DNA from: an uncultured Candidatus Saccharibacteria bacterium | GTDB lineage: Bacteria; Patescibacteriota; Minisyncoccia; UBA6257; 1-14-0-10-40-38 | Assembly (NCBI GenBank): GCA_964434715.1 | Contig: CAYSWC010000001.1 | Location: forward strand, 1-33,036 | Direction of reading: 5' to 3' | Length of the DNA stretch: 33,036 bases | Shown here: one piece after another, positions 1 to 33,036 of the stretch | How positions within the stretch are numbered: the first letter of the stretch is position 1 | Layout of the letters: every line of letters begins with the position of its first letter | The notes under the pieces: model-generated | Database searches by the model: none | What the model was told of the DNA's origin: nothing | The model's input: only the letters and a program-made list of their open reading frames with translations | Made by a program: the position numbers and the translations under genes

Positions 1-58
1 GGGCTATGCCCGTCTTTGGGGTAGGTACTAAGGTATTACTAACTCGTTCGCCACTCTA

Positions 59-477
59 GAAGCTGGACTCTAGATGCTAGACTGCTGGATTATTTCCACT
101 GTTGCTTAAGACGCGTAAGTTGCTTACCGACTATCTCATATTCCGTTATAAATGATGTATATATTTCTTCCTTTAAAAGACCGATATTGCGCGCGTCTCT
201 CAGATGACTTACAAGTTCATCGCATGAACCAATTGCGCTCGCGAGGTATCGCTTAAAATCATTGGGTGTTTTACTATATCCTTCAGCAATATTCGCGTGG
301 ATCGAATTCGCAGCTCGTATAATCTGACTTCCAAGTTCTCGCTGATCAAGTTGATTCCATGCCCGAACTATTCGGTAAACTTTCGGAAAAAGCGCGCTTG
401 CTCTTTTATATACATCAAGTTCTTTAAAGTTTTGCACAATGTAATTATCCAGATTCTAGTCCCCAGAGTCCAGCTTC
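59..477 (-). mobile_element. Protein-coding intervening sequence (IVS) in 16S rRNA helix 6
   Basis: About 420 nt between two conserved 16S blocks. Bounded by inverted repeats: 59-71 gaagctggactct and 465-477 agagtccagcttc are perfectly complementary (13 bp), extending imperfectly to about 30 bp. Contains ORF 90..437. Confidence 0.9.
90..437 (-). CDS. Four-helix-bundle protein (23S rRNA intervening sequence protein family)
   Basis: Family motifs FKELDVYK, SQIIRAANSIHANIAEG and YLASAIGSCDEL. 115 aa, GTG start; the stop lies in the IVS stem. Confidence 0.93.
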   Translation of the reverse strand: MQNFKELDVYKRASALFPKVYRIVRAWNQLDQRELGSQIIRAANSIHANIAEGYSKTPNDFKRYLASAIGSCDELVSHLRDARNIGLLKEEIYTSFITEYEIVGKQLTRLKQQWK

Positions 478-550
478 CATCGTTCGACTTGCATGCCTTA
501 TCCACGCCGCCAGCGTTCATCCTGGACCAGGATCAAATCCTCAAATTAAC

Positions 551-618
551 CAGATATCAGATCTCGGATTTCGGATATCAGATTCTCTGATTTCCGATTT
601 CTGATAGCTGACATCTGA
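551..618. repeat. Inverted array of heptamer repeats forming a hairpin in the rRNA leader
   Basis: cagatat-cagatct-cggattt-cggatat-cagat followed by complementary units tctga-tttccga-tttctga-tagctga-catctga. Confidence 0.75.
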
Positions 619-808
619 AATATTGGGACAACTATAAAATTCTCAACCATATTAAAATTTCAACGTTCAGTCAGCCAGCCGTAACGGAAATTAATACACC
701 CGTCTCTATCCTAAATGCTTATCGAATTTCTTAGGACAGGAACGGATGTATTGGAAGCGACTATTCGGTTATAAAGATTCTAGTTTAGCTCATTGCTTTA
801 CATCTTTA

Positions 809-836
809 AGTATATGGGCAAAAAGGGCTTTGTCAA
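809..836 (-). promoter_or_regulatory. Sigma70 promoter of the rRNA operon
   Basis: TTGACA (836-831), 16-bp spacer, TATACT (814-809). A boxA-like GAATCTTTATAACC lies downstream at about 767-780. Confidence 0.7.
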
Positions 837-872
837 GAGGGTTTATGCACACCTCCAGCTATTAAAACTGAC

Positions 873-901
873 TTGCCAAACTTGGGGTTTTCGTCTATAC
901 T
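873..901 (+). promoter_or_regulatory. Sigma70 promoter of rpmE
   Basis: TTGCCA (873-878), 17 bp, TATACT (896-901). The ATG is 9 nt later, so the mRNA is near-leaderless. Confidence 0.65.
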
Positions 902-910
902 GCCATTACT

Positions 911-1162
911 ATGAAACCAGACATCCATCCTAAATACTACGATAAAGCCGCTGTGCGCTGCGCCTGCGGCAATAAGTTTACGGTTGGCTCAACCAAGCCG
1001 GAAATCAACGTGGAAATCTGCTACAAATGCCACCCATTTTATACCGGCAAGGAAAAGCTGATTGATACAGCCGGCAAAGTGGAGCGCTTCCGCGCCCGCC
1101 GCGCCAAAGCCCAAGCAGTTTCAAAAATCACAACTAAAAAATCAAGAAAAAAGAAATCTTAA
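911..1162 (+). CDS. rpmE: 50S ribosomal protein L31 (Zn-binding type)
   Basis: [36 protein letters not shown]. Confidence 0.97.
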
Positions 1163-1166
1163 TTTT

Positions 1167-4100
1167 TTAGAATCGCCCGCCACTCGGCGGCTCTTGTTTC
1201 AGCCACGGAATAAAATTCACATTATCCGAAACCGGATTGCCCAAGCCGCCGGGGTTTAAGGTCGGATGATAAGGGCCGGTGCGATGCCCCCACCAGTTGT
1301 TTTGGGCAACTACGGAATTTGAACTTGAGTTGTAAATTCCATAAGCGTTATTCCGGTAAATCGAGCTTCGGGAAACGGTGGTGGTGCCTGAAATCTGATA
1401 GATGCCATATTGGTTGCTACTAATTATAGTATTGTCAATATTAACATTCCCACCAAAATTTCTAATCATTCCATCAGCTGGTTGCCAATAGGCACCGCCG
1501 TATCTTAAAACCACATTGTTGAAGAGACCAGTGGAGTTAGTGCCGAAATAAATGCCATGATAATCTCCAGGAGCGGGAGCAGTGGCATTGCCGTCGCCGT
1601 TAGTGTCGCCGCCAACGGAGTCGTCTTTTAAAGAGGTGAAGTAGATTTTGTTGGTGGGGGTAGTTTGAGCGTTGAGGCTGCCTAAGATATTGATGATTCC
1701 GCTAGCAGGAAACTTAACTATGGCTCCGGGTTGGATAGTCAGACTTTTGCCTGAAGCAACAGCAAAGTAGGAAGGAATAAAAGGCACGCCGGGATTCCAG
1801 ATTTGATTGGTTGGTGAAATACCAGATATGAAAAACCCTTGAGCGGTAACTCCGCTGGTAGTATTGCCGGAGTTGATAAAATCAATAGAGCCGTAGGAGA
1901 GATAGGCGTCGCCAGAACTGTTGTTAGAAAAAGTGTTAAAAGTGAGGGCAAGAGTAAGGAAGCCGCCGCCGCCCGTAGATGCGCCTAAACCAAACGAACC
2001 ATTGCCACTAAAATTGCTGTTGGCGATGCTAACACTTGTAGTGGCGAGAGAAAGAATATTGATGCCATCTCTAACGTTGTTGCTGATTAAAGAAGAATTA
2101 ATGGTTAATTGACCTATTGATTGAGTTGTATAGATAAAGATCCCAAAATATCCGCTATCGGTGATCTGACTGTTTATGACACTAACATTTCCCCCAAAGT
2201 TGTTAATCATCCCATAGCCATTTAAATAATAGTTCCCGCCGTAGCGCAAGACTGAATGGGCAAAATTGCCGGTAGAATCTTGTTGAAACCTGATGCCGTG
2301 ATAATCTTCGGGGGCGGGGGTGGTAGCACTGCCATCGCCATTGGTATCGCCGCCCACAGAATCGTCAGTAAAAGAAGTAAAATAGATTTTTTTGTCTGGA
2401 GTTCCTTGGGCGTTCAACGTTCCAGAGACATCAATAAAAGCATCTGAATATAGACTGCTGGGAATGATTTTTACGATAGTGCCGGGTTGAATAGTTAAAG
2501 TCCTGTCTTGATTTACTGTAAAGACATAAATAACGAAGGGAACTCCTGGGTTCCAAACTTGATCTGTTGGCGAAGTTCCGCTTATATAGAAACCTTGCTT
2601 AGCGGTACCGCTGGTGGTGTTGTCGGAATTTATAAAATTTACATCGCCGTTAATACTAGCGTCGCCCGCCTTATTATTAGAAAAAGTGTTAAAAGTGAGG
2701 GCAAGAGTAAGGAAGCCGCCGCCGCCCGTAGATGCGCCTAAACCAAACGAACCATTGCCACTAAAATTGCTGTTGGCGATGCTAACACTTGTAGTGGCGA
2801 GAGAAAGAATATTGATGCCATCTCTAACGTTGTTGCTGATTAAAGAAGAATTAATGGTTAATTGACCTATTGATTGAGTTGTATAGATAAAAATCCCAAA
2901 ATATCCGCTATCGGTGATCTGACTGTCTATGACACTCACATTGCCCCCAAAATTATTAATCATTCCGTAGCCATACCAATAATAGTTGCCGCCGTAGCGC
3001 AAGACTGAATGGGCAAAATTGCCGGTAGAACCTTGTTGAAACCTGATGCCGTGATAATCATCGGGGGCAGGGGTGGTAGCGCTGCCATCGCCATTGGTAT
3101 CACCGCCCACGGTATCATCTTTAAGGGAAGTGAAGTAAATTTTGTTAGCCGATGTTCCTTGTGCATTTAACATTCCGTAAACCTCCATATAAGAATCACT
3201 GTAAAAAGTGCTGGGCATAAATTTTACCACTACACCGGGTTCGATTGTTAAAGTCACCCCGGGATTAACGGTTACGGAAGATTGGATAACGTAAACATTG
3301 CCGGCAGTCCAAGTCGTGTCTTGGGTAATAGTGCCGGAGACGTAAACTACGAAATAGTTTTTAGAAAGCACTAGAGTACCTTCACAAGTATCGCACAAAG
3401 ATTGATCATCCATCGGGTCTGGTGGAACAGAACTACTATTTTGATATAGGACGAAGTGCAGATGGTTCCCCGTTGCGTCTCCAGTCATACCGTTATAACC
3501 AATAATCTGTCCTTTCGAAATTTGCTGACCAACCTGTATGCCGGGTAAGATTATGGGGTCATACTTTAAATGTGCATATCTACTTGTAATTCCGCTACCA
3601 TGATCTAACAAAACAAAGTAGCCGTACCCCGACAGAGGATTCTGCCCGATAAAAGCTATGGACCCGGAATTCACTGCACGTATTGCTTTGCCATCGTCGT
3701 TTTCTATCTGGAGACAATTCTCGTCGAAAACACCATTGAAATCGATAGCATAAAAATCGTTACCTGTATGACCTGGGGGGTCGCCATAATAAGAACCGCC
3801 GCCATAACATCCACTCCCAGCAATCCATCTATAACCACCATTCCAAGGCGCTGATACTGGAATAGGTGCAGCGTAGGCTATCAATGTTTTAAGAAAACTT
3901 TGTGTTTGCTTATTAAAAAAGTTTAAGCTTAAAAATTTCTCAATTAGATCAGGTAGTTCTTTTTCATAATTACGGTCGTCTTCTTTTGTTTCCTCAAAAA
4001 AAACAGCAAACCCCAAAATAAGGTTGGGGGCTTGAAGGTAAATATTAATACGGGAGGGTGTTAGGTTAATGCTGGAATGACTATATAAATATCGCTCTCC

Positions 4101-4475
4101 AATGAAATCTTGAAATTGAATAGGTTTCTTATCAATTAAGAAATATGGATCTTCTCCAGAATATCTTGCTAACCAATCGCTAATCGGAAGATTTTCAAAA
4201 TTATCTAAAACAGCTATAGCGAGCTTTGCGCCTTTTTTTAAATGATTGACGTTCTCTGAAGAAACCTTGGGTGTTACCCAGCTCATATAGTTTTCGGCTT
4301 CTTCAGCTTTAATCCATTCTCCTTGAATATTAATGGGATATCTAAATCTATTATTAGAGGCTACAACGCTTTGCTCTTTAGCGTCGCTAACCATAAAGTA
4401 CCAAGATCCGAAACTGATAAAAACTATAATGAAAATTGCAGGATATTTTTTCATGGATAAGGATGATAGCTTCAT
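1167..4475 (-). CDS. Exported M23 family peptidase with an N-terminal domain paralogous to the upstream gene and C-terminal right-handed beta-helix repeats
   Basis: N-terminal hydrophobic segment; M23 motifs HTGNDFYAIDF, YAHL, GMTG and HLHF; three repeats of LTIxPGxxVK...IYFTSxxDDxVGGDTNGDG; terminal AQNNWWG. Confidence 0.85.
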   Translation of the reverse strand: MKLSSLSMKKYPAIFIIVFISFGSWYFMVSDAKEQSVVASNNRFRYPINIQGEWIKAEEAENYMSWVTPKVSSENVNHLKKGAKLAIAVLDNFENLPISDWLARYSGEDPYFLIDKKPIQFQDFIGERYLYSHSSINLTPSRINIYLQAPNLILGFAVFFEETKEDDRNYEKELPDLIEKFLSLNFFNKQTQSFLKTLIAYAAPIPVSAPWNGGYRWIAGSGCYGGGSYYGDPPGHTGNDFYAIDFNGVFDENCLQIENDDGKAIRAVNSGSIAFIGQNPLSGYGYFVLLDHGSGITSRYAHLKYDPIILPGIQVGQQISKGQIIGYNGMTGDATGNHLHFVLYQNSSSVPPDPMDDQSLCDTCEGTLVLSKNYFVVYVSGTITQDTTWTAGNVYVIQSSVTVNPGVTLTIEPGVVVKFMPSTFYSDSYMEVYGMLNAQGTSANKIYFTSLKDDTVGGDTNGDGSATTPAPDDYHGIRFQQGSTGNFAHSVLRYGGNYYWYGYGMINNFGGNVSVIDSQITDSGYFGIFIYTTQSIGQLTINSSLISNNVRDGINILSLATTSVSIANSNFSGNGSFGLGASTGGGGFLTLALTFNTFSNNKAGDASINGDVNFINSDNTTSGTAKQGFYISGTSPTDQVWNPGVPFVIYVFTVNQDRTLTIQPGTIVKIIPSSLYSDAFIDVSGTLNAQGTPDKKIYFTSFTDDSVGGDTNGDGSATTPAPEDYHGIRFQQDSTGNFAHSVLRYGGNYYLNGYGMINNFGGNVSVINSQITDSGYFGIFIYTTQSIGQLTINSSLISNNVRDGINILSLATTSVSIANSNFSGNGSFGLGASTGGGGFLTLALTFNTFSNNSSGDAYLSYGSIDFINSGNTTSGVTAQGFFISGISPTNQIWNPGVPFIPSYFAVASGKSLTIQPGAIVKFPASGIINILGSLNAQTTPTNKIYFTSLKDDSVGGDTNGDGNATAPAPGDYHGIYFGTNSTGLFNNVVLRYGGAYWQPADGMIRNFGGNVNIDNTIISSNQYGIYQISGTTTVSRSSIYRNNAYGIYNSSSNSVVAQNNWWGHRTGPYHPTLNPGGLGNPVSDNVNFIPWLKQEPPSGGRF
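1924..3110. repeat. Intragenic tandem duplication with a 753-bp period
   Basis: About 1924-2137 appears identical to about 2677-2890, and similarity continues with substitutions to about 2357/3110. The duplication is in frame (251 aa). Confidence 0.9.
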
Positions 4476-4489
4476 TAATTGCTCAAATA

Positions 4490-5035
4490 CTAAAAATTTC
4501 TTTCTATAAAGGAGGCGGCTAGATCGGTTAACTGCTTATTATAATTCTTATCTGCTCCGCTATAAAATACCACAAAACCCAAAAGTCGATCTGGGGTTTG
4601 GATGTGTATGTTAATACGCGAGGGTGTTTGAGTACCGAAGTCGTTGTAAATGTATTTCTCACCATTGAAATTAGCAATCTGAATTAGTTCTTTACTGATT
4701 AGCGAATCGGGGTTGTCTCCTGAATATCTTTCTAACCATTCACTAATTGAAAGATTTTCTGGATTCTGGGATATTGTAATTGCAAACTTGGCGCCTTGTT
4801 TTAAATGACCATCGTCTGAGCGATTAGCTTCTGGCGTGAACCAGCTAATAGAATTACTCGTTTCTGCTGCTTTAATCCATTCATTAGGAACCGTTACCTG
4901 ATAAAGAAATCCCCCGCTTATGTCGCTATGTAATGATCGCTCATCCGGCTGATTATTGGCCGGTTTAGCGAAAAATAATAAATAGCCAACTATGACCAGA
5001 ATAATGACGATGATTAGTATTATTAATTTCTTCAT
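4490..5035 (-). CDS. Membrane-anchored hypothetical protein (possibly PsbP-like fold), paralog of the N-terminal domain of the downstream M23 protein
   Basis: MKK plus hydrophobic anchor. Shares EWIKA, HLKxGAK, ENLxISxWLxRYSG and TPSRINI with residues ~50-160 of 1167..4475. Confidence 0.8.
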   Translation of the reverse strand: MKKLIILIIVIILVIVGYLLFFAKPANNQPDERSLHSDISGGFLYQVTVPNEWIKAAETSNSISWFTPEANRSDDGHLKQGAKFAITISQNPENLSISEWLERYSGDNPDSLISKELIQIANFNGEKYIYNDFGTQTPSRINIHIQTPDRLLGFVVFYSGADKNYNKQLTDLAASFIERNF

Positions 5036-5072
5036 CTTAGCTAGAACTGGGAGACGAACTAGATAGATGGTT

Positions 5073-5435
5073 CTAACGCTGTTGAGATTCTAATTTGACA
5101 ACTCGCTCTTCCAGCCTTCTAACTTGATTGGCAAGCACTATCAACTCTTGTTCCTGCTTTTTCATAAGTGTTATAAAATCATCCAACTTAGCGAATAGCT
5201 GGCTCACATTATCCTTCATCCATTTTACGTCTGCTTTTAGTTCGGTCACGCCAAGCTCAAGCCTATCAAGCCGAGAATCAACCTTATCAAGTCGGGAGTC
5301 AACCCTATCAAGCCGGGAGTCAACCTTATCAAGCCGCGTGTTGACTGTCTTAAAATCCTCTTGAACCGCCTCCGCAAACGGCTCAAGCGCCTCAACAACG
5401 GCTTCCTTTATGTCTTCTTTGGTTACTTCAGCCAT
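5073..5435 (-). CDS. Coiled-coil hypothetical protein with heptad repeats
   Basis: RLD(K/R)VDS heptads repeated; amphipathic helical composition throughout. Confidence 0.8.
   Translation of the reverse strand: MAEVTKEDIKEAVVEALEPFAEAVQEDFKTVNTRLDKVDSRLDRVDSRLDKVDSRLDRLELGVTELKADVKWMKDNVSQLFAKLDDFITLMKKQEQELIVLANQVRRLEERVVKLESQQR
5257..5340. repeat. Four 21-bp tandem repeats encoding heptads
   Basis: tcaagcctatcaagccgagaa / tcaaccttatcaagtcgggag / tcaaccctatcaagccgggag / tcaaccttatcaagccgcgtg. Confidence 0.85.
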
Positions 5436-5465
5436 ATTTTAATGGTAGTGCAGAGATTAAATATG

Positions 5466-7139
5466 TCAACTATTCCTTAACCTCACAAAAAACCGCGATC
5501 CCTGTCCTTCTCCCTCACTTTCTGCCCAAATTTCGCCGTGATGGGCGGTAACGATTTCCCGGGCGATGTAGAGGCCAAGGCCGGTGCCTTGAATTTCTTT
5601 CTTCACGCTCTCATCGCGGGTAAATCGCTCAAAAGCTTGGCTTTGCATCTCTTTGGACATTCCCCGACCGGTATCCTCGACTGTGATAAGCACAGTTTCT
5701 GGTTTCTGGTTGCTGGTTGTTGGTCGTTGGTCAACGGTTACTTTAACGTAACCGCGATCTGTATATTTAATGGCGTTATCAATGATATTTTGAATGACCT
5801 GCCGGATTTTTTCCGGATCAGCTTTGATTTTGATGGACGGCAGGGGCTGGTTGGTGATGGATAGTTTAGCATCAGCGCTTATTCTAATGTTCTTAAGAAC
5901 ATTAGAATAAGCTTGGAACTGCAAATCCAAACCTTTAGCCGCTGCCAAGGGTTTAAATTCCTCAACCATGCTAGAGAGCAAGGCCACAATATCAACCTCT
6001 TCAAACTTATATTCCATCTTGCCCTCTTCAATTTTTCTTAAATCCAAAAGATTATTGACCAAGACAATAGTCCGGTCAGCAGACTCTTTAATCTTCTTGG
6101 CTTTGGCTTTGGCCTCATCCGAGACCGGCCCGTAAGTGCCGTCAGAGATCAGCTCGGCAAAACCCTTAATCACCGCCATCGGCGACTTCACCTGATGTGA
6201 GGCAAAACTCAAAAACTCGGATTTTAACTGATCTAACTCCCGAAGTCTTGCATTCGCCGCTTCCAATTCTTTTGTCAATTTCTCTAATCTTTCCCGCTGT
6301 TCAACTTCTTTGAGTACGCTTTTTATTAGAAAAATACCAAAAGTAAAGAAAAGTATAAATATGACGATTCTAAGTATCAACTCAAAAGTATTTTTCGCTA
6401 CGAAAATCTCGAAAAGCGAAACAGACAGAATTACAAAAGTAAGGATCTCAGTCGCGATTGCTTTAACATTCAATAAATGATGACGTAAAATTGCATAGGC
6501 CATACCTACAAATGTTGGCAACATGAAAAGGGGCCCATAGATTATGAATGATGTATCTTTTAAGAAAATTACGAAAAGAAAATTGGTTAATATCAATAGG
6601 AAATAACTAAGAGAAACTCCAATAAGCATGGACCTCCATTGCATTCTTTCCAGGGTTTGTGCTTTTATAAATTTTCTTACAATCAAGATGATTCCAGATA
6701 TTAAAGAAATTACGACGACTAAGGCGAACAAAGGCATTAATGGTCCGGCTATTGGGACTATTCGATCATCAATCGCTTCAATCCTTGTAAAGACATAGGG
6801 CGAGACAGTTGCACCCATCGTTATAAGTAAAAGTAATAAGCTTGCTATAAATAAAGTTCTTTTAATCACTAACCCTCTATTGGGAAAATTGTAAGTAAAG
6901 ATAAAGAACAATACTGCATGGGGTGTAGCGAAAAATAACACAAGTCTAATCCAAAATAGTACTTGTGGTGGATTGATGTTTAAAGAAAAATAATTGGCGA
7001 TAGCCCACAATACAGTTGCGAGGGCGATAAGAAAAAAAAGGATATTACTGATGCTTTTCCGGTCGTGAAAATAAACGACAATACCAATGAAAAAAATCCC
7101 GAAGGCACTTACGAGTGTAATAGCTAAATCTGTAGGCAT
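5466..7139 (-). CDS. Sensor histidine kinase with a multi-TM N-terminal domain (HisKA_7TM-like), HisKA and HATPase_c
   Basis: About 280-aa hydrophobic N-terminus; H-box FLSFASHQVKSP; N-box NIIDNAIKYT; G1 EDTGRGM; G2 GTGLGLYIA. Confidence 0.95.
   Translation of the reverse strand: MPTDLAITLVSAFGIFFIGIVVYFHDRKSISNILFFLIALATVLWAIANYFSLNINPPQVLFWIRLVLFFATPHAVLFFIFTYNFPNRGLVIKRTLFIASLLLLLITMGATVSPYVFTRIEAIDDRIVPIAGPLMPLFALVVVISLISGIILIVRKFIKAQTLERMQWRSMLIGVSLSYFLLILTNFLFVIFLKDTSFIIYGPLFMLPTFVGMAYAILRHHLLNVKAIATEILTFVILSVSLFEIFVAKNTFELILRIVIFILFFTFGIFLIKSVLKEVEQRERLEKLTKELEAANARLRELDQLKSEFLSFASHQVKSPMAVIKGFAELISDGTYGPVSDEAKAKAKKIKESADRTIVLVNNLLDLRKIEEGKMEYKFEEVDIVALLSSMVEEFKPLAAAKGLDLQFQAYSNVLKNIRISADAKLSITNQPLPSIKIKADPEKIRQVIQNIIDNAIKYTDRGYVKVTVDQRPTTSNQKPETVLITVEDTGRGMSKEMQSQAFERFTRDESVKKEIQGTGLGLYIAREIVTAHHGEIWAESEGEGQGSRFFVRLRNS
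5696..5732. repeat. Five heptamer tandem repeats in frame within the HATPase domain
   Basis: tttctgg-tttctgg-ttgctgg-ttgttgg-tcgttgg; encodes DQRPTTSNQKPE. Confidence 0.8.
5877..5912. repeat. Perfect 36-bp palindrome inside the histidine kinase CDS
   Basis: gcttattctaatgttctt|aagaacattagaataagc; encodes AYSNVLKNIRIS. Confidence 0.92.
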
Positions 7140-7146
7140 TATTTAA

Positions 7147-7157
7147 ATTATACCACA
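7147..7157 (-). promoter_or_regulatory. Extended -10 promoter of the histidine kinase (leaderless)
   Basis: TGTGGTATAAT ends 7 nt before the ATG at 7139. Confidence 0.6.
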
Positions 7158-7175
7158 AAACTCGGTTTGGGTTAT

Positions 7176-7215
7176 AAAAAGGCGGCTTTTGGCCACCCTA
7201 AGATTTTGGAGGGTT
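7176..7215. repeat. ~40-bp imperfect direct repeat, copy 1 (copy 2 at 18160-18198)
   Basis: aaaaaggcggcttttggccaccctaagattttggagggtt vs aaaaaggcggctttgggccgcc-tagggtttttgaggatt; 33/40 identical by manual alignment. Confidence 0.7.
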
Positions 7216-7224
7216 GGCGAGAAG

Positions 7225-7254
7225 TTGACGATTGAGTCTAATCAAGCTTATAAT
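7225..7254 (+). promoter_or_regulatory. Sigma70 promoter of the Gre-family gene
   Basis: TTGACG, 18 bp, TATAAT; RBS AAAGGAG before 7324. Confidence 0.55.
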
Positions 7255-7323
7255 TAATATTAGCAACTTAATACTAACAAACCAGGTGCAATAGCCCGGC
7301 TCACCAAGAGAAAGGAGTGAGAA

Positions 7324-7803
7324 ATGCCTAACTATTTTACCCCTAAGGATTTTGCCAAGTTACAAGAGAAAATCCGCAAGACTGAAGCTAAACTAGATGA
7401 AGCGAAACTACAGATAGGAGAAGCCTGTAACCAAGGATCGGATACTTTCCATGATAACTTTCCTTACGAAGAGGCTTTGCGGCAAGTAGCTTTTTGGTCT
7501 CGTAGGTTACAGGAATTCATAGATCTCCAGTGTGATGCTCAAATCGTTTATCCTAGCGAAGAGACAATAAGAGTTGCTATTAGTACAATAGTTACAATAG
7601 AAGATGTAGCTACACACGAGGAGGAAACCTATAGAATTGCTAGCTTCGGGATAGCGATTTACTCTGACGAGAAAGGTGTAGTCTCTTATAACTCCCCCCT
7701 AGGGCAATGCCTCCTGGGTGCGTGGAAAGGTGACATAAGAACCTTACGTCTTGGTGAAAAGATTCGTCAGCTAAGGGTGAAAAAAATCCAAAGCGGTGCT
7801 TAA
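7324..7803 (+). CDS. GreA/GreB family transcription factor with an atypical tip
   Basis: N-terminal coiled coil (YFTPKDFAKLQEK...DTFHDNFPYEEA) and C-terminal VSYNSPLGQCLLG motif. Confidence 0.85.
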   Translation: MPNYFTPKDFAKLQEKIRKTEAKLDEAKLQIGEACNQGSDTFHDNFPYEEALRQVAFWSRRLQEFIDLQCDAQIVYPSEETIRVAISTIVTIEDVATHEEETYRIASFGIAIYSDEKGVVSYNSPLGQCLLGAWKGDIRTLRLGEKIRQLRVKKIQSGA

Positions 7804-7834
7804 GTACTTAACAACTTGGTGCCGCTTATTTTTT
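7791..7834 (+). terminator. Putative intrinsic terminator
   Basis: aagcggtgcttaagt...acttggtgccgctt stem with G-U pairs, followed by ATTTTTT. Confidence 0.55.
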
Positions 7835-7929
7835 AAAATATGATCAGCGGTAAGAATTTAAGATCATTTAATAAGATCGTTCTAGGTCATTTATGAGATG
7901 ATTAAGAACTAGCAGAACATTAACCAACT

Positions 7930-7958
7930 TTTACAATTGAAAATAGACATGGTATTCT
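7930..7958 (+). promoter_or_regulatory. Promoter of the CYTH-CDA-HD operon
   Basis: TTTACA, 17 bp, TGgTATTCT (extended -10), about 30 nt before the ATG. Confidence 0.5.
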
Positions 7959-7987
7959 AAACTAAACCATTAAACAATTTCAAAAAT

Positions 7988-8560
7988 ATGCTGAACAAAT
8001 TAAAAAATCAAAAGAATATCGAGATCGAATATCGCTCAAGATTTAGTGAGGTCGATTATAAAAGACTCTTTGATTTCCTTACTCATCATGCCAAAAATCT
8101 TGGACAAGACGATAAGGATGTATTTTTTTTCATTATGCCAGATAAACTTCTCAAGGTGGTAAATGAGATTGCAAAAAAGAAAGCGAAGATTGTTCTTAAA
8201 CTTAATAAAATCGGTAAAGGAAGCGATTTTGAAGAATTGGAAATACCAATTCGGCAGGATAGCGTAATGCCGGCAGTAAGATTATTCAAACACCTGGAAC
8301 TGACTAATAATATCATGCATTCATTTCAAAAGAGGCATAATTTCTTTTATAGGGGGGTGGAAATAGCGCTTAAGCATAGTGATGAATGGGACTATCATGC
8401 TGAGTTAGAAACTGTTATCAGTAATACTAAAGATAAAAAAGATGCGATTGAGAAAATAGCTAAAGTTACGAAAGAATTAGATATACGCCTGATGTCAGAG
8501 AAGGAGTTACGAGAATTTACCCGTAAAGCTGAGATTAAATACAGGAGAAAAAGAATTTGA
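7988..8560 (+). CDS. CYTH-domain (triphosphate tunnel metalloenzyme) protein
   Basis: N-terminal EIEYR (ExExK-like), FEELEI, QKRHNF and HAELE motifs. Confidence 0.85.
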   Translation: MLNKLKNQKNIEIEYRSRFSEVDYKRLFDFLTHHAKNLGQDDKDVFFFIMPDKLLKVVNEIAKKKAKIVLKLNKIGKGSDFEELEIPIRQDSVMPAVRLFKHLELTNNIMHSFQKRHNFFYRGVEIALKHSDEWDYHAELETVISNTKDKKDAIEKIAKVTKELDIRLMSEKELREFTRKAEIKYRRKRI

Positions 8561-8570
8561 TAGAGCAACT

Positions 8571-9032
8571 ATGAAATTTGTAAATTATAGTTCGCTAAAA
8601 TCGCGGGAGAAAAGATTAATGAAAAAGGCTTTTGAGGCCGCAAAACGTTCTGTGACCTCTGCTAAACATGAGGTTGGATGCGCTATTTTAGACAACGAAG
8701 GTAACATATTCCTAGGCGCAACCAATGCAAGATCCCGAGCAATTGGATCAACTTGTGCAGAACGAATGGCGATGGATCAACTATATTTCCAGAGGGGAGG
8801 GGCACCAATATTTCTAGCTCTCGTTGGTAGATTTAATAGAAAGGGGTGGAAAGAAAGCTACATATGTACGCCTTGCGGTGTATGTCTAGAAATGTTTTCC
8901 GAAGTGATGCGTGATTTTCAAAAAAGGGATTTTAATTTTATCTGTCCTGCTTGGAACAAATCAAAAATTTTAAAAGTTTCCTTAAGCGAACTTTATCCTC
9001 AAATTGGCAAAGGTGATTGGGAAAGATTATAA
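8571..9032 (+). CDS. Cytidine deaminase family protein
   Basis: VGCAIL...GNIFLGATN, TCAERMA and TPCGVC zinc motifs (three-Cys type). Confidence 0.9.
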   Translation: MKFVNYSSLKSREKRLMKKAFEAAKRSVTSAKHEVGCAILDNEGNIFLGATNARSRAIGSTCAERMAMDQLYFQRGGAPIFLALVGRFNRKGWKESYICTPCGVCLEMFSEVMRDFQKRDFNFICPAWNKSKILKVSLSELYPQIGKGDWERL

Positions 9033-9044
9033 TAACCTGCTAAA

Positions 9045-9788
9045 ATGGTAAGTCTCGTCGATTTCGCAAAGAAAAATGAATTACCAAGTATTCAGTTTAT
9101 GGATCCGGCTACCTTAGATTGGATTAACTCTAACAGACCAGATGAATTAAAAAATTCTATTAAAAGATATTGTCCGCGGCCAGACCTTATACCTCAAATT
9201 GTAAAGTTATTACCTCTAAATGAATGGTTCTTTAATAACGAAATAATTGATTCCATCCATGGCTTAAGACATCTTTTAAGGGTAGCTTTTCTTGGAGCGA
9301 CACTGGATTTAGAAATAAAGCTTTCTCAAAAAAATATCATAAACATAATAATTGCGGCGCATCTACACGATATAAGGAGAATAGATGATAAAGGCGATCC
9401 TGGTCATGGCGAAAGAGCTGCCGTATGGTTTAAAGATAATTTAACAAAAATTACCGAATATTTCTCTCTAAATCTTGAAAGTGAAGATATTGAAGAAATA
9501 TTCTTTATGATCAGGTATCATGAAAATCCGTATACGGAAATATCGCATAAAGATGCTTATAAAAAATACAAGACTGTGATAGATATTATGAAAACAGCAG
9601 ACGCTCTCGATCGATATCGTCAACCAAAATTAAAATGGTGGATTAGTGATAATTATCTTGCATTAAAACCTAGCCTTTCAATGAAAAAATTCGCTTATGA
9701 CCTAGTAGTTGGAAGCGAGAGATTAAAATTGGATGGATTAGATAATACATCAAGTGTTTTAGATGCATTTAAAAAACTTCTATGCTAG
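9045..9788 (+). CDS. HD-domain metal-dependent phosphohydrolase
   Basis: IHGLRHLLRV, HLHDIRR, GHGERAA, RYHE, TADALDRYR. Confidence 0.88.
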   Translation: MVSLVDFAKKNELPSIQFMDPATLDWINSNRPDELKNSIKRYCPRPDLIPQIVKLLPLNEWFFNNEIIDSIHGLRHLLRVAFLGATLDLEIKLSQKNIINIIIAAHLHDIRRIDDKGDPGHGERAAVWFKDNLTKITEYFSLNLESEDIEEIFFMIRYHENPYTEISHKDAYKKYKTVIDIMKTADALDRYRQPKLKWWISDNYLALKPSLSMKKFAYDLVVGSERLKLDGLDNTSSVLDAFKKLLC

Positions 9789-11185
9789 AAAATTTACTTA
9801 ATAAATGGAGTGATGTTCACGTTTTCTATAATACCTTCACACACTCCTTGTCTCGTAATAAAACACGTATTGTTAACGACGAATTCCTCTGGAGAAATAA
9901 AATCTTTCAAGCAACTCATGGTCGTCTCTTAATCGAGAATAATTTCTTTAAATCTCTTAAGCAAAATTCGAAAATCTTTTTAGCCCACATTACTCCTAAT
10001 TTACATAATATTCTTGAAAAAAATCATCTCTTCCCAAGCAGTGGATGCCTTGTTGGAAGTATCTATTGCACCCCAATAGATCTTTCTGACGGAAAACTTA
10101 GACTCCACAATCTTGGCGAGTTTATTATAAATCATGAAATGCCAAAATTCTTAGGAAAAGAGTTAATTGCTAAGAATCAGCTCGGAATACTCGTGATTAG
10201 AATAGACTTGCCATCGCAAGCCCGAAATAACTTAATTGGAATTGACTATCTGCGGCTTGGGGAACTACATCTAGAAACATATAAAAATCTAGAATATCTC
10301 CTTTCTCTGGGCGAACGACATTTATTGGAGGATCTTTGTGCTGAACGTATTAGGAAGGCATCTGATTTTTTGAGTTTGTGTAATCGTAAATATTGGCTAA
10401 ATGAAAATGTTGATTCTGTAAACTTTCTCGATATGATGGTTAAGACTACAGAATATTTACCTATTCTCGGTTATTTTTACTTCGAAACTCTGGCTGAATT
10501 CTTAATGCTTTATCAAGATTGTAAAGAGGCAACTAACTACGATTCAATTGGAGAGTTTTGGACTCCGAGCCATAAGAGGATGGTGTTTTCTTTATTCCCA
10601 CAACTTCCAAGTAATTTCAGCCTTCGCCTTTTTAAACCCAAATTCCTAGATGTTGTTTCGTATTTGAAGCGTTATGGATTTTTTACGCATTTTAATACTG
10701 ATGAAATATCAAAATATCTATGTGATAGACTGGCTTTCTTAATAAACGCTCGATTCTTTAAAGAAGATGCAAAACTCATAGAATGGCATAAATTAGAATG
10801 GAAGTTTGACAATCTTACCCAATTTTTTGGTCCGCTACTAGGACACCTTATTCATCGCGAACTTCGTAATTTCGGGAGATATCCTCATTTCTATTTCTAT
10901 TTTGATCAGTTTAAAGCACTACAAATCTGGAATTATTGGAACTATATGCATATCGCAATCCCCTTTAATGGTGTCTTTCCAAAGGGCGAAGTTGGTATTA
11001 ACCCCGCCTATCCCGATCTTCGATATCGAATCTACCAAGGTAAACCCTACGAGAAAAACGGTTATATTTATCTTGAAATTGGGAAAGAATTGGATATCGA
11101 AATTGCTCCACAACTTATTAATTTGAGATTCACTACAATGCGTAATAAAGACATGCCCAGTGCCCGAGCTAATCTTCTTGAGTAA
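9782..11185 (+). CDS. Hypothetical protein, candidate ADP-ribosyltransferase-fold (H-Y-E type) enzyme with a large insert
   Basis: Long ORF overlapping the HD gene end. Pattern LAHIT..LHNIL...LFPS...GSIYCTP...ILVIRID...KGEVGINP. The CDS is well supported; the fold assignment is inference. Confidence 0.6.
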   Translation: MLENLLNKWSDVHVFYNTFTHSLSRNKTRIVNDEFLWRNKIFQATHGRLLIENNFFKSLKQNSKIFLAHITPNLHNILEKNHLFPSSGCLVGSIYCTPIDLSDGKLRLHNLGEFIINHEMPKFLGKELIAKNQLGILVIRIDLPSQARNNLIGIDYLRLGELHLETYKNLEYLLSLGERHLLEDLCAERIRKASDFLSLCNRKYWLNENVDSVNFLDMMVKTTEYLPILGYFYFETLAEFLMLYQDCKEATNYDSIGEFWTPSHKRMVFSLFPQLPSNFSLRLFKPKFLDVVSYLKRYGFFTHFNTDEISKYLCDRLAFLINARFFKEDAKLIEWHKLEWKFDNLTQFFGPLLGHLIHRELRNFGRYPHFYFYFDQFKALQIWNYWNYMHIAIPFNGVFPKGEVGINPAYPDLRYRIYQGKPYEKNGYIYLEIGKELDIEIAPQLINLRFTTMRNKDMPSARANLLE

Positions 11186-11197
11186 AAGTTAAATATT

Positions 11198-11956
11198 ATG
11201 AAAGGTAAAAAAAATCAAGAAAGTAAAGCTCTTAAAAAGATCGAGAATAATTTTGCCCTTTTTAAAAAACATGAAAACATTACTCATGGCTTTGGTAGAG
11301 TAGTCCGGAAACTTGAAAAGGAGATAACAGTACTACGCAGTCATTTAGAAGGCAAAGGCAATTGGGAAAAACAGAGAAAACACTTAGGCTCATCTGCCTT
11401 TGAATGTATACAAATCGGTGGTGGTCAGCATTACCTCCAAGATTTTCTAAATATCGATATTTTCCCTCCAGCCGATCTTATCTACGATGTTAGACAGGGC
11501 TTGCCCCTACCTGATAATTGTTGCACCTTTCTATTCTGTGAACATTTACTTGAGCATATTGATTACCCTGTTTCTATAGAAAAATTTTTATCAGAGTGTT
11601 TTCGGGTACTTAAAAAAGGTGGTCGTTTTGTGATTGGTGTACCAGATGGAGAGTTGGTTTTAAAAAATTATTGTAAAAATGATCAACTTTTTAAGGAAGA
11701 AATCATTAAGCGCTGGTACGGAAGACGCAAAATATCAAATTACATAAACAGTTATATAGACCTTGTTAATTATCATTTCAGGGATATGGATGACGATAAA
11801 ATTTATAATCCTCATTTGTGGGCGTATGATTATAAGAATTTATACTCATTGTTGAAAAAGGCGAGGTTTTCAAACATCAAAAAATGGAGTTTTAACAAAC
11901 TCATCGCAAATCCCAAGAGAAAATGGGGGAGTCTTTATGTCGTCGTAAATAAATAA
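11198..11956 (+). CDS. Class I SAM-dependent methyltransferase (type 11-like)
   Basis: IQIGGG..., LNIDI, DVRQGLPLPD, EHLLEHI, ECFRVLKKGG. Confidence 0.88.
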   Translation: MKGKKNQESKALKKIENNFALFKKHENITHGFGRVVRKLEKEITVLRSHLEGKGNWEKQRKHLGSSAFECIQIGGGQHYLQDFLNIDIFPPADLIYDVRQGLPLPDNCCTFLFCEHLLEHIDYPVSIEKFLSECFRVLKKGGRFVIGVPDGELVLKNYCKNDQLFKEEIIKRWYGRRKISNYINSYIDLVNYHFRDMDDDKIYNPHLWAYDYKNLYSLLKKARFSNIKKWSFNKLIANPKRKWGSLYVVVNK

Positions 11957-11976
11957 GGTCAAATTATTGTAGTAAA

Positions 11977-12618
11977 ATGGTGAGAATTTTTCGCATAAAT
12001 AAAGAACTATTTACCACTATTTTCCGCACTAATCATTGGGGATCAAAAGAATCTGTATCTGGTCCCGGTGCGGAAATGAAGCCGACGAGAAAAATAAGAA
12101 GAGTACTCCCCAAAATAATTAAGCGTTATCATATTCGAAGTATGCTTGATATTCCTTGCGGTGATTTTAATTGGATGAAAGCTGTAGATCTTCGAAGATT
12201 AGATGAATATACCGGTGCCGATATTGTGTCCGAACTAATTGCGTCAAATATTAAAAAATATAGCGACGGACAGAAAAAATTTATCGAGTTAGATATTATA
12301 AACAATCCCTTACCAAGGGTTGACCTTATTTTCTGTAGAGATTGTTTTGTGCATTTAAGTAATAAAGACATCTGCAAGGCTTTAAAAAATATAAAGAAAA
12401 GCGGTTCCGCATTTCTTCTAACTACTACGTTTATCCGTGAAGACAAAAATAAAGACACCAGGGAAGGTAAGTGGAGGCCTATCAATTTGAATATAAAACC
12501 TTTTAATTTAGCTCCTTTTATTGAATACATTAATACAGACTTTAGGGATGGAGGGAGAAATCATCCTGGGAATGGAATAGCAATTTGGAAAATCTCCGAT
12601 TTACCTGATAACTATTAA
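11977..12618 (+). CDS. Class I SAM-dependent methyltransferase
   Basis: WGSKESVSGPG, LDIPCGDFNWM, YTGADIV, DLIFCRDCFVHL. Confidence 0.88.
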   Translation: MVRIFRINKELFTTIFRTNHWGSKESVSGPGAEMKPTRKIRRVLPKIIKRYHIRSMLDIPCGDFNWMKAVDLRRLDEYTGADIVSELIASNIKKYSDGQKKFIELDIINNPLPRVDLIFCRDCFVHLSNKDICKALKNIKKSGSAFLLTTTFIREDKNKDTREGKWRPINLNIKPFNLAPFIEYINTDFRDGGRNHPGNGIAIWKISDLPDNY

Positions 12619-12678
12619 CTAACACATTTTTTCTAGGGTCACTTCCCGGACAATTTTAATAAGAAAAAGGAGGTTCTC

Positions 12679-13269
12679 TCACAACCTCCTTTTAATTATT
12701 TGGGCAAGCTGTTCGGGGGCTTTTTGCGGCATACCGTCAATATTCTCGATGTGATGGGAAGGGATTCTAAATGATTCAGACGCCTTCAACATCACCTCAG
12801 TAGACATAAGTTGTGCTCTTTTTATAAAATCAATCTTTTCTCGCAAAGATCTCTGTTCATTACTAAATAGACTACGGTTGATCCTTTTATTGATCAATTC
12901 ATCATAAAGAATCCGCCGCACGATTGATTCTGGGTTACCAATCAAAAGTATAAGTACTCTACAATAACTATACCATAGTCCATAGCTGGGAGCAATCTTT
13001 CCATTAAACACTTTGACGTAATGGGCTGTAACTATGGTTGTTTCTACCCCACTTTCTTTGCTTAAAGCACAGAAAAGATCTGTAAGAGCTCTTTCTTTCA
13101 CTTTCTTTGGAAGAATTCTTAGCTTGACGTAATCGCCGTCAGCGATACCAAGCCACTTCATGAGCTCTGAGGAACCGTCCAGTACACGCACCGATAACCT
13201 TTTCCGAAGCGCTTGTGCAATTGAGGTCTTACCAACGCCATTAACGCCGCCTAGAAAAAGCAAACCCAT
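12679..13269 (-). CDS. P-loop nucleoside monophosphate kinase-like protein (archaeal adenylate kinase-like)
   Basis: LFLGGVNGVGKTS, VTAHY, SIVRRI. Start moved to ATG 13269, which follows RBS AGGAGGA. Confidence 0.8.
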   Translation of the reverse strand: MGLLFLGGVNGVGKTSIAQALRKRLSVRVLDGSSELMKWLGIADGDYVKLRILPKKVKERALTDLFCALSKESGVETTIVTAHYVKVFNGKIAPSYGLWYSYCRVLILLIGNPESIVRRILYDELINKRINRSLFSNEQRSLREKIDFIKRAQLMSTEVMLKASESFRIPSHHIENIDGMPQKAPEQLAQIIKRRL

Positions 13270-13394
13270 TTTATCCTCCTTTTTGTAAATGTTCGTATAA
13301 ACTAATATAGCACGGAGTTCTAAGCATTGCAAATCAAGATTATTTCCTTATCTACTTTTATTTGCTGCCGGGTTTGAATTAACCCCTAAAGGAG

Positions 13395-14480
13395 TTACTG
13401 AATTATCGAATCTAATTTTAAGCTATATCTGCCTGAAGGTGTTTTTTTGCCGGTTGAGATTTGACGAATGAGATAGCACAAAACAGCGCCGCGCAGAAAG
13501 GATGATTCGGCCAACTGCGGTATACCGGCGAGTTTTGAACCAACGAGCAAAAATGACTTCTTTAATCTTTGGGTAAGATATTTCGTCCCCATAAAGTCTC
13601 GCGCCAAAAGCATTTTATTCTTAAAAGGCAAAGTTTTCAGTTTATCGCTCTTTGCAATATCAATTATGGATTGCTTAAGATATCCGCCTAAAAGCGGCAG
13701 CTCTGGATTCTGGTCAAATCTTTCAATATCAATAATCACATTCGGGCCGTTGCCGGTAACCATCACAACCGGGATTCGATACTGCCTGGCTTTTTCTCTT
13801 ATTAAAATTTTAAGCCTTAAATTATCCATCTCTTCAATTAATACATCTGTCCTGGGCTTTAAAAGGAATTCTTCTAGACTATCTGGTTTTATGCCGTCTC
13901 TAAAAACTTCTATTTTTGCGAAAGGATTAATTTCGTAAACTTGCCGCGCGGAAAGCACTGCCTTATTTAAACCGAGATCAGTTATGCTTGCTCTAAATCT
14001 ATTAAAATTGGTAAGCGATAAAACATCATTATCAGCAAATTTCATCTCAAGCCCTCCGCCTTCTAAGGCAAGGCACACTGCCGCCGGGTTGCCCACATTT
14101 AATCCCGCGATGCCGATTCTAAATTGAGCGAACTTTTTTTGGTCAGATGGTAAAACTAAATTTTCATTTCTTGAAGTCTTAAGGCGAAGATAGCTATCTT
14201 TTTCTAGTACATGAACTAAAGACGACTGCCATGAATAGTAAATCCATTTTCCCTGTTTCGGATCATTGCCATACTTTCTAGGTTCTCGCGTAAGAAGTTT
14301 AGGATTTTTAACTAAATCCAATTCTCTAAGCTGTTCAGAAAATTCATCTACGACATTTACAATCTTTTTCTGCTTTAATAAATTTCTTACCTTACTAAGA
14401 TCGTTAACTTTTTTAAAATCAAAAATCAACGGTTTATAAGAGTTATCGCGTGAATTTAGAAATTTACCAAAAATTTTCAT
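13395..14480 (-). CDS. ThiF/E1-like adenylyltransferase, Rv1355c-like, lacking the fused nitroreductase domain
   Basis: WIYYSW...VHVL...SRNENL N-terminal signature, IGIAGLNVG, ADNDVLSLTNFNR, NKAVLSARQVYEINP, EEMD, GIPQLA. Confidence 0.88.
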   Translation of the reverse strand: MKIFGKFLNSRDNSYKPLIFDFKKVNDLSKVRNLLKQKKIVNVVDEFSEQLRELDLVKNPKLLTREPRKYGNDPKQGKWIYYSWQSSLVHVLEKDSYLRLKTSRNENLVLPSDQKKFAQFRIGIAGLNVGNPAAVCLALEGGGLEMKFADNDVLSLTNFNRFRASITDLGLNKAVLSARQVYEINPFAKIEVFRDGIKPDSLEEFLLKPRTDVLIEEMDNLRLKILIREKARQYRIPVVMVTGNGPNVIIDIERFDQNPELPLLGGYLKQSIIDIAKSDKLKTLPFKNKMLLARDFMGTKYLTQRLKKSFLLVGSKLAGIPQLAESSFLRGAVLCYLIRQISTGKKTPSGRYSLKLDSIIQ

Positions 14481-15538
14481 GGTATCAGCTTTGCCTCAAC
14501 CGGATGACGCAAATTCGGCCTCTGTTCAAAATTCATATAACCGACGCAAAATAAAAGCTGTGCTACGAGGCCAGAATTTATAACCTTTTGCACTTGCTTG
14601 TATAAATCACCTATCTCTATTGAAGCTACAAAAATTGAGGTTTTGAGTTCCTTGGAATTTAATTCCAACGTTATCCGCTCAAATAATCTCCCCACCTCTA
14701 GCCAGCTTAAAGGAGAATTCTCTTTGGAGCTGATGATTAGGACGAGCGGTGCGGAACTGATACTTTTGTAATTAAGCGCTCCCACCGCTTTTCCGATATT
14801 AAAAAAACGGACTAGAGTAGGAAAAATCAGAGAAATCAAAGCCGGCATTCTTAAAGAATAACCGGGTATGCCCTCTCTCTTTTTTGAAAAACTGCTGTTC
14901 ATCCAAGAGGACATCTCTTTTCTAAAATTAGAGCTTTGGTAGGCAATTCTTAAACCTTCGGCGGTGAGTGTCGCTAATTTATTTATTTTTTCCTTATCGT
15001 GAACTAAATCGAGCCGTAATTCAGGAAATTTATTATCGAGCGACTGAATTTTTTTAATAATTTCTGATTCAACTGGTTTCTGCTCAAAAATACCTCTGAC
15101 ATTAACTCTTTTTGGTACGGCATCCAAAATATCTGCTAACTCTTTGCTAATTTGTATATCTTTTCTCTCTAAATCTCCGAAAGTAACTTCGGCAACTAAA
15201 TTATCCTTTAAGATATAATTCAAATTTCTAAAAACTTTAAAATAACTTGCAGCCACAATAATATTTTCCAAAAGACAGCCAAAACTTATATAGAGATCTC
15301 GCTTAATTGGATCGGCTTCCTTGATTGTATATTTCTCGGAGTCATAAAAAATCTTGCAAGAGTCATTTTCTATTTTAAAAAGCCAAGGTTGGCTATTATG
15401 CGTTGAAGGGGCTAAAATGCCGTATCGTAAAATAAACTTTATTTTCTCAAAAGGAGCCTTGAGTTTGAAAAAATCACCCTTATTTATATTCCGAAGTTCA
15501 AAATCTAGATTGGACATTAATCTTATTTCTTTACCCAT
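14477..15538 (-). CDS. Acg-type nitroreductase family FMN oxidoreductase
   Basis: LAPSTHNSQPWLF, DPIKRDLYISFGCLLEN, KRVNVR, EVGRLFER. Confidence 0.88.
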   Translation of the reverse strand: MGKEIRLMSNLDFELRNINKGDFFKLKAPFEKIKFILRYGILAPSTHNSQPWLFKIENDSCKIFYDSEKYTIKEADPIKRDLYISFGCLLENIIVAASYFKVFRNLNYILKDNLVAEVTFGDLERKDIQISKELADILDAVPKRVNVRGIFEQKPVESEIIKKIQSLDNKFPELRLDLVHDKEKINKLATLTAEGLRIAYQSSNFRKEMSSWMNSSFSKKREGIPGYSLRMPALISLIFPTLVRFFNIGKAVGALNYKSISSAPLVLIISSKENSPLSWLEVGRLFERITLELNSKELKTSIFVASIEIGDLYKQVQKVINSGLVAQLLFCVGYMNFEQRPNLRHPVEAKLIP

Positions 15539-17028
15539 TTTTGTTTGATGCCAGGTTTGAAGTGAAGCTGATGCTCGGCGGGCCAGAAAACGAGCTTGGG
15601 CAGGGCTCGCTCTTTTAAGAAGTTATAGAGTTCGCGGTATTCCGAGTTTTTAAGCCGGAGATTGGCAACGACCTGGCTCAAAAGTATCTTCTGAACTTTT
15701 TTGGGTATCTTGCGATGTTTGCGAAGTTCAAGATTGACTTCCAGATATTGATTTTGCCGACGATCGTATTTGGTAATCAGGGTAAGCTTTCCGGTAAGGT
15801 ACTTATTCATCGGCGGTTCAATTAAAACCTCGCGAATCGTCTCCGGATAAACTTGAAGACCATAAAGAGTCGTTGCCATATCAACTCGCTCATAGATATA
15901 GACGAAGGGTAATTTATATATAAAATTTGCTATGCCGTGTGCGCGCGCCGACTTAAAGAAATCAATGCCGTGATTTCGGCATTTCTCAATCGCTTCTTTT
16001 AAAGTAAGCACCCCGCCGTGATCCCCGATGCCGTAACGGATAAGCGGTATAGCATTATCGCCAGTAAGAAAAAGTTCCCCTCCCTGTTCATCAAAACTTA
16101 TGAAACGAGGAATATATTGGGCCAGCGTTGGAGTACGCTGGATTTGATGAAAAATATCGGCAAATAGACGCCAACGTCCCATGGCAAGCTGCCGAATCAA
16201 AATACTCGCCGGAGTCTCAAATGCCATCACGCCAATATCGGCGCTGCCGTATATATTCATGGTGTCAAGGAGAGGATTTGTTATATTGACATGTTTCGCT
16301 AGATAGTCACGGAATTTTTCGGTGAAGGCTTCAGCTGCAAAAATAAAGCGAATATTCAACTTCCGGATATTGATACCGTTATGCGGTGCCTCATCAATAA
16401 TATCCTTAAGAAACGGCGCGTAACCTACTAAAATAATCTCTTTGAAATGATTCCCGATCCGCCGTAAGGCATTAAAAATTTCACGCTTGTTAATGCCCGG
16501 CGTAAGTATAGAAACCGGATAGCCGGCCTCGCGCATAAACTCAAACGACTGATAAGTGATCACCCCGCCAATCCAAACACCCATCCCAAAACAAACCAAA
16601 ATAAGAGTTGGTCCCTGCACACTCTTCTCGCTATTCCGAAAAAAAAGCTCGTGCGTCACCGCTGCCTGCCAATCAACTCGATAATCGCGGGCAAAGTAGA
16701 AAGGTTCGCCGGTCGAGCCGGAAGTTGCGGTAAAAACAAGTGGATGCTTAAGCGTACCATCCCAGCAAAGTTTTTCGAACGGGTATTCGCGGAGATAATT
16801 TTTTTTACTGGTAGGCGGTACTAAACGAAGATCGCCTGAAGTCTTAATTTTATCGGGTTGAATCTTGTTTTTCTTCAAAAAATCGCGATAGGCCGGCACC
16901 CGGCGCGCCGCTTCGTGAAATAATTTTATCGGTCGCAACGCCTGCTCACGCAGCCAAAAAGACTCGGGTTTCCGGCGTATAAGCTGGATTACAGCATTGG
17001 TGGCTGTCTGAACCTGATTCACTTTCAT
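15523..17028 (-). CDS. Phenylacetate-CoA ligase (PaaK)-like adenylate-forming enzyme
   Basis: VPAYRDFL, TSGSTGEP, YGSAD and PLIRYGIGDHG adenylation motifs. Confidence 0.9.
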   Translation of the reverse strand: MKVNQVQTATNAVIQLIRRKPESFWLREQALRPIKLFHEAARRVPAYRDFLKKNKIQPDKIKTSGDLRLVPPTSKKNYLREYPFEKLCWDGTLKHPLVFTATSGSTGEPFYFARDYRVDWQAAVTHELFFRNSEKSVQGPTLILVCFGMGVWIGGVITYQSFEFMREAGYPVSILTPGINKREIFNALRRIGNHFKEIILVGYAPFLKDIIDEAPHNGINIRKLNIRFIFAAEAFTEKFRDYLAKHVNITNPLLDTMNIYGSADIGVMAFETPASILIRQLAMGRWRLFADIFHQIQRTPTLAQYIPRFISFDEQGGELFLTGDNAIPLIRYGIGDHGGVLTLKEAIEKCRNHGIDFFKSARAHGIANFIYKLPFVYIYERVDMATTLYGLQVYPETIREVLIEPPMNKYLTGKLTLITKYDRRQNQYLEVNLELRKHRKIPKKVQKILLSQVVANLRLKNSEYRELYNFLKERALPKLVFWPAEHQLHFKPGIKQKWVKK

Positions 17029-17036
17029 TAATCATA

Positions 17037-18122
17037 TTATGCCACAAAGGAGGGGGTTTTTCCATTGAGAAAAATGTCTTCAGCCAAACGATCGGCAACT
17101 CGGTAGGGCGGCTCTCGCCTCTGCTGGGAAAAGAGATAGATGGTGCGGAGCGTATCCCTAAGATGTTCTATCCGGTGCAAAACTCGCTTTTTGTTATAGC
17201 CGCCTTCATCCCGTTCATCCATAACATTGATCAAGCCGCCGGCATTGGCCACGTAATCGGGGACGTAGAAAATATTTCGTTTAAAAAGCAGGTCGCCGAC
17301 TTCTGGCGACGCCAATTGATTGTTGGCCGCCCCGCAAATTATCTTGGCGCTAATTTCATAAACATTCTTGTCGGTAATATCATTGCCCAACGCGCAGGGA
17401 GAAAAAACTTCAGCCGGCTCTCCGTGAATCACCTCGGGATCAGCAACTTTAACTTGAGGGAATCTTGCCTTGACTGCATCGGTGACTGCGGTTTTTATAT
17501 CCGCAATAACGACTTCAGCGCCGGCTCCAACAAGAAGTTTTAATAATTCGGCGCCTACTTTACCGATGCCTTTTATCGCAATCCTGATGTTGAAAAGTTC
17601 ATTGATGCCGGTAATTTCAGCAAGAGCAACCTGAATTGTATAAAAAGTGCTTAGGGCGGCATAAGGCGAAGGATCGCCGGCGACCCCTCTCCGGCCGTTA
17701 AAAAAATCGGATTCTTCAAACATAATCTGCACATCATCTTCAGTAATACCTGAATCTTCGCCGGTTGTAAAAATTCCTTCCAATTTATTGATAATACGTG
17801 CGTAAGATCGAAGTAGTTCTTCGTTTTTATCTTTATCGGGGTTGCCGATAATCACTGCCTTGCCGCCGCCGTGGCGCACGCCGGCCAAAGCACACTTATA
17901 AGTCATAGCGCGGGAAAGTTTTAAAACATCGGCTAGTGCTTCTTTTTCGTTCGCGTAAGGAAACATCCTCGTGCCGCCGGTGGCTGGCCCTAAATTATCG
18001 TTATGAATCGCAATAAAGCCGCGCAAATTGTTTGCGGCATCTTCAAATCGGTAAACCGCTTTGTGGTTATCAAATTCCTGGATATCGGCAAGGTTTTTTA
18101 CCGGTTCCAAAATAGCAGCCAT
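17037..18122 (-). CDS. Leu/Phe/Val family amino-acid dehydrogenase
   Basis: LGPATGGTRM, LSRAMTYKCA, GGGKAVI, TGEDSG, GIGKVG, PCALG, GAANNQL, PDYVANAGG. Confidence 0.93.
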   Translation of the reverse strand: MAAILEPVKNLADIQEFDNHKAVYRFEDAANNLRGFIAIHNDNLGPATGGTRMFPYANEKEALADVLKLSRAMTYKCALAGVRHGGGKAVIIGNPDKDKNEELLRSYARIINKLEGIFTTGEDSGITEDDVQIMFEESDFFNGRRGVAGDPSPYAALSTFYTIQVALAEITGINELFNIRIAIKGIGKVGAELLKLLVGAGAEVVIADIKTAVTDAVKARFPQVKVADPEVIHGEPAEVFSPCALGNDITDKNVYEISAKIICGAANNQLASPEVGDLLFKRNIFYVPDYVANAGGLINVMDERDEGGYNKKRVLHRIEHLRDTLRTIYLFSQQRREPPYRVADRLAEDIFLNGKTPSFVA

Positions 18123-18148
18123 AGAGAATTAAATCTTTATTCGAGGAT

Positions 18149-18198
18149 AGTATAGCACAAAAAAGGCGGCTTTGGGCCGCCTAGGGTTTTTGAGGATT
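18149..18198 (-). promoter_or_regulatory. Terminator-like hairpin overlapping the promoter of the dehydrogenase operon; copy 2 of the ~40-bp repeat
   Basis: Minus strand AGGCGGC-CCAAA-GCCGCCT-TTTTT followed directly by GTGCTATACT (extended -10 at 18154-18149). Confidence 0.6.
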
Positions 18199-18300
18199 AA
18201 CATAATGGAAATTTCTACCTATATCCTCTCGCTTGCGGTTTTTAGAGCCGGGGTGGGTTTTTTATTTTGAGGTGCATTTAATTCTGGTAAGATGACCTAA

Positions 18301-20091
18301 CTAAACTTCTAAAAATCCTCCGGATTGGTGACTCCACAGTTTAGCGTAAAGCCCTTTTTGCTTTATGAGCTTATTATGAGTACTGTCTTGGACAATTTTT
18401 CCTTGGTTAAGAACAATAATCCTGTCCAAGTGTTTTATGGTTGATAGGCGGTGCGCAATGACTAGTGCTGTCTTGTCTTTCATTAGTTCCCACAAGCCCT
18501 CCTGAATATACTTTTCGGATTCCGAGTCCAGAGAACTCGTGGCCTCGTCCAGTATCAGTATTGGAGAATTTTTAAGTAAGGCGCGGGCAATGGCTATTCG
18601 TTGTCGTTGTCCGCCGGAGAGTTTAATGCCACGCTCACCAACCAGTGTCTCGTAACCTTGCCTTAGTTGCGCTATAAATTCGTCGGCATGGGCAAGTTTG
18701 GCCGCCTTTACAACGTCTTCTTTTGAGGCTCCTTCATTGCCGTAAGCAATATTCTCAAAAAGCGACCTATGAAACAAGAGGGGTTCTTGCGGCACGTAGG
18801 CAATCGTTTGACGTAAAGATGCTTGCGTCACCTCGTTAATATTTTGCCCATCAATAGTAATGCTCCCAGATTGCAAGTCAACAAATCTTAGTAAAAGCTT
18901 GGTAATGGTTGTTTTGCCTCCGCCGCTTGGACCCACTAAACCGACTTTCTCTTTAGCTTTAATATCCAAGCTAAAATTATTTAAAAACGAGCCTTTTGTG
19001 TTTTGGTCCCCGCTGTATCTGAAGTTAACCCGGTTAAACTGAATACCGGCAGTAGTTACCTTCAAGGATTTCGCGTTCGGCCGGTCTTGGACCGCCGGCG
19101 GATTAAGAAACATTTGAGTAAATTCGGCGGCTTCACTAATGGAGGACTCAATGTGCCTGTAGGTCCTGCTAACCTCCCATAAGATTCGCGTGACGAGGGA
19201 ATAGTATGAGAAAACAACGATTATCACGCCAGCTTGCAGTCCCAGCCGCTGTACAAAAAAGATGGCCAAAATCAACCCAAAAACGTTGGTTATTACGTAA
19301 ATGGGCGACATCAGAATGTCAAAGCGGAGATTTTGGTAATCCGCGGCTTTCTTAAACTTGGAAGTAAAGTCGTCTACGTAACGTCCATACGCGTCATATT
19401 CCTGCTTCTCTTTAGAAAACGACTTAATAGCCATCATATTTGTCATTGAATCTGATAACCTGCCAGCTGTTTTACTGCTGGCGTCATGCCGAAGAGCGAC
19501 GAGTTTGGAGCGCCGGCGAATAATTGGCAATCCGGCTGTAATCCCAATTACTATCCAGAGAACCAAAACAAGCGGGATCCAGGGAGAATAACGCCATAAG
19601 ACTACTACCGCAAAAAGTATCGGGAAGATGTTGGTGACAACGTTAAAGACCAGCGTATCTGTGAATACTTCAAAACTTCGCCCGAAGGCCAACCCCTTTT
19701 TAGTTAACGAACCGACGAAGTTGTCGGTGTAGAAGTTGTAATCACGCTCCATGAGTCGATGGAAAACGGTTCTGCTCAAACTGTTAATTCCTTTCGTTTC
19801 AATCTTAATCAAGAAATTCATACCAATTCGCCAAAAGGCTTCGCCCAAGAGCCATAACCCGCCAAACAGCAAGATATAACTGCCGGCAGTATTAATTGAA
19901 ATTTCGCCCTGGGCTATAAAAATATTTAAGAGTCTCGCCACTATGAGTGGAGGAACAAAAAATACCAATATTGTGCCTATGGCAGGCAAGAGAAAACCAA
20001 TACCTACGTACCAAGGATAAGTTTTATACTGACGCCAGTAATCACGCAATACCTGGCGTACTGCTTCGCCTGTAATAACTCTTTTCTTCAT
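18301..20091 (-). CDS. ABC exporter, fused permease/ATPase (MdlB/MsbA-like)
   Basis: TM N-terminal half; Walker A GPSGGGKT, LSGGQRQR, ILILDEATS, IAHRLST. Confidence 0.95.
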   Translation of the reverse strand: MKKRVITGEAVRQVLRDYWRQYKTYPWYVGIGFLLPAIGTILVFFVPPLIVARLLNIFIAQGEISINTAGSYILLFGGLWLLGEAFWRIGMNFLIKIETKGINSLSRTVFHRLMERDYNFYTDNFVGSLTKKGLAFGRSFEVFTDTLVFNVVTNIFPILFAVVVLWRYSPWIPLVLVLWIVIGITAGLPIIRRRSKLVALRHDASSKTAGRLSDSMTNMMAIKSFSKEKQEYDAYGRYVDDFTSKFKKAADYQNLRFDILMSPIYVITNVFGLILAIFFVQRLGLQAGVIIVVFSYYSLVTRILWEVSRTYRHIESSISEAAEFTQMFLNPPAVQDRPNAKSLKVTTAGIQFNRVNFRYSGDQNTKGSFLNNFSLDIKAKEKVGLVGPSGGGKTTITKLLLRFVDLQSGSITIDGQNINEVTQASLRQTIAYVPQEPLLFHRSLFENIAYGNEGASKEDVVKAAKLAHADEFIAQLRQGYETLVGERGIKLSGGQRQRIAIARALLKNSPILILDEATSSLDSESEKYIQEGLWELMKDKTALVIAHRLSTIKHLDRIIVLNQGKIVQDSTHNKLIKQKGLYAKLWSHQSGGFLEV

Positions 20092-20111
20092 ATTGTTACG
20101 TGGTTACTTTA

Positions 20112-20258
20112 CTAAAAAAGCGCGCCCGTTGCCACGGCGGCGGCCATCACACTCAAAATAATCAAAACAAACACCCTCGCTTGGTGCGGTTTTAATGCCT
20201 CCTTAATAACCGCAAACGCGGCTTTAAAATCTTCTTTGCTAAGCTTCTGTCTTGCCAT
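20112..20258 (-). pseudogene. Possible N-terminal remnant of a second ABC exporter (48 aa)
   Basis: MARQKLSKEDFKAAFAVIKEALKPHQARVFVLIILSVMAA resembles the elbow helix and TM1 of ABC exporters; it stops 21 nt before the intact transporter. Confidence 0.4.
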
Positions 20259-20313
20259 ATTATACAAACAATATAATTCCTGCTTTATTAAAGCAATGAT
20301 TTCATATTTTAAT

Positions 20314-20350
20314 AAAAAAGACCCGTAAGGTTTGACCTTAAAACGGGTCT
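20314..20350 (-). terminator. Intrinsic terminator
   Basis: AGACCCGT...ACGGGTCT stem followed by a T run, just after the stop of 20359..20571. Confidence 0.75.
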
Positions 20351-20358
20351 CGACATCG

Positions 20359-20571
20359 CTAGCACCAGCCAACAGGGGTGGTTCGAACGGTGGAAAAATC
20401 GCAAACCCATTCGCCGCAGTGCTTGCACCGGCGGCTCTTATGCGGATAAACGCGGCCGCCGCGATCACTGTGATTCCATGATCCTTCACACTGCTTCTCT
20501 TCTCCAAACTCATGTCGCTTGGCCGGCGAGCTCGGACACTCCGGACGACTGAACCAACCGGTCATTTCCAA
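20359..20571 (-). CDS. Small Cys/His-rich putative zinc-binding protein
   Basis: RBS AAAGGAGA upstream and a terminator downstream; C-x7-H ... CKHC pattern. Confidence 0.65.
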   Translation of the reverse strand: MEMTGWFSRPECPSSPAKRHEFGEEKQCEGSWNHSDRGGRVYPHKSRRCKHCGEWVCDFSTVRTTPVGWC

Positions 20572-20648
20572 AATCTCCTTTGTTTCCCCTCACACCGAGA
20601 GAAAACTTCCTTCATTTTAAGGCTGGTGTCGCCTGTTTTGATTTTGGC

Positions 20649-20687
20649 AAAGAACAAACTAGCCCCCGAACTGTTCGGAGGCTAGTT
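20649..20687 (-). terminator. Attenuator terminator (leader 1)
   Basis: AACTAGCCTCCGAA-CAG-TTCGGGGGCTAGTT followed by TGTTCTTT. Confidence 0.75.
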
Positions 20688-20711
20688 AAAGTTTTTCTAT
20701 TTTGTTAGGAC

Positions 20712-20840
20712 TTAGTATTTAGGGCGCTTAGCAAAACTTAAACCAACCTCCGAACCGCCGTAGAGGAAGTAAAAAATAAACCAGAAAATCATGGCAAATC
20801 CCGAGGTCTTTATGAAGTTTTGTCCAATCAAGGATTTCAT
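20712..20840 (-). CDS. Putative attenuation leader peptide MKSLIGQNFIKTSGFAMIFWFIFYFLYGGSEVGLSFAKRPKY
   Basis: Translated by hand. Aromatic run FWFIFYFLY is followed by a 15-nt segment complementary to the terminator 5' arm. Promoter TTGCTT-17-TACAAT upstream; alternative start at 20792. Confidence 0.65.
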   Translation of the reverse strand: MKSLIGQNFIKTSGFAMIFWFIFYFLYGGSEVGLSFAKRPKY

Positions 20841-20982
20841 ACCGGTTTTTTTAATTGTATCAATGTCTATAACGAAAAGCAAGTCAATTAGTTACCTATT
20901 GGCTCCGGTTGACAACTGGAGAAGATCAAACCAAACTTAGGCTAGAACTGCTCGTTAACATAGACATAAAGGAGGTAAACTC

Positions 20983-21948
20983 TTGAAAAAGATAGTGGTG
21001 ATTTGCGGCGGTAGCGGCGCTTTTACCGAACTTAAGGGACTCCGAGACCTGCCTGATCTTGGGATTACGGCAATGCCGCATACGTTTGATTCGGGCGGAG
21101 CACAGGCGCTTTTTTTGAAGCATCACCCGGGATTTGTGGCTGGCGCTGATGCCTACAAGTGTGTAGTGTCGCTTGCTCAAGATCCGATCGGGGCAAAGTT
21201 GTTCAGTTTCCGATTTACCGGCAAGGAAACTGATGGGCTCGCGGAACACAATCAGACAGTCGGCAACATTTTGTTGCTTGCTTTCGAGAAGATGCGTATA
21301 CCTCTTCGCTCGGCCATTGCGTATATGGCAGAGAAGCTTGAACTCCAGCCCCACCATCGAGTAGAGCCAATAGCCATCCAGCGTGCTGATGCCTATTTTC
21401 GTCTCCAAAACGGTCTAGTAATCCGCGGCGAAACGCACATAGACATTCCCCAACACGATGGCAGCATACCAATCAGCGAGACTTGGCTTGAGCCGCCAGC
21501 AGAAGCAAGCCCGATAGCTCTGGAGGCAATCGGCGATGCCGATCTAGTAGTAATCGGGCCGGGCGATCTCTACTCCAGTCTGGTGCCGTGTTTACTGCCG
21601 CGAGGGGCTAAAGAGGCGATTCGGACTGCCAGAGCCAAATTCGTCTATGTGATCAATCTCATGACTAAGTACGGCGAGACTACGGGATTTAAGGCTTCGG
21701 ATTTTGTTGACGTTGTTGAGCGCTATACCGGTCGGCCGATGGATTTTGTAGTTGTAAACACCGGCCGTCCAAGCCCGGAGCTTACTGAACTCTACACCGA
21801 GGAACATGCCGTCCCGGTAGAGAACAACCTTGCCGATCGGCCGGGACAGAAAGTGGTTGCCGCTGATCTTTTGGACACGAGTGAAGGTCCGGCCCGCCAC
21901 CACTCCGAACGGATTGCTCAGACGCTTTTTTCGCTCCTTTCTAACTGA
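20983..21948 (+). CDS. yvcK: YvcK/GlmR family protein (UPF0052, CofD-like)
   Basis: IVVICGGSG, DSGG, VGNILL, GETHID, ADLVVIGPGDLYSSLVP, NLMTKYGET, RHHSERIA; RBS AAGGAGG with TTG start. Confidence 0.9.
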   Translation: MKKIVVICGGSGAFTELKGLRDLPDLGITAMPHTFDSGGAQALFLKHHPGFVAGADAYKCVVSLAQDPIGAKLFSFRFTGKETDGLAEHNQTVGNILLLAFEKMRIPLRSAIAYMAEKLELQPHHRVEPIAIQRADAYFRLQNGLVIRGETHIDIPQHDGSIPISETWLEPPAEASPIALEAIGDADLVVIGPGDLYSSLVPCLLPRGAKEAIRTARAKFVYVINLMTKYGETTGFKASDFVDVVERYTGRPMDFVVVNTGRPSPELTELYTEEHAVPVENNLADRPGQKVVAADLLDTSEGPARHHSERIAQTLFSLLSN

Positions 21949-21955
21949 TGAGACC

Positions 21956-21988
21956 TCGGCGGAGAAAACCCTTCTCCGCCGATTTTTT
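21956..21988 (+). terminator. Intrinsic terminator
   Basis: tcggcggagaa/ttctccgccga stem followed by TTTTTT. Confidence 0.85.
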
Positions 21989-22155
21989 ATTGATAAAAGT
22001 TTAAATTTCGCCGATTTCTTCTTTGACTCGTCAAATCATCAATGTCTCACCGTTTTTGTTAAAACCACCCCTAAATTAATAAATTTTGTGGCTTCTTCCA
22101 CAAAAATAGATTATATTGAATTTATTGTTACTAACTCTAGAATATTATAGATTAG

Positions 22156-22638
22156 ATGAAGCAAATTACAAGGCAGTATACAATTATCAAATCAAATTAC
22201 CGTAAAGGCTTAATTTCTCAAAATTTCGCCCGCAATGTTCTTTCGGGTCTTTCAAAAAAGCAAAAGGCTATTGCTTCAAAATACTTCTATGATGCTCGTG
22301 GTGATAAAATTTTTGAGCGCATTATGAAGCTTAAAGAATATTATCCAACTAGATGCGAATTAGAAATTTTAGAAAATTTTAAAGATGCGATTGCTGATTT
22401 CTTGCCCTATCAACGTTTTAATCTAATAGATCTTGGTCCGGGTGATGGAAGTAAGTCAGAAATCCTGATTAATCATTTTCTAAAAAAGGGTTTGCGCTTT
22501 GATTATGTGCCGATTGATACGATTGTACATTTCCACGCGGGAAATAGTTTCCGAATTAATCCGCGCAATGAAATTGGGATTAGCCGCAATCCAATGAGCA
22601 ACTTCACGTTCTTCTTGAGCAAGTGCCGGGAAAATTGA
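22156..22638 (+). pseudogene. egtD: Truncated L-histidine N-alpha-methyltransferase (EgtD-like); homology ends at about 22518
   Basis: GLSKKQKAIASKYFYDARGDKIFERI...EYYPTRCE, IDLGPGDGSKS, YVPID, then unrelated sequence. Full EgtD is about twice this length or more. Confidence 0.85.
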
Positions 22639-23130
22639 CGTCATAAACCCTGCTTTCCATCCTAAAGATTCAGCCTCGCGTCGTGTCGCGACTAATGTTT
22701 CGCAAACTAGGGCATCGAATTCGTCCTTTTCTTTCCCTACCGCCCTCCGAATTTCCCCATCTTCGCTTTCAAGATCGGCTATGAGAATGATGGGTGACAC
22801 GATTTCAAAAACTTCCTTAACTTTTTTCAGGAATTCTATCTGTTTTTTTGAGAGAAGCGAAACCCCGCCGCTTAGGCCCCGAAACGTGTATCTGCCTTTA
22901 GTGTGAGTGTAATCAGGGCATGATGGCGCCAGGATTACCGGCGGATCCATAAGCAGAGCTCTTCCGATACGCAGGGCCATTTTTCTGCTGCCAGAGAACC
23001 GGCCACAAACGCTGATCAGCCGCGGGAGTTGGGTAATGATTGCGTCGACACCCTCCGCTCGCAGATTCAAACGGCGTATTTCCTGAAGCAGTGCTTTTTT
23101 TAACCGGCATTGATCTAAAGAAAATGCCAT
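22480..23130 (-). CDS. Hypothetical CPDY-motif protein, probably C-terminally truncated
   Basis: RBS AAAGGAGG before ATG 23130; motifs APSCPDY, GRYTF and IILIADLE; the 3' end reads into antisense egtD sequence. Confidence 0.65.
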   Translation of the reverse strand: MAFSLDQCRLKKALLQEIRRLNLRAEGVDAIITQLPRLISVCGRFSGSRKMALRIGRALLMDPPVILAPSCPDYTHTKGRYTFRGLSGGVSLLSKKQIEFLKKVKEVFEIVSPIILIADLESEDGEIRRAVGKEKDEFDALVCETLVATRREAESLGWKAGFMTSIFPALAQEEREVAHWIAANPNFIARINSETISRVEMYNRINRHIIKAQTLF

Positions 23131-23200
23131 TGCTTTTCCTCCTTTCATCCTTAAAAGCACTCCCATTTCCGTGTTGATAAAGTGCTGTCCGCGTTTTCCT

Positions 23201-23233
23201 AAAGAAAACGCCCGCTTTCGAGAAGCGGGCATT
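23201..23233 (-). terminator. Attenuator terminator (leader 2)
   Basis: AATGCCCGCTT-CTCGA-AAGCGGGCGTT followed by TTCTTT. Confidence 0.8.
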
Positions 23234-23263
23234 ATGTTGCGTAAATCTGGTTTTCAATAAAAT

Positions 23264-23347
23264 TTATTTAACCAGCACAAAGCTCGCTCCTCGAAAAAAG
23301 AGCGAGTACCACCAAGACTGTGATTTATTTTTCCTGTAATTATACAT
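23264..23347 (-). CDS. Putative Trp/aromatic attenuation leader peptide MYNYRKNKSQSWWYSLFFRGASFVLVK
   Basis: Translated by hand. Tandem TGG TGG at 23314-23309; overlapping 1:2, 2:3 and 3:4 stems; promoter TTGACA-18-TATACT ends 8 nt before the ATG. Confidence 0.72.
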   Translation of the reverse strand: MYNYRKNKSQSWWYSLFFRGASFVLVK

Positions 23348-23388
23348 TTTATTTCAGTATATGCTTAATCATTTGCTCTTGTCAACAA

Positions 23389-24782
<1,394 letters not shown>

Positions 24783-24787
24783 GGCGC

Positions 24788-25168
24788 TTAGTGCGCCAGG
24801 AAGGCTTTGGTTTTTTGAACAATCTCTTCCAAGTCCTGACTTTTAAGCAGATATTCGTAAGCGCCCAGTTCTTTGGCAAAACGCTGGTCGTTTTTATAAA
24901 TCTCGGGTTGGGGATCGCCAAAAGCGGTCAAAAGTATAATCTTGATCGTTTTGGTAGCCGGATCTTCGCGCAGTTTAAGCATGGCCTGAATGCCGTCCAT
25001 TTTAGGCATCTTAACATCCATCATAATAATATCCGGCAGAAAGACCTTTGCTTTCTCTATGCCTTCGCTTCCGTCATAGGCTACAGCAACCTCAAACCCG
25101 CTGGCTGTAAATTTAGTCGTCAGCACCTCGGTGAAATCCTTGTCGTCGTCAACAATTAAGACCTTCAT
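24788..25168 (-). CDS. Single-domain response regulator (receiver)
   Basis: VLIVDDD, PDIIMMDVKMPKMDG, ILLT, YLLK. Confidence 0.93.
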   Translation of the reverse strand: MKVLIVDDDKDFTEVLTTKFTASGFEVAVAYDGSEGIEKAKVFLPDIIMMDVKMPKMDGIQAMLKLREDPATKTIKIILLTAFGDPQPEIYKNDQRFAKELGAYEYLLKSQDLEEIVQKTKAFLAH

Positions 25169-25176
25169 AAGACTTT

Positions 25177-25240
25177 CCGAATATACGAATCAAGCGCTAA
25201 TATACGAATTCGAATATTCGAGCTATATTCGAATATTCGG
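25177..25240. repeat. Intergenic hairpin of short CGAATAT/ATATTCG repeats
   Basis: ccgaatatacgaat ... attcgaatattcgg, with nested ttcgaatattcga. Confidence 0.65.
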
Positions 25241-25308
25241 AGAGTTTATCTGATTGAAATCGGCCTTTAATAATGATACCCTAGTAACCAACTAATCACA
25301 AATGACCT

Positions 25309-26073
25309 ATGACTAATGACAATTATAACACTAATAAGATAATTCTAGAAATAAGGGCGGGAGCGGGCGGCGATGAAGCCGCTATTTTTGCCGGGGATTT
25401 GGCGCGGATGTATCAGAAATACGCGGCGCGGCGCGGCTGGGGATTTTCGGTTTTGGACTCCAACCAAACAAGCTTGAATGGCTATAAAACCTTAATTGCT
25501 GAAGTAAGTAATCCTTCGACAGGCTCAGGACAAAATCTCTACGAGATTTTGAAACAGGAATCCGGAGTTCACCGCGTCCAGAGAATTCCCAAAACTGAAA
25601 AGTCCGGACGCATTCATACTTCGACAGCATCAGTCGCGGTTTTGCCGGTAGTCACTCCCAAAGAAGTGGAAATTAAAGAAAGCGATTTGGAGGTGAGCTT
25701 TTCGCGCGCCGGGGGCCCCGGCGGACAGAACGTTAACAAAGTTGAAACAGCGGTACGCATCCTGCATAAACCAAGCGGCCTGGTGGTGGCTTCGCGCTCC
25801 GAGCGCTTTCAGCATGCTAATCGCGAACGGGCGATGGAGATACTCCGCGCCAAACTTTATGAGATGCGATCGGTGGAGGAAAAAGAAAAAAGGAAAGAGG
25901 AGAGGCGCGAACAAATCGGCTCGGGCGAGCGCGCCGAGAAAATCAGAACTTATAATTTCCCGGACGACCGGATCACCGACCACCGGATTGGGAAAAAATT
26001 TCATAATATTGAAGATGTCCTTGATGGCAATCTGGAACCGATTGTCAAAGCATTTAGGAAGAGTTCATTTTAA
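25309..26073 (+). CDS. prfA: Peptide chain release factor 1, lacking N-terminal domain 1
   Basis: [27 protein letters not shown] (PxT), [17 protein letters not shown]; only 254 aa. Confidence 0.93.
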
Positions 26074-27350
26074 CTATTCAAAATATCAATGTCCTGCTGA
26101 AACTCCTTTGCCTTGGTGATCACGCGGTCGCCGTAAGTCCAAAGATAAGTTCTCCACCTGCGGCCGGCATAATAGCGGGCGGCGGCGATGCGCTCGCCGC
26201 TTAAAGCAGCGCCCGAAGCGCCGGCATCTTCTAGATATAAAGCCGTGCCCGCAAAAGCATCAGCATGCCGCCAAGGAGAGGGCGGACTATTGCCGGTAAC
26301 CGCGGCAATCTGGGCTTTATAAAGTTTCCAAGTTGAAGGAATAAACTGCGCCGGTCCCATGGCGCCGCCGTAGGCGCCGTCGCGATTAGGGCAGGAAACC
26401 GTAACCGTGTCCGGCCCAATGCCCAGCTCCTGGACAATCGCCAAAAATATCGGGATATCCCGTGTGGGATGCATAGCGGTCCGGTAAGAACACCGCCCCA
26501 CGTTTTGCCCTAAAAGCGATTCTTTATCCAAGACCGCCAAAATCAAAGCGGCGCGGACGCCGGTCGCCCCCTCGGCCAATTTGGCAAACTGATAGGCTTG
26601 TTCAAAAGTGAGTTCGCCGCCGCCCAAAAGCTGGAATATCCGGCTTCTGATTTGAGCGGCGGTTTTTCTAGTCTCAAGCAGAATTTTTTTAAATTCTGAT
26701 TCTTTGCCTTTGGTTACCGAAAGCAAAGTGGCTTTTTCTTTTTTAGTTCCCTCAAGGCTGGCTTTTTGAGAGTCCTGATAAACTTTAAGGGTGGAAGCGT
26801 CATCGCGCTTCAAAGACAAAATTTCTTTTTCCTCTACCAGCTCATTTTTGAGCTCGGTAATGCGGTCAATGGTTACGGTCAAACTATCCTGAACTTCCAG
26901 TAAATTATTAAAATCTCCGAAAAAATCCGAGAGTCGCGGATTCCGCAAAAGCACCTCCATCAGTCCCAGCTCGCCGTTTTCATACATCCGCTGGAGCGCC
27001 TGCATCAAAGCTGATTTATTAAAACCGATTTTATTTTCTTTGTCTTGGATGTCCAGTTTTTTCTCCTCAATTTCGCTGTCCAGCTTAGCGATCTGAAGAT
27101 TGATGGCTTTGATCTGTAAATTAATTTTGCCCACTTTGGCGTTTAAGCGGCTAATTTCCGACTGCAGACTTTTGCCTTGGGTGCGCAAATTTTCTATAGT
27201 GGCTTCGTGCTCGGCGATCTGGGTCTCAAGTGTCTCCAGTTCCTGTTCCAGGCGCCGTCTTTCCTCATCATTGCTTTGGGCTAAAGCCAAATTAAAAAGC
27301 AGGGCGGCTAAAAGCAGTCCCACCAGCATAGACTTGAAATGAGATAACAT
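26070..27350 (-). CDS. Secreted coiled-coil protein with a C-terminal lytic murein transglycosylase domain
   Basis: Signal peptide, long coiled coil, then LAVLDKES and [14 protein letters not shown]. Confidence 0.88.
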
Positions 27351-27379
27351 TTATTAAAGAAAACGTTTTAAGGAACTAT

Positions 27380-28081
27380 TTATTTCGCCGCCGGCTGTTT
27401 GGGCGGAGTTTCCTTAGTCGACTTAGTCGGCTCTTCGCCGGCGGTCTTTTTAGCGACTCGTTCGGCTTTCTTCTCTTCAGTCTCAACTTTTACGGATTCG
27501 AGAGCCGCCTCCGGCGCGGCCGCTACTACCTCTTCGGCTGCTCTTTCTTTAACCGTGGCGATTACGGTTTCCGGATTAACCAGTAATTTGATGCCCTCGG
27601 GAATATTTAAATCTTTAACGTGAAGGCTTTGATTAAGATCGGTGAGTTTTAGAAGAGATGCCTCGAGGCTTGGAGGAATATTTTGGGGCAGGGCTTCAAC
27701 TTCAATCTCGTGCATGGCTTTGATCAAGACGCCGCCCCGCTCCTTCACCGCCGGCGCCTCGCCGGTGAAATTCAAAGGCACCTTAACTTTGATACGCTCG
27801 TCCAGCCGGACTTGATAGAAATCAATATTTAAAATCTCGTCAGTTAAGGGATGGCGGCTAAGATCGTGAATCATCACCGGCCGTTTTTCGTTTTCCAAAA
27901 CAATGTTGATAAGCGTGCTTTCGCCCGCCTGCTTGAAAACTTTGGTGAATTCCTTGGCCGGCACGGACAAATGCAGATTCTCTAGGCCATGGCCGTAAAG
28001 TTCAGCCGGAATAAGCCCCTCGCGTCGGAGGGCTTGTGTTTGCTTGCCGAATTTTTCTCGTTTTTGGACGATTAAATCCAT
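27380..28081 (-). CDS. rplY: 50S ribosomal protein L25/Ctc
   Basis: LRREGLIPAELYG, NIDFYQV, VPLNFTGEAPAVK, IEVEALP. Confidence 0.96.
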   Translation of the reverse strand: MDLIVQKREKFGKQTQALRREGLIPAELYGHGLENLHLSVPAKEFTKVFKQAGESTLINIVLENEKRPVMIHDLSRHPLTDEILNIDFYQVRLDERIKVKVPLNFTGEAPAVKERGGVLIKAMHEIEVEALPQNIPPSLEASLLKLTDLNQSLHVKDLNIPEGIKLLVNPETVIATVKERAAEEVVAAAPEAALESVKVETEEKKAERVAKKTAGEEPTKSTKETPPKQPAAK

Positions 28082-28092
28082 GGGATTTAATA

Positions 28093-28770
28093 TTAATGAT
28101 TTTGAACTTCCCGATCAAGATACATCCGCGGCAACATCATGTGAGGACGCCATTCCTTTTTAAGTTTCGTGAGTTCGCTTGCGTGCTGATATTTTCCTTT
28201 TTCAGCCACGTAGTCACGCTGGTTCAGAAGCGGCGCCACTTCATAAAAAACCATCTGGGCAATCCGGCGGCCGACGACTAGAGGAATGGTAAAATGCTGG
28301 GAGTTATTGGTAATCTCCATGGTCCAACGGTTGATATAGCCGATATCGCCCCAGCCGGCGTCTTTGCAGACTTCAATAAAATTTCTGCCTAAAGATGAGC
28401 GGGCGTACATTTTAGCCACGCAAACCTCGCGGCCGCCGATAAACTCTTGGGTGTGGCCTAAAATAGTTTCTCCGGGAGCAAGCATAATCACGCGCGTATT
28501 TGCTGGCACGTTTACCAATTGCACGCCCAGCCGCTTTTCGACATCCCGCGCCCGTTCAGCTTGAATAGGTCCATTCCAGATAAAAGAAATGGAATTCTTA
28601 TCATAAACATTATGAACGGTATTCCGGCCGCGGGGATGATTTTCCCGCCAACACCATTCGCCCAAGGAGACGTCGTAGCTCGTGGTCTTAAGATTGCTTT
28701 TAATAAAAGGGTCAATGACAATATTGCCCTTTTTGATGTGAGTTAAGATGGCATCCCGAGAAAGCAGCAT
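28093..28770 (-). CDS. dcd: dCTP deaminase
   Basis: SYDVSLG, ARSSLGR, GWGDIGY, TMEITN, RIAQMVF, KYQ. Confidence 0.92.
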   Translation of the reverse strand: MLLSRDAILTHIKKGNIVIDPFIKSNLKTTSYDVSLGEWCWRENHPRGRNTVHNVYDKNSISFIWNGPIQAERARDVEKRLGVQLVNVPANTRVIMLAPGETILGHTQEFIGGREVCVAKMYARSSLGRNFIEVCKDAGWGDIGYINRWTMEITNNSQHFTIPLVVGRRIAQMVFYEVAPLLNQRDYVAEKGKYQHASELTKLKKEWRPHMMLPRMYLDREVQNH

Positions 28771-28796
28771 ATTGAAGCATTATAACCACAGCCTGC

Positions 28797-30497
28797 TCAT
28801 TTTTGCAACTTCTCCTTGAGTTTTTCTACTATTTCTTTCTCTTTGACGGCAATACGCTCTTCGGTGCCGCGTCGGGCAATCGAATAGTCGTTTAAGTCCA
28901 CTTGAATAGCCTGAGCAATTTCCGGAAATCTTTCTTTGACCAGTCGATAAATTTCATGTTCAATGTAGCGATAATCGGGATGTCCCTGCGAGATGGTGCG
29001 GAGTTCAGTTTCCCAAAAAAGCTGTCGGAAGTTTTTCCATTGATAAAAGCGCATCCGATAGGCTAAGGGCACCGCATATTGGGCGAACTCGGGATCATAA
29101 TTCTCGATTTTTCCGAAAAGCGGCCGGATGCTCTCGAGCGCGCTTACAAATCGCTCGATCAGTCCGGCTCCTTTAATTTCCGACGGCACATCATAGCCGT
29201 GATGAAGGGAGAAAAACTGTCGCTCTTGAGTCATCATGCGGTGACGGTGAAGATCCCGATAGCTACCAATATTCATCGTTATCTCAAACCTTAAATAAGA
29301 ACTTTCAAATGCCCGGCCGACCTTGTACCAGCGGGCACTGCGGTCCTTGAGATACATTTTGAGAATCTCGTTTTTTTCCTCCGGTTTTAAACTCTTTACC
29401 AGCTCAAACACTTCCGACCAGCTTCGGTGAAGCAGGGGGAAAAGAATAGCGGTCACAATCTTAATCGTCGCTTCCGGATCATATTCTACCAATTTGACGA
29501 CTGGCTTTGATTCCGAAGTTGCTCCTTCCAATTGCCACGTTTTGATTTTGGGAGCCGCGAAATGCCGGCCTCGTAAGGAGCGTTTACCCAAATATTCCTG
29601 ATAATGCTGCGATTTGGGATCGGAAATCCGGAGAAGCAGCGAGGGGATTTCTTTATCTAATTCAGCTTTTACGGCTTCGGCAATCCAACGAAACTCGCCC
29701 AAGGGATGCTTGGCGGTTCGATTAATCAAATATTCCCAAGCTTGGGCGTTGCCTCGAAAAGCCACTTGCCCCAAAGTCGCGGCTGGCAGCAGTCCTCGCA
29801 GAGTATCAAAAGCTTTTTTCTCTAAAATTGATTCCTTCTCCGCGTAATTGGCTTTAAGGAAATTCATCAGCTCGGGAAGCAAGGCTAGATAAGTTTCAAA
29901 AAGGAAATCTAAAGCTTGACGGTATTCTCTTAGAAGTCTAAAGTGTTCGAGTTCGGGCTTGGGCGTGTAATAAAGATATTGATCGTTAATCTTTTTCCCG
30001 AAATGAACGTAGCGGGTAGACTTTTCAATCGGCTCCAAGCCAATCCGCTGATCTTCCAGATATTTCATCGCCACCTGCGAAATTCCCCAAAAGACTACAT
30101 GACTGCCGGCCATTTGGGCAATGGAGTCGTCTCCGTACTGTGATAGCCATTTAGCGTAAAAAGCTTGGGCGCGCTGGTTGTTTAAAATATTTCTAAAGCC
30201 GCGCTGATGGAAAAATCGGATCGTATCTTCAAGTTCCTTGGCTAATTCTTTGTTTTCGCCGTCAGCGATCGGATAAAAATATTCTTTAAGCAAAACCCGG
30301 AGCAGTGAATCAGCGGCGCGGCTGGCCCGAGAACAGAGAGCGCCTACAATTTCGGGTGGGAGATTTCTAAGCACGTGAACATGGCCATCCAAATTGGTGG
30401 CAAACGGTTCCAAAAAAAATCTGTCGCGCTCTGACCATGGTTCGCCGGGAAAATCGGGCGCGTAGAGAGACATGTCTTCCATAAAGACTTTGATCAA
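28797..30497 (-). CDS. thyX: FAD-dependent thymidylate synthase, tandem two-domain form (start may be ATG 30482)
   Basis: YGDDSIAQ, EKSTRYV and FDTLRGLLP in domain 1; RDLHRHR, ELRT and GHPDYR in domain 2. Confidence 0.9.
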   Translation of the reverse strand: MIKVFMEDMSLYAPDFPGEPWSERDRFFLEPFATNLDGHVHVLRNLPPEIVGALCSRASRAADSLLRVLLKEYFYPIADGENKELAKELEDTIRFFHQRGFRNILNNQRAQAFYAKWLSQYGDDSIAQMAGSHVVFWGISQVAMKYLEDQRIGLEPIEKSTRYVHFGKKINDQYLYYTPKPELEHFRLLREYRQALDFLFETYLALLPELMNFLKANYAEKESILEKKAFDTLRGLLPAATLGQVAFRGNAQAWEYLINRTAKHPLGEFRWIAEAVKAELDKEIPSLLLRISDPKSQHYQEYLGKRSLRGRHFAAPKIKTWQLEGATSESKPVVKLVEYDPEATIKIVTAILFPLLHRSWSEVFELVKSLKPEEKNEILKMYLKDRSARWYKVGRAFESSYLRFEITMNIGSYRDLHRHRMMTQERQFFSLHHGYDVPSEIKGAGLIERFVSALESIRPLFGKIENYDPEFAQYAVPLAYRMRFYQWKNFRQLFWETELRTISQGHPDYRYIEHEIYRLVKERFPEIAQAIQVDLNDYSIARRGTEERIAVKEKEIVEKLKEKLQK

Positions 30498-31363
30498 TTA
30501 AGCTGGTTGAAAAGCTTGAGACGCCTCACAATAACAGCCTTGATTTGCTTTTGTGCTTCTGCCATTAGTTTATAAGGCGTAACTTCTTCCGGCTTTTCCT
30601 CGAATCCCTCTTCTAAGCCCCGGCGCCAAGCCACACGGATTTCAGTATTGATATGAATAATGCTTATTCCCGCGTCAATAGCCGCTAGAAAATCTTCGTC
30701 CGAGATGCCCGAGCCGCCATGAAGCACCAAGGGTATGCCGGCCGCCTCCCTGATTTCTCTAATTCTTTTAATGTTGAGGCGCGGATTGGGAGCGTTTCTA
30801 AACATACCATGGATATTTCCCACGGCTGGCGCCAAGAGATCAATGCCGGTTTCTTTGACAAATCTGGCGGCCTCATCGGGTTTAGTCAAATCCTTTTCTT
30901 GAATCGCCGCCCCCTTCGGAATCTCTTTTAAAATTTGAGAAGAGGTGCCGATATAACCCAATTCGCCTTCGACTAAAATGTCAGGATTCTTTAACTTTAC
31001 GTATTCAACTACCTTTTTGCTCTCACGGATATTTTCCTCTAGCGGCAACTTGGCACCATCGAATAATATGGCATCATAGCCGGCTGCTACTGCCTCTTTA
31101 ACTTTCTCCAATGAATGAGTGTGGTCGGCGTTTAAGAAAACCGTAAGACCATGGTTTTCACGGAGATCATGCACTGCCGAAACCGCCTCATGAACATCAA
31201 TAAATTCCCGTTCGCCCTCCGAGGTGCCGATAATAACGGGCACATTTAATTCTCTGGCTGCCTCTCCAATCGCGCGAAGGGTCGTCAAGTCAGAGATGTT
31301 GAAATGGCCAACCGCCACTTTTTTCTCCTCTGCTCCAATTATGATTTCCTTTAAGGTCTTCAT
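30494..31363 (-). CDS. fba: Class II fructose-bisphosphate aldolase
   Basis: VGHFN, NADHT, VEGELGYIG, AVGNIHG, LVLHGGSG, HINTE. Confidence 0.93.
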   Translation of the reverse strand: MKTLKEIIIGAEEKKVAVGHFNISDLTTLRAIGEAARELNVPVIIGTSEGEREFIDVHEAVSAVHDLRENHGLTVFLNADHTHSLEKVKEAVAAGYDAILFDGAKLPLEENIRESKKVVEYVKLKNPDILVEGELGYIGTSSQILKEIPKGAAIQEKDLTKPDEAARFVKETGIDLLAPAVGNIHGMFRNAPNPRLNIKRIREIREAAGIPLVLHGGSGISDEDFLAAIDAGISIIHINTEIRVAWRRGLEEGFEEKPEEVTPYKLMAEAQKQIKAVIVRRLKLFNQLN

Positions 31364-32043
31364 ATTTTAATAATCCTCCGCATGGCTTTAAAAATTATCT
31401 CATGAATTTCAGCGATTGTCATAAGGCGGCCGGCCCTCATGCAATTTATGATTTTGAATTCTTTAGGAAAAATCCGGGCAACTTCTAAATAAGCGCGGCG
31501 CGAATCATGAAGATATTTCTCGCTCATCTCATGGGCGTCGCGCTTCCTGCCCCTAAGATAATGCCGTCGGCTTTTCTTCCCAATAAGCTTATAGGCAATT
31601 TTGGCCGTGAGATCAAGAATGATGCTCATATCCGGTTTGGGAATTTTAAGAATCCCGTATTCAAAATTATAAAGCCATTTGATAAAAGCGCGACGCTCGG
31701 TCGTGTTTTTTATCTTGCCTCCCTGATGACCCAAATTGGAAGCAAGATACCGATCGGCAATCACGACTTTGCCGCGCTTTAGCCAATCTCTAATTTTAAA
31801 GCTTGCTTCAAAACGATCTAGGGCAAAGAAAACCGAAGGCAGACGCGAACCCAAAAAATGAATATCGCCGTAGCTCCCGCGAAGATATTGTTCTATAAAA
31901 TAAGCTGATGGTTTGCCGTACTCTGGGAATCCAATGGTTTCAACTGGAACCTTGAGCGCCTTGAGTCTCCTTACCAAAAGTTCAACTTGCGTTCCTTTGC
32001 CAGAACCGTCAATGCCTTCAATAACCAAAAACCTGCCTCTCAT
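31360..32043 (-). CDS. tmk: Thymidylate kinase
   Basis: VIEGIDGSGKGTQ, FALDR, IADRY, PKPD, HE. Confidence 0.93.
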   Translation of the reverse strand: MRGRFLVIEGIDGSGKGTQVELLVRRLKALKVPVETIGFPEYGKPSAYFIEQYLRGSYGDIHFLGSRLPSVFFALDRFEASFKIRDWLKRGKVVIADRYLASNLGHQGGKIKNTTERRAFIKWLYNFEYGILKIPKPDMSIILDLTAKIAYKLIGKKSRRHYLRGRKRDAHEMSEKYLHDSRRAYLEVARIFPKEFKIINCMRAGRLMTIAEIHEIIFKAMRRIIKI

Positions 32044-33035
32044 GAGTGAGAAAGTTCTTTGGGCTGATAATCTTTGGGAGCTTTTTTTAAGTAGCTTTCA
32101 AGTTGCCTCTGCGTCAGCAGTCCCTCGCGGGCGCCAACGTATTGAACCACAGACATAGAATTAATTGGCGCCCAACGTAGGGCTTCGACTACGGAGAGCC
32201 CAAGAGCTAAAGCGGCGGTGAAAGTTGAAGAAAAAGCATCGCCAGCGCCAGTGCGCTCATAGGGCGGCTTGGAATCTGGATAGGGCGGCATATACCACAT
32301 CTCTTTTCCATCGTAGGCATAAGCGCCCTTGGGGCCGTTGGTGATTACGACTATTGCCGGACCTAAAGCGCGGATGCCTTTAAGCAGTGTTTCCAAATCG
32401 GTTTTTTTAACTTCTAAAATCCGCTCGGCCTCATCTTTGTTAGAGAAAAAAGCATCCGCCCGTTTATAAAAATAAGCCAGCGCCTCTTTGCCGAGCTTAA
32501 TTTGGTAAGTGCCCGGCTGAAAAGCCAGCTTTACTTCTGGATGATGTTTAAAGTAACTCTGGAGTTTTAGATACATAACCCCGGCATCAGCGCCCAATGA
32601 TGAAAGATAAACCCATTTAGGATTGCCGATCTCGGGCAATGCATAACTGTATTTCTGGTGCTTGATTAAAATGGTGCGGTCATCCTCATACCAAAGCACG
32701 TAGTGATAATTGGTTTTGGTTTTCTTGTGGGTTCGGATAAATTCGGTGCCGACTTTTTCCGTCTTTAGGGTTTGAAGACATTCTTTGCCGTAATTATCAG
32801 CGCCTAAATTAGAAACCAAGGCGCTTTTAAGCCCTAAGCGGCTGGCCGCCACCGCGGCATTAGCGCTATTCCCCACCGCCGGAATCACATAAACATTCTC
32901 ATAAGGAATCTTGTCGGCAAAACGCATGCAGATCTCGCACCGCTCTCTGTTGATGGTGCAATGGACTGACGCTTCTTTGAGCCGGATAAAGGCGTCGGTT
33001 ACCGTGTCGCCGATGGCGATAAAATCGTAGTTCAT
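32040..33035 (-). CDS. PfkB family carbohydrate kinase
   Basis: GNSANAAVAASRLG, FQPG, NKDEA, ITNGPKGA, RTGAGDAF. Confidence 0.93.
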   Translation of the reverse strand: MNYDFIAIGDTVTDAFIRLKEASVHCTINRERCEICMRFADKIPYENVYVIPAVGNSANAAVAASRLGLKSALVSNLGADNYGKECLQTLKTEKVGTEFIRTHKKTKTNYHYVLWYEDDRTILIKHQKYSYALPEIGNPKWVYLSSLGADAGVMYLKLQSYFKHHPEVKLAFQPGTYQIKLGKEALAYFYKRADAFFSNKDEAERILEVKKTDLETLLKGIRALGPAIVVITNGPKGAYAYDGKEMWYMPPYPDSKPPYERTGAGDAFSSTFTAALALGLSVVEALRWAPINSMSVVQYVGAREGLLTQRQLESYLKKAPKDYQPKELSHS

Positions 33036-33036
33036 T

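Follow-up and report, generated by a model that had tools for sequence, protein, structure and literature searches.

The window considered here, a stretch of 33,036 nucleotides from an uncultured Candidatus Saccharibacteria bacterium, a very small inhabitant of groundwater, raises the question of what six adjoining genes, taken in the initial annotation for a single nucleotide-processing operon, make together and where they came from. The features on which the argument turns are these:

7324..7803, plus strand: divergent second GreA/Rnk-like paralogue (PF01272, 5.5e-13)
7930..7958, plus strand: promoter-like site 5' of g1, TTTACA-17-TATTCT with TG upstream, by consensus match only
7988..8560, plus strand: g1, CYTH / triphosphate-tunnel-like enzyme, core (profile against PDB, N-terminal ExExR motif)
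8571..9032, plus strand: g2, homotetrameric-type cytidine-deaminase-like zinc deaminase, accessory (PF00383, 1.5e-11)
9045..9788, plus strand: g3, divergent HD phosphohydrolase, core, partner of g4 (PF01966, 3.1e-6)
9782..11185, plus strand: g4, orphan 467-aa enzyme, core; no sequence-family match, ART-like by model
11198..11956, plus strand: g5 (MT1), class I SAM methyltransferase of small-molecule type, core (PF08241, 1.1e-8)
11977..12618, plus strand: g6 (MT2), second class I methyltransferase, accessory (phrog_3382, 1.9e-55)
12665..12693, unstranded: bidirectional terminator-like hairpin, 11-bp stem, T-runs on both strands
12679..13332, minus strand: g7, archaeal-type adenylate-kinase-like NMP kinase, accessory (profile A5 against PDB)

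The ORF list places six plus-strand ORFs of 190, 153, 247, 467, 252 and 213 aa (g1 to g6) between 7988 and 12618, just as first annotated, and the gaps between them, 10, 12, -7 (an overlap), 12 and 20 nt in order, confirm a co-directional block in which no two neighbouring genes lie more than 20 nt apart. For the single promoter that had been proposed there is one promoter-like site, at 7930-7958, which resembles the consensus, whilst the hairpin at 12665-12693 closes the operon and is common to it and the convergent g7. The block had been called AT-rich by eye; when computed, its GC content is 0.345, whereas that of the 793-kb assembly is 0.4595, and among 1166 windows of the same length, 4631 bp, with a mean of 0.460 (sd 0.028), it ranks lowest. 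As the operon has the lowest GC content of the assembly and the g4 gene was not found among the 40 related genomes searched, it is foreign, horizontally acquired DNA, which agrees with the origin suggested at the outset.

Across 80 loci that hold g4, the conserved unit is four genes and not the six originally grouped together: g1 (78/80), g3 (78/80), g4 (80/80) and MT1 (79/80) form the core, whereas the deaminase g2 is found in six loci, all of them from Patescibacteria, MT2 in 21 and g7 in 10. The loci without g1 and g3, L005 and L074, each end at a contig edge. Because the arrangement recurs in 78 of the 80 related loci it is not a product of chance, and the proposal that the genes form one pathway holds for this core. 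The loci are spread over Patescibacteria, two DPANN archaea and 65 Actinomycetota, including Streptomyces and Kitasatospora; these three host groups correspond to one clade each in the tree of g4, and the g1, g3, g4 and MT1 proteins share 40-55% identity across phyla. Relatives of g4 are present in 193 species genomes among those scanned. The actinobacterial loci have in addition an NDK (64 of 65, and also L003 and L004), a small TPR protein and an HTH-NUDIX gene, the last being found in 48 loci. ThyA-like ORFs occur in L003, L006 and L010, TylF-type methyltransferases in L003 and L006 and Ham1 in L014, and in Longispora an MFS transporter adjoins the cluster, the sole exporter among the loci with scanned flanks. 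A nucleotide theme runs through these neighbourhoods, comprising the AK-like g7, NDK, HTH-NUDIX, ThyA-like and Ham1 genes. The neighbourhoods examined contained no gene for NAD salvage and none with a macro domain, and no riboswitch or other RNA element that would indicate a ligand was found.

The cluster is also mobile. The full actinobacterial cluster adjoins phage tail genes, lying directly upstream of them, in two IMG/VR proviruses; a relaxase is found near 18 loci, and L078 has a tRNA gene 1.5 kb downstream. No match to g4 was found in 50,697 sequenced phage records, and in none of the 80 genome loci were the phage structural proteins that adjoin L089 and L090 found. The operon is carried as cargo of mobile elements, and conflict or competition, rather than core metabolism, is therefore the most likely use of its product.

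The families first assigned to the proteins on either side of g4 were upheld by profile searches. Although Pfam, its CYTH model included, gave no match to g1 at E<=0.01, a profile (A2) of 23 orthologues matched the CYTH-type structures 2een (1.1e-7), 1yem (2.8e-7), 2dc4 (2.6e-6) and 2aca (0.015) in the PDB. Residues E12, E14, R16, K71, R116, K129, E139 and E141 are invariant and, with the motif E12-x-E14-x-R16, in which Arg replaces the Lys of ExExK, the protein falls within the CYTH family, where it could be a cyclase rather than a hydrolase. The HD hydrolase g3 belongs to the HD superfamily (PF01966, 27.9 bits against a cut-off of 22), its nearest PDB entries being 2pq7 (7e-4) and then the HD-GYP protein 4mcw (1.9e-3). 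Its invariant residues H72, H76, H108, D109, H121, H159, D186 and D189 follow an H..HD..H..H..D-type ligand pattern, in which H121 and H159 are extra beyond H72/H76, H108-D109 and D186/D189. The deaminase g2 scores 44.5 bits against PF00383 (cut-off 25) and aligns with PDB 1r5t (7.6e-8) through CAER and PCGVC, so that the zinc motifs CAE and PCxxC are present; its score of 43.8 against the NCBIfam equivalog TIGR01354 lies under the cut-off of 113.65, which makes it a member of the cytidine deaminase family and at most a possible orthologue of Cdd.

The two class I methyltransferases, likewise as annotated, match PF08241 and PF13649. The model of MT1 (pLDDT 88) found 1vlm (7e-8), CmoA, Coq5, RedM and CysG in Foldseek, generic neighbours which do not fix the class of substrate, and its match to N6_N4_Mtase reached only 0.0061. 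MT2 is 40% identical to a methyltransferase of Synechococcus phage NC_047713 that lies between glycosyltransferases and nucleotide-sugar epimerases, in a phage glycan cluster. There is a theme of sugar methylation here, seen in this kinship of MT2, in the TylF-type genes and in the g4 paralogues that sit among sugar genes.

The protein g4 was described in the initial annotation as ART-like. Sequence gives this description no support: g4 had no match in Pfam, NCBIfam, PADLOC or the PDB sequences, its profile found nothing in the PDB at E<=10, and 89 relatives found no match among the ART Pfam families even at E<=10. Structure does lend it support, albeit weak. In the AF2 model (pLDDT 88, pTM 0.89) a helical insert of about 230 aa separates the two segments (about residues 60-155 and 395-430) of a putative ART-like core. 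Foldseek against the PDB and BFVD returned nothing at E<=0.001, and in the VIA search the best matches were ParT (Z 4.1 over 125 aa, rmsd 4.1), MbcT (4.0) and RES proteins (3.8 and 3.4), followed by the diphtheria-toxin family (2.9-3.6) and PARPs (2.0-2.7), every one of which is below the best Z of 7-8 that unmatched models typically reach by the guide to that search. Among the 50 VIA matches listed, at least 29 have the ART fold, and these align with the same pair of segments in g4; diphtheria toxin, a RES protein and PARP10 recur in a second structural search, and the Atlas leads, which are weak, are Arr and DarT at 0.84. From this weak but consistent similarity we infer an ART fold for g4.

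Within the predicted fold, E403 is the sole residue invariant across the 89 relatives, at least 90% of which also retain H69, T71 and Y95. In the model, H69 lies on strand 64-71, Y95 on strand 94-102 and E403 directly before strand 404-406, so that the best-conserved His, Tyr and Glu would occupy strand positions equivalent to those of the H-Y-E ARTs. H69, Y95 and E403 are a candidate catalytic triad, placed on that of the ARTs by strand order. The same two segments align g4 with the ART-fold toxins ParT, MbcT and RES and with the diphtheria-toxin and PARP enzymes, yet it shares no detectable sequence similarity with any of these, carries its helical insert ahead of the Glu strand and, in place of an antitoxin or translocation partner, is accompanied by HD, CYTH and methyltransferase proteins. 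The family counts 298 clusters at 50% identity that match at E<=0.001. Some of its paralogues have genes for GT2, GT4, nucleotide-sugar dehydrogenase, epimerase, NUDIX and dTMP kinase around them, and one is part of a 4266-aa fusion protein in which epimerase, ROK, DHQS, HAD and PRTase domains also occur. The family has no Pfam model, solved structure or name, and yet its members keep 40-55% identity between bacteria and archaea of ultra-small size and Streptomyces.

The HD protein and g4 are coupled. In the window the reading frames of g3 and g4 overlap by 7 nt, and natural fusions of the two occur in both orders, HD before g4 in P0170 and P0196 and g4 before HD in P0228 (HD with g4-like domains, 1e-32 in P0170 and 5e-31 in P0228); on a Streptomyces plasmid, a g3-like HD gene lies directly upstream of a 32%-identical paralogue of g4. 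SidE proteins combine mono-ART and phosphodiesterase domains in a two-step transfer onto ubiquitin in eukaryotic hosts, and their joining of an ART-type step to a phosphodiesterase may be paralleled by these fusions and the operon; SidE possesses other domains, and the likeness is one of analogy with no claim to homology.

Taken as a whole, the operon probably encodes a pathway with a core of four enzymes that makes a modified nucleotide. The version of it that we prefer, tentatively and at somewhat less than an even chance, is a mobile route of nucleotide tailoring with g4 and the HD protein at its heart, which proceeds by NAD+-dependent ribosyl transfer, trimming and O-methylation and acts in conflict; NAD+ as the donor, the acceptor, the order of the steps and the biological role are the conjectural parts. 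The HD phosphodiesterase encoded directly upstream and g4 would work as a coupled pair, in which g4, as a new enzyme of the H-Y-E-type ADP-ribosyltransferase fold whose large helical insert binds the substrate, would move an ADP-ribosyl group onto a nucleotide-like acceptor from NAD+ or, alternatively, from a related ribosyl-pyridinium or nucleotide. The dimetal HD enzyme and the CYTH protein would then trim pyrophosphate or phosphate groups to the phosphoribosyl or ribosyl stage, and MT1, with MT2 where present, as enzymes of small-molecule/sugar type, would O-methylate the product. The AK-like NMP kinase, NDK, cytidine deaminase, ThyA-like, NUDIX and Ham1 proteins may feed or re-phosphorylate the nucleotide and, since such accessory genes vary by lineage, the acceptor may differ between lineages. 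Were g4 indeed an NAD+-dependent transferase paired with an HD phosphodiesterase, it would represent a new branch of ADP-ribosyltransferases and point to a new modified nucleotide spread by mobile elements among very distant hosts; the Streptomyces copies allow this to be tested directly in culturable, genetically tractable strains.

A more specific version, which we consider unlikely, makes the product a non-canonical O-methyl-ribosyl nucleotide, a weapon against phage or competitor polymerases and thus a nucleotide-based chemical immunity. Here the ART-fold g4 would transfer ADP-ribose from NAD+ to a base-like or phosphate acceptor (presumably with inversion, like transfer by ARTs in general), HD would cleave AMP away, the kinases would lift the product to a triphosphate and the sugar-type methyltransferases would cap its hydroxyls, whilst the GreA-like factor would rescue the host RNA polymerase. 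Prokaryotic viperin loci, which have adjacent nucleotide kinases and provide chemical anti-phage defence, may be an analogous case, as they too set a nucleotide-modifying enzyme beside NMP/NDP kinases on mobile elements; however, the radical-SAM viperin there uses a different chemistry, and Pfam found no radical-SAM domain in the cluster of the window. If true, this would define a new ART clade and a new class of chemical immunity common to Patescibacteria, DPANN archaea and Streptomyces. No specific support was found for the nucleotide-depleting system that the initial annotation had also entertained. It had recognised no named system either, and this stands: PADLOC-DB 2.0 held 0 families for g1, g2, g3 and g4 and gave only weak generic methyltransferase matches for MT1 and MT2 (mad2, 7.7e-6 and 9.6e-4), and no published description of this gene combination was found in the literature searched.

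The target might instead be nucleic acid, a minority possibility in which g4 would ADP-ribosylate a DNA base or the 5' end of RNA or DNA to give a hypermodified base or a cap-like end, with HD, CYTH and NUDIX trimming the adduct or preparing the triphosphate end, the methyltransferases acting on the attached ribose, and the result marking or protecting the element's own nucleic acid. The order triphosphatase, transferase and two methyltransferases would parallel capping, and Pnkp-Hen1 RNA repair (kinase, phosphoesterase, methyltransferase) and TTM-type mRNA capping (triphosphatase, transferase, methyltransferase) are systems with a comparable mix of activities, though by analogy; no ligase or guanylyltransferase domain was found in the ten proteins scanned and there was no Hen1-specific match (Pfam, NCBIfam for both). 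The ThyA-like, kinase, deaminase and NTP-hydrolase accessories likewise resemble the sets with which phages modify DNA before replication. T4-type hypermodification sets consist of a dNTPase, hydroxymethylase, kinase, deaminase and glycosyltransferase, and the overlap extends to NTP hydrolases, kinases, a deaminase, ThyA-like enzymes and sugar-type methyltransferases, but the cluster of the window is without a hydroxymethylase and its core enzymes are from different families. The position upstream of tail genes in the two proviruses and the GreA-like paralogue beside the operon, both in the window and in L002, would also fit; the phage records without g4 and the genome loci without the adjoining structural proteins do not. 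Moreover, no nucleic-acid-binding domain was recognised in the core proteins by Pfam or NCBIfam, and the likeness of MT1 is to methyltransferases of small molecules or tRNA, not of DNA.

We regard as quite unlikely that the cluster makes a secreted nucleoside-type natural product for competition, for example a pyrimidine nucleoside with an O-methylated sugar, for which the deaminase and NUDIX would provide self-resistance. Streptomyces and Kitasatospora commonly carry the cluster, but the same core is carried in Patescibacteria genomes of about 0.8 Mb, in DPANN archaea and within proviruses, and the transporter of Longispora, which would suit such a role, is the one exporter. The ThyA- and CDA-like proteins, nucleotide-sugar enzymes and glycosyltransferases around the paralogues may recall peptidyl-nucleoside pathways, by analogy, and the 4266-aa fusion does join g4 to sugar-pathway domains.

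A signalling anti-phage system, with g1 as a class IV-like cyclase, HD as a resetting phosphodiesterase and g4 as an effector that consumes NAD+ and arrests growth on infection, is decidedly unlikely. It would agree with the closest solved relatives of g1, CyaB-like CYTH proteins that include 2aca, titled 'putative adenylate cyclase', with an HD-GYP phosphodiesterase as the second-best PDB match of g3, with the NAD+-consuming toxins ParT, MbcT and RES as the best structural matches of g4, and with the mobile, patchy context. It leaves no role, however, for a universally conserved methyltransferase or for the kinases, 40-55% identity across phyla is unusual for sensor or effector proteins, neither an antitoxin-like partner nor a sensor domain could be recognised, and g1-g4 drew a blank in PADLOC. 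Ordinary salvage or house-cleaning, the recycling or detoxifying of scavenged non-canonical nucleotides in hosts without de novo synthesis, is highly improbable, for although Patescibacteria rely on nucleotide salvage and CDA, AK-like kinase, NDK, NUDIX, Ham1 and HD are classic salvage and sanitising families, a search of 40 related genomes did not find g4, the operon is the most foreign in composition in its genome, the cluster is also present in Streptomyces, whose de novo pathways are complete, and the core, which includes a methyltransferase and an orphan enzyme, contains none that belongs to salvage.

Two genes that flank the operon merit separate comment. The profile of g7 (A5) matches PDB 1nks (1.8e-8) and 6ln3 (1.7e-7), and the gene belongs to 10 of the 15 loci from Patescibacteria and archaea but to none of the 65 from actinobacteria; it is convergent in the window and lies within the operon in other Patescibacteria. 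Its listed TTG start is probably too early, as the alignment begins near an internal MGLLFLGG. The GreA-like gene, a possible accessory, was found by tblastn in only 1 of the 80 loci, with a GreA-like ORF following MT1 in L002 (phmmer, 6.1e-7), and a better-scoring GreA is encoded on contig C20 (85.2 bits against 49.9). As a hairpin and then a T-run directly follow its stop codon, this gene appears to be transcribed separately from the operon.

The block at 7988-12618 comprises six plus-strand open reading frames (ORFs), lying where the initial annotation had placed them and separated by gaps of 10, 12, -7, 12 and 20 nt. Its AT-richness, previously judged by eye, was borne out by calculation: the block has a GC content of 0.345, the whole assembly one of 0.4595, and among 1166 windows of 4631 bp (mean 0.460, sd 0.028) none has a lower value. 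The low-GC stretch continues past the operon end to approximately 15.5 kb of this contig (C1), one of 56 in an assembly of 793 kb that is 86% complete. A search for sequencing runs yielded three DNA runs from a single groundwater study, one of them perhaps the source, and no RNA run. The features of the block are as follows.

7930-7958: promoter-like site, the only one
7988-8560, plus strand: g1, CYTH-like protein
8571-9032, plus strand: g2, tetrameric-type cytidine-deaminase-like protein
9045-9788, plus strand: g3, divergent HD protein
9782-11185, plus strand: g4, orphan protein
g5 (MT1) and g6 (MT2), plus strand, completing the operon: class I methyltransferases
12665-12693: bidirectional terminator-like hairpin, closing the block
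12679-13332, minus strand: g7, archaeal-type adenylate-kinase-like NMP kinase (1nks, 1.8e-8)

A further hairpin with a T-run was seen on inspection of the sequence at the end of the upstream GreA-like gene. ARAGORN found no tRNA in the window, and a search of the window and six loci with Rfam at gathering thresholds found no riboswitch, two tRNAs being the sole matches.

No Pfam match was obtained for g1, and its assignment comes from a profile of 23 orthologues which matches the CYTH-type structures 2een (1.1e-7), 1yem (2.8e-7), 2dc4 (2.6e-6) and 2aca (0.015); an E-x-E-x-R motif and a C-terminal E-x-E motif are invariant among the orthologues. The g2 product matches PF00383 (1.5e-11) and 1r5t (7.6e-8) with both zinc motifs but scores far under the NCBIfam equivalog cut-off. 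The g3 product matches PF01966 at 27.9 bits with six conserved His/Asp positions, and among solved structures its relatives (2pq7 and 4mcw, an HD-GYP protein) are all distant. The predicted model of g5 is akin to small-molecule and tRNA methyltransferases.

The fourth protein has no match in Pfam, NCBIfam, PADLOC or PHROG, and sequence and profile searches of the PDB were both empty. It is nevertheless not a singleton, as 361 relatives were found at E<=0.001 in 90% identity clusters and 298 among 50% identity representatives. The AlphaFold2 model is confident (pLDDT 88.1, pTM 0.89); Foldseek returned nothing for it at E<=0.001 from PDB or BFVD. In an exhaustive VIA-align search, proteins of the ADP-ribosyltransferase (ART) fold made up at least 29 of the 50 matches listed, with Z values of 4.1 for ParT, 4.0 for MbcT, 3.8 and 3.4 for RES toxins, 2.9-3.3 for diphtheria-toxin relatives and 2.0-2.7 for PARPs, all covering residues ~60-155 plus 395-430. 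A second structural comparison gave diphtheria toxin (Z 3.6), a RES protein (3.3) and PARP10 (2.0). As these Z values fall below the tool's guide for chance matches (7-8), it is the agreement among the hits, and not their score, that carries the fold call.

Independent support for the ART reading is provided by conservation. Across 89 relatives, down to ~20% identity, no residue other than E403 is invariant; 20 positions, H69, T71 and Y95 included, are retained in at least 90% of them. The candidate triad H69/Y95/E403 lies on or beside model strands 64-71, 94-102 and 404-406, which is the strand order of His, Tyr and Glu expected for an H-Y-E triad, and a helical insert of ~230 residues directly precedes the Glu strand. 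None of the 89 relatives matched a curated ART family, even at E<=10. Taking the structural matches and the conservation together, g4 is a candidate ART-like enzyme.

In the window, g3 and g4 share 7 nt, and among representatives of the g4 family the two are fused in both orders, HD-g4 in P0170 and P0196 and g4-HD in P0228; the extra parts of the fusions match the window g3 by BLASTP at 1e-32 and 5e-31. A Streptomyces plasmid also carries a g3-like HD gene directly upstream of a 32%-identical g4 paralogue. From the overlap, the fusions and the plasmid pair, the minimal unit is the HD-g4 pair. No g3-like HD domain was found by hhalign in the giant fusion P0259, and a search with the window sequence for longer fused relatives of g4 (819-2335 aa) was empty, a result which carries little weight. 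Complex prediction for g4 with g3 gave a score of 0.00 (mark 0.32), which speaks neither for nor against binding.

A single-sequence scan of genome contigs with g4 found nothing; a scan with an alignment, taking a single genome for each species, yielded 193 relatives, and 80 of these loci were examined (13 from Patescibacteria, two from DPANN archaea and 65 from Actinomycetota). By tblastn with the window proteins, g4 was present in 80/80 loci, MT1 in 79 and g1 and g3 in 78 each; both of the latter genes are missing from two loci, which are truncated by a contig end. MT2 was found in 21 of the 80, g7 in 10, g2 in 6, and the GreA-like gene and the neighbouring histidine kinase in one each. In Patescibacteria the adenylate-kinase-like gene is mostly inside the operon, with extras including a ThyA-like ORF (three loci), a TylF-type methyltransferase (two) and NDK (two). 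Actinobacterial loci share a longer cluster of constant layout: a divergent HTH-NUDIX gene (48 loci), NDK (64/65), a 99-aa TPR-like protein (64 loci), g1, g3, g4, sometimes MT2, and MT1. That this NDK merely marks a housekeeping ndk neighbourhood was considered and dropped; the flanks at locus L078 are NUDIX and a DUF5655/NucS-like gene. In a quick IQ-TREE phylogeny of g4, from which 8/80 loci were omitted for incomplete ORFs, the 14 patescibacterial rows (the window among them), the 2 archaeal rows and the 57 rows from Actinomycetota each formed one clade (SH-aLRT 99-100).

In L003 (Paceibacterota) the cluster is surrounded by two CYTH copies (6953-7522 and 12305-12853) and two NDK copies (5631-6119 and 13254-13880). 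In L011, a further g3-like HD gene is represented by a fragment of 101 aa (2792-3097), which lies 4 kb upstream of the complete one. In L009 (6016-8001) the g3-like HD ORF is short (197 aa) and lies ~1.4 kb from g4 rather than abutting it, which may reflect an insertion or disruption.

A search of 40 related genomes gave no copy of g4. In two IMG/VR proviruses from high-GC hosts the actinobacterial cluster is present in full, with phage tail genes immediately downstream (Phage_TTP_16 matches at 4.5e-45 and 7.1e-44, together with an HK97-gp10-like gene); a relaxase gene is near the cluster in 18 loci, and in L078 a tRNA gene lies 1.5 kb downstream. Counting against a phage origin, the provirus phage proteins occur in 0/80 genome loci and g4 has no match among 50,697 phage records. 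Thus, the cluster appears to travel as cargo on several types of element and not to be a core phage function.

More distant g4 paralogues (28-32% identity) are carried by six actinobacterial plasmids and one provirus, and the flanks examined contain genes for GT2, GT4, a nucleotide-sugar dehydrogenase, an epimerase, TauD, NUDIX, dTMP kinase and a methyltransferase. In one protein of 4266 aa, a g4-like domain is fused to epimerase, ROK, DHQS-like, HAD and PRTase domains. MT2 in turn matches phrog_3382 (1.9e-55), and its cyanophage homologue is flanked by glycosyltransferases, nucleotide-sugar epimerases and an aminotransferase. Collectively, these contexts point to a sugar or ribose moiety as the site of the chemistry.

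The best-supported reading, which we hold tentatively and at slightly less than an even chance, is a mobile nucleotide-tailoring pathway, for which we infer donor, acceptor, step order and biological role. The ART-like g4 would carry out a ribosyl transfer, the HD and CYTH proteins would trim phosphoesters, the product would be O-methylated, and lineage-specific kinases and base-modifying enzymes would be added to the pathway. Modification of DNA or RNA is an unlikely alternative, although the strongest. The GreA/Rnk-like neighbour (7324-7803), which may tie the system to RNA polymerase, is a second, divergent paralogue (49.9 bits against 85.2 bits for the GreA on contig C20), and L002 likewise has a GreA-like gene beside the cluster. 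Production of a secreted nucleoside metabolite, close to the natural-product cluster suggested in the initial annotation, is less probable than such modification. Defence, also suggested there, would take the form of a cyclase, phosphodiesterase and NADase signalling system and is improbable too, a little below the metabolite; PADLOC was empty for g1 to g4, and with the literature also negative the claim that the combination is not a named system stands. No description of the gene set was found in the literature searched, although older subscription comparative-genomics work on NAD-utilising systems may hold one, and in PMC9503650 the terms CYTH, HD phosphoesterase, methylase, novel ART and Patescibacteria have 0 occurrences. 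Plain salvage is very improbable. For the nucleotide-tailoring pathway, what is new here is the ART-like model and its pattern of H/Y/E conservation, the fusion of HD to g4, the longer form of the cluster in actinobacteria, its presence in proviruses and the link to sugar methyltransferases.

Several other genes in the window deserve mention. Within the same low-GC stretch (0.355-0.369), two minus-strand genes at 13395-15538 share 4 nt; one encodes a ThiF/E1-like protein of 361 aa and the other an Acg-type nitroreductase of 353 aa. As their matches to the 722-position Rv1355c-family model cover its N-terminal half (8.4e-86) and its C-terminal half (1.5e-18), the pair looks, by sequence comparison, like a split form of a protein fused in other genomes; its membership of the system was rejected, with both genes in 0/80 related loci. 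A 501-aa ORF at the edge of the stretch (15523-17028, minus strand) has no Pfam or PHROG match. At 1167-5435 (minus strand), a 1102-aa protein that combines an M23 peptidase domain with a right-handed beta-helix is followed by two smaller ORFs, one of 181 aa without a match and one of 120 aa, a coiled coil whose XhlA-like and phage internal-head-protein-like matches are sub-threshold; these genes could be the remnant of a lysis or tail module. At 22156-23232, a 160-aa ORF matches PF10017, the model for histidine-specific methyltransferases, over no more than the first 95 of its 304 positions and may be a gene fragment; a 250-aa ORF without a match overlaps it on the opposite strand. The release-factor ORF at 25309-26073 matches the PCRF profile from position 94 onward only and appears N-terminally short, as would be expected if this is prfB, with its programmed frameshift. 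Finally, the ThyX-type thymidylate synthase ORF at 28797-30497 (566 aa) has two matched stretches, the best Thy1 match covering residues 336-526; either a long N-terminal region is unaccounted for or the domain is duplicated.

Follow-up and report, generated by a model that had tools for sequence, protein, structure and literature searches.

Oxazolone synthetases were discovered only in 2020–2025 (PMC12856293). In TrzS, TyzB/TyzC and OxzB, an N-acyl amino acid is cyclized and desaturated to an oxazolone (PMC12856293; PMC10404671; bioRxiv 10.1101/2020.06.11.147165); all statements made here on these systems refer to excerpts of the cited papers. The TrzAS pathway to N-acyl tryptazolones comprises Rv1356c/Rv1355c as well as homologues from M. 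smegmatis and from Rhodococcus jostii RHA1 (PMC12856293). The same logic of ATP-dependent cyclization and desaturation of an N-acyl amino acid to the oxazolone is followed in M. tuberculosis by TyzACB (PMC10404671) and in Pseudoalteromonas rubra by OxzAB (bioRxiv 10.1101/2020.06.11.147165), with an acyl-CoA as acyl donor used by the acyltransferase TyzA or OxzA. According to these excerpts, the known oxazolone oxidases require O2, and the physiological role of oxazolones is still open (PMC12856293).

In this study, we analyzed a stretch of 33,036 nt (referred to as the window) from an uncultured Candidatus Saccharibacteria bacterium, a groundwater bacterium with a tiny genome. Groundwater bacteria of this kind are thought to be mostly anaerobic, and Patescibacteria are regarded as biosynthetically minimal. 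The window carries four genes that, with a probability of about 0.5, form one small-molecule pathway, a putative Patescibacteria-type variant of the oxazolone synthetases in which an N-acyl amino acid would be cyclized and desaturated. No published description of this ligase-partnered cassette was found in the literature.

Materials and Methods

A set of 81 loci, consisting of 80 related Patescibacteria loci and the window, was used for comparison of the cassette and its neighborhood, together with a phylum sample of 401 genomes. We based the proposed pathway, whose chemistry we infer, on the genes present and their catalytic residues, on synteny and co-occurrence, and on natural fusions.

Results

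Operon structure and neighboring features

Four ORFs on the minus strand in the ORF listing of the window, encoding a dehydrogenase (P0001), a ligase (P0002), a flavin oxidase (P0003) and a ThiF-like protein (P0004), are tightly coupled (Table 1). The dehydrogenase and ligase genes are separated by 8 nt (17029–17036), while the ligase and oxidase genes share 16 nt (15523–15538) and the oxidase and ThiF genes 4 nt (14477–14480). The four tightly coupled genes reported in a first-pass annotation of this DNA were thereby reproduced from the ORF list with all their coordinates, the gap and the overlaps. A separate transcription unit likely starts near the terminator-like hairpin ahead of the dehydrogenase gene, which is followed by a TG-extended −10-like element (consensus match only), and likely ends at the hairpin behind the AAA_17-like gene. 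Whether the AAA_17-like protein has a place in this unit is uncertain; it had no NCBIfam match, is unlike the cytidylate-kinase-like gene adjoining the cassette in locus L062, and its gene is not kept across the 80 related loci. The ABC exporter encoded upstream possibly exports the product of the cassette, but this link is weak, as the hairpin lies between exporter and operon and exporter homologues occur in only 15 of the 81 loci. Also, an ORF of 133 aa belonging to no family is located just upstream of the operon.

Table 1. Positions of the four-gene operon and of further features in the window.
Feature	Position	Strand	Remarks
7TM-sensor histidine kinase	5466..7139	-	Pfam HisKA_7TM, HisKA, HATPase_c; ~6 kb from the four-gene operon
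Terminator-like hairpin after the AAA_17 gene	12665..12693	-	11 pairs, readable on both strands; consensus match only
P-loop (AAA_17-like) protein downstream of ThiF	12679..13332	-	217 aa; Pfam AAA_17 26 bits, below cut-off
P0004, Rv1355c/TrzS-type ThiF-like ATP-dependent cyclase (predicted)	13395..14480	-	361 aa; NF005901
P0003, Acg-like flavin-dependent oxidase, nitroreductase superfamily	14477..15538	-	353 aa; NF047509
P0002, PaaK-fold adenylating ligase	15523..17028	-	501 aa; uncurated family of ~500 aa; AlphaFold model and Foldseek
P0001, NAD-type Leu/Phe-family amino-acid dehydrogenase	17037..18122	-	361 aa; first gene of the operon; Pfam ELFV domains
Terminator-like hairpin between ABC exporter and dehydrogenase genes	18164..18182	-	7 pairs, 6 GC, T-tail; consensus match only
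MsbA-like ABC exporter directly upstream of the operon	18301..20091	-	Pfam ABC_membrane, ABC_tran; TIGR02204 359 bits
Two tandem receiver-only response regulators	24381..25168	-	133 and 126 aa; NCBIfam receiver matches

Cyclase and oxidase

P0004 matched the N-terminal half (model positions 6–339) of NF005901, the Rv1355c family, with 289 bits, while the next-best ThiF-type model reached 56 bits. Over about 96% of its length, P0004 is 32–37% identical to fused ThiF-oxidase proteins of the Rv1355c family, two of which also bear a GNAT domain, and it has the N-terminal extension and the ATP-site residues in common with Rv1355c-family proteins. A set of 96 sequences showed conservation of R104, N105, G126, G130, D150, D152, N158, N160, R161, K173 and D219. 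In the alignment, D219 falls on the Asp of the TcdA motif and, judged from position only, may be the equivalent of TrzS Asp217 (PMC12856293). Among solved structures, TcdA is closest in sequence, with 42 bits. Assignments as ThiF (52.8 bits, cut-off 159), TcdA (43.3 bits, cut-off 304) and MoeB (32.3 bits, cut-off 449) were rejected, and both the bit scores and the identity to the fused proteins place the ThiF-like protein with Rv1355c/TrzS and not with MoeB/TcdA, as first proposed.

P0003 was matched by the model of the Acg-family FMN oxidoreductases (NF047509; 187 bits, E 5.6e-55), just under the cut-off of 199, and scored 66 bits against the C-terminal oxidase half of the Rv1355c model. In a comparison of 86 sequences, which takes in the oxidase parts of fusion proteins of the Rv1355c family, A43, P44, S45, N48, Q50, P51, W52, R144 and R148 are conserved. 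With the oxidases found in the commoner gene order, ligase-ThiF-oxidase, P0003 shares only about 25% identity.

As in TrzAS, a ThiF-like cyclase of the same NCBIfam family is thus paired with a flavin oxidase of the nitroreductase superfamily, and the conserved ATP-site Asp and the oxidase Arg residues are also present in the proteins of the window. In contrast to TrzAS, cyclase and oxidase are separate proteins, a split also seen in TyzB and TyzC, the oxidase gene comes first and its product is more Acg-like, the place of a TrzA-type acyl-CoA N-acyltransferase is taken by a PaaK-fold ligase together with an amino-acid dehydrogenase, and a 7TM histidine kinase is linked in relatives. Among the components of oxazolone systems, a cyclase of the TrzS/TyzB/OxzB type (via NF005901) and an adjacent flavin oxidase were therefore found, but no N-acyltransferase partner. 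Ligase partners, deaminating enzymes, kinases and Patescibacteria are not mentioned in the excerpts of the Tyz and Oxz papers (PMC10404671; bioRxiv 10.1101/2020.06.11.147165).

Ligase

P0002 had no Pfam match, and its assignment to the curated PaaK families was rejected (TIGR02155, 52.6 bits, cut-off 646.3; NF041878, 51.7 bits, cut-off 700); source annotations of its homologues read phenylacetate-CoA ligase. Foldseek searches with the AlphaFold model (AF2; pLDDT 83.6) gave PaaK1 (2y27; E 2.5e-21; TMq 0.65, TMt 0.76) as best match, followed by BT_0428 (4r1m) and then by NatL2 (6tm4), AjiA1 (6wuq) and ClxA (9s45), with E values of these PaaK-fold relatives ranging from 2.5e-21 to 7e-15. Common to P0002 and all five are the fold, the P-loop, the ribose Asp and the C-terminal Lys; the TSGSTG-P loop, D336 as ribose Asp and K495 as C-terminal Lys are invariant. 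The P0002 family comprises 485 clusters at 50% identity (E ≤ 1e-30). P0002 differs from PaaK-family ligases by about 70 additional residues and an identity of 14–19%, and it lies outside every curated family. In the excerpts consulted, NatL2 and ClxA illustrate that the PaaK fold is able to form esters or amides without CoA, and AjiA1 is counted as another such CoA-independent ligase, so that the earlier statement on amide formation by PaaK-like enzymes holds among the structural matches of P0002 itself. No paa genes were detected among the ORFs of the window by Pfam profile search.

Dehydrogenase and the deaminating slot

Both ELFV_dehydrog_N and ELFV_dehydrog of Pfam were matched by P0001. 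Its top NCBIfam match was the Trp dehydrogenase ScyB (NF035922), but 292.4 bits at a cut-off of 600 led to rejection as a ScyB equivalog, and leucine dehydrogenase is the closer solved relative (3vpx, 274 bits; TrpDH 5b37, 236 bits; PheDH 1c1d, 162 bits). With leucine, phenylalanine and tryptophan dehydrogenases (3vpx, 1leh, 1c1d, 5b37; ScyB), P0001 shares the catalytic lysines and Asp and the NAD-type cofactor site. The catalytic residues K76, K88 and D123 are invariant in the 32 cassette-linked homologues, and D208, an NAD-type Asp as in catabolic leucine dehydrogenases, is present in 30 of them. Where leucine dehydrogenases have A113 and V291, the cassette enzymes carry Gly (G121 in P0001; 32/32) and Leu (L297; 27/32), presumably equal to G124 and L307 of phenylalanine dehydrogenase, so that a bulkier substrate is suggested.

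Of 73 loci, 26 have an ELFV dehydrogenase gene immediately upstream of the ligase gene, 10 a gene for a HisC-like aminotransferase and 3 one for a class IV aminotransferase (IlvE). In the 401-genome sample, 4 of the 36 genomes with the cassette carry a MIO ammonia-lyase next to it. The slot next to the ligase is thus taken by one of four non-homologous amino-acid-deaminating enzymes, while no deaminating enzyme was evident in 30 of the 81 loci. These exchanges, together with the dehydrogenase-ligase fusions described below, support the earlier idea that a deaminated acid provided by the dehydrogenase feeds the ligase, although the dehydrogenase itself is not a fixed member of the cassette.

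Conservation, co-occurrence and gene fusions

Of the 68 loci in which the flank downstream of the ligase spans at least 2.5 kb, 66 also contain ThiF, and 60 contain both ThiF and oxidase. Of the 401 genomes, 43 have the ligase and 40 have ThiF, with 36 having both; a ligase match without ThiF occurred in 7 genomes and ThiF without ligase in 4. Natural fusions join dehydrogenase and ligase (P0208, an identical protein on four contigs), dehydrogenase, ligase and ThiF (P0293, two contigs), ligase and ThiF (P0220; in reverse order P0294), and ThiF and oxidase (733 aa, locus L078). The recurrence in 80 related loci, the co-occurrence and the fusions argue that the grouping of the four genes is more than chance, and conservation of these genes together elsewhere, on which the first proposal had depended, was confirmed. 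In related loci the cassette is often located amid housekeeping genes (DnaK/DnaJ, TrpRS, release factor). A recurrent small ORF as candidate for a precursor peptide was not found in the 81 loci.

Acyltransferases and CoA synthesis

In agreement with the absence of an acyltransferase from the cassette noted before, none was found among the ORFs of the window or the recurrent neighbors in the 81 loci, and PF13444 acyltransferases were found in 0 of 5 cassette genomes. CoaE passed its cut-off in 10 of 14 control genomes versus 0 of 5 cassette genomes, and CoaD and Pta in 0 of 5 each. Genome G000 has one GNAT gene elsewhere on the contig, and GNATs in 3 of the 5 cassette genomes make some use of acyl-CoA likely; scavenged CoA would be compatible with the absence of CoA synthesis genes.

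A conserved 7TM histidine kinase

The gene set as first annotated was incomplete, since a conserved 7TM histidine kinase lies outside the coordinates given for it. The kinase of the window clusters with kinases present in 60 of the 81 loci, and in 52 of the 57 loci with a flank of at least 5 kb the kinase gene is located downstream on the same strand. In this window the kinase gene is not part of the operon, and the distance to the kinase, 8384 nt, is the largest of all. It is the only kinase of the 7TM family found in genome G000. The 7TM sensor occurs in 33 of 36 cassette genomes versus 65 of the 365 others in the sample, its family (98/401 genomes) being wider than the cassette. As the kinase is encoded immediately downstream in most related genomes, the product may be sensed by it, or synthesis may be under its control; a role of the product as a signal via this kinase is a tentative suggestion, which we rate below the pathway itself.

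The two receiver-only regulators, which cluster with Response_reg ORFs present in 24 of the 81 loci, are possible partners of the kinase and connected to the cassette by neighborhood only. A gene for a small-molecule synthase beside a histidine kinase with a multi-pass membrane sensor and no periplasmic domain is known from CqsA/CqsS and LuxM/LuxN. This is an analogy only; these systems have no homology to the cassette, and the regulators near the cassette of the window are receiver-only.

Discussion

In the proposed pathway, the NAD-type dehydrogenase, having a Leu/Phe-like pocket, would deaminate a hydrophobic amino acid to a 2-oxo acid, which the PaaK-fold ligase would adenylate and, independently of CoA, couple to a second amino acid at its amino group, thereby substituting for the acyl-CoA-dependent N-acyltransferases OxzA, TyzA and TrzA. 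The ThiF-like enzyme would adenylate the free α-carboxylate of the N-acyl amino acid, the amide oxygen would close the 5(4H)-oxazolone ring, and the flavin oxidase would desaturate Cα to Cβ. The molecule formed is probably either diffusible or membrane-active. Less favorable to this pathway are the O2 requirement of the known oxazolone oxidases, in view of the mostly anaerobic life supposed for such groundwater bacteria, the score of P0003 below its curated cut-off, and the 30 loci lacking an evident deaminating enzyme. For the ligase-based heterocyclic metabolite or signal proposed in the first-pass annotation, all parts that can be tested on sequences turned out favorable, while its chemistry and product are still what we infer. 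A more specific version, in which these ultra-small Patescibacteria would use two amino acids, the deaminated one providing the acyl part, to build an autoinducer of the oxazolone type independently of CoA and sense it by the 7TM kinase with receiver-only regulators, appears unlikely.

The same four enzymes might also form one pathway of other chemistry. The ligase could use a different acceptor (a hydroxyl, ammonia or another amine), or the ring formed could be another heterocycle, for instance a six-membered ring via the 2-oxo group and not a 4-alkylidene oxazolone. The dehydrogenase or aminotransferase could supply the amino-acid acceptor for a scavenged acid donor, which also counts against the oxazolone reading as such. 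Dehydrogenases and aminotransferases are reversible, the nearest CoA-independent structural relatives of P0002 form esters as well as amides, and P0003 is divergent and Acg-like. However, MIO ammonia-lyases, a class that normally runs towards deamination, occupy the same slot in some cassette genomes, the dehydrogenase has the NAD-type Asp, and the ThiF-like protein has its closest relatives among enzymes with demonstrated oxazolone formation, so that we regard other chemistry as rather less likely than the oxazolone pathway. A catabolic or energy route, with deamination of an amino acid, an ordinary aryl- or acyl-CoA ligase and an unrelated ThiF and oxidase, would suit the phenylacetate-CoA ligases that P0002 matches best in fold and sequence, and the annotation of its homologues. 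This route is improbable given the score far below the PaaK cut-off, the absence of paa genes, 2-oxoacid oxidoreductases and decarboxylases from the window and the recurrent neighbors, and the failure to find CoaE and CoaD in the five cassette genomes; it would also leave the ligase-ThiF fusions and the near-obligate linkage to ThiF unexplained.

Azole-peptide systems also contain ThiF-like enzymes and enzymes of the nitroreductase fold, and with the exporter and the 133-aa ORF just upstream, an E1-like enzyme and a SagB-like dehydrogenase might act on a small precursor peptide exported by the ABC transporter. Against such a RiPP-like modification, which is very improbable, stand the lack of a YcaO match in G000 (86% complete), the absence of a recurring small ORF, the position of the exporter behind a hairpin and its rarity among the loci, the deaminating partner enzymes, which are typical of small-molecule metabolism, and the placement of ThiF in the small-molecule Rv1355c clade. 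Equally hard to credit is a housekeeping E1 function, i.e., activation of a sulfur carrier (ThiF/MoeB) or tRNA ct6A formation (TcdA): TcdA is the nearest solved structure by sequence and the cassette often lies amid housekeeping genes, but the ThiF, MoeB and TcdA models reach only 32–56 bits, all under their cut-offs and far from the 289 bits of Rv1355c, no ThiS/MoaD family match was found in G000, and the patchy distribution of the cassette (ligase in 43 of 401 genomes) fits a core function poorly.

If the oxazolone reading is true, replacement of the acyl-CoA acyltransferase by an ATP-dependent ligase fed by a deaminating enzyme would be new enzymology, with a PaaK-fold N-acyl-amino-acid ligase in organisms where CoA synthesis was not found, and the product would be a rare specialized metabolite of Patescibacteria. 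The natural dehydrogenase-ligase-ThiF fusions are convenient single-polypeptide targets for biochemistry. The tight linkage of the cassette to a membrane sensor kinase makes the hypothesis of oxazolones as signals directly testable; should the autoinducer version hold, no self-contained circuit for chemical communication would have been described before it in the candidate phyla radiation, and oxazolones would have their first assigned physiological role.

Operon structure in the window

The first-pass annotation had described four tightly coupled genes for an amino-acid dehydrogenase, a PaaK-like ligase, an Acg-type oxidoreductase and an Rv1355c-like ThiF protein, and this four-gene operon was borne out by four minus-strand ORFs and their family assignments. 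Going from the dehydrogenase gene to the ThiF gene, the first two genes are separated by 8 nt, and the next two junctions overlap by 16 nt and 4 nt. Upstream and on the same strand, an MsbA-like ABC exporter gene and a 133-aa ORF without assigned family are located. Judging from a terminator-like hairpin and an adjacent TG-extended −10-like element between the exporter and dehydrogenase genes, the four genes probably start their own transcript. Promoter-like matches in the window did not exceed the shuffled expectation (19 vs. 17.0), so no weight was given to them beyond this one element. Scans of the window for tRNAs and Rfam families gave no matches.

Downstream of the ThiF gene, a weakly AAA_17-like P-loop gene is followed by a two-way terminator-like hairpin. 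This gene was considered as a pathway member and rejected, as it had no NCBIfam match and was dissimilar to the cytidylate-kinase-like gene adjoining the gene cassette of the related locus L062.

Features of the window with coordinates, strand and basis of assignment
Feature	Coordinates	Strand	Length (aa)	Remarks
M23 peptidase/beta-helix protein	1167-4475	minus	1102	M23 peptidase domain and right-handed beta-helix region
Histidine kinase with HisKA_7TM sensor	5466-7139	minus		Beyond the plus-strand block downstream of ThiF
Low-GC block (GC 0.35)	7324-12618	plus		Between the ThiF side and the kinase gene
Terminator-like hairpin	12665-12693	two-way		After the AAA_17-like gene
Weak AAA_17-like P-loop gene	12679-13332	minus		Downstream of ThiF
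ThiF (P0004)	13395-14480	minus	361	ORF call, Rv1355c model
Acg-family FMN oxidoreductase (P0003)	14477-15538	minus	353	ORF call, family match
PaaK-like ligase (P0002)	15523-17028	minus	501	ORF call, family match
ELFV-family dehydrogenase (P0001)	17037-18122	minus	361	ORF call, family match
Terminator-like hairpin	18182-18164	minus		Between exporter and dehydrogenase genes
MsbA-like ABC exporter	18301-20091	minus		Upstream of the operon
EgtD-like ORF	22156-22638	plus	160	Matches only positions 2-95 of 304 of an EgtD-type histidine methyltransferase family
Release factor	25309-26073	plus	254	RF1 models from about position 98, 354 bits (cut-off 400)
Protein with two ThyX (Thy1) stretches	28797-30497	minus	566	Pfam 336-526, TIGR02170 138-286

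Conservation of the gene neighborhood and gene fusions

A scan of one genome per species gave 598 pattern matches, of which 464 were ligase relatives; the 80 best loci were retained. Wherever a lineage was given for these 80, it was a Patescibacteria/CPR group. The ORFs of the 80 loci and the window were called and clustered, and counts were limited to loci with sufficient flanking sequence. With at least 2.5 kb downstream of the ligase gene, a ThiF gene was present in 66 of 68 loci, and both ThiF and oxidase genes in 60. The order ligase-ThiF-oxidase-kinase was found in 27 loci and the order ligase-oxidase-ThiF-kinase, as in the window, in seven; ABC exporter genes were present in 15 of the 81 loci.

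Across 401 genomes sampled evenly from the phylum, the ligase was detected in 43 (E ≤ 1e-20) and ThiF in 40 (E ≤ 1e-25), with both in 36 genomes, the ligase alone in seven and ThiF alone in four. About a tenth of the sampled genomes thus carry the cassette, which is an accessory trait, and its parts co-occur. The ligase family itself is large: of 8000 candidates scored, at least 2079 were homologues at E ≤ 0.001, the best 120 showing 54-76% identity, and 485 clusters had E ≤ 1e-30 in a library clustered at 50% identity. Look-alikes of about 500 aa (TM 0.94-0.95) occur in ESM Atlas clusters, in which Cyanobacteriota and Actinomycetota are the most frequent of the known phyla, so that the family may extend outside Patescibacteria.

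Four ligase-family proteins from outside the window are full-length fusions according to both Pfam and BLAST, namely dehydrogenase-ligase (P0208, 847 aa), dehydrogenase-ligase-ThiF (P0293, 1242 aa), ligase-ThiF (P0220, 863 aa) and ThiF-ligase (P0294, 880 aa). Since identical P0208 was present on four contigs with four NCBI accessions and P0293 on two contigs, it is unlikely that these two fusions are assembly accidents. Locus L078 encodes a ThiF-oxidase fusion of 733 aa, and the long relatives of ThiF outside the phylum are ThiF-oxidase fusions as well ('Rv1355c family'), two of them also with a GNAT domain. Thus, the dehydrogenase-ligase, ligase-ThiF and ThiF-oxidase fusions link all four enzymes of the window.

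Possible rearrangement and other genes in the window

In the window operon, the oxidase gene comes before that of ThiF, and the GC content of these two genes (0.355 and 0.369) is about 10 points lower than that of the dehydrogenase (0.468) and ligase (0.451) genes, with GC3 values of 0.34 vs. 0.46-0.47. This step inside the operon hints that the oxidase-ThiF pair may have been exchanged or separately acquired. In related loci, the kinase gene usually follows about 2.2 kb after the ligase gene, directly behind ThiF and oxidase; the ligase-kinase distance of 8384 nt in the window is the largest of the locus set. Taken together, oxidase-first order, GC step and most distant kinase suggest rearrangement or replacement of the cassette's downstream half.

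The low-GC block carries genes for a GreA-like protein, a 190-aa protein of no known family, a dCMP-deaminase-like protein, an HD protein, a 467-aa protein likewise without family and two methyltransferases, one of which matches a phage methyltransferase family (188 bits). Between positions 7324 and 13332, only the 190-aa ORF was matched among the 80 related loci, in one locus (L052, 40% identity). PADLOC and PHROGs searches of the ThiF-kinase block gave weak methyltransferase-type matches only, and no defence system could be named.

Elsewhere in the window, the release factor is devoid of the N-terminal approximately 100 residues (domain 1). Homologues of about 240-258 aa in 15 of 81 loci suggest that a short release factor is normal in these lineages. 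By their domain matches, the 566-aa ThyX protein may be a flavin-dependent thymidylate synthase duplicated in tandem, the EgtD-like ORF may be a gene fragment, and the 1102-aa protein may be a cell-wall-degrading surface protein.

Properties of the individual enzymes

The best NCBIfam match of the dehydrogenase is ScyB tryptophan dehydrogenase (292 bits, under the cut-off of 600), and among proteins of solved structure, leucine dehydrogenases are nearest (3vpx, 274 bits), ahead of TrpDH 5b37 (236 bits) and PheDH 1c1d (162 bits). In an alignment of 32 cassette-linked homologues of at least 320 residues each, K76, K88 and D123 are invariant, and D208, a mark of an NAD-type site, is present in 30. 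The positions aligned to A113 and V291 of LeuDH are occupied by Gly (32/32) and Leu (27/32), as in PheDH, which hints at a bulkier, hydrophobic substrate.

For the ligase, no Pfam family was found and the PaaK match was weak (52.6 bits, cut-off 646). Its AlphaFold model (pLDDT 83.6) matched best PaaK1 and BT_0428, then NatL2, AjiA1 and ClxA; the latter three are described as PaaK-fold makers of esters or amides, not CoA thioesters. The P-loop, D336 and K495 are invariant. The oxidase scored 187 bits against the Acg-family model (cut-off 199), and its APSxxNxQPW motif, R144 and R148 are conserved among 86 sequences.

ThiF scored 289 bits against the ThiF half of the Rv1355c family model, all other ThiF-type models giving at most 56 bits. 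In an alignment of 96 sequences including 26 fused Rv1355c-family proteins, R104, N105, G126, G130, D150, D152, N158, N160, R161, K173 and D219 are conserved, likewise the N-terminal extension (D45, W79, W84). D219 is aligned to the TcdA-motif Asp and, by position rather than direct alignment, would be the equivalent of TrzS Asp217, the loss of which abolishes cyclisation (PMC12856293). The predicted ThiF-oxidase complex scored 0.00 without controls and weighs neither for nor against an interaction.

The variable position beside the ligase gene

For 73 loci with at least 1.1 kb upstream of the ligase gene, a gene within 400 nt upstream was taken as occupying this position. It encodes an ELFV dehydrogenase in 26 loci. 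Ten loci have a gene for a HisC-like class I/II aminotransferase here, eight of them with it on the same strand, and three have one for an IlvE class IV aminotransferase, which scores 366 bits and thus exceeds its cut-off. A MIO ammonia-lyase (PF00221) matched in 10 of the 401 sample genomes directly adjoins the ligase or ThiF gene in four of them (G015, G319, G384 and G397). Four unrelated enzymes thus fill this position, each converting an amino acid to an acid without the alpha-amino group.

This bears on the proposal of the first-pass annotation that the ligase activates a (keto)acid from the dehydrogenase. That a deaminated acid is the ligase substrate is supported by the four unrelated deaminating enzymes; the proposal stands less firmly for the 30 of 81 loci with none of the three deaminating enzymes counted, any of which is present in the other 51. 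Alternatively, the enzyme at this position might supply the amino-acid acceptor, which fits the recurrence of deaminating enzymes less well than the supply of a deaminated acid.

An ApbE flavin-transferase gene is located near and upstream of the ligase gene in L049, L054 and L081, and in two of these three it occupies the position itself (2 of the 73 loci). Given these neighbors, covalent flavinylation of the oxidase is a possibility in some lineages.

Linkage to a 7TM histidine kinase

In 52 of 57 loci with at least 5 kb downstream of the ligase gene, a kinase belonging to the same 7TM family as that in the window is encoded downstream on the same strand. Receiver-only response regulators were found in 24 of 81 loci. 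The kinase linkage makes a signalling role for the pathway plausible, if less likely than not. However, the 7TM part was found in 98 of the 401 genomes, namely in 33 of 36 cassette genomes (ligase plus ThiF) and in 65 of 365 others; the sensor family extends beyond the cassette, but its strongest matches are mostly cassette-linked. The kinase gene is also displaced from the operon in the window.

Relation to oxazolone synthetases

According to the accessible parts of the accounts of OxzAB (bioRxiv 10.1101/2020.06.11.147165), TyzACB (PMC10404671) and TrzAS (PMC12856293; Rv1355c is TrzS), an acyl-CoA N-acyltransferase forms an N-acyl aromatic amino acid, a ThiF-like enzyme cyclises it in an ATP-dependent step, and desaturation follows through a flavin oxidase that uses O2. 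The same parts mention no ligase partner, deaminating enzyme, kinase or Patescibacteria. Supplements aside, no publication was found on ThiF with nitroreductase and phenylacetate-CoA ligase or on CPR ThiF with a histidine kinase, and the literature on oxazolone and Patescibacteria comprised, by title, only works on colitis, allergy, inflammation or gut microbiota.

The genome of the window (793 kb, 56 contigs, 86% complete) belongs to Patescibacteria, judging from the names under which homologues are recorded. Sequencing runs that could be linked to it were three groundwater-metagenome DNA runs from a single study, one of which may be the source of this DNA, with no RNA run among them. In this genome, the cassette ThiF is the sole E1-like match, and YcaO and ThiS/MoaD were not found. 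Five cassette genomes, of which one is a complete chromosome and another a single contig, were searched for CoA metabolism and acyltransferases. CoaE was above the cut-off in 0/5, vs. 10/14 control genomes, and CoaD in 0/5; Pta and the N-acyl-amino-acid-synthase family PF13444 were likewise found in 0/5. GNAT genes are present in 3/5, one of them in the window's genome, which is itself incomplete; therefore, the cassette genomes may still use CoA.

The best-supported reading, with a probability of about 0.5, is a variant oxazolone pathway that has a ligase as partner and does not depend on CoA, and in which an amino acid would be converted to a deaminated acid, then to an N-acyl amino acid and finally to an oxazolone. 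The weaker claim, that the genes belong to a single small-molecule pathway with a relationship to oxazolone synthetases, is very probable. Compared with the known oxazolone synthetases, the cassette is devoid of the acyltransferase, one defining feature of that family, so that it is set apart as a variant rather than a member of the oxazolone synthetase family.

Follow-up and report, generated by a model that had tools for sequence, protein, structure and literature searches.

A short open reading frame (ORF) rich in aromatic codons precedes a small, cysteine-rich gene on the minus strand of a 33,036-nt stretch of DNA (hereafter the window; positions 1 to 33,036 of contig CAYSWC010000001.1, assembly GCA_964434715.1) from an uncultured Candidatus Saccharibacteria bacterium, whose genome was recovered from groundwater and measures 0.79 Mb at 86% completeness. 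An intrinsic terminator lies between the ORF and the gene, and an earlier note on this DNA had read the arrangement as a case of translation-coupled antitermination. The question raised by this locus is whether the short ORF encodes a leader peptide whose translation decides if transcription continues into the gene behind it. We estimate a probability of roughly 55% that this Phe-rich element is a leader-peptide (i.e. ribosome-mediated) transcription attenuator of the classical four-segment kind and of the Phe/aromatic type. The features of the element and its surroundings are listed in Table 1.

Table 1. Features of the Phe-rich element, the gene behind it, and the neighboring tandem-Trp leader (positions are those of the window)
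Feature	Position	Strand	Details
Putative promoter	20854..20882	-	Read from the sequence: TTGCTT at 20882-20877, 17-nt spacer, TACAAT at 20859-20854
Leader ORF	20712..20840	-	42 codons plus stop; ATG at 20840, stop codon at 20714-20712; without Shine-Dalgarno sequence
Segment 1 (anti-antiterminator)	20792..20828	-	Codons 5-17; pairs with segment 2
Aromatic codon run	20760..20786	-	F19 W20 F21 I22 F23 Y24 F25 L26 Y27; loop separating segments 1 and 2
Segment 2	20727..20760	-	Codons 27-38; core at 20755-20741 is the antiterminator arm; partner is segment 1 or segment 3
Segment 3	20673..20699	-	20687-20673 is the terminator 5' arm; 20699-20690 lengthens the 2:3 helix
Intrinsic terminator (3:4)	20648..20687	-	14-bp stem with 7 G-C and one G-U, 3-nt loop, interrupted U tract TGTTCTTTG; in the scan list
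Shine-Dalgarno-like AAAGGAG	20575..20581	-	9 nt ahead of the ATG of the 68-aa gene; unusual for a genome without Shine-Dalgarno enrichment
68-aa gene	20359..20565	-	Six Cys, C-terminal CxxC motif, orphan
Second terminator-like hairpin	20314..20349	-	Bulged stem plus T6 directly 3' of the 68-aa gene; found by eye
Tandem-Trp leader	23347-23264 (attenuator 23347-23207)	-	Trp codons 12 and 13; ~2.5 kb from the Phe-rich element

The leader ORF matches the earlier description both in position and in content, including its FWFIFYFLY stretch, and the coordinates of the putative promoter also hold on the minus strand. The promoter itself is weaker than had been described, as only three of the six bases of its -35 (TTGCTT) agree with the consensus, which is also the reason why it is absent from our consensus-scan list. 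By eye, its -10 is of the extended type (TG-a-TACAAT, 20862-20854, with the TG at 20862-20861), and the resulting 5' UTR ahead of the leader ATG would be only ~6-7 nt in length. A second in-frame ATG at 20792 would leave a leader ORF of 26 codons. A Shine-Dalgarno (SD) core was found upstream of 86 of 603 long ORFs versus 89 of 603 control windows within genes, indicating that this genome has no SD enrichment. Because SD cores are no more common in front of ORFs than in the controls, SD-independent initiation appears to be the rule in this genome, and the missing SD of the leader is therefore no argument against its translation. The 16S 3'-end pattern, in which we sought the anti-SD sequence, was not found in the assembly.

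Seven of the nine residues encoded by leader codons 19-27 are aromatic. This is a rare composition, since at least six aromatic residues out of nine occur in only 9 of the 8339 short ATG ORFs of the genome, and two of those nine are the nested starts of the leader itself. When considering the 924 intergenic short ORFs, 64 have a terminator-like hairpin behind them, and the leader is the sole one of these 64 that reaches at least six of nine.

The terminator hairpin spans 20687-20657, with its 5' arm at 20687-20673 and its 3' arm at 20671-20657. The complementarity that the earlier note had reported between this 5' arm and the stretch following the aromatic run (20755-20741) is borne out, with 15 pairs of which two are G-U. 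The antiterminator duplex has a predicted energy of -23.8 kcal/mol, compared with -10.5 ± 2.2 kcal/mol after dinucleotide shuffling of the upstream 181 nt, and none of the 2000 shuffled sequences reached it. As a genome control, terminator-like hairpins were collected across the 793-kb genome and each 5' arm was scored against its own upstream 182 nt; the complement found at the Phe-rich element ranked first of the 302 (-21.3 versus -18.9 for the runner-up). The leader stop codon falls within the loop of this 2:3 helix. The earlier note had missed a further piece of the structure, namely a helix between segments 1 and 2 (-29.4 kcal/mol versus -18.9 ± 3.0 kcal/mol in shuffles, reached by 5 of 2000), which completes a 1:2 / 2:3 / 3:4 layout. 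As isolated hairpins, the three helices have energies of -26.4 (1:2), -32.0 (2:3), and -22.0 (3:4) kcal/mol, and their plus-strand counterparts are all weaker (-20.1, -26.0, and -18.6 kcal/mol, respectively). The plus-strand terminator is weaker because G-U pairs turn into C-A mismatches, and the strand asymmetry of the helices is as expected if the G-U pairs matter. The sequence of the element was identical in four DNA runs from one study, without any variants.

In an unconstrained fold of the free RNA (20847-20649), the terminator wins by a wide margin (P(terminator) 0.88, P(antiterminator) 0.07) because segment 1 sequesters the antiterminator arm. The minimum-energy fold of a longer RNA (20850-20560) is the 2:3 form, so the two states are close in energy. 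Furthermore, in equilibrium folds of the growing transcript, helix 2:3 displaces helix 1:2 once segment 3 emerges (P 0.92-0.98), and thus a ribosome-free OFF state would need the kinetic persistence of helix 1:2. The effect of a ribosome was modeled by holding a footprint of -12 to +14 around the P-site codon unpaired, codon by codon. With the P site at codons 3-18, P(antiterminator) was 0.96-0.98, followed by 0.77 at F19 and 0.59 at W20, while the terminator prevailed with the P site at codons 21-24 and 26-39 (P(terminator) 0.87-0.95), and F25 again favored the antiterminator (P(antiterminator) 0.60). The ON window up to W20 was the same across four footprint sizes. It should be noted that plain masking allows helix 1:2 to close directly about a ribosome located in the 30-nt loop of this helix, an arrangement of doubtful physical realism. 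With a steric rule demanding at least 20, 30, or 40 free nt in every loop enclosing a ribosome, P(antiterminator) was ≥0.72 at codons 3-25 and 0.00 at codons 26-43, stop codon included, which places the ON/OFF boundary between F25 and L26. When this rule was omitted, a ribosome at the stop codon still favored the antiterminator (P 0.6-0.96). Overall, a ribosome stalled at F19-F21 turned the folds to the ON state, as did one stalled anywhere on the run with the steric rule, and the non-aromatic codons 3-18 were ON as well. The predicted ON window is broad (codons 3 to ~25), and within it the folds give the aromatic codons no special status. Hence, with regard to the translation-coupled antitermination proposed earlier, the fold switching is reproduced in silico and gains a third helix, whereas the aromatic specificity is not, as stalls at codons 3 to ~25 have the same outcome.

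From the elements observed, their statistical rarity, and the predicted switching between folds, we infer the following scheme. Transcription would start a few bases upstream of the leader ATG. In an untranslated RNA, segment 1 would take segment 2 and leave segment 3 for segment 4, such that the 3:4 terminator forms and transcription halts ahead of the 68-aa gene. A ribosome slowed on or before F19-W-F-I-F-Y-F25 would instead cover segment 1 or occupy the 1:2 loop, and the freed core of segment 2 could then pair with the terminator 5' arm, with no terminator formed and read-through into the 68-aa gene as the predicted result. A ribosome that has moved beyond the aromatic run would cover segment 2 and the terminator would form again. 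The likeliest signal would be that charged tRNA-Phe runs short, with tRNA-Trp and tRNA-Tyr contributing to a smaller extent. The features of the attenuator class that are present comprise a leader ORF with a codon run, an intrinsic terminator, a mutually exclusive antiterminator, and a sequestering segment 1. A controlled gene related to the sensed amino acid is not among them: nothing ties the 68-aa gene, which belongs to no family and has a terminator-like hairpin of its own, to aromatic amino acids.

Among the described systems closest to the element are the phenylalanine leaders of enterobacteria. At the gathering threshold, a search of the whole window against Rfam returned no family match. 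The best sub-threshold scores among 4227 Rfam families belonged to Phe_leader (RF01859), with 24.8 bits relative to a gathering score of 55 (E 0.039-0.09 over 301-701 nt searched), and to His_leader, with 19.4 bits relative to a gathering score of 49; this is a likeness of form and not membership. The regulatory codons of ribosome-mediated attenuation are treated in PMC1183508, and pheL genes are described in PMC3082878 as short and as having runs of Phe codons. The pheL leader before pheA in enterobacteria shares with the Phe-rich element a short ORF with Phe codons, overlapping hairpins, and an intrinsic terminator, and the match covers the full model (1-125). Unlike pheL/pheA, however, the leader here has 42 codons that mix Phe, Trp, and Tyr, it precedes an orphan Cys-rich gene rather than pheA, and it resides in a tiny genome without SD enrichment.

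The product of the 68-aa gene had been called zinc-finger-like. The only basis for this label is its six cysteines and its C-terminal CxxC motif, a motif also seen in N-terminal, zinc-ribbon-like parts of longer proteins from metagenomes. No Pfam or NCBIfam family matches the protein (with nothing meaningful in Pfam even at E≤10) and its AlphaFold model, which was made from the single sequence without an alignment, is of low confidence (pLDDT 60). Strong SD-like elements stand in front of both of the genes that the leaders of the window would control (AAAGGAG and AAAGGAGG). The second terminator-like hairpin follows the 68-aa gene immediately and is missing from the scan list because its stem is bulged; given its position, the controlled unit is probably this single gene. 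By eye, a TATAAT beyond this hairpin abuts the ATG of a 48-aa ORF whose product carries a hydrophobic segment on its C-terminal side, and an MsbA-like ABC exporter comes next, two genes downstream of the 68-aa gene. Farther downstream are genes for a ScyB-like dehydrogenase (292 bits with a cut-off of 600), a PaaK-like ligase, an Acg-type FMN oxidoreductase, and an Rv1355c-like ThiF protein. These genes suggest a role in aromatic metabolism, and the aromatic-looking dehydrogenase and ligase are probably outside of the controlled unit, behind further terminators. Relatives from the same family have the genes for an ELFV-type dehydrogenase and a PaaK-like ligase immediately behind that for TrpRS (loci L027 and L030), with an ABC gene in between at locus L029. 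A scan with TrpRS returned 80 loci from many phyla, in which the best Patescibacteria matches were 71% identical; together with the small genome and the groundwater source, the best matches from small genomes point to a probable placement in Patescibacteria. In this genome, 5.3 kb separate TrpRS from the dehydrogenase and ligase genes, and the Phe-rich element is located within this insert. Signs of rearrangement within this insert are found in the gene behind the tandem-Trp leader, which encodes 216 aa: it lacks the C-terminal part of its homologues (~60-70 alignment columns), and its 3' end overlaps a truncated methyltransferase ORF on the opposite strand.

The tandem-Trp leader was the other attenuator recognized in the earlier note, which had described two elements close to each other, similar in logic and unrelated in sequence. 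This observation stands, and the second element is predicted to switch only at its tandem Trp codons. In the masking test, P(terminator) fell from 0.88 to 0.05-0.16 only with the P site at codons 11-14. Of 300 other genomes of the order, three have a homologue of the 216-aa gene, and in each of them a short ORF containing tandem Trp codons, along with a terminator, lies ahead of it. Two of these three leaders align with the Trp leader of the window, including one compensatory change from G-C to A-U in the first hairpin, and both exhibit the same Trp-codon-specific switch. The third is divergent: its free P(terminator) is 0.01, and a tRNA-Trp(CCA) gene intervenes before the 216-aa homologue. 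A search of genome contigs, made with the 3-sequence alignment of the 216-aa family, found nothing. From the conserved and switching tandem-Trp leader, we can conclude that leader-peptide attenuation exists in this lineage, which in turn raises the prior for the Phe-rich element. Both elements combine a close promoter, a short ORF lacking an SD, a hairpin, a terminator, and a gene with a strong SD. They differ in that the Trp type is conserved and turns ON only within a narrow stretch (P-site codons 11-14), whereas the Phe-rich type has a broad ON window and is without relatives. Of the two, it is the conserved Trp-type sibling that has the better support and offers the stronger experimental entry point.

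The earlier note had further suggested that the two attenuators reflect a general regulatory mode for accessory genes. To survey the genome, the masking test was applied to all 64 candidates consisting of a short ORF plus terminator. Free P(terminator) was ≥0.7 in 54 of them and five were found to switch, two of which are the pair from the window. The other three look spurious, as one is antisense to a tRNA-His gene, one is apparently the 3' end of a gene, and one switches at a single codon. With only the window's own pair emerging as good cases, the two leaders constitute a local pair and a general mode is not supported as stated. A generic scan of 23 loci of relatives yielded nine candidates and no switches, and it missed the two Trp leaders that do switch. 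Thus, its sensitivity is low and two in this genome is a lower bound.

Since the fold model turns ON for a stall anywhere from codon 3 to ~25, the same RNA switch could also respond to a general slowing of ribosomes by translation inhibitors or stress, rather than to the supply of aromatic amino acids. We regard this as unlikely. A precedent is described in PMC4191407, in which the BmrB leader before the BmrCD ABC exporter of Bacillus subtilis mediates ribosome-mediated transcriptional attenuation in response to ribosome-targeting antibiotics. The similarity extends to leader-peptide attenuation outside of amino acid biosynthesis, given that the 68-aa gene is not an amino acid gene, and to the presence of an ABC exporter nearby. 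However, a further gene and a terminator-like hairpin lie between the leader and the MsbA-like exporter, and both this hairpin and the TATAAT seen by eye divide the exporter from the 68-aa gene. A run in which seven of nine consecutive codons are aromatic is also extreme for this genome and ends exactly at the ON/OFF boundary predicted by the steric-rule folds, while the sibling Trp leader is clearly codon-specific.

The peptide has properties of its own that point in another direction. Its hydrophobic core has a mean Kyte-Doolittle value of 1.76 over 15 residues, which is at the level of a membrane helix, its net charge is +4, and its C-terminus is basic. The peptides of type I toxin-antitoxin systems are similarly short and hydrophobic with a basic C-terminus, and they are encoded by structured mRNAs having their own terminators, as is the case here. 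Accordingly, the promoter, short gene, and terminator could be a self-contained unit for a stand-alone hydrophobic membrane microprotein or a type I toxin-like gene, in which the terminator is constitutive and the pairings serve mRNA stability or translational locking. The 68-aa gene would then have a promoter of its own, for which a weak promoter-like match (8/12; ATCAAA, 17 nt, TAAAAT) can be seen by eye between the terminator and the gene. We consider this reading to be improbable as well. Compared with type I toxin-antitoxin loci, the element is without a family match, the consensus scan shows nothing resembling an antisense promoter on the plus strand of 20571-20882, and the pairing targets the terminator arm rather than a ribosome-binding region. 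It would also leave unexplained why no other terminator-like hairpin in the genome equals this one in the strength of its upstream complement, and why segment 1 sequesters that complement. The peptide itself does not appear to be conserved. A word-indexed search returned no candidates, an exhaustive phmmer search gave 0 matches at E≤0.001 among 1,835,955,588 representatives (very short ORFs often go uncalled in metagenomes), and the protein atlas contained no usable match. The earlier note had named a conserved stand-alone microprotein as the case that would refute its proposal; homologues of this kind were not found, which is weak evidence given how often short ORFs are uncalled. It should be noted that the roles of microprotein and attenuator are not mutually exclusive.

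Relatives of the remaining parts of the element were likewise scarce. The DNA of 20340-20960 produced a single 28-nt match at chance level in 40 relatives. For the 68-aa protein, the word-indexed search returned no candidates, 301 genomes of the order gave just three weak matches to the CxxC motif (E 0.004-0.006), metagenome contigs gave eight weak motif-level loci of which none was syntenic, and the protein atlas contained only unnamed clusters below 0.9. In addition, the DNA ahead of the conserved genes for dehydrogenase and ligase was inspected at 20 loci of relatives, and no comparable leader was seen. As no relatives were found for the RNA, the peptide, or the 68-aa gene, neither covariation nor conservation lends support, and the Phe-rich element is a single, unconserved instance.

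An even more doubtful reading is that the hairpins are real and not read by ribosomes, with the ORF being incidental and the switch operated by some protein, RNA, or ligand, or that the locus is a functionless, decaying remnant. An open frame of 42 codons is not rare per se in AT-rich sequence, the locus belongs to a rearranged, lineage-specific insert, and the leader peptide received a low recognition score from a protein language model (1611 versus 2300, the level of 91 of 100 known proteins). Against this, segments 1 and 2 are exactly what the ORF covers, its stop codon falls within the 2:3 loop, and no other intergenic short ORF has a run as aromatic as this one. Of the candidate ligand-binding RNAs, no T-box or riboswitch family was detected at the Phe-rich element, either at the gathering threshold or at E≤10, and the Rfam search at threshold was similarly empty.

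Two further readings were rejected. A RiPP precursor is not indicated, as the ThiF-like and nitroreductase-like genes in the vicinity belong with the Rv1355c and Acg families by their matches and terminators separate them from the element; and an arrest peptide of the MifM/SecM type does not fit, since at 42 residues the hydrophobic segment would presumably still be within the exit tunnel when the ribosome reaches the stop codon.

Leader-peptide attenuation is textbook biology of the Proteobacteria, where it controls amino acid biosynthesis, and our full-text literature search found no paper that joins it with Patescibacteria or the Candidate Phyla Radiation. Here, the same architecture is encountered in a 0.8-Mb genome without SD enrichment and ahead of non-biosynthetic genes. 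As a tentative extension, which we consider doubtful on balance, these ultra-small and probably symbiotic groundwater bacteria, being unable to make aromatic amino acids, might gauge the amino acid supply with leader-peptide attenuators. Such gauges, consisting of the conserved tandem-Trp type and the orphan Phe-rich type, would turn on non-biosynthetic accessory genes, and the Cys-rich protein, the tiny membrane protein, and the ABC exporter could then be a starvation-triggered secreted effector module. If true, this would imply tight coupling of transcription and translation in a lineage with reduced ribosomes and no SD usage. If the Phe-rich element is indeed a leader-peptide attenuator, coupled transcription and translation would serve reduced bacteria as an amino acid gauge, and such leaders would help to tell under which conditions orphan genes that otherwise defy interpretation are switched on.

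A tandem-Trp leader-peptide attenuator lies directly 3' of the TrpRS gene, where a promoter (TTGACA, an 18-nt spacer and TATACT, with 8 nt on to the ATG) precedes a 27-codon leader ORF that includes W12 and W13 and is followed by a hairpin and then a terminator. In our modeling, termination was predicted to be abolished only for a ribosome placed at the Trp codons. The leader is conserved upstream of homologues of its downstream 216-aa gene in three other genomes of the same order, in one of which a tRNA-Trp(CCA) gene sits between the leader and the homologue. No family could be assigned to the 216-aa gene itself, its homologues are few, and it is without the C-terminal part present in them, which spans about 60-70 alignment columns. 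At its 3' end, the gene overlaps a 160-aa fragment on the opposite strand that resembles histidine-specific methyltransferases, an arrangement that looks like the scar of a rearrangement.

Across the whole genome assembly, there was no enrichment of Shine-Dalgarno sequences 5' of long ORFs (86/603 vs. 89/603 for control windows). Strong Shine-Dalgarno-like elements nonetheless precede the genes behind both window leaders (the tandem-Trp and the Phe-rich leader), as well as the genes that follow the Trp leader in L057 and L058, two of the three loci from other genomes.

Feature coordinates (window unless another locus or contig is named)
Feature	Position	Strand	Location
Tandem-Trp leader-peptide attenuator	23385-23198	minus	directly 3' of TrpRS gene
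Tandem-Trp leader copy	L057, about 1308-1475		
Tandem-Trp leader copy	L058, about 1316-1480		
Tandem-Trp leader copy	L056, about 2170-2340	minus	
216-aa gene	22480-23130	minus	downstream of Trp leader
160-aa histidine-specific methyltransferase-like fragment	22156-22638	plus	
17-codon ORF	20614-20562	minus	spacer between Phe-rich leader's terminator and 68-aa gene
48-aa ORF with TATAAT	20264-20112	minus	just upstream of ABC exporter
Gene row	12679-18122	minus	
Terminator-like hairpin	contig C8, 5136-5102	minus	

Behind the Phe-rich leader, the TGA of the 17-codon spacer ORF (31 codons if started at the TTG at 20657) overlaps the ATG of the 68-aa gene as ATGA, which could reflect either translational coupling or chance. 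Further on, a TATAAT directly adjoins the ATG of the 48-aa ORF, whose C-terminal segment is strongly hydrophobic and whose sole Pfam hint is a weak Imm17 match (E 0.072); this ORF may encode a leaderless small membrane protein. From each of three further runs in the same study, only one short, low-depth contig (170-196 nt) was identical to the window, and all three contigs fall within 20679-20979, a stretch comprising the Phe-rich leader ORF, its promoter, and the upstream spacer. Elsewhere, the hairpin on contig C8 ranks second in the genome for the strength of upstream complementarity to its 5' arm (-18.9 kcal/mol, at a distance of 24 nt), and this hairpin could be a further alternative-structure element.

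In the genomes of the same family that were compared (L027, L029, and L030), TrpRS is directly followed by an ELFV-type dehydrogenase and a PaaK-like ligase, with an ABC gene in between in L029. In the window, these genes are parted from TrpRS by a lineage-specific 5.3-kb insert (18122-23389) containing both leaders, a CofD-family gene, the small ORFs, and the ABC exporter. The gene row downstream encodes the dehydrogenase (ScyB-like) and the ligase together with an Acg-type FMN oxidoreductase, an Rv1355c-like ThiF protein, and a small kinase-like protein. The ligase is present in 9 of the family's 11 genomes, and the row possibly serves in the salvage of aromatic acids or amino acids.
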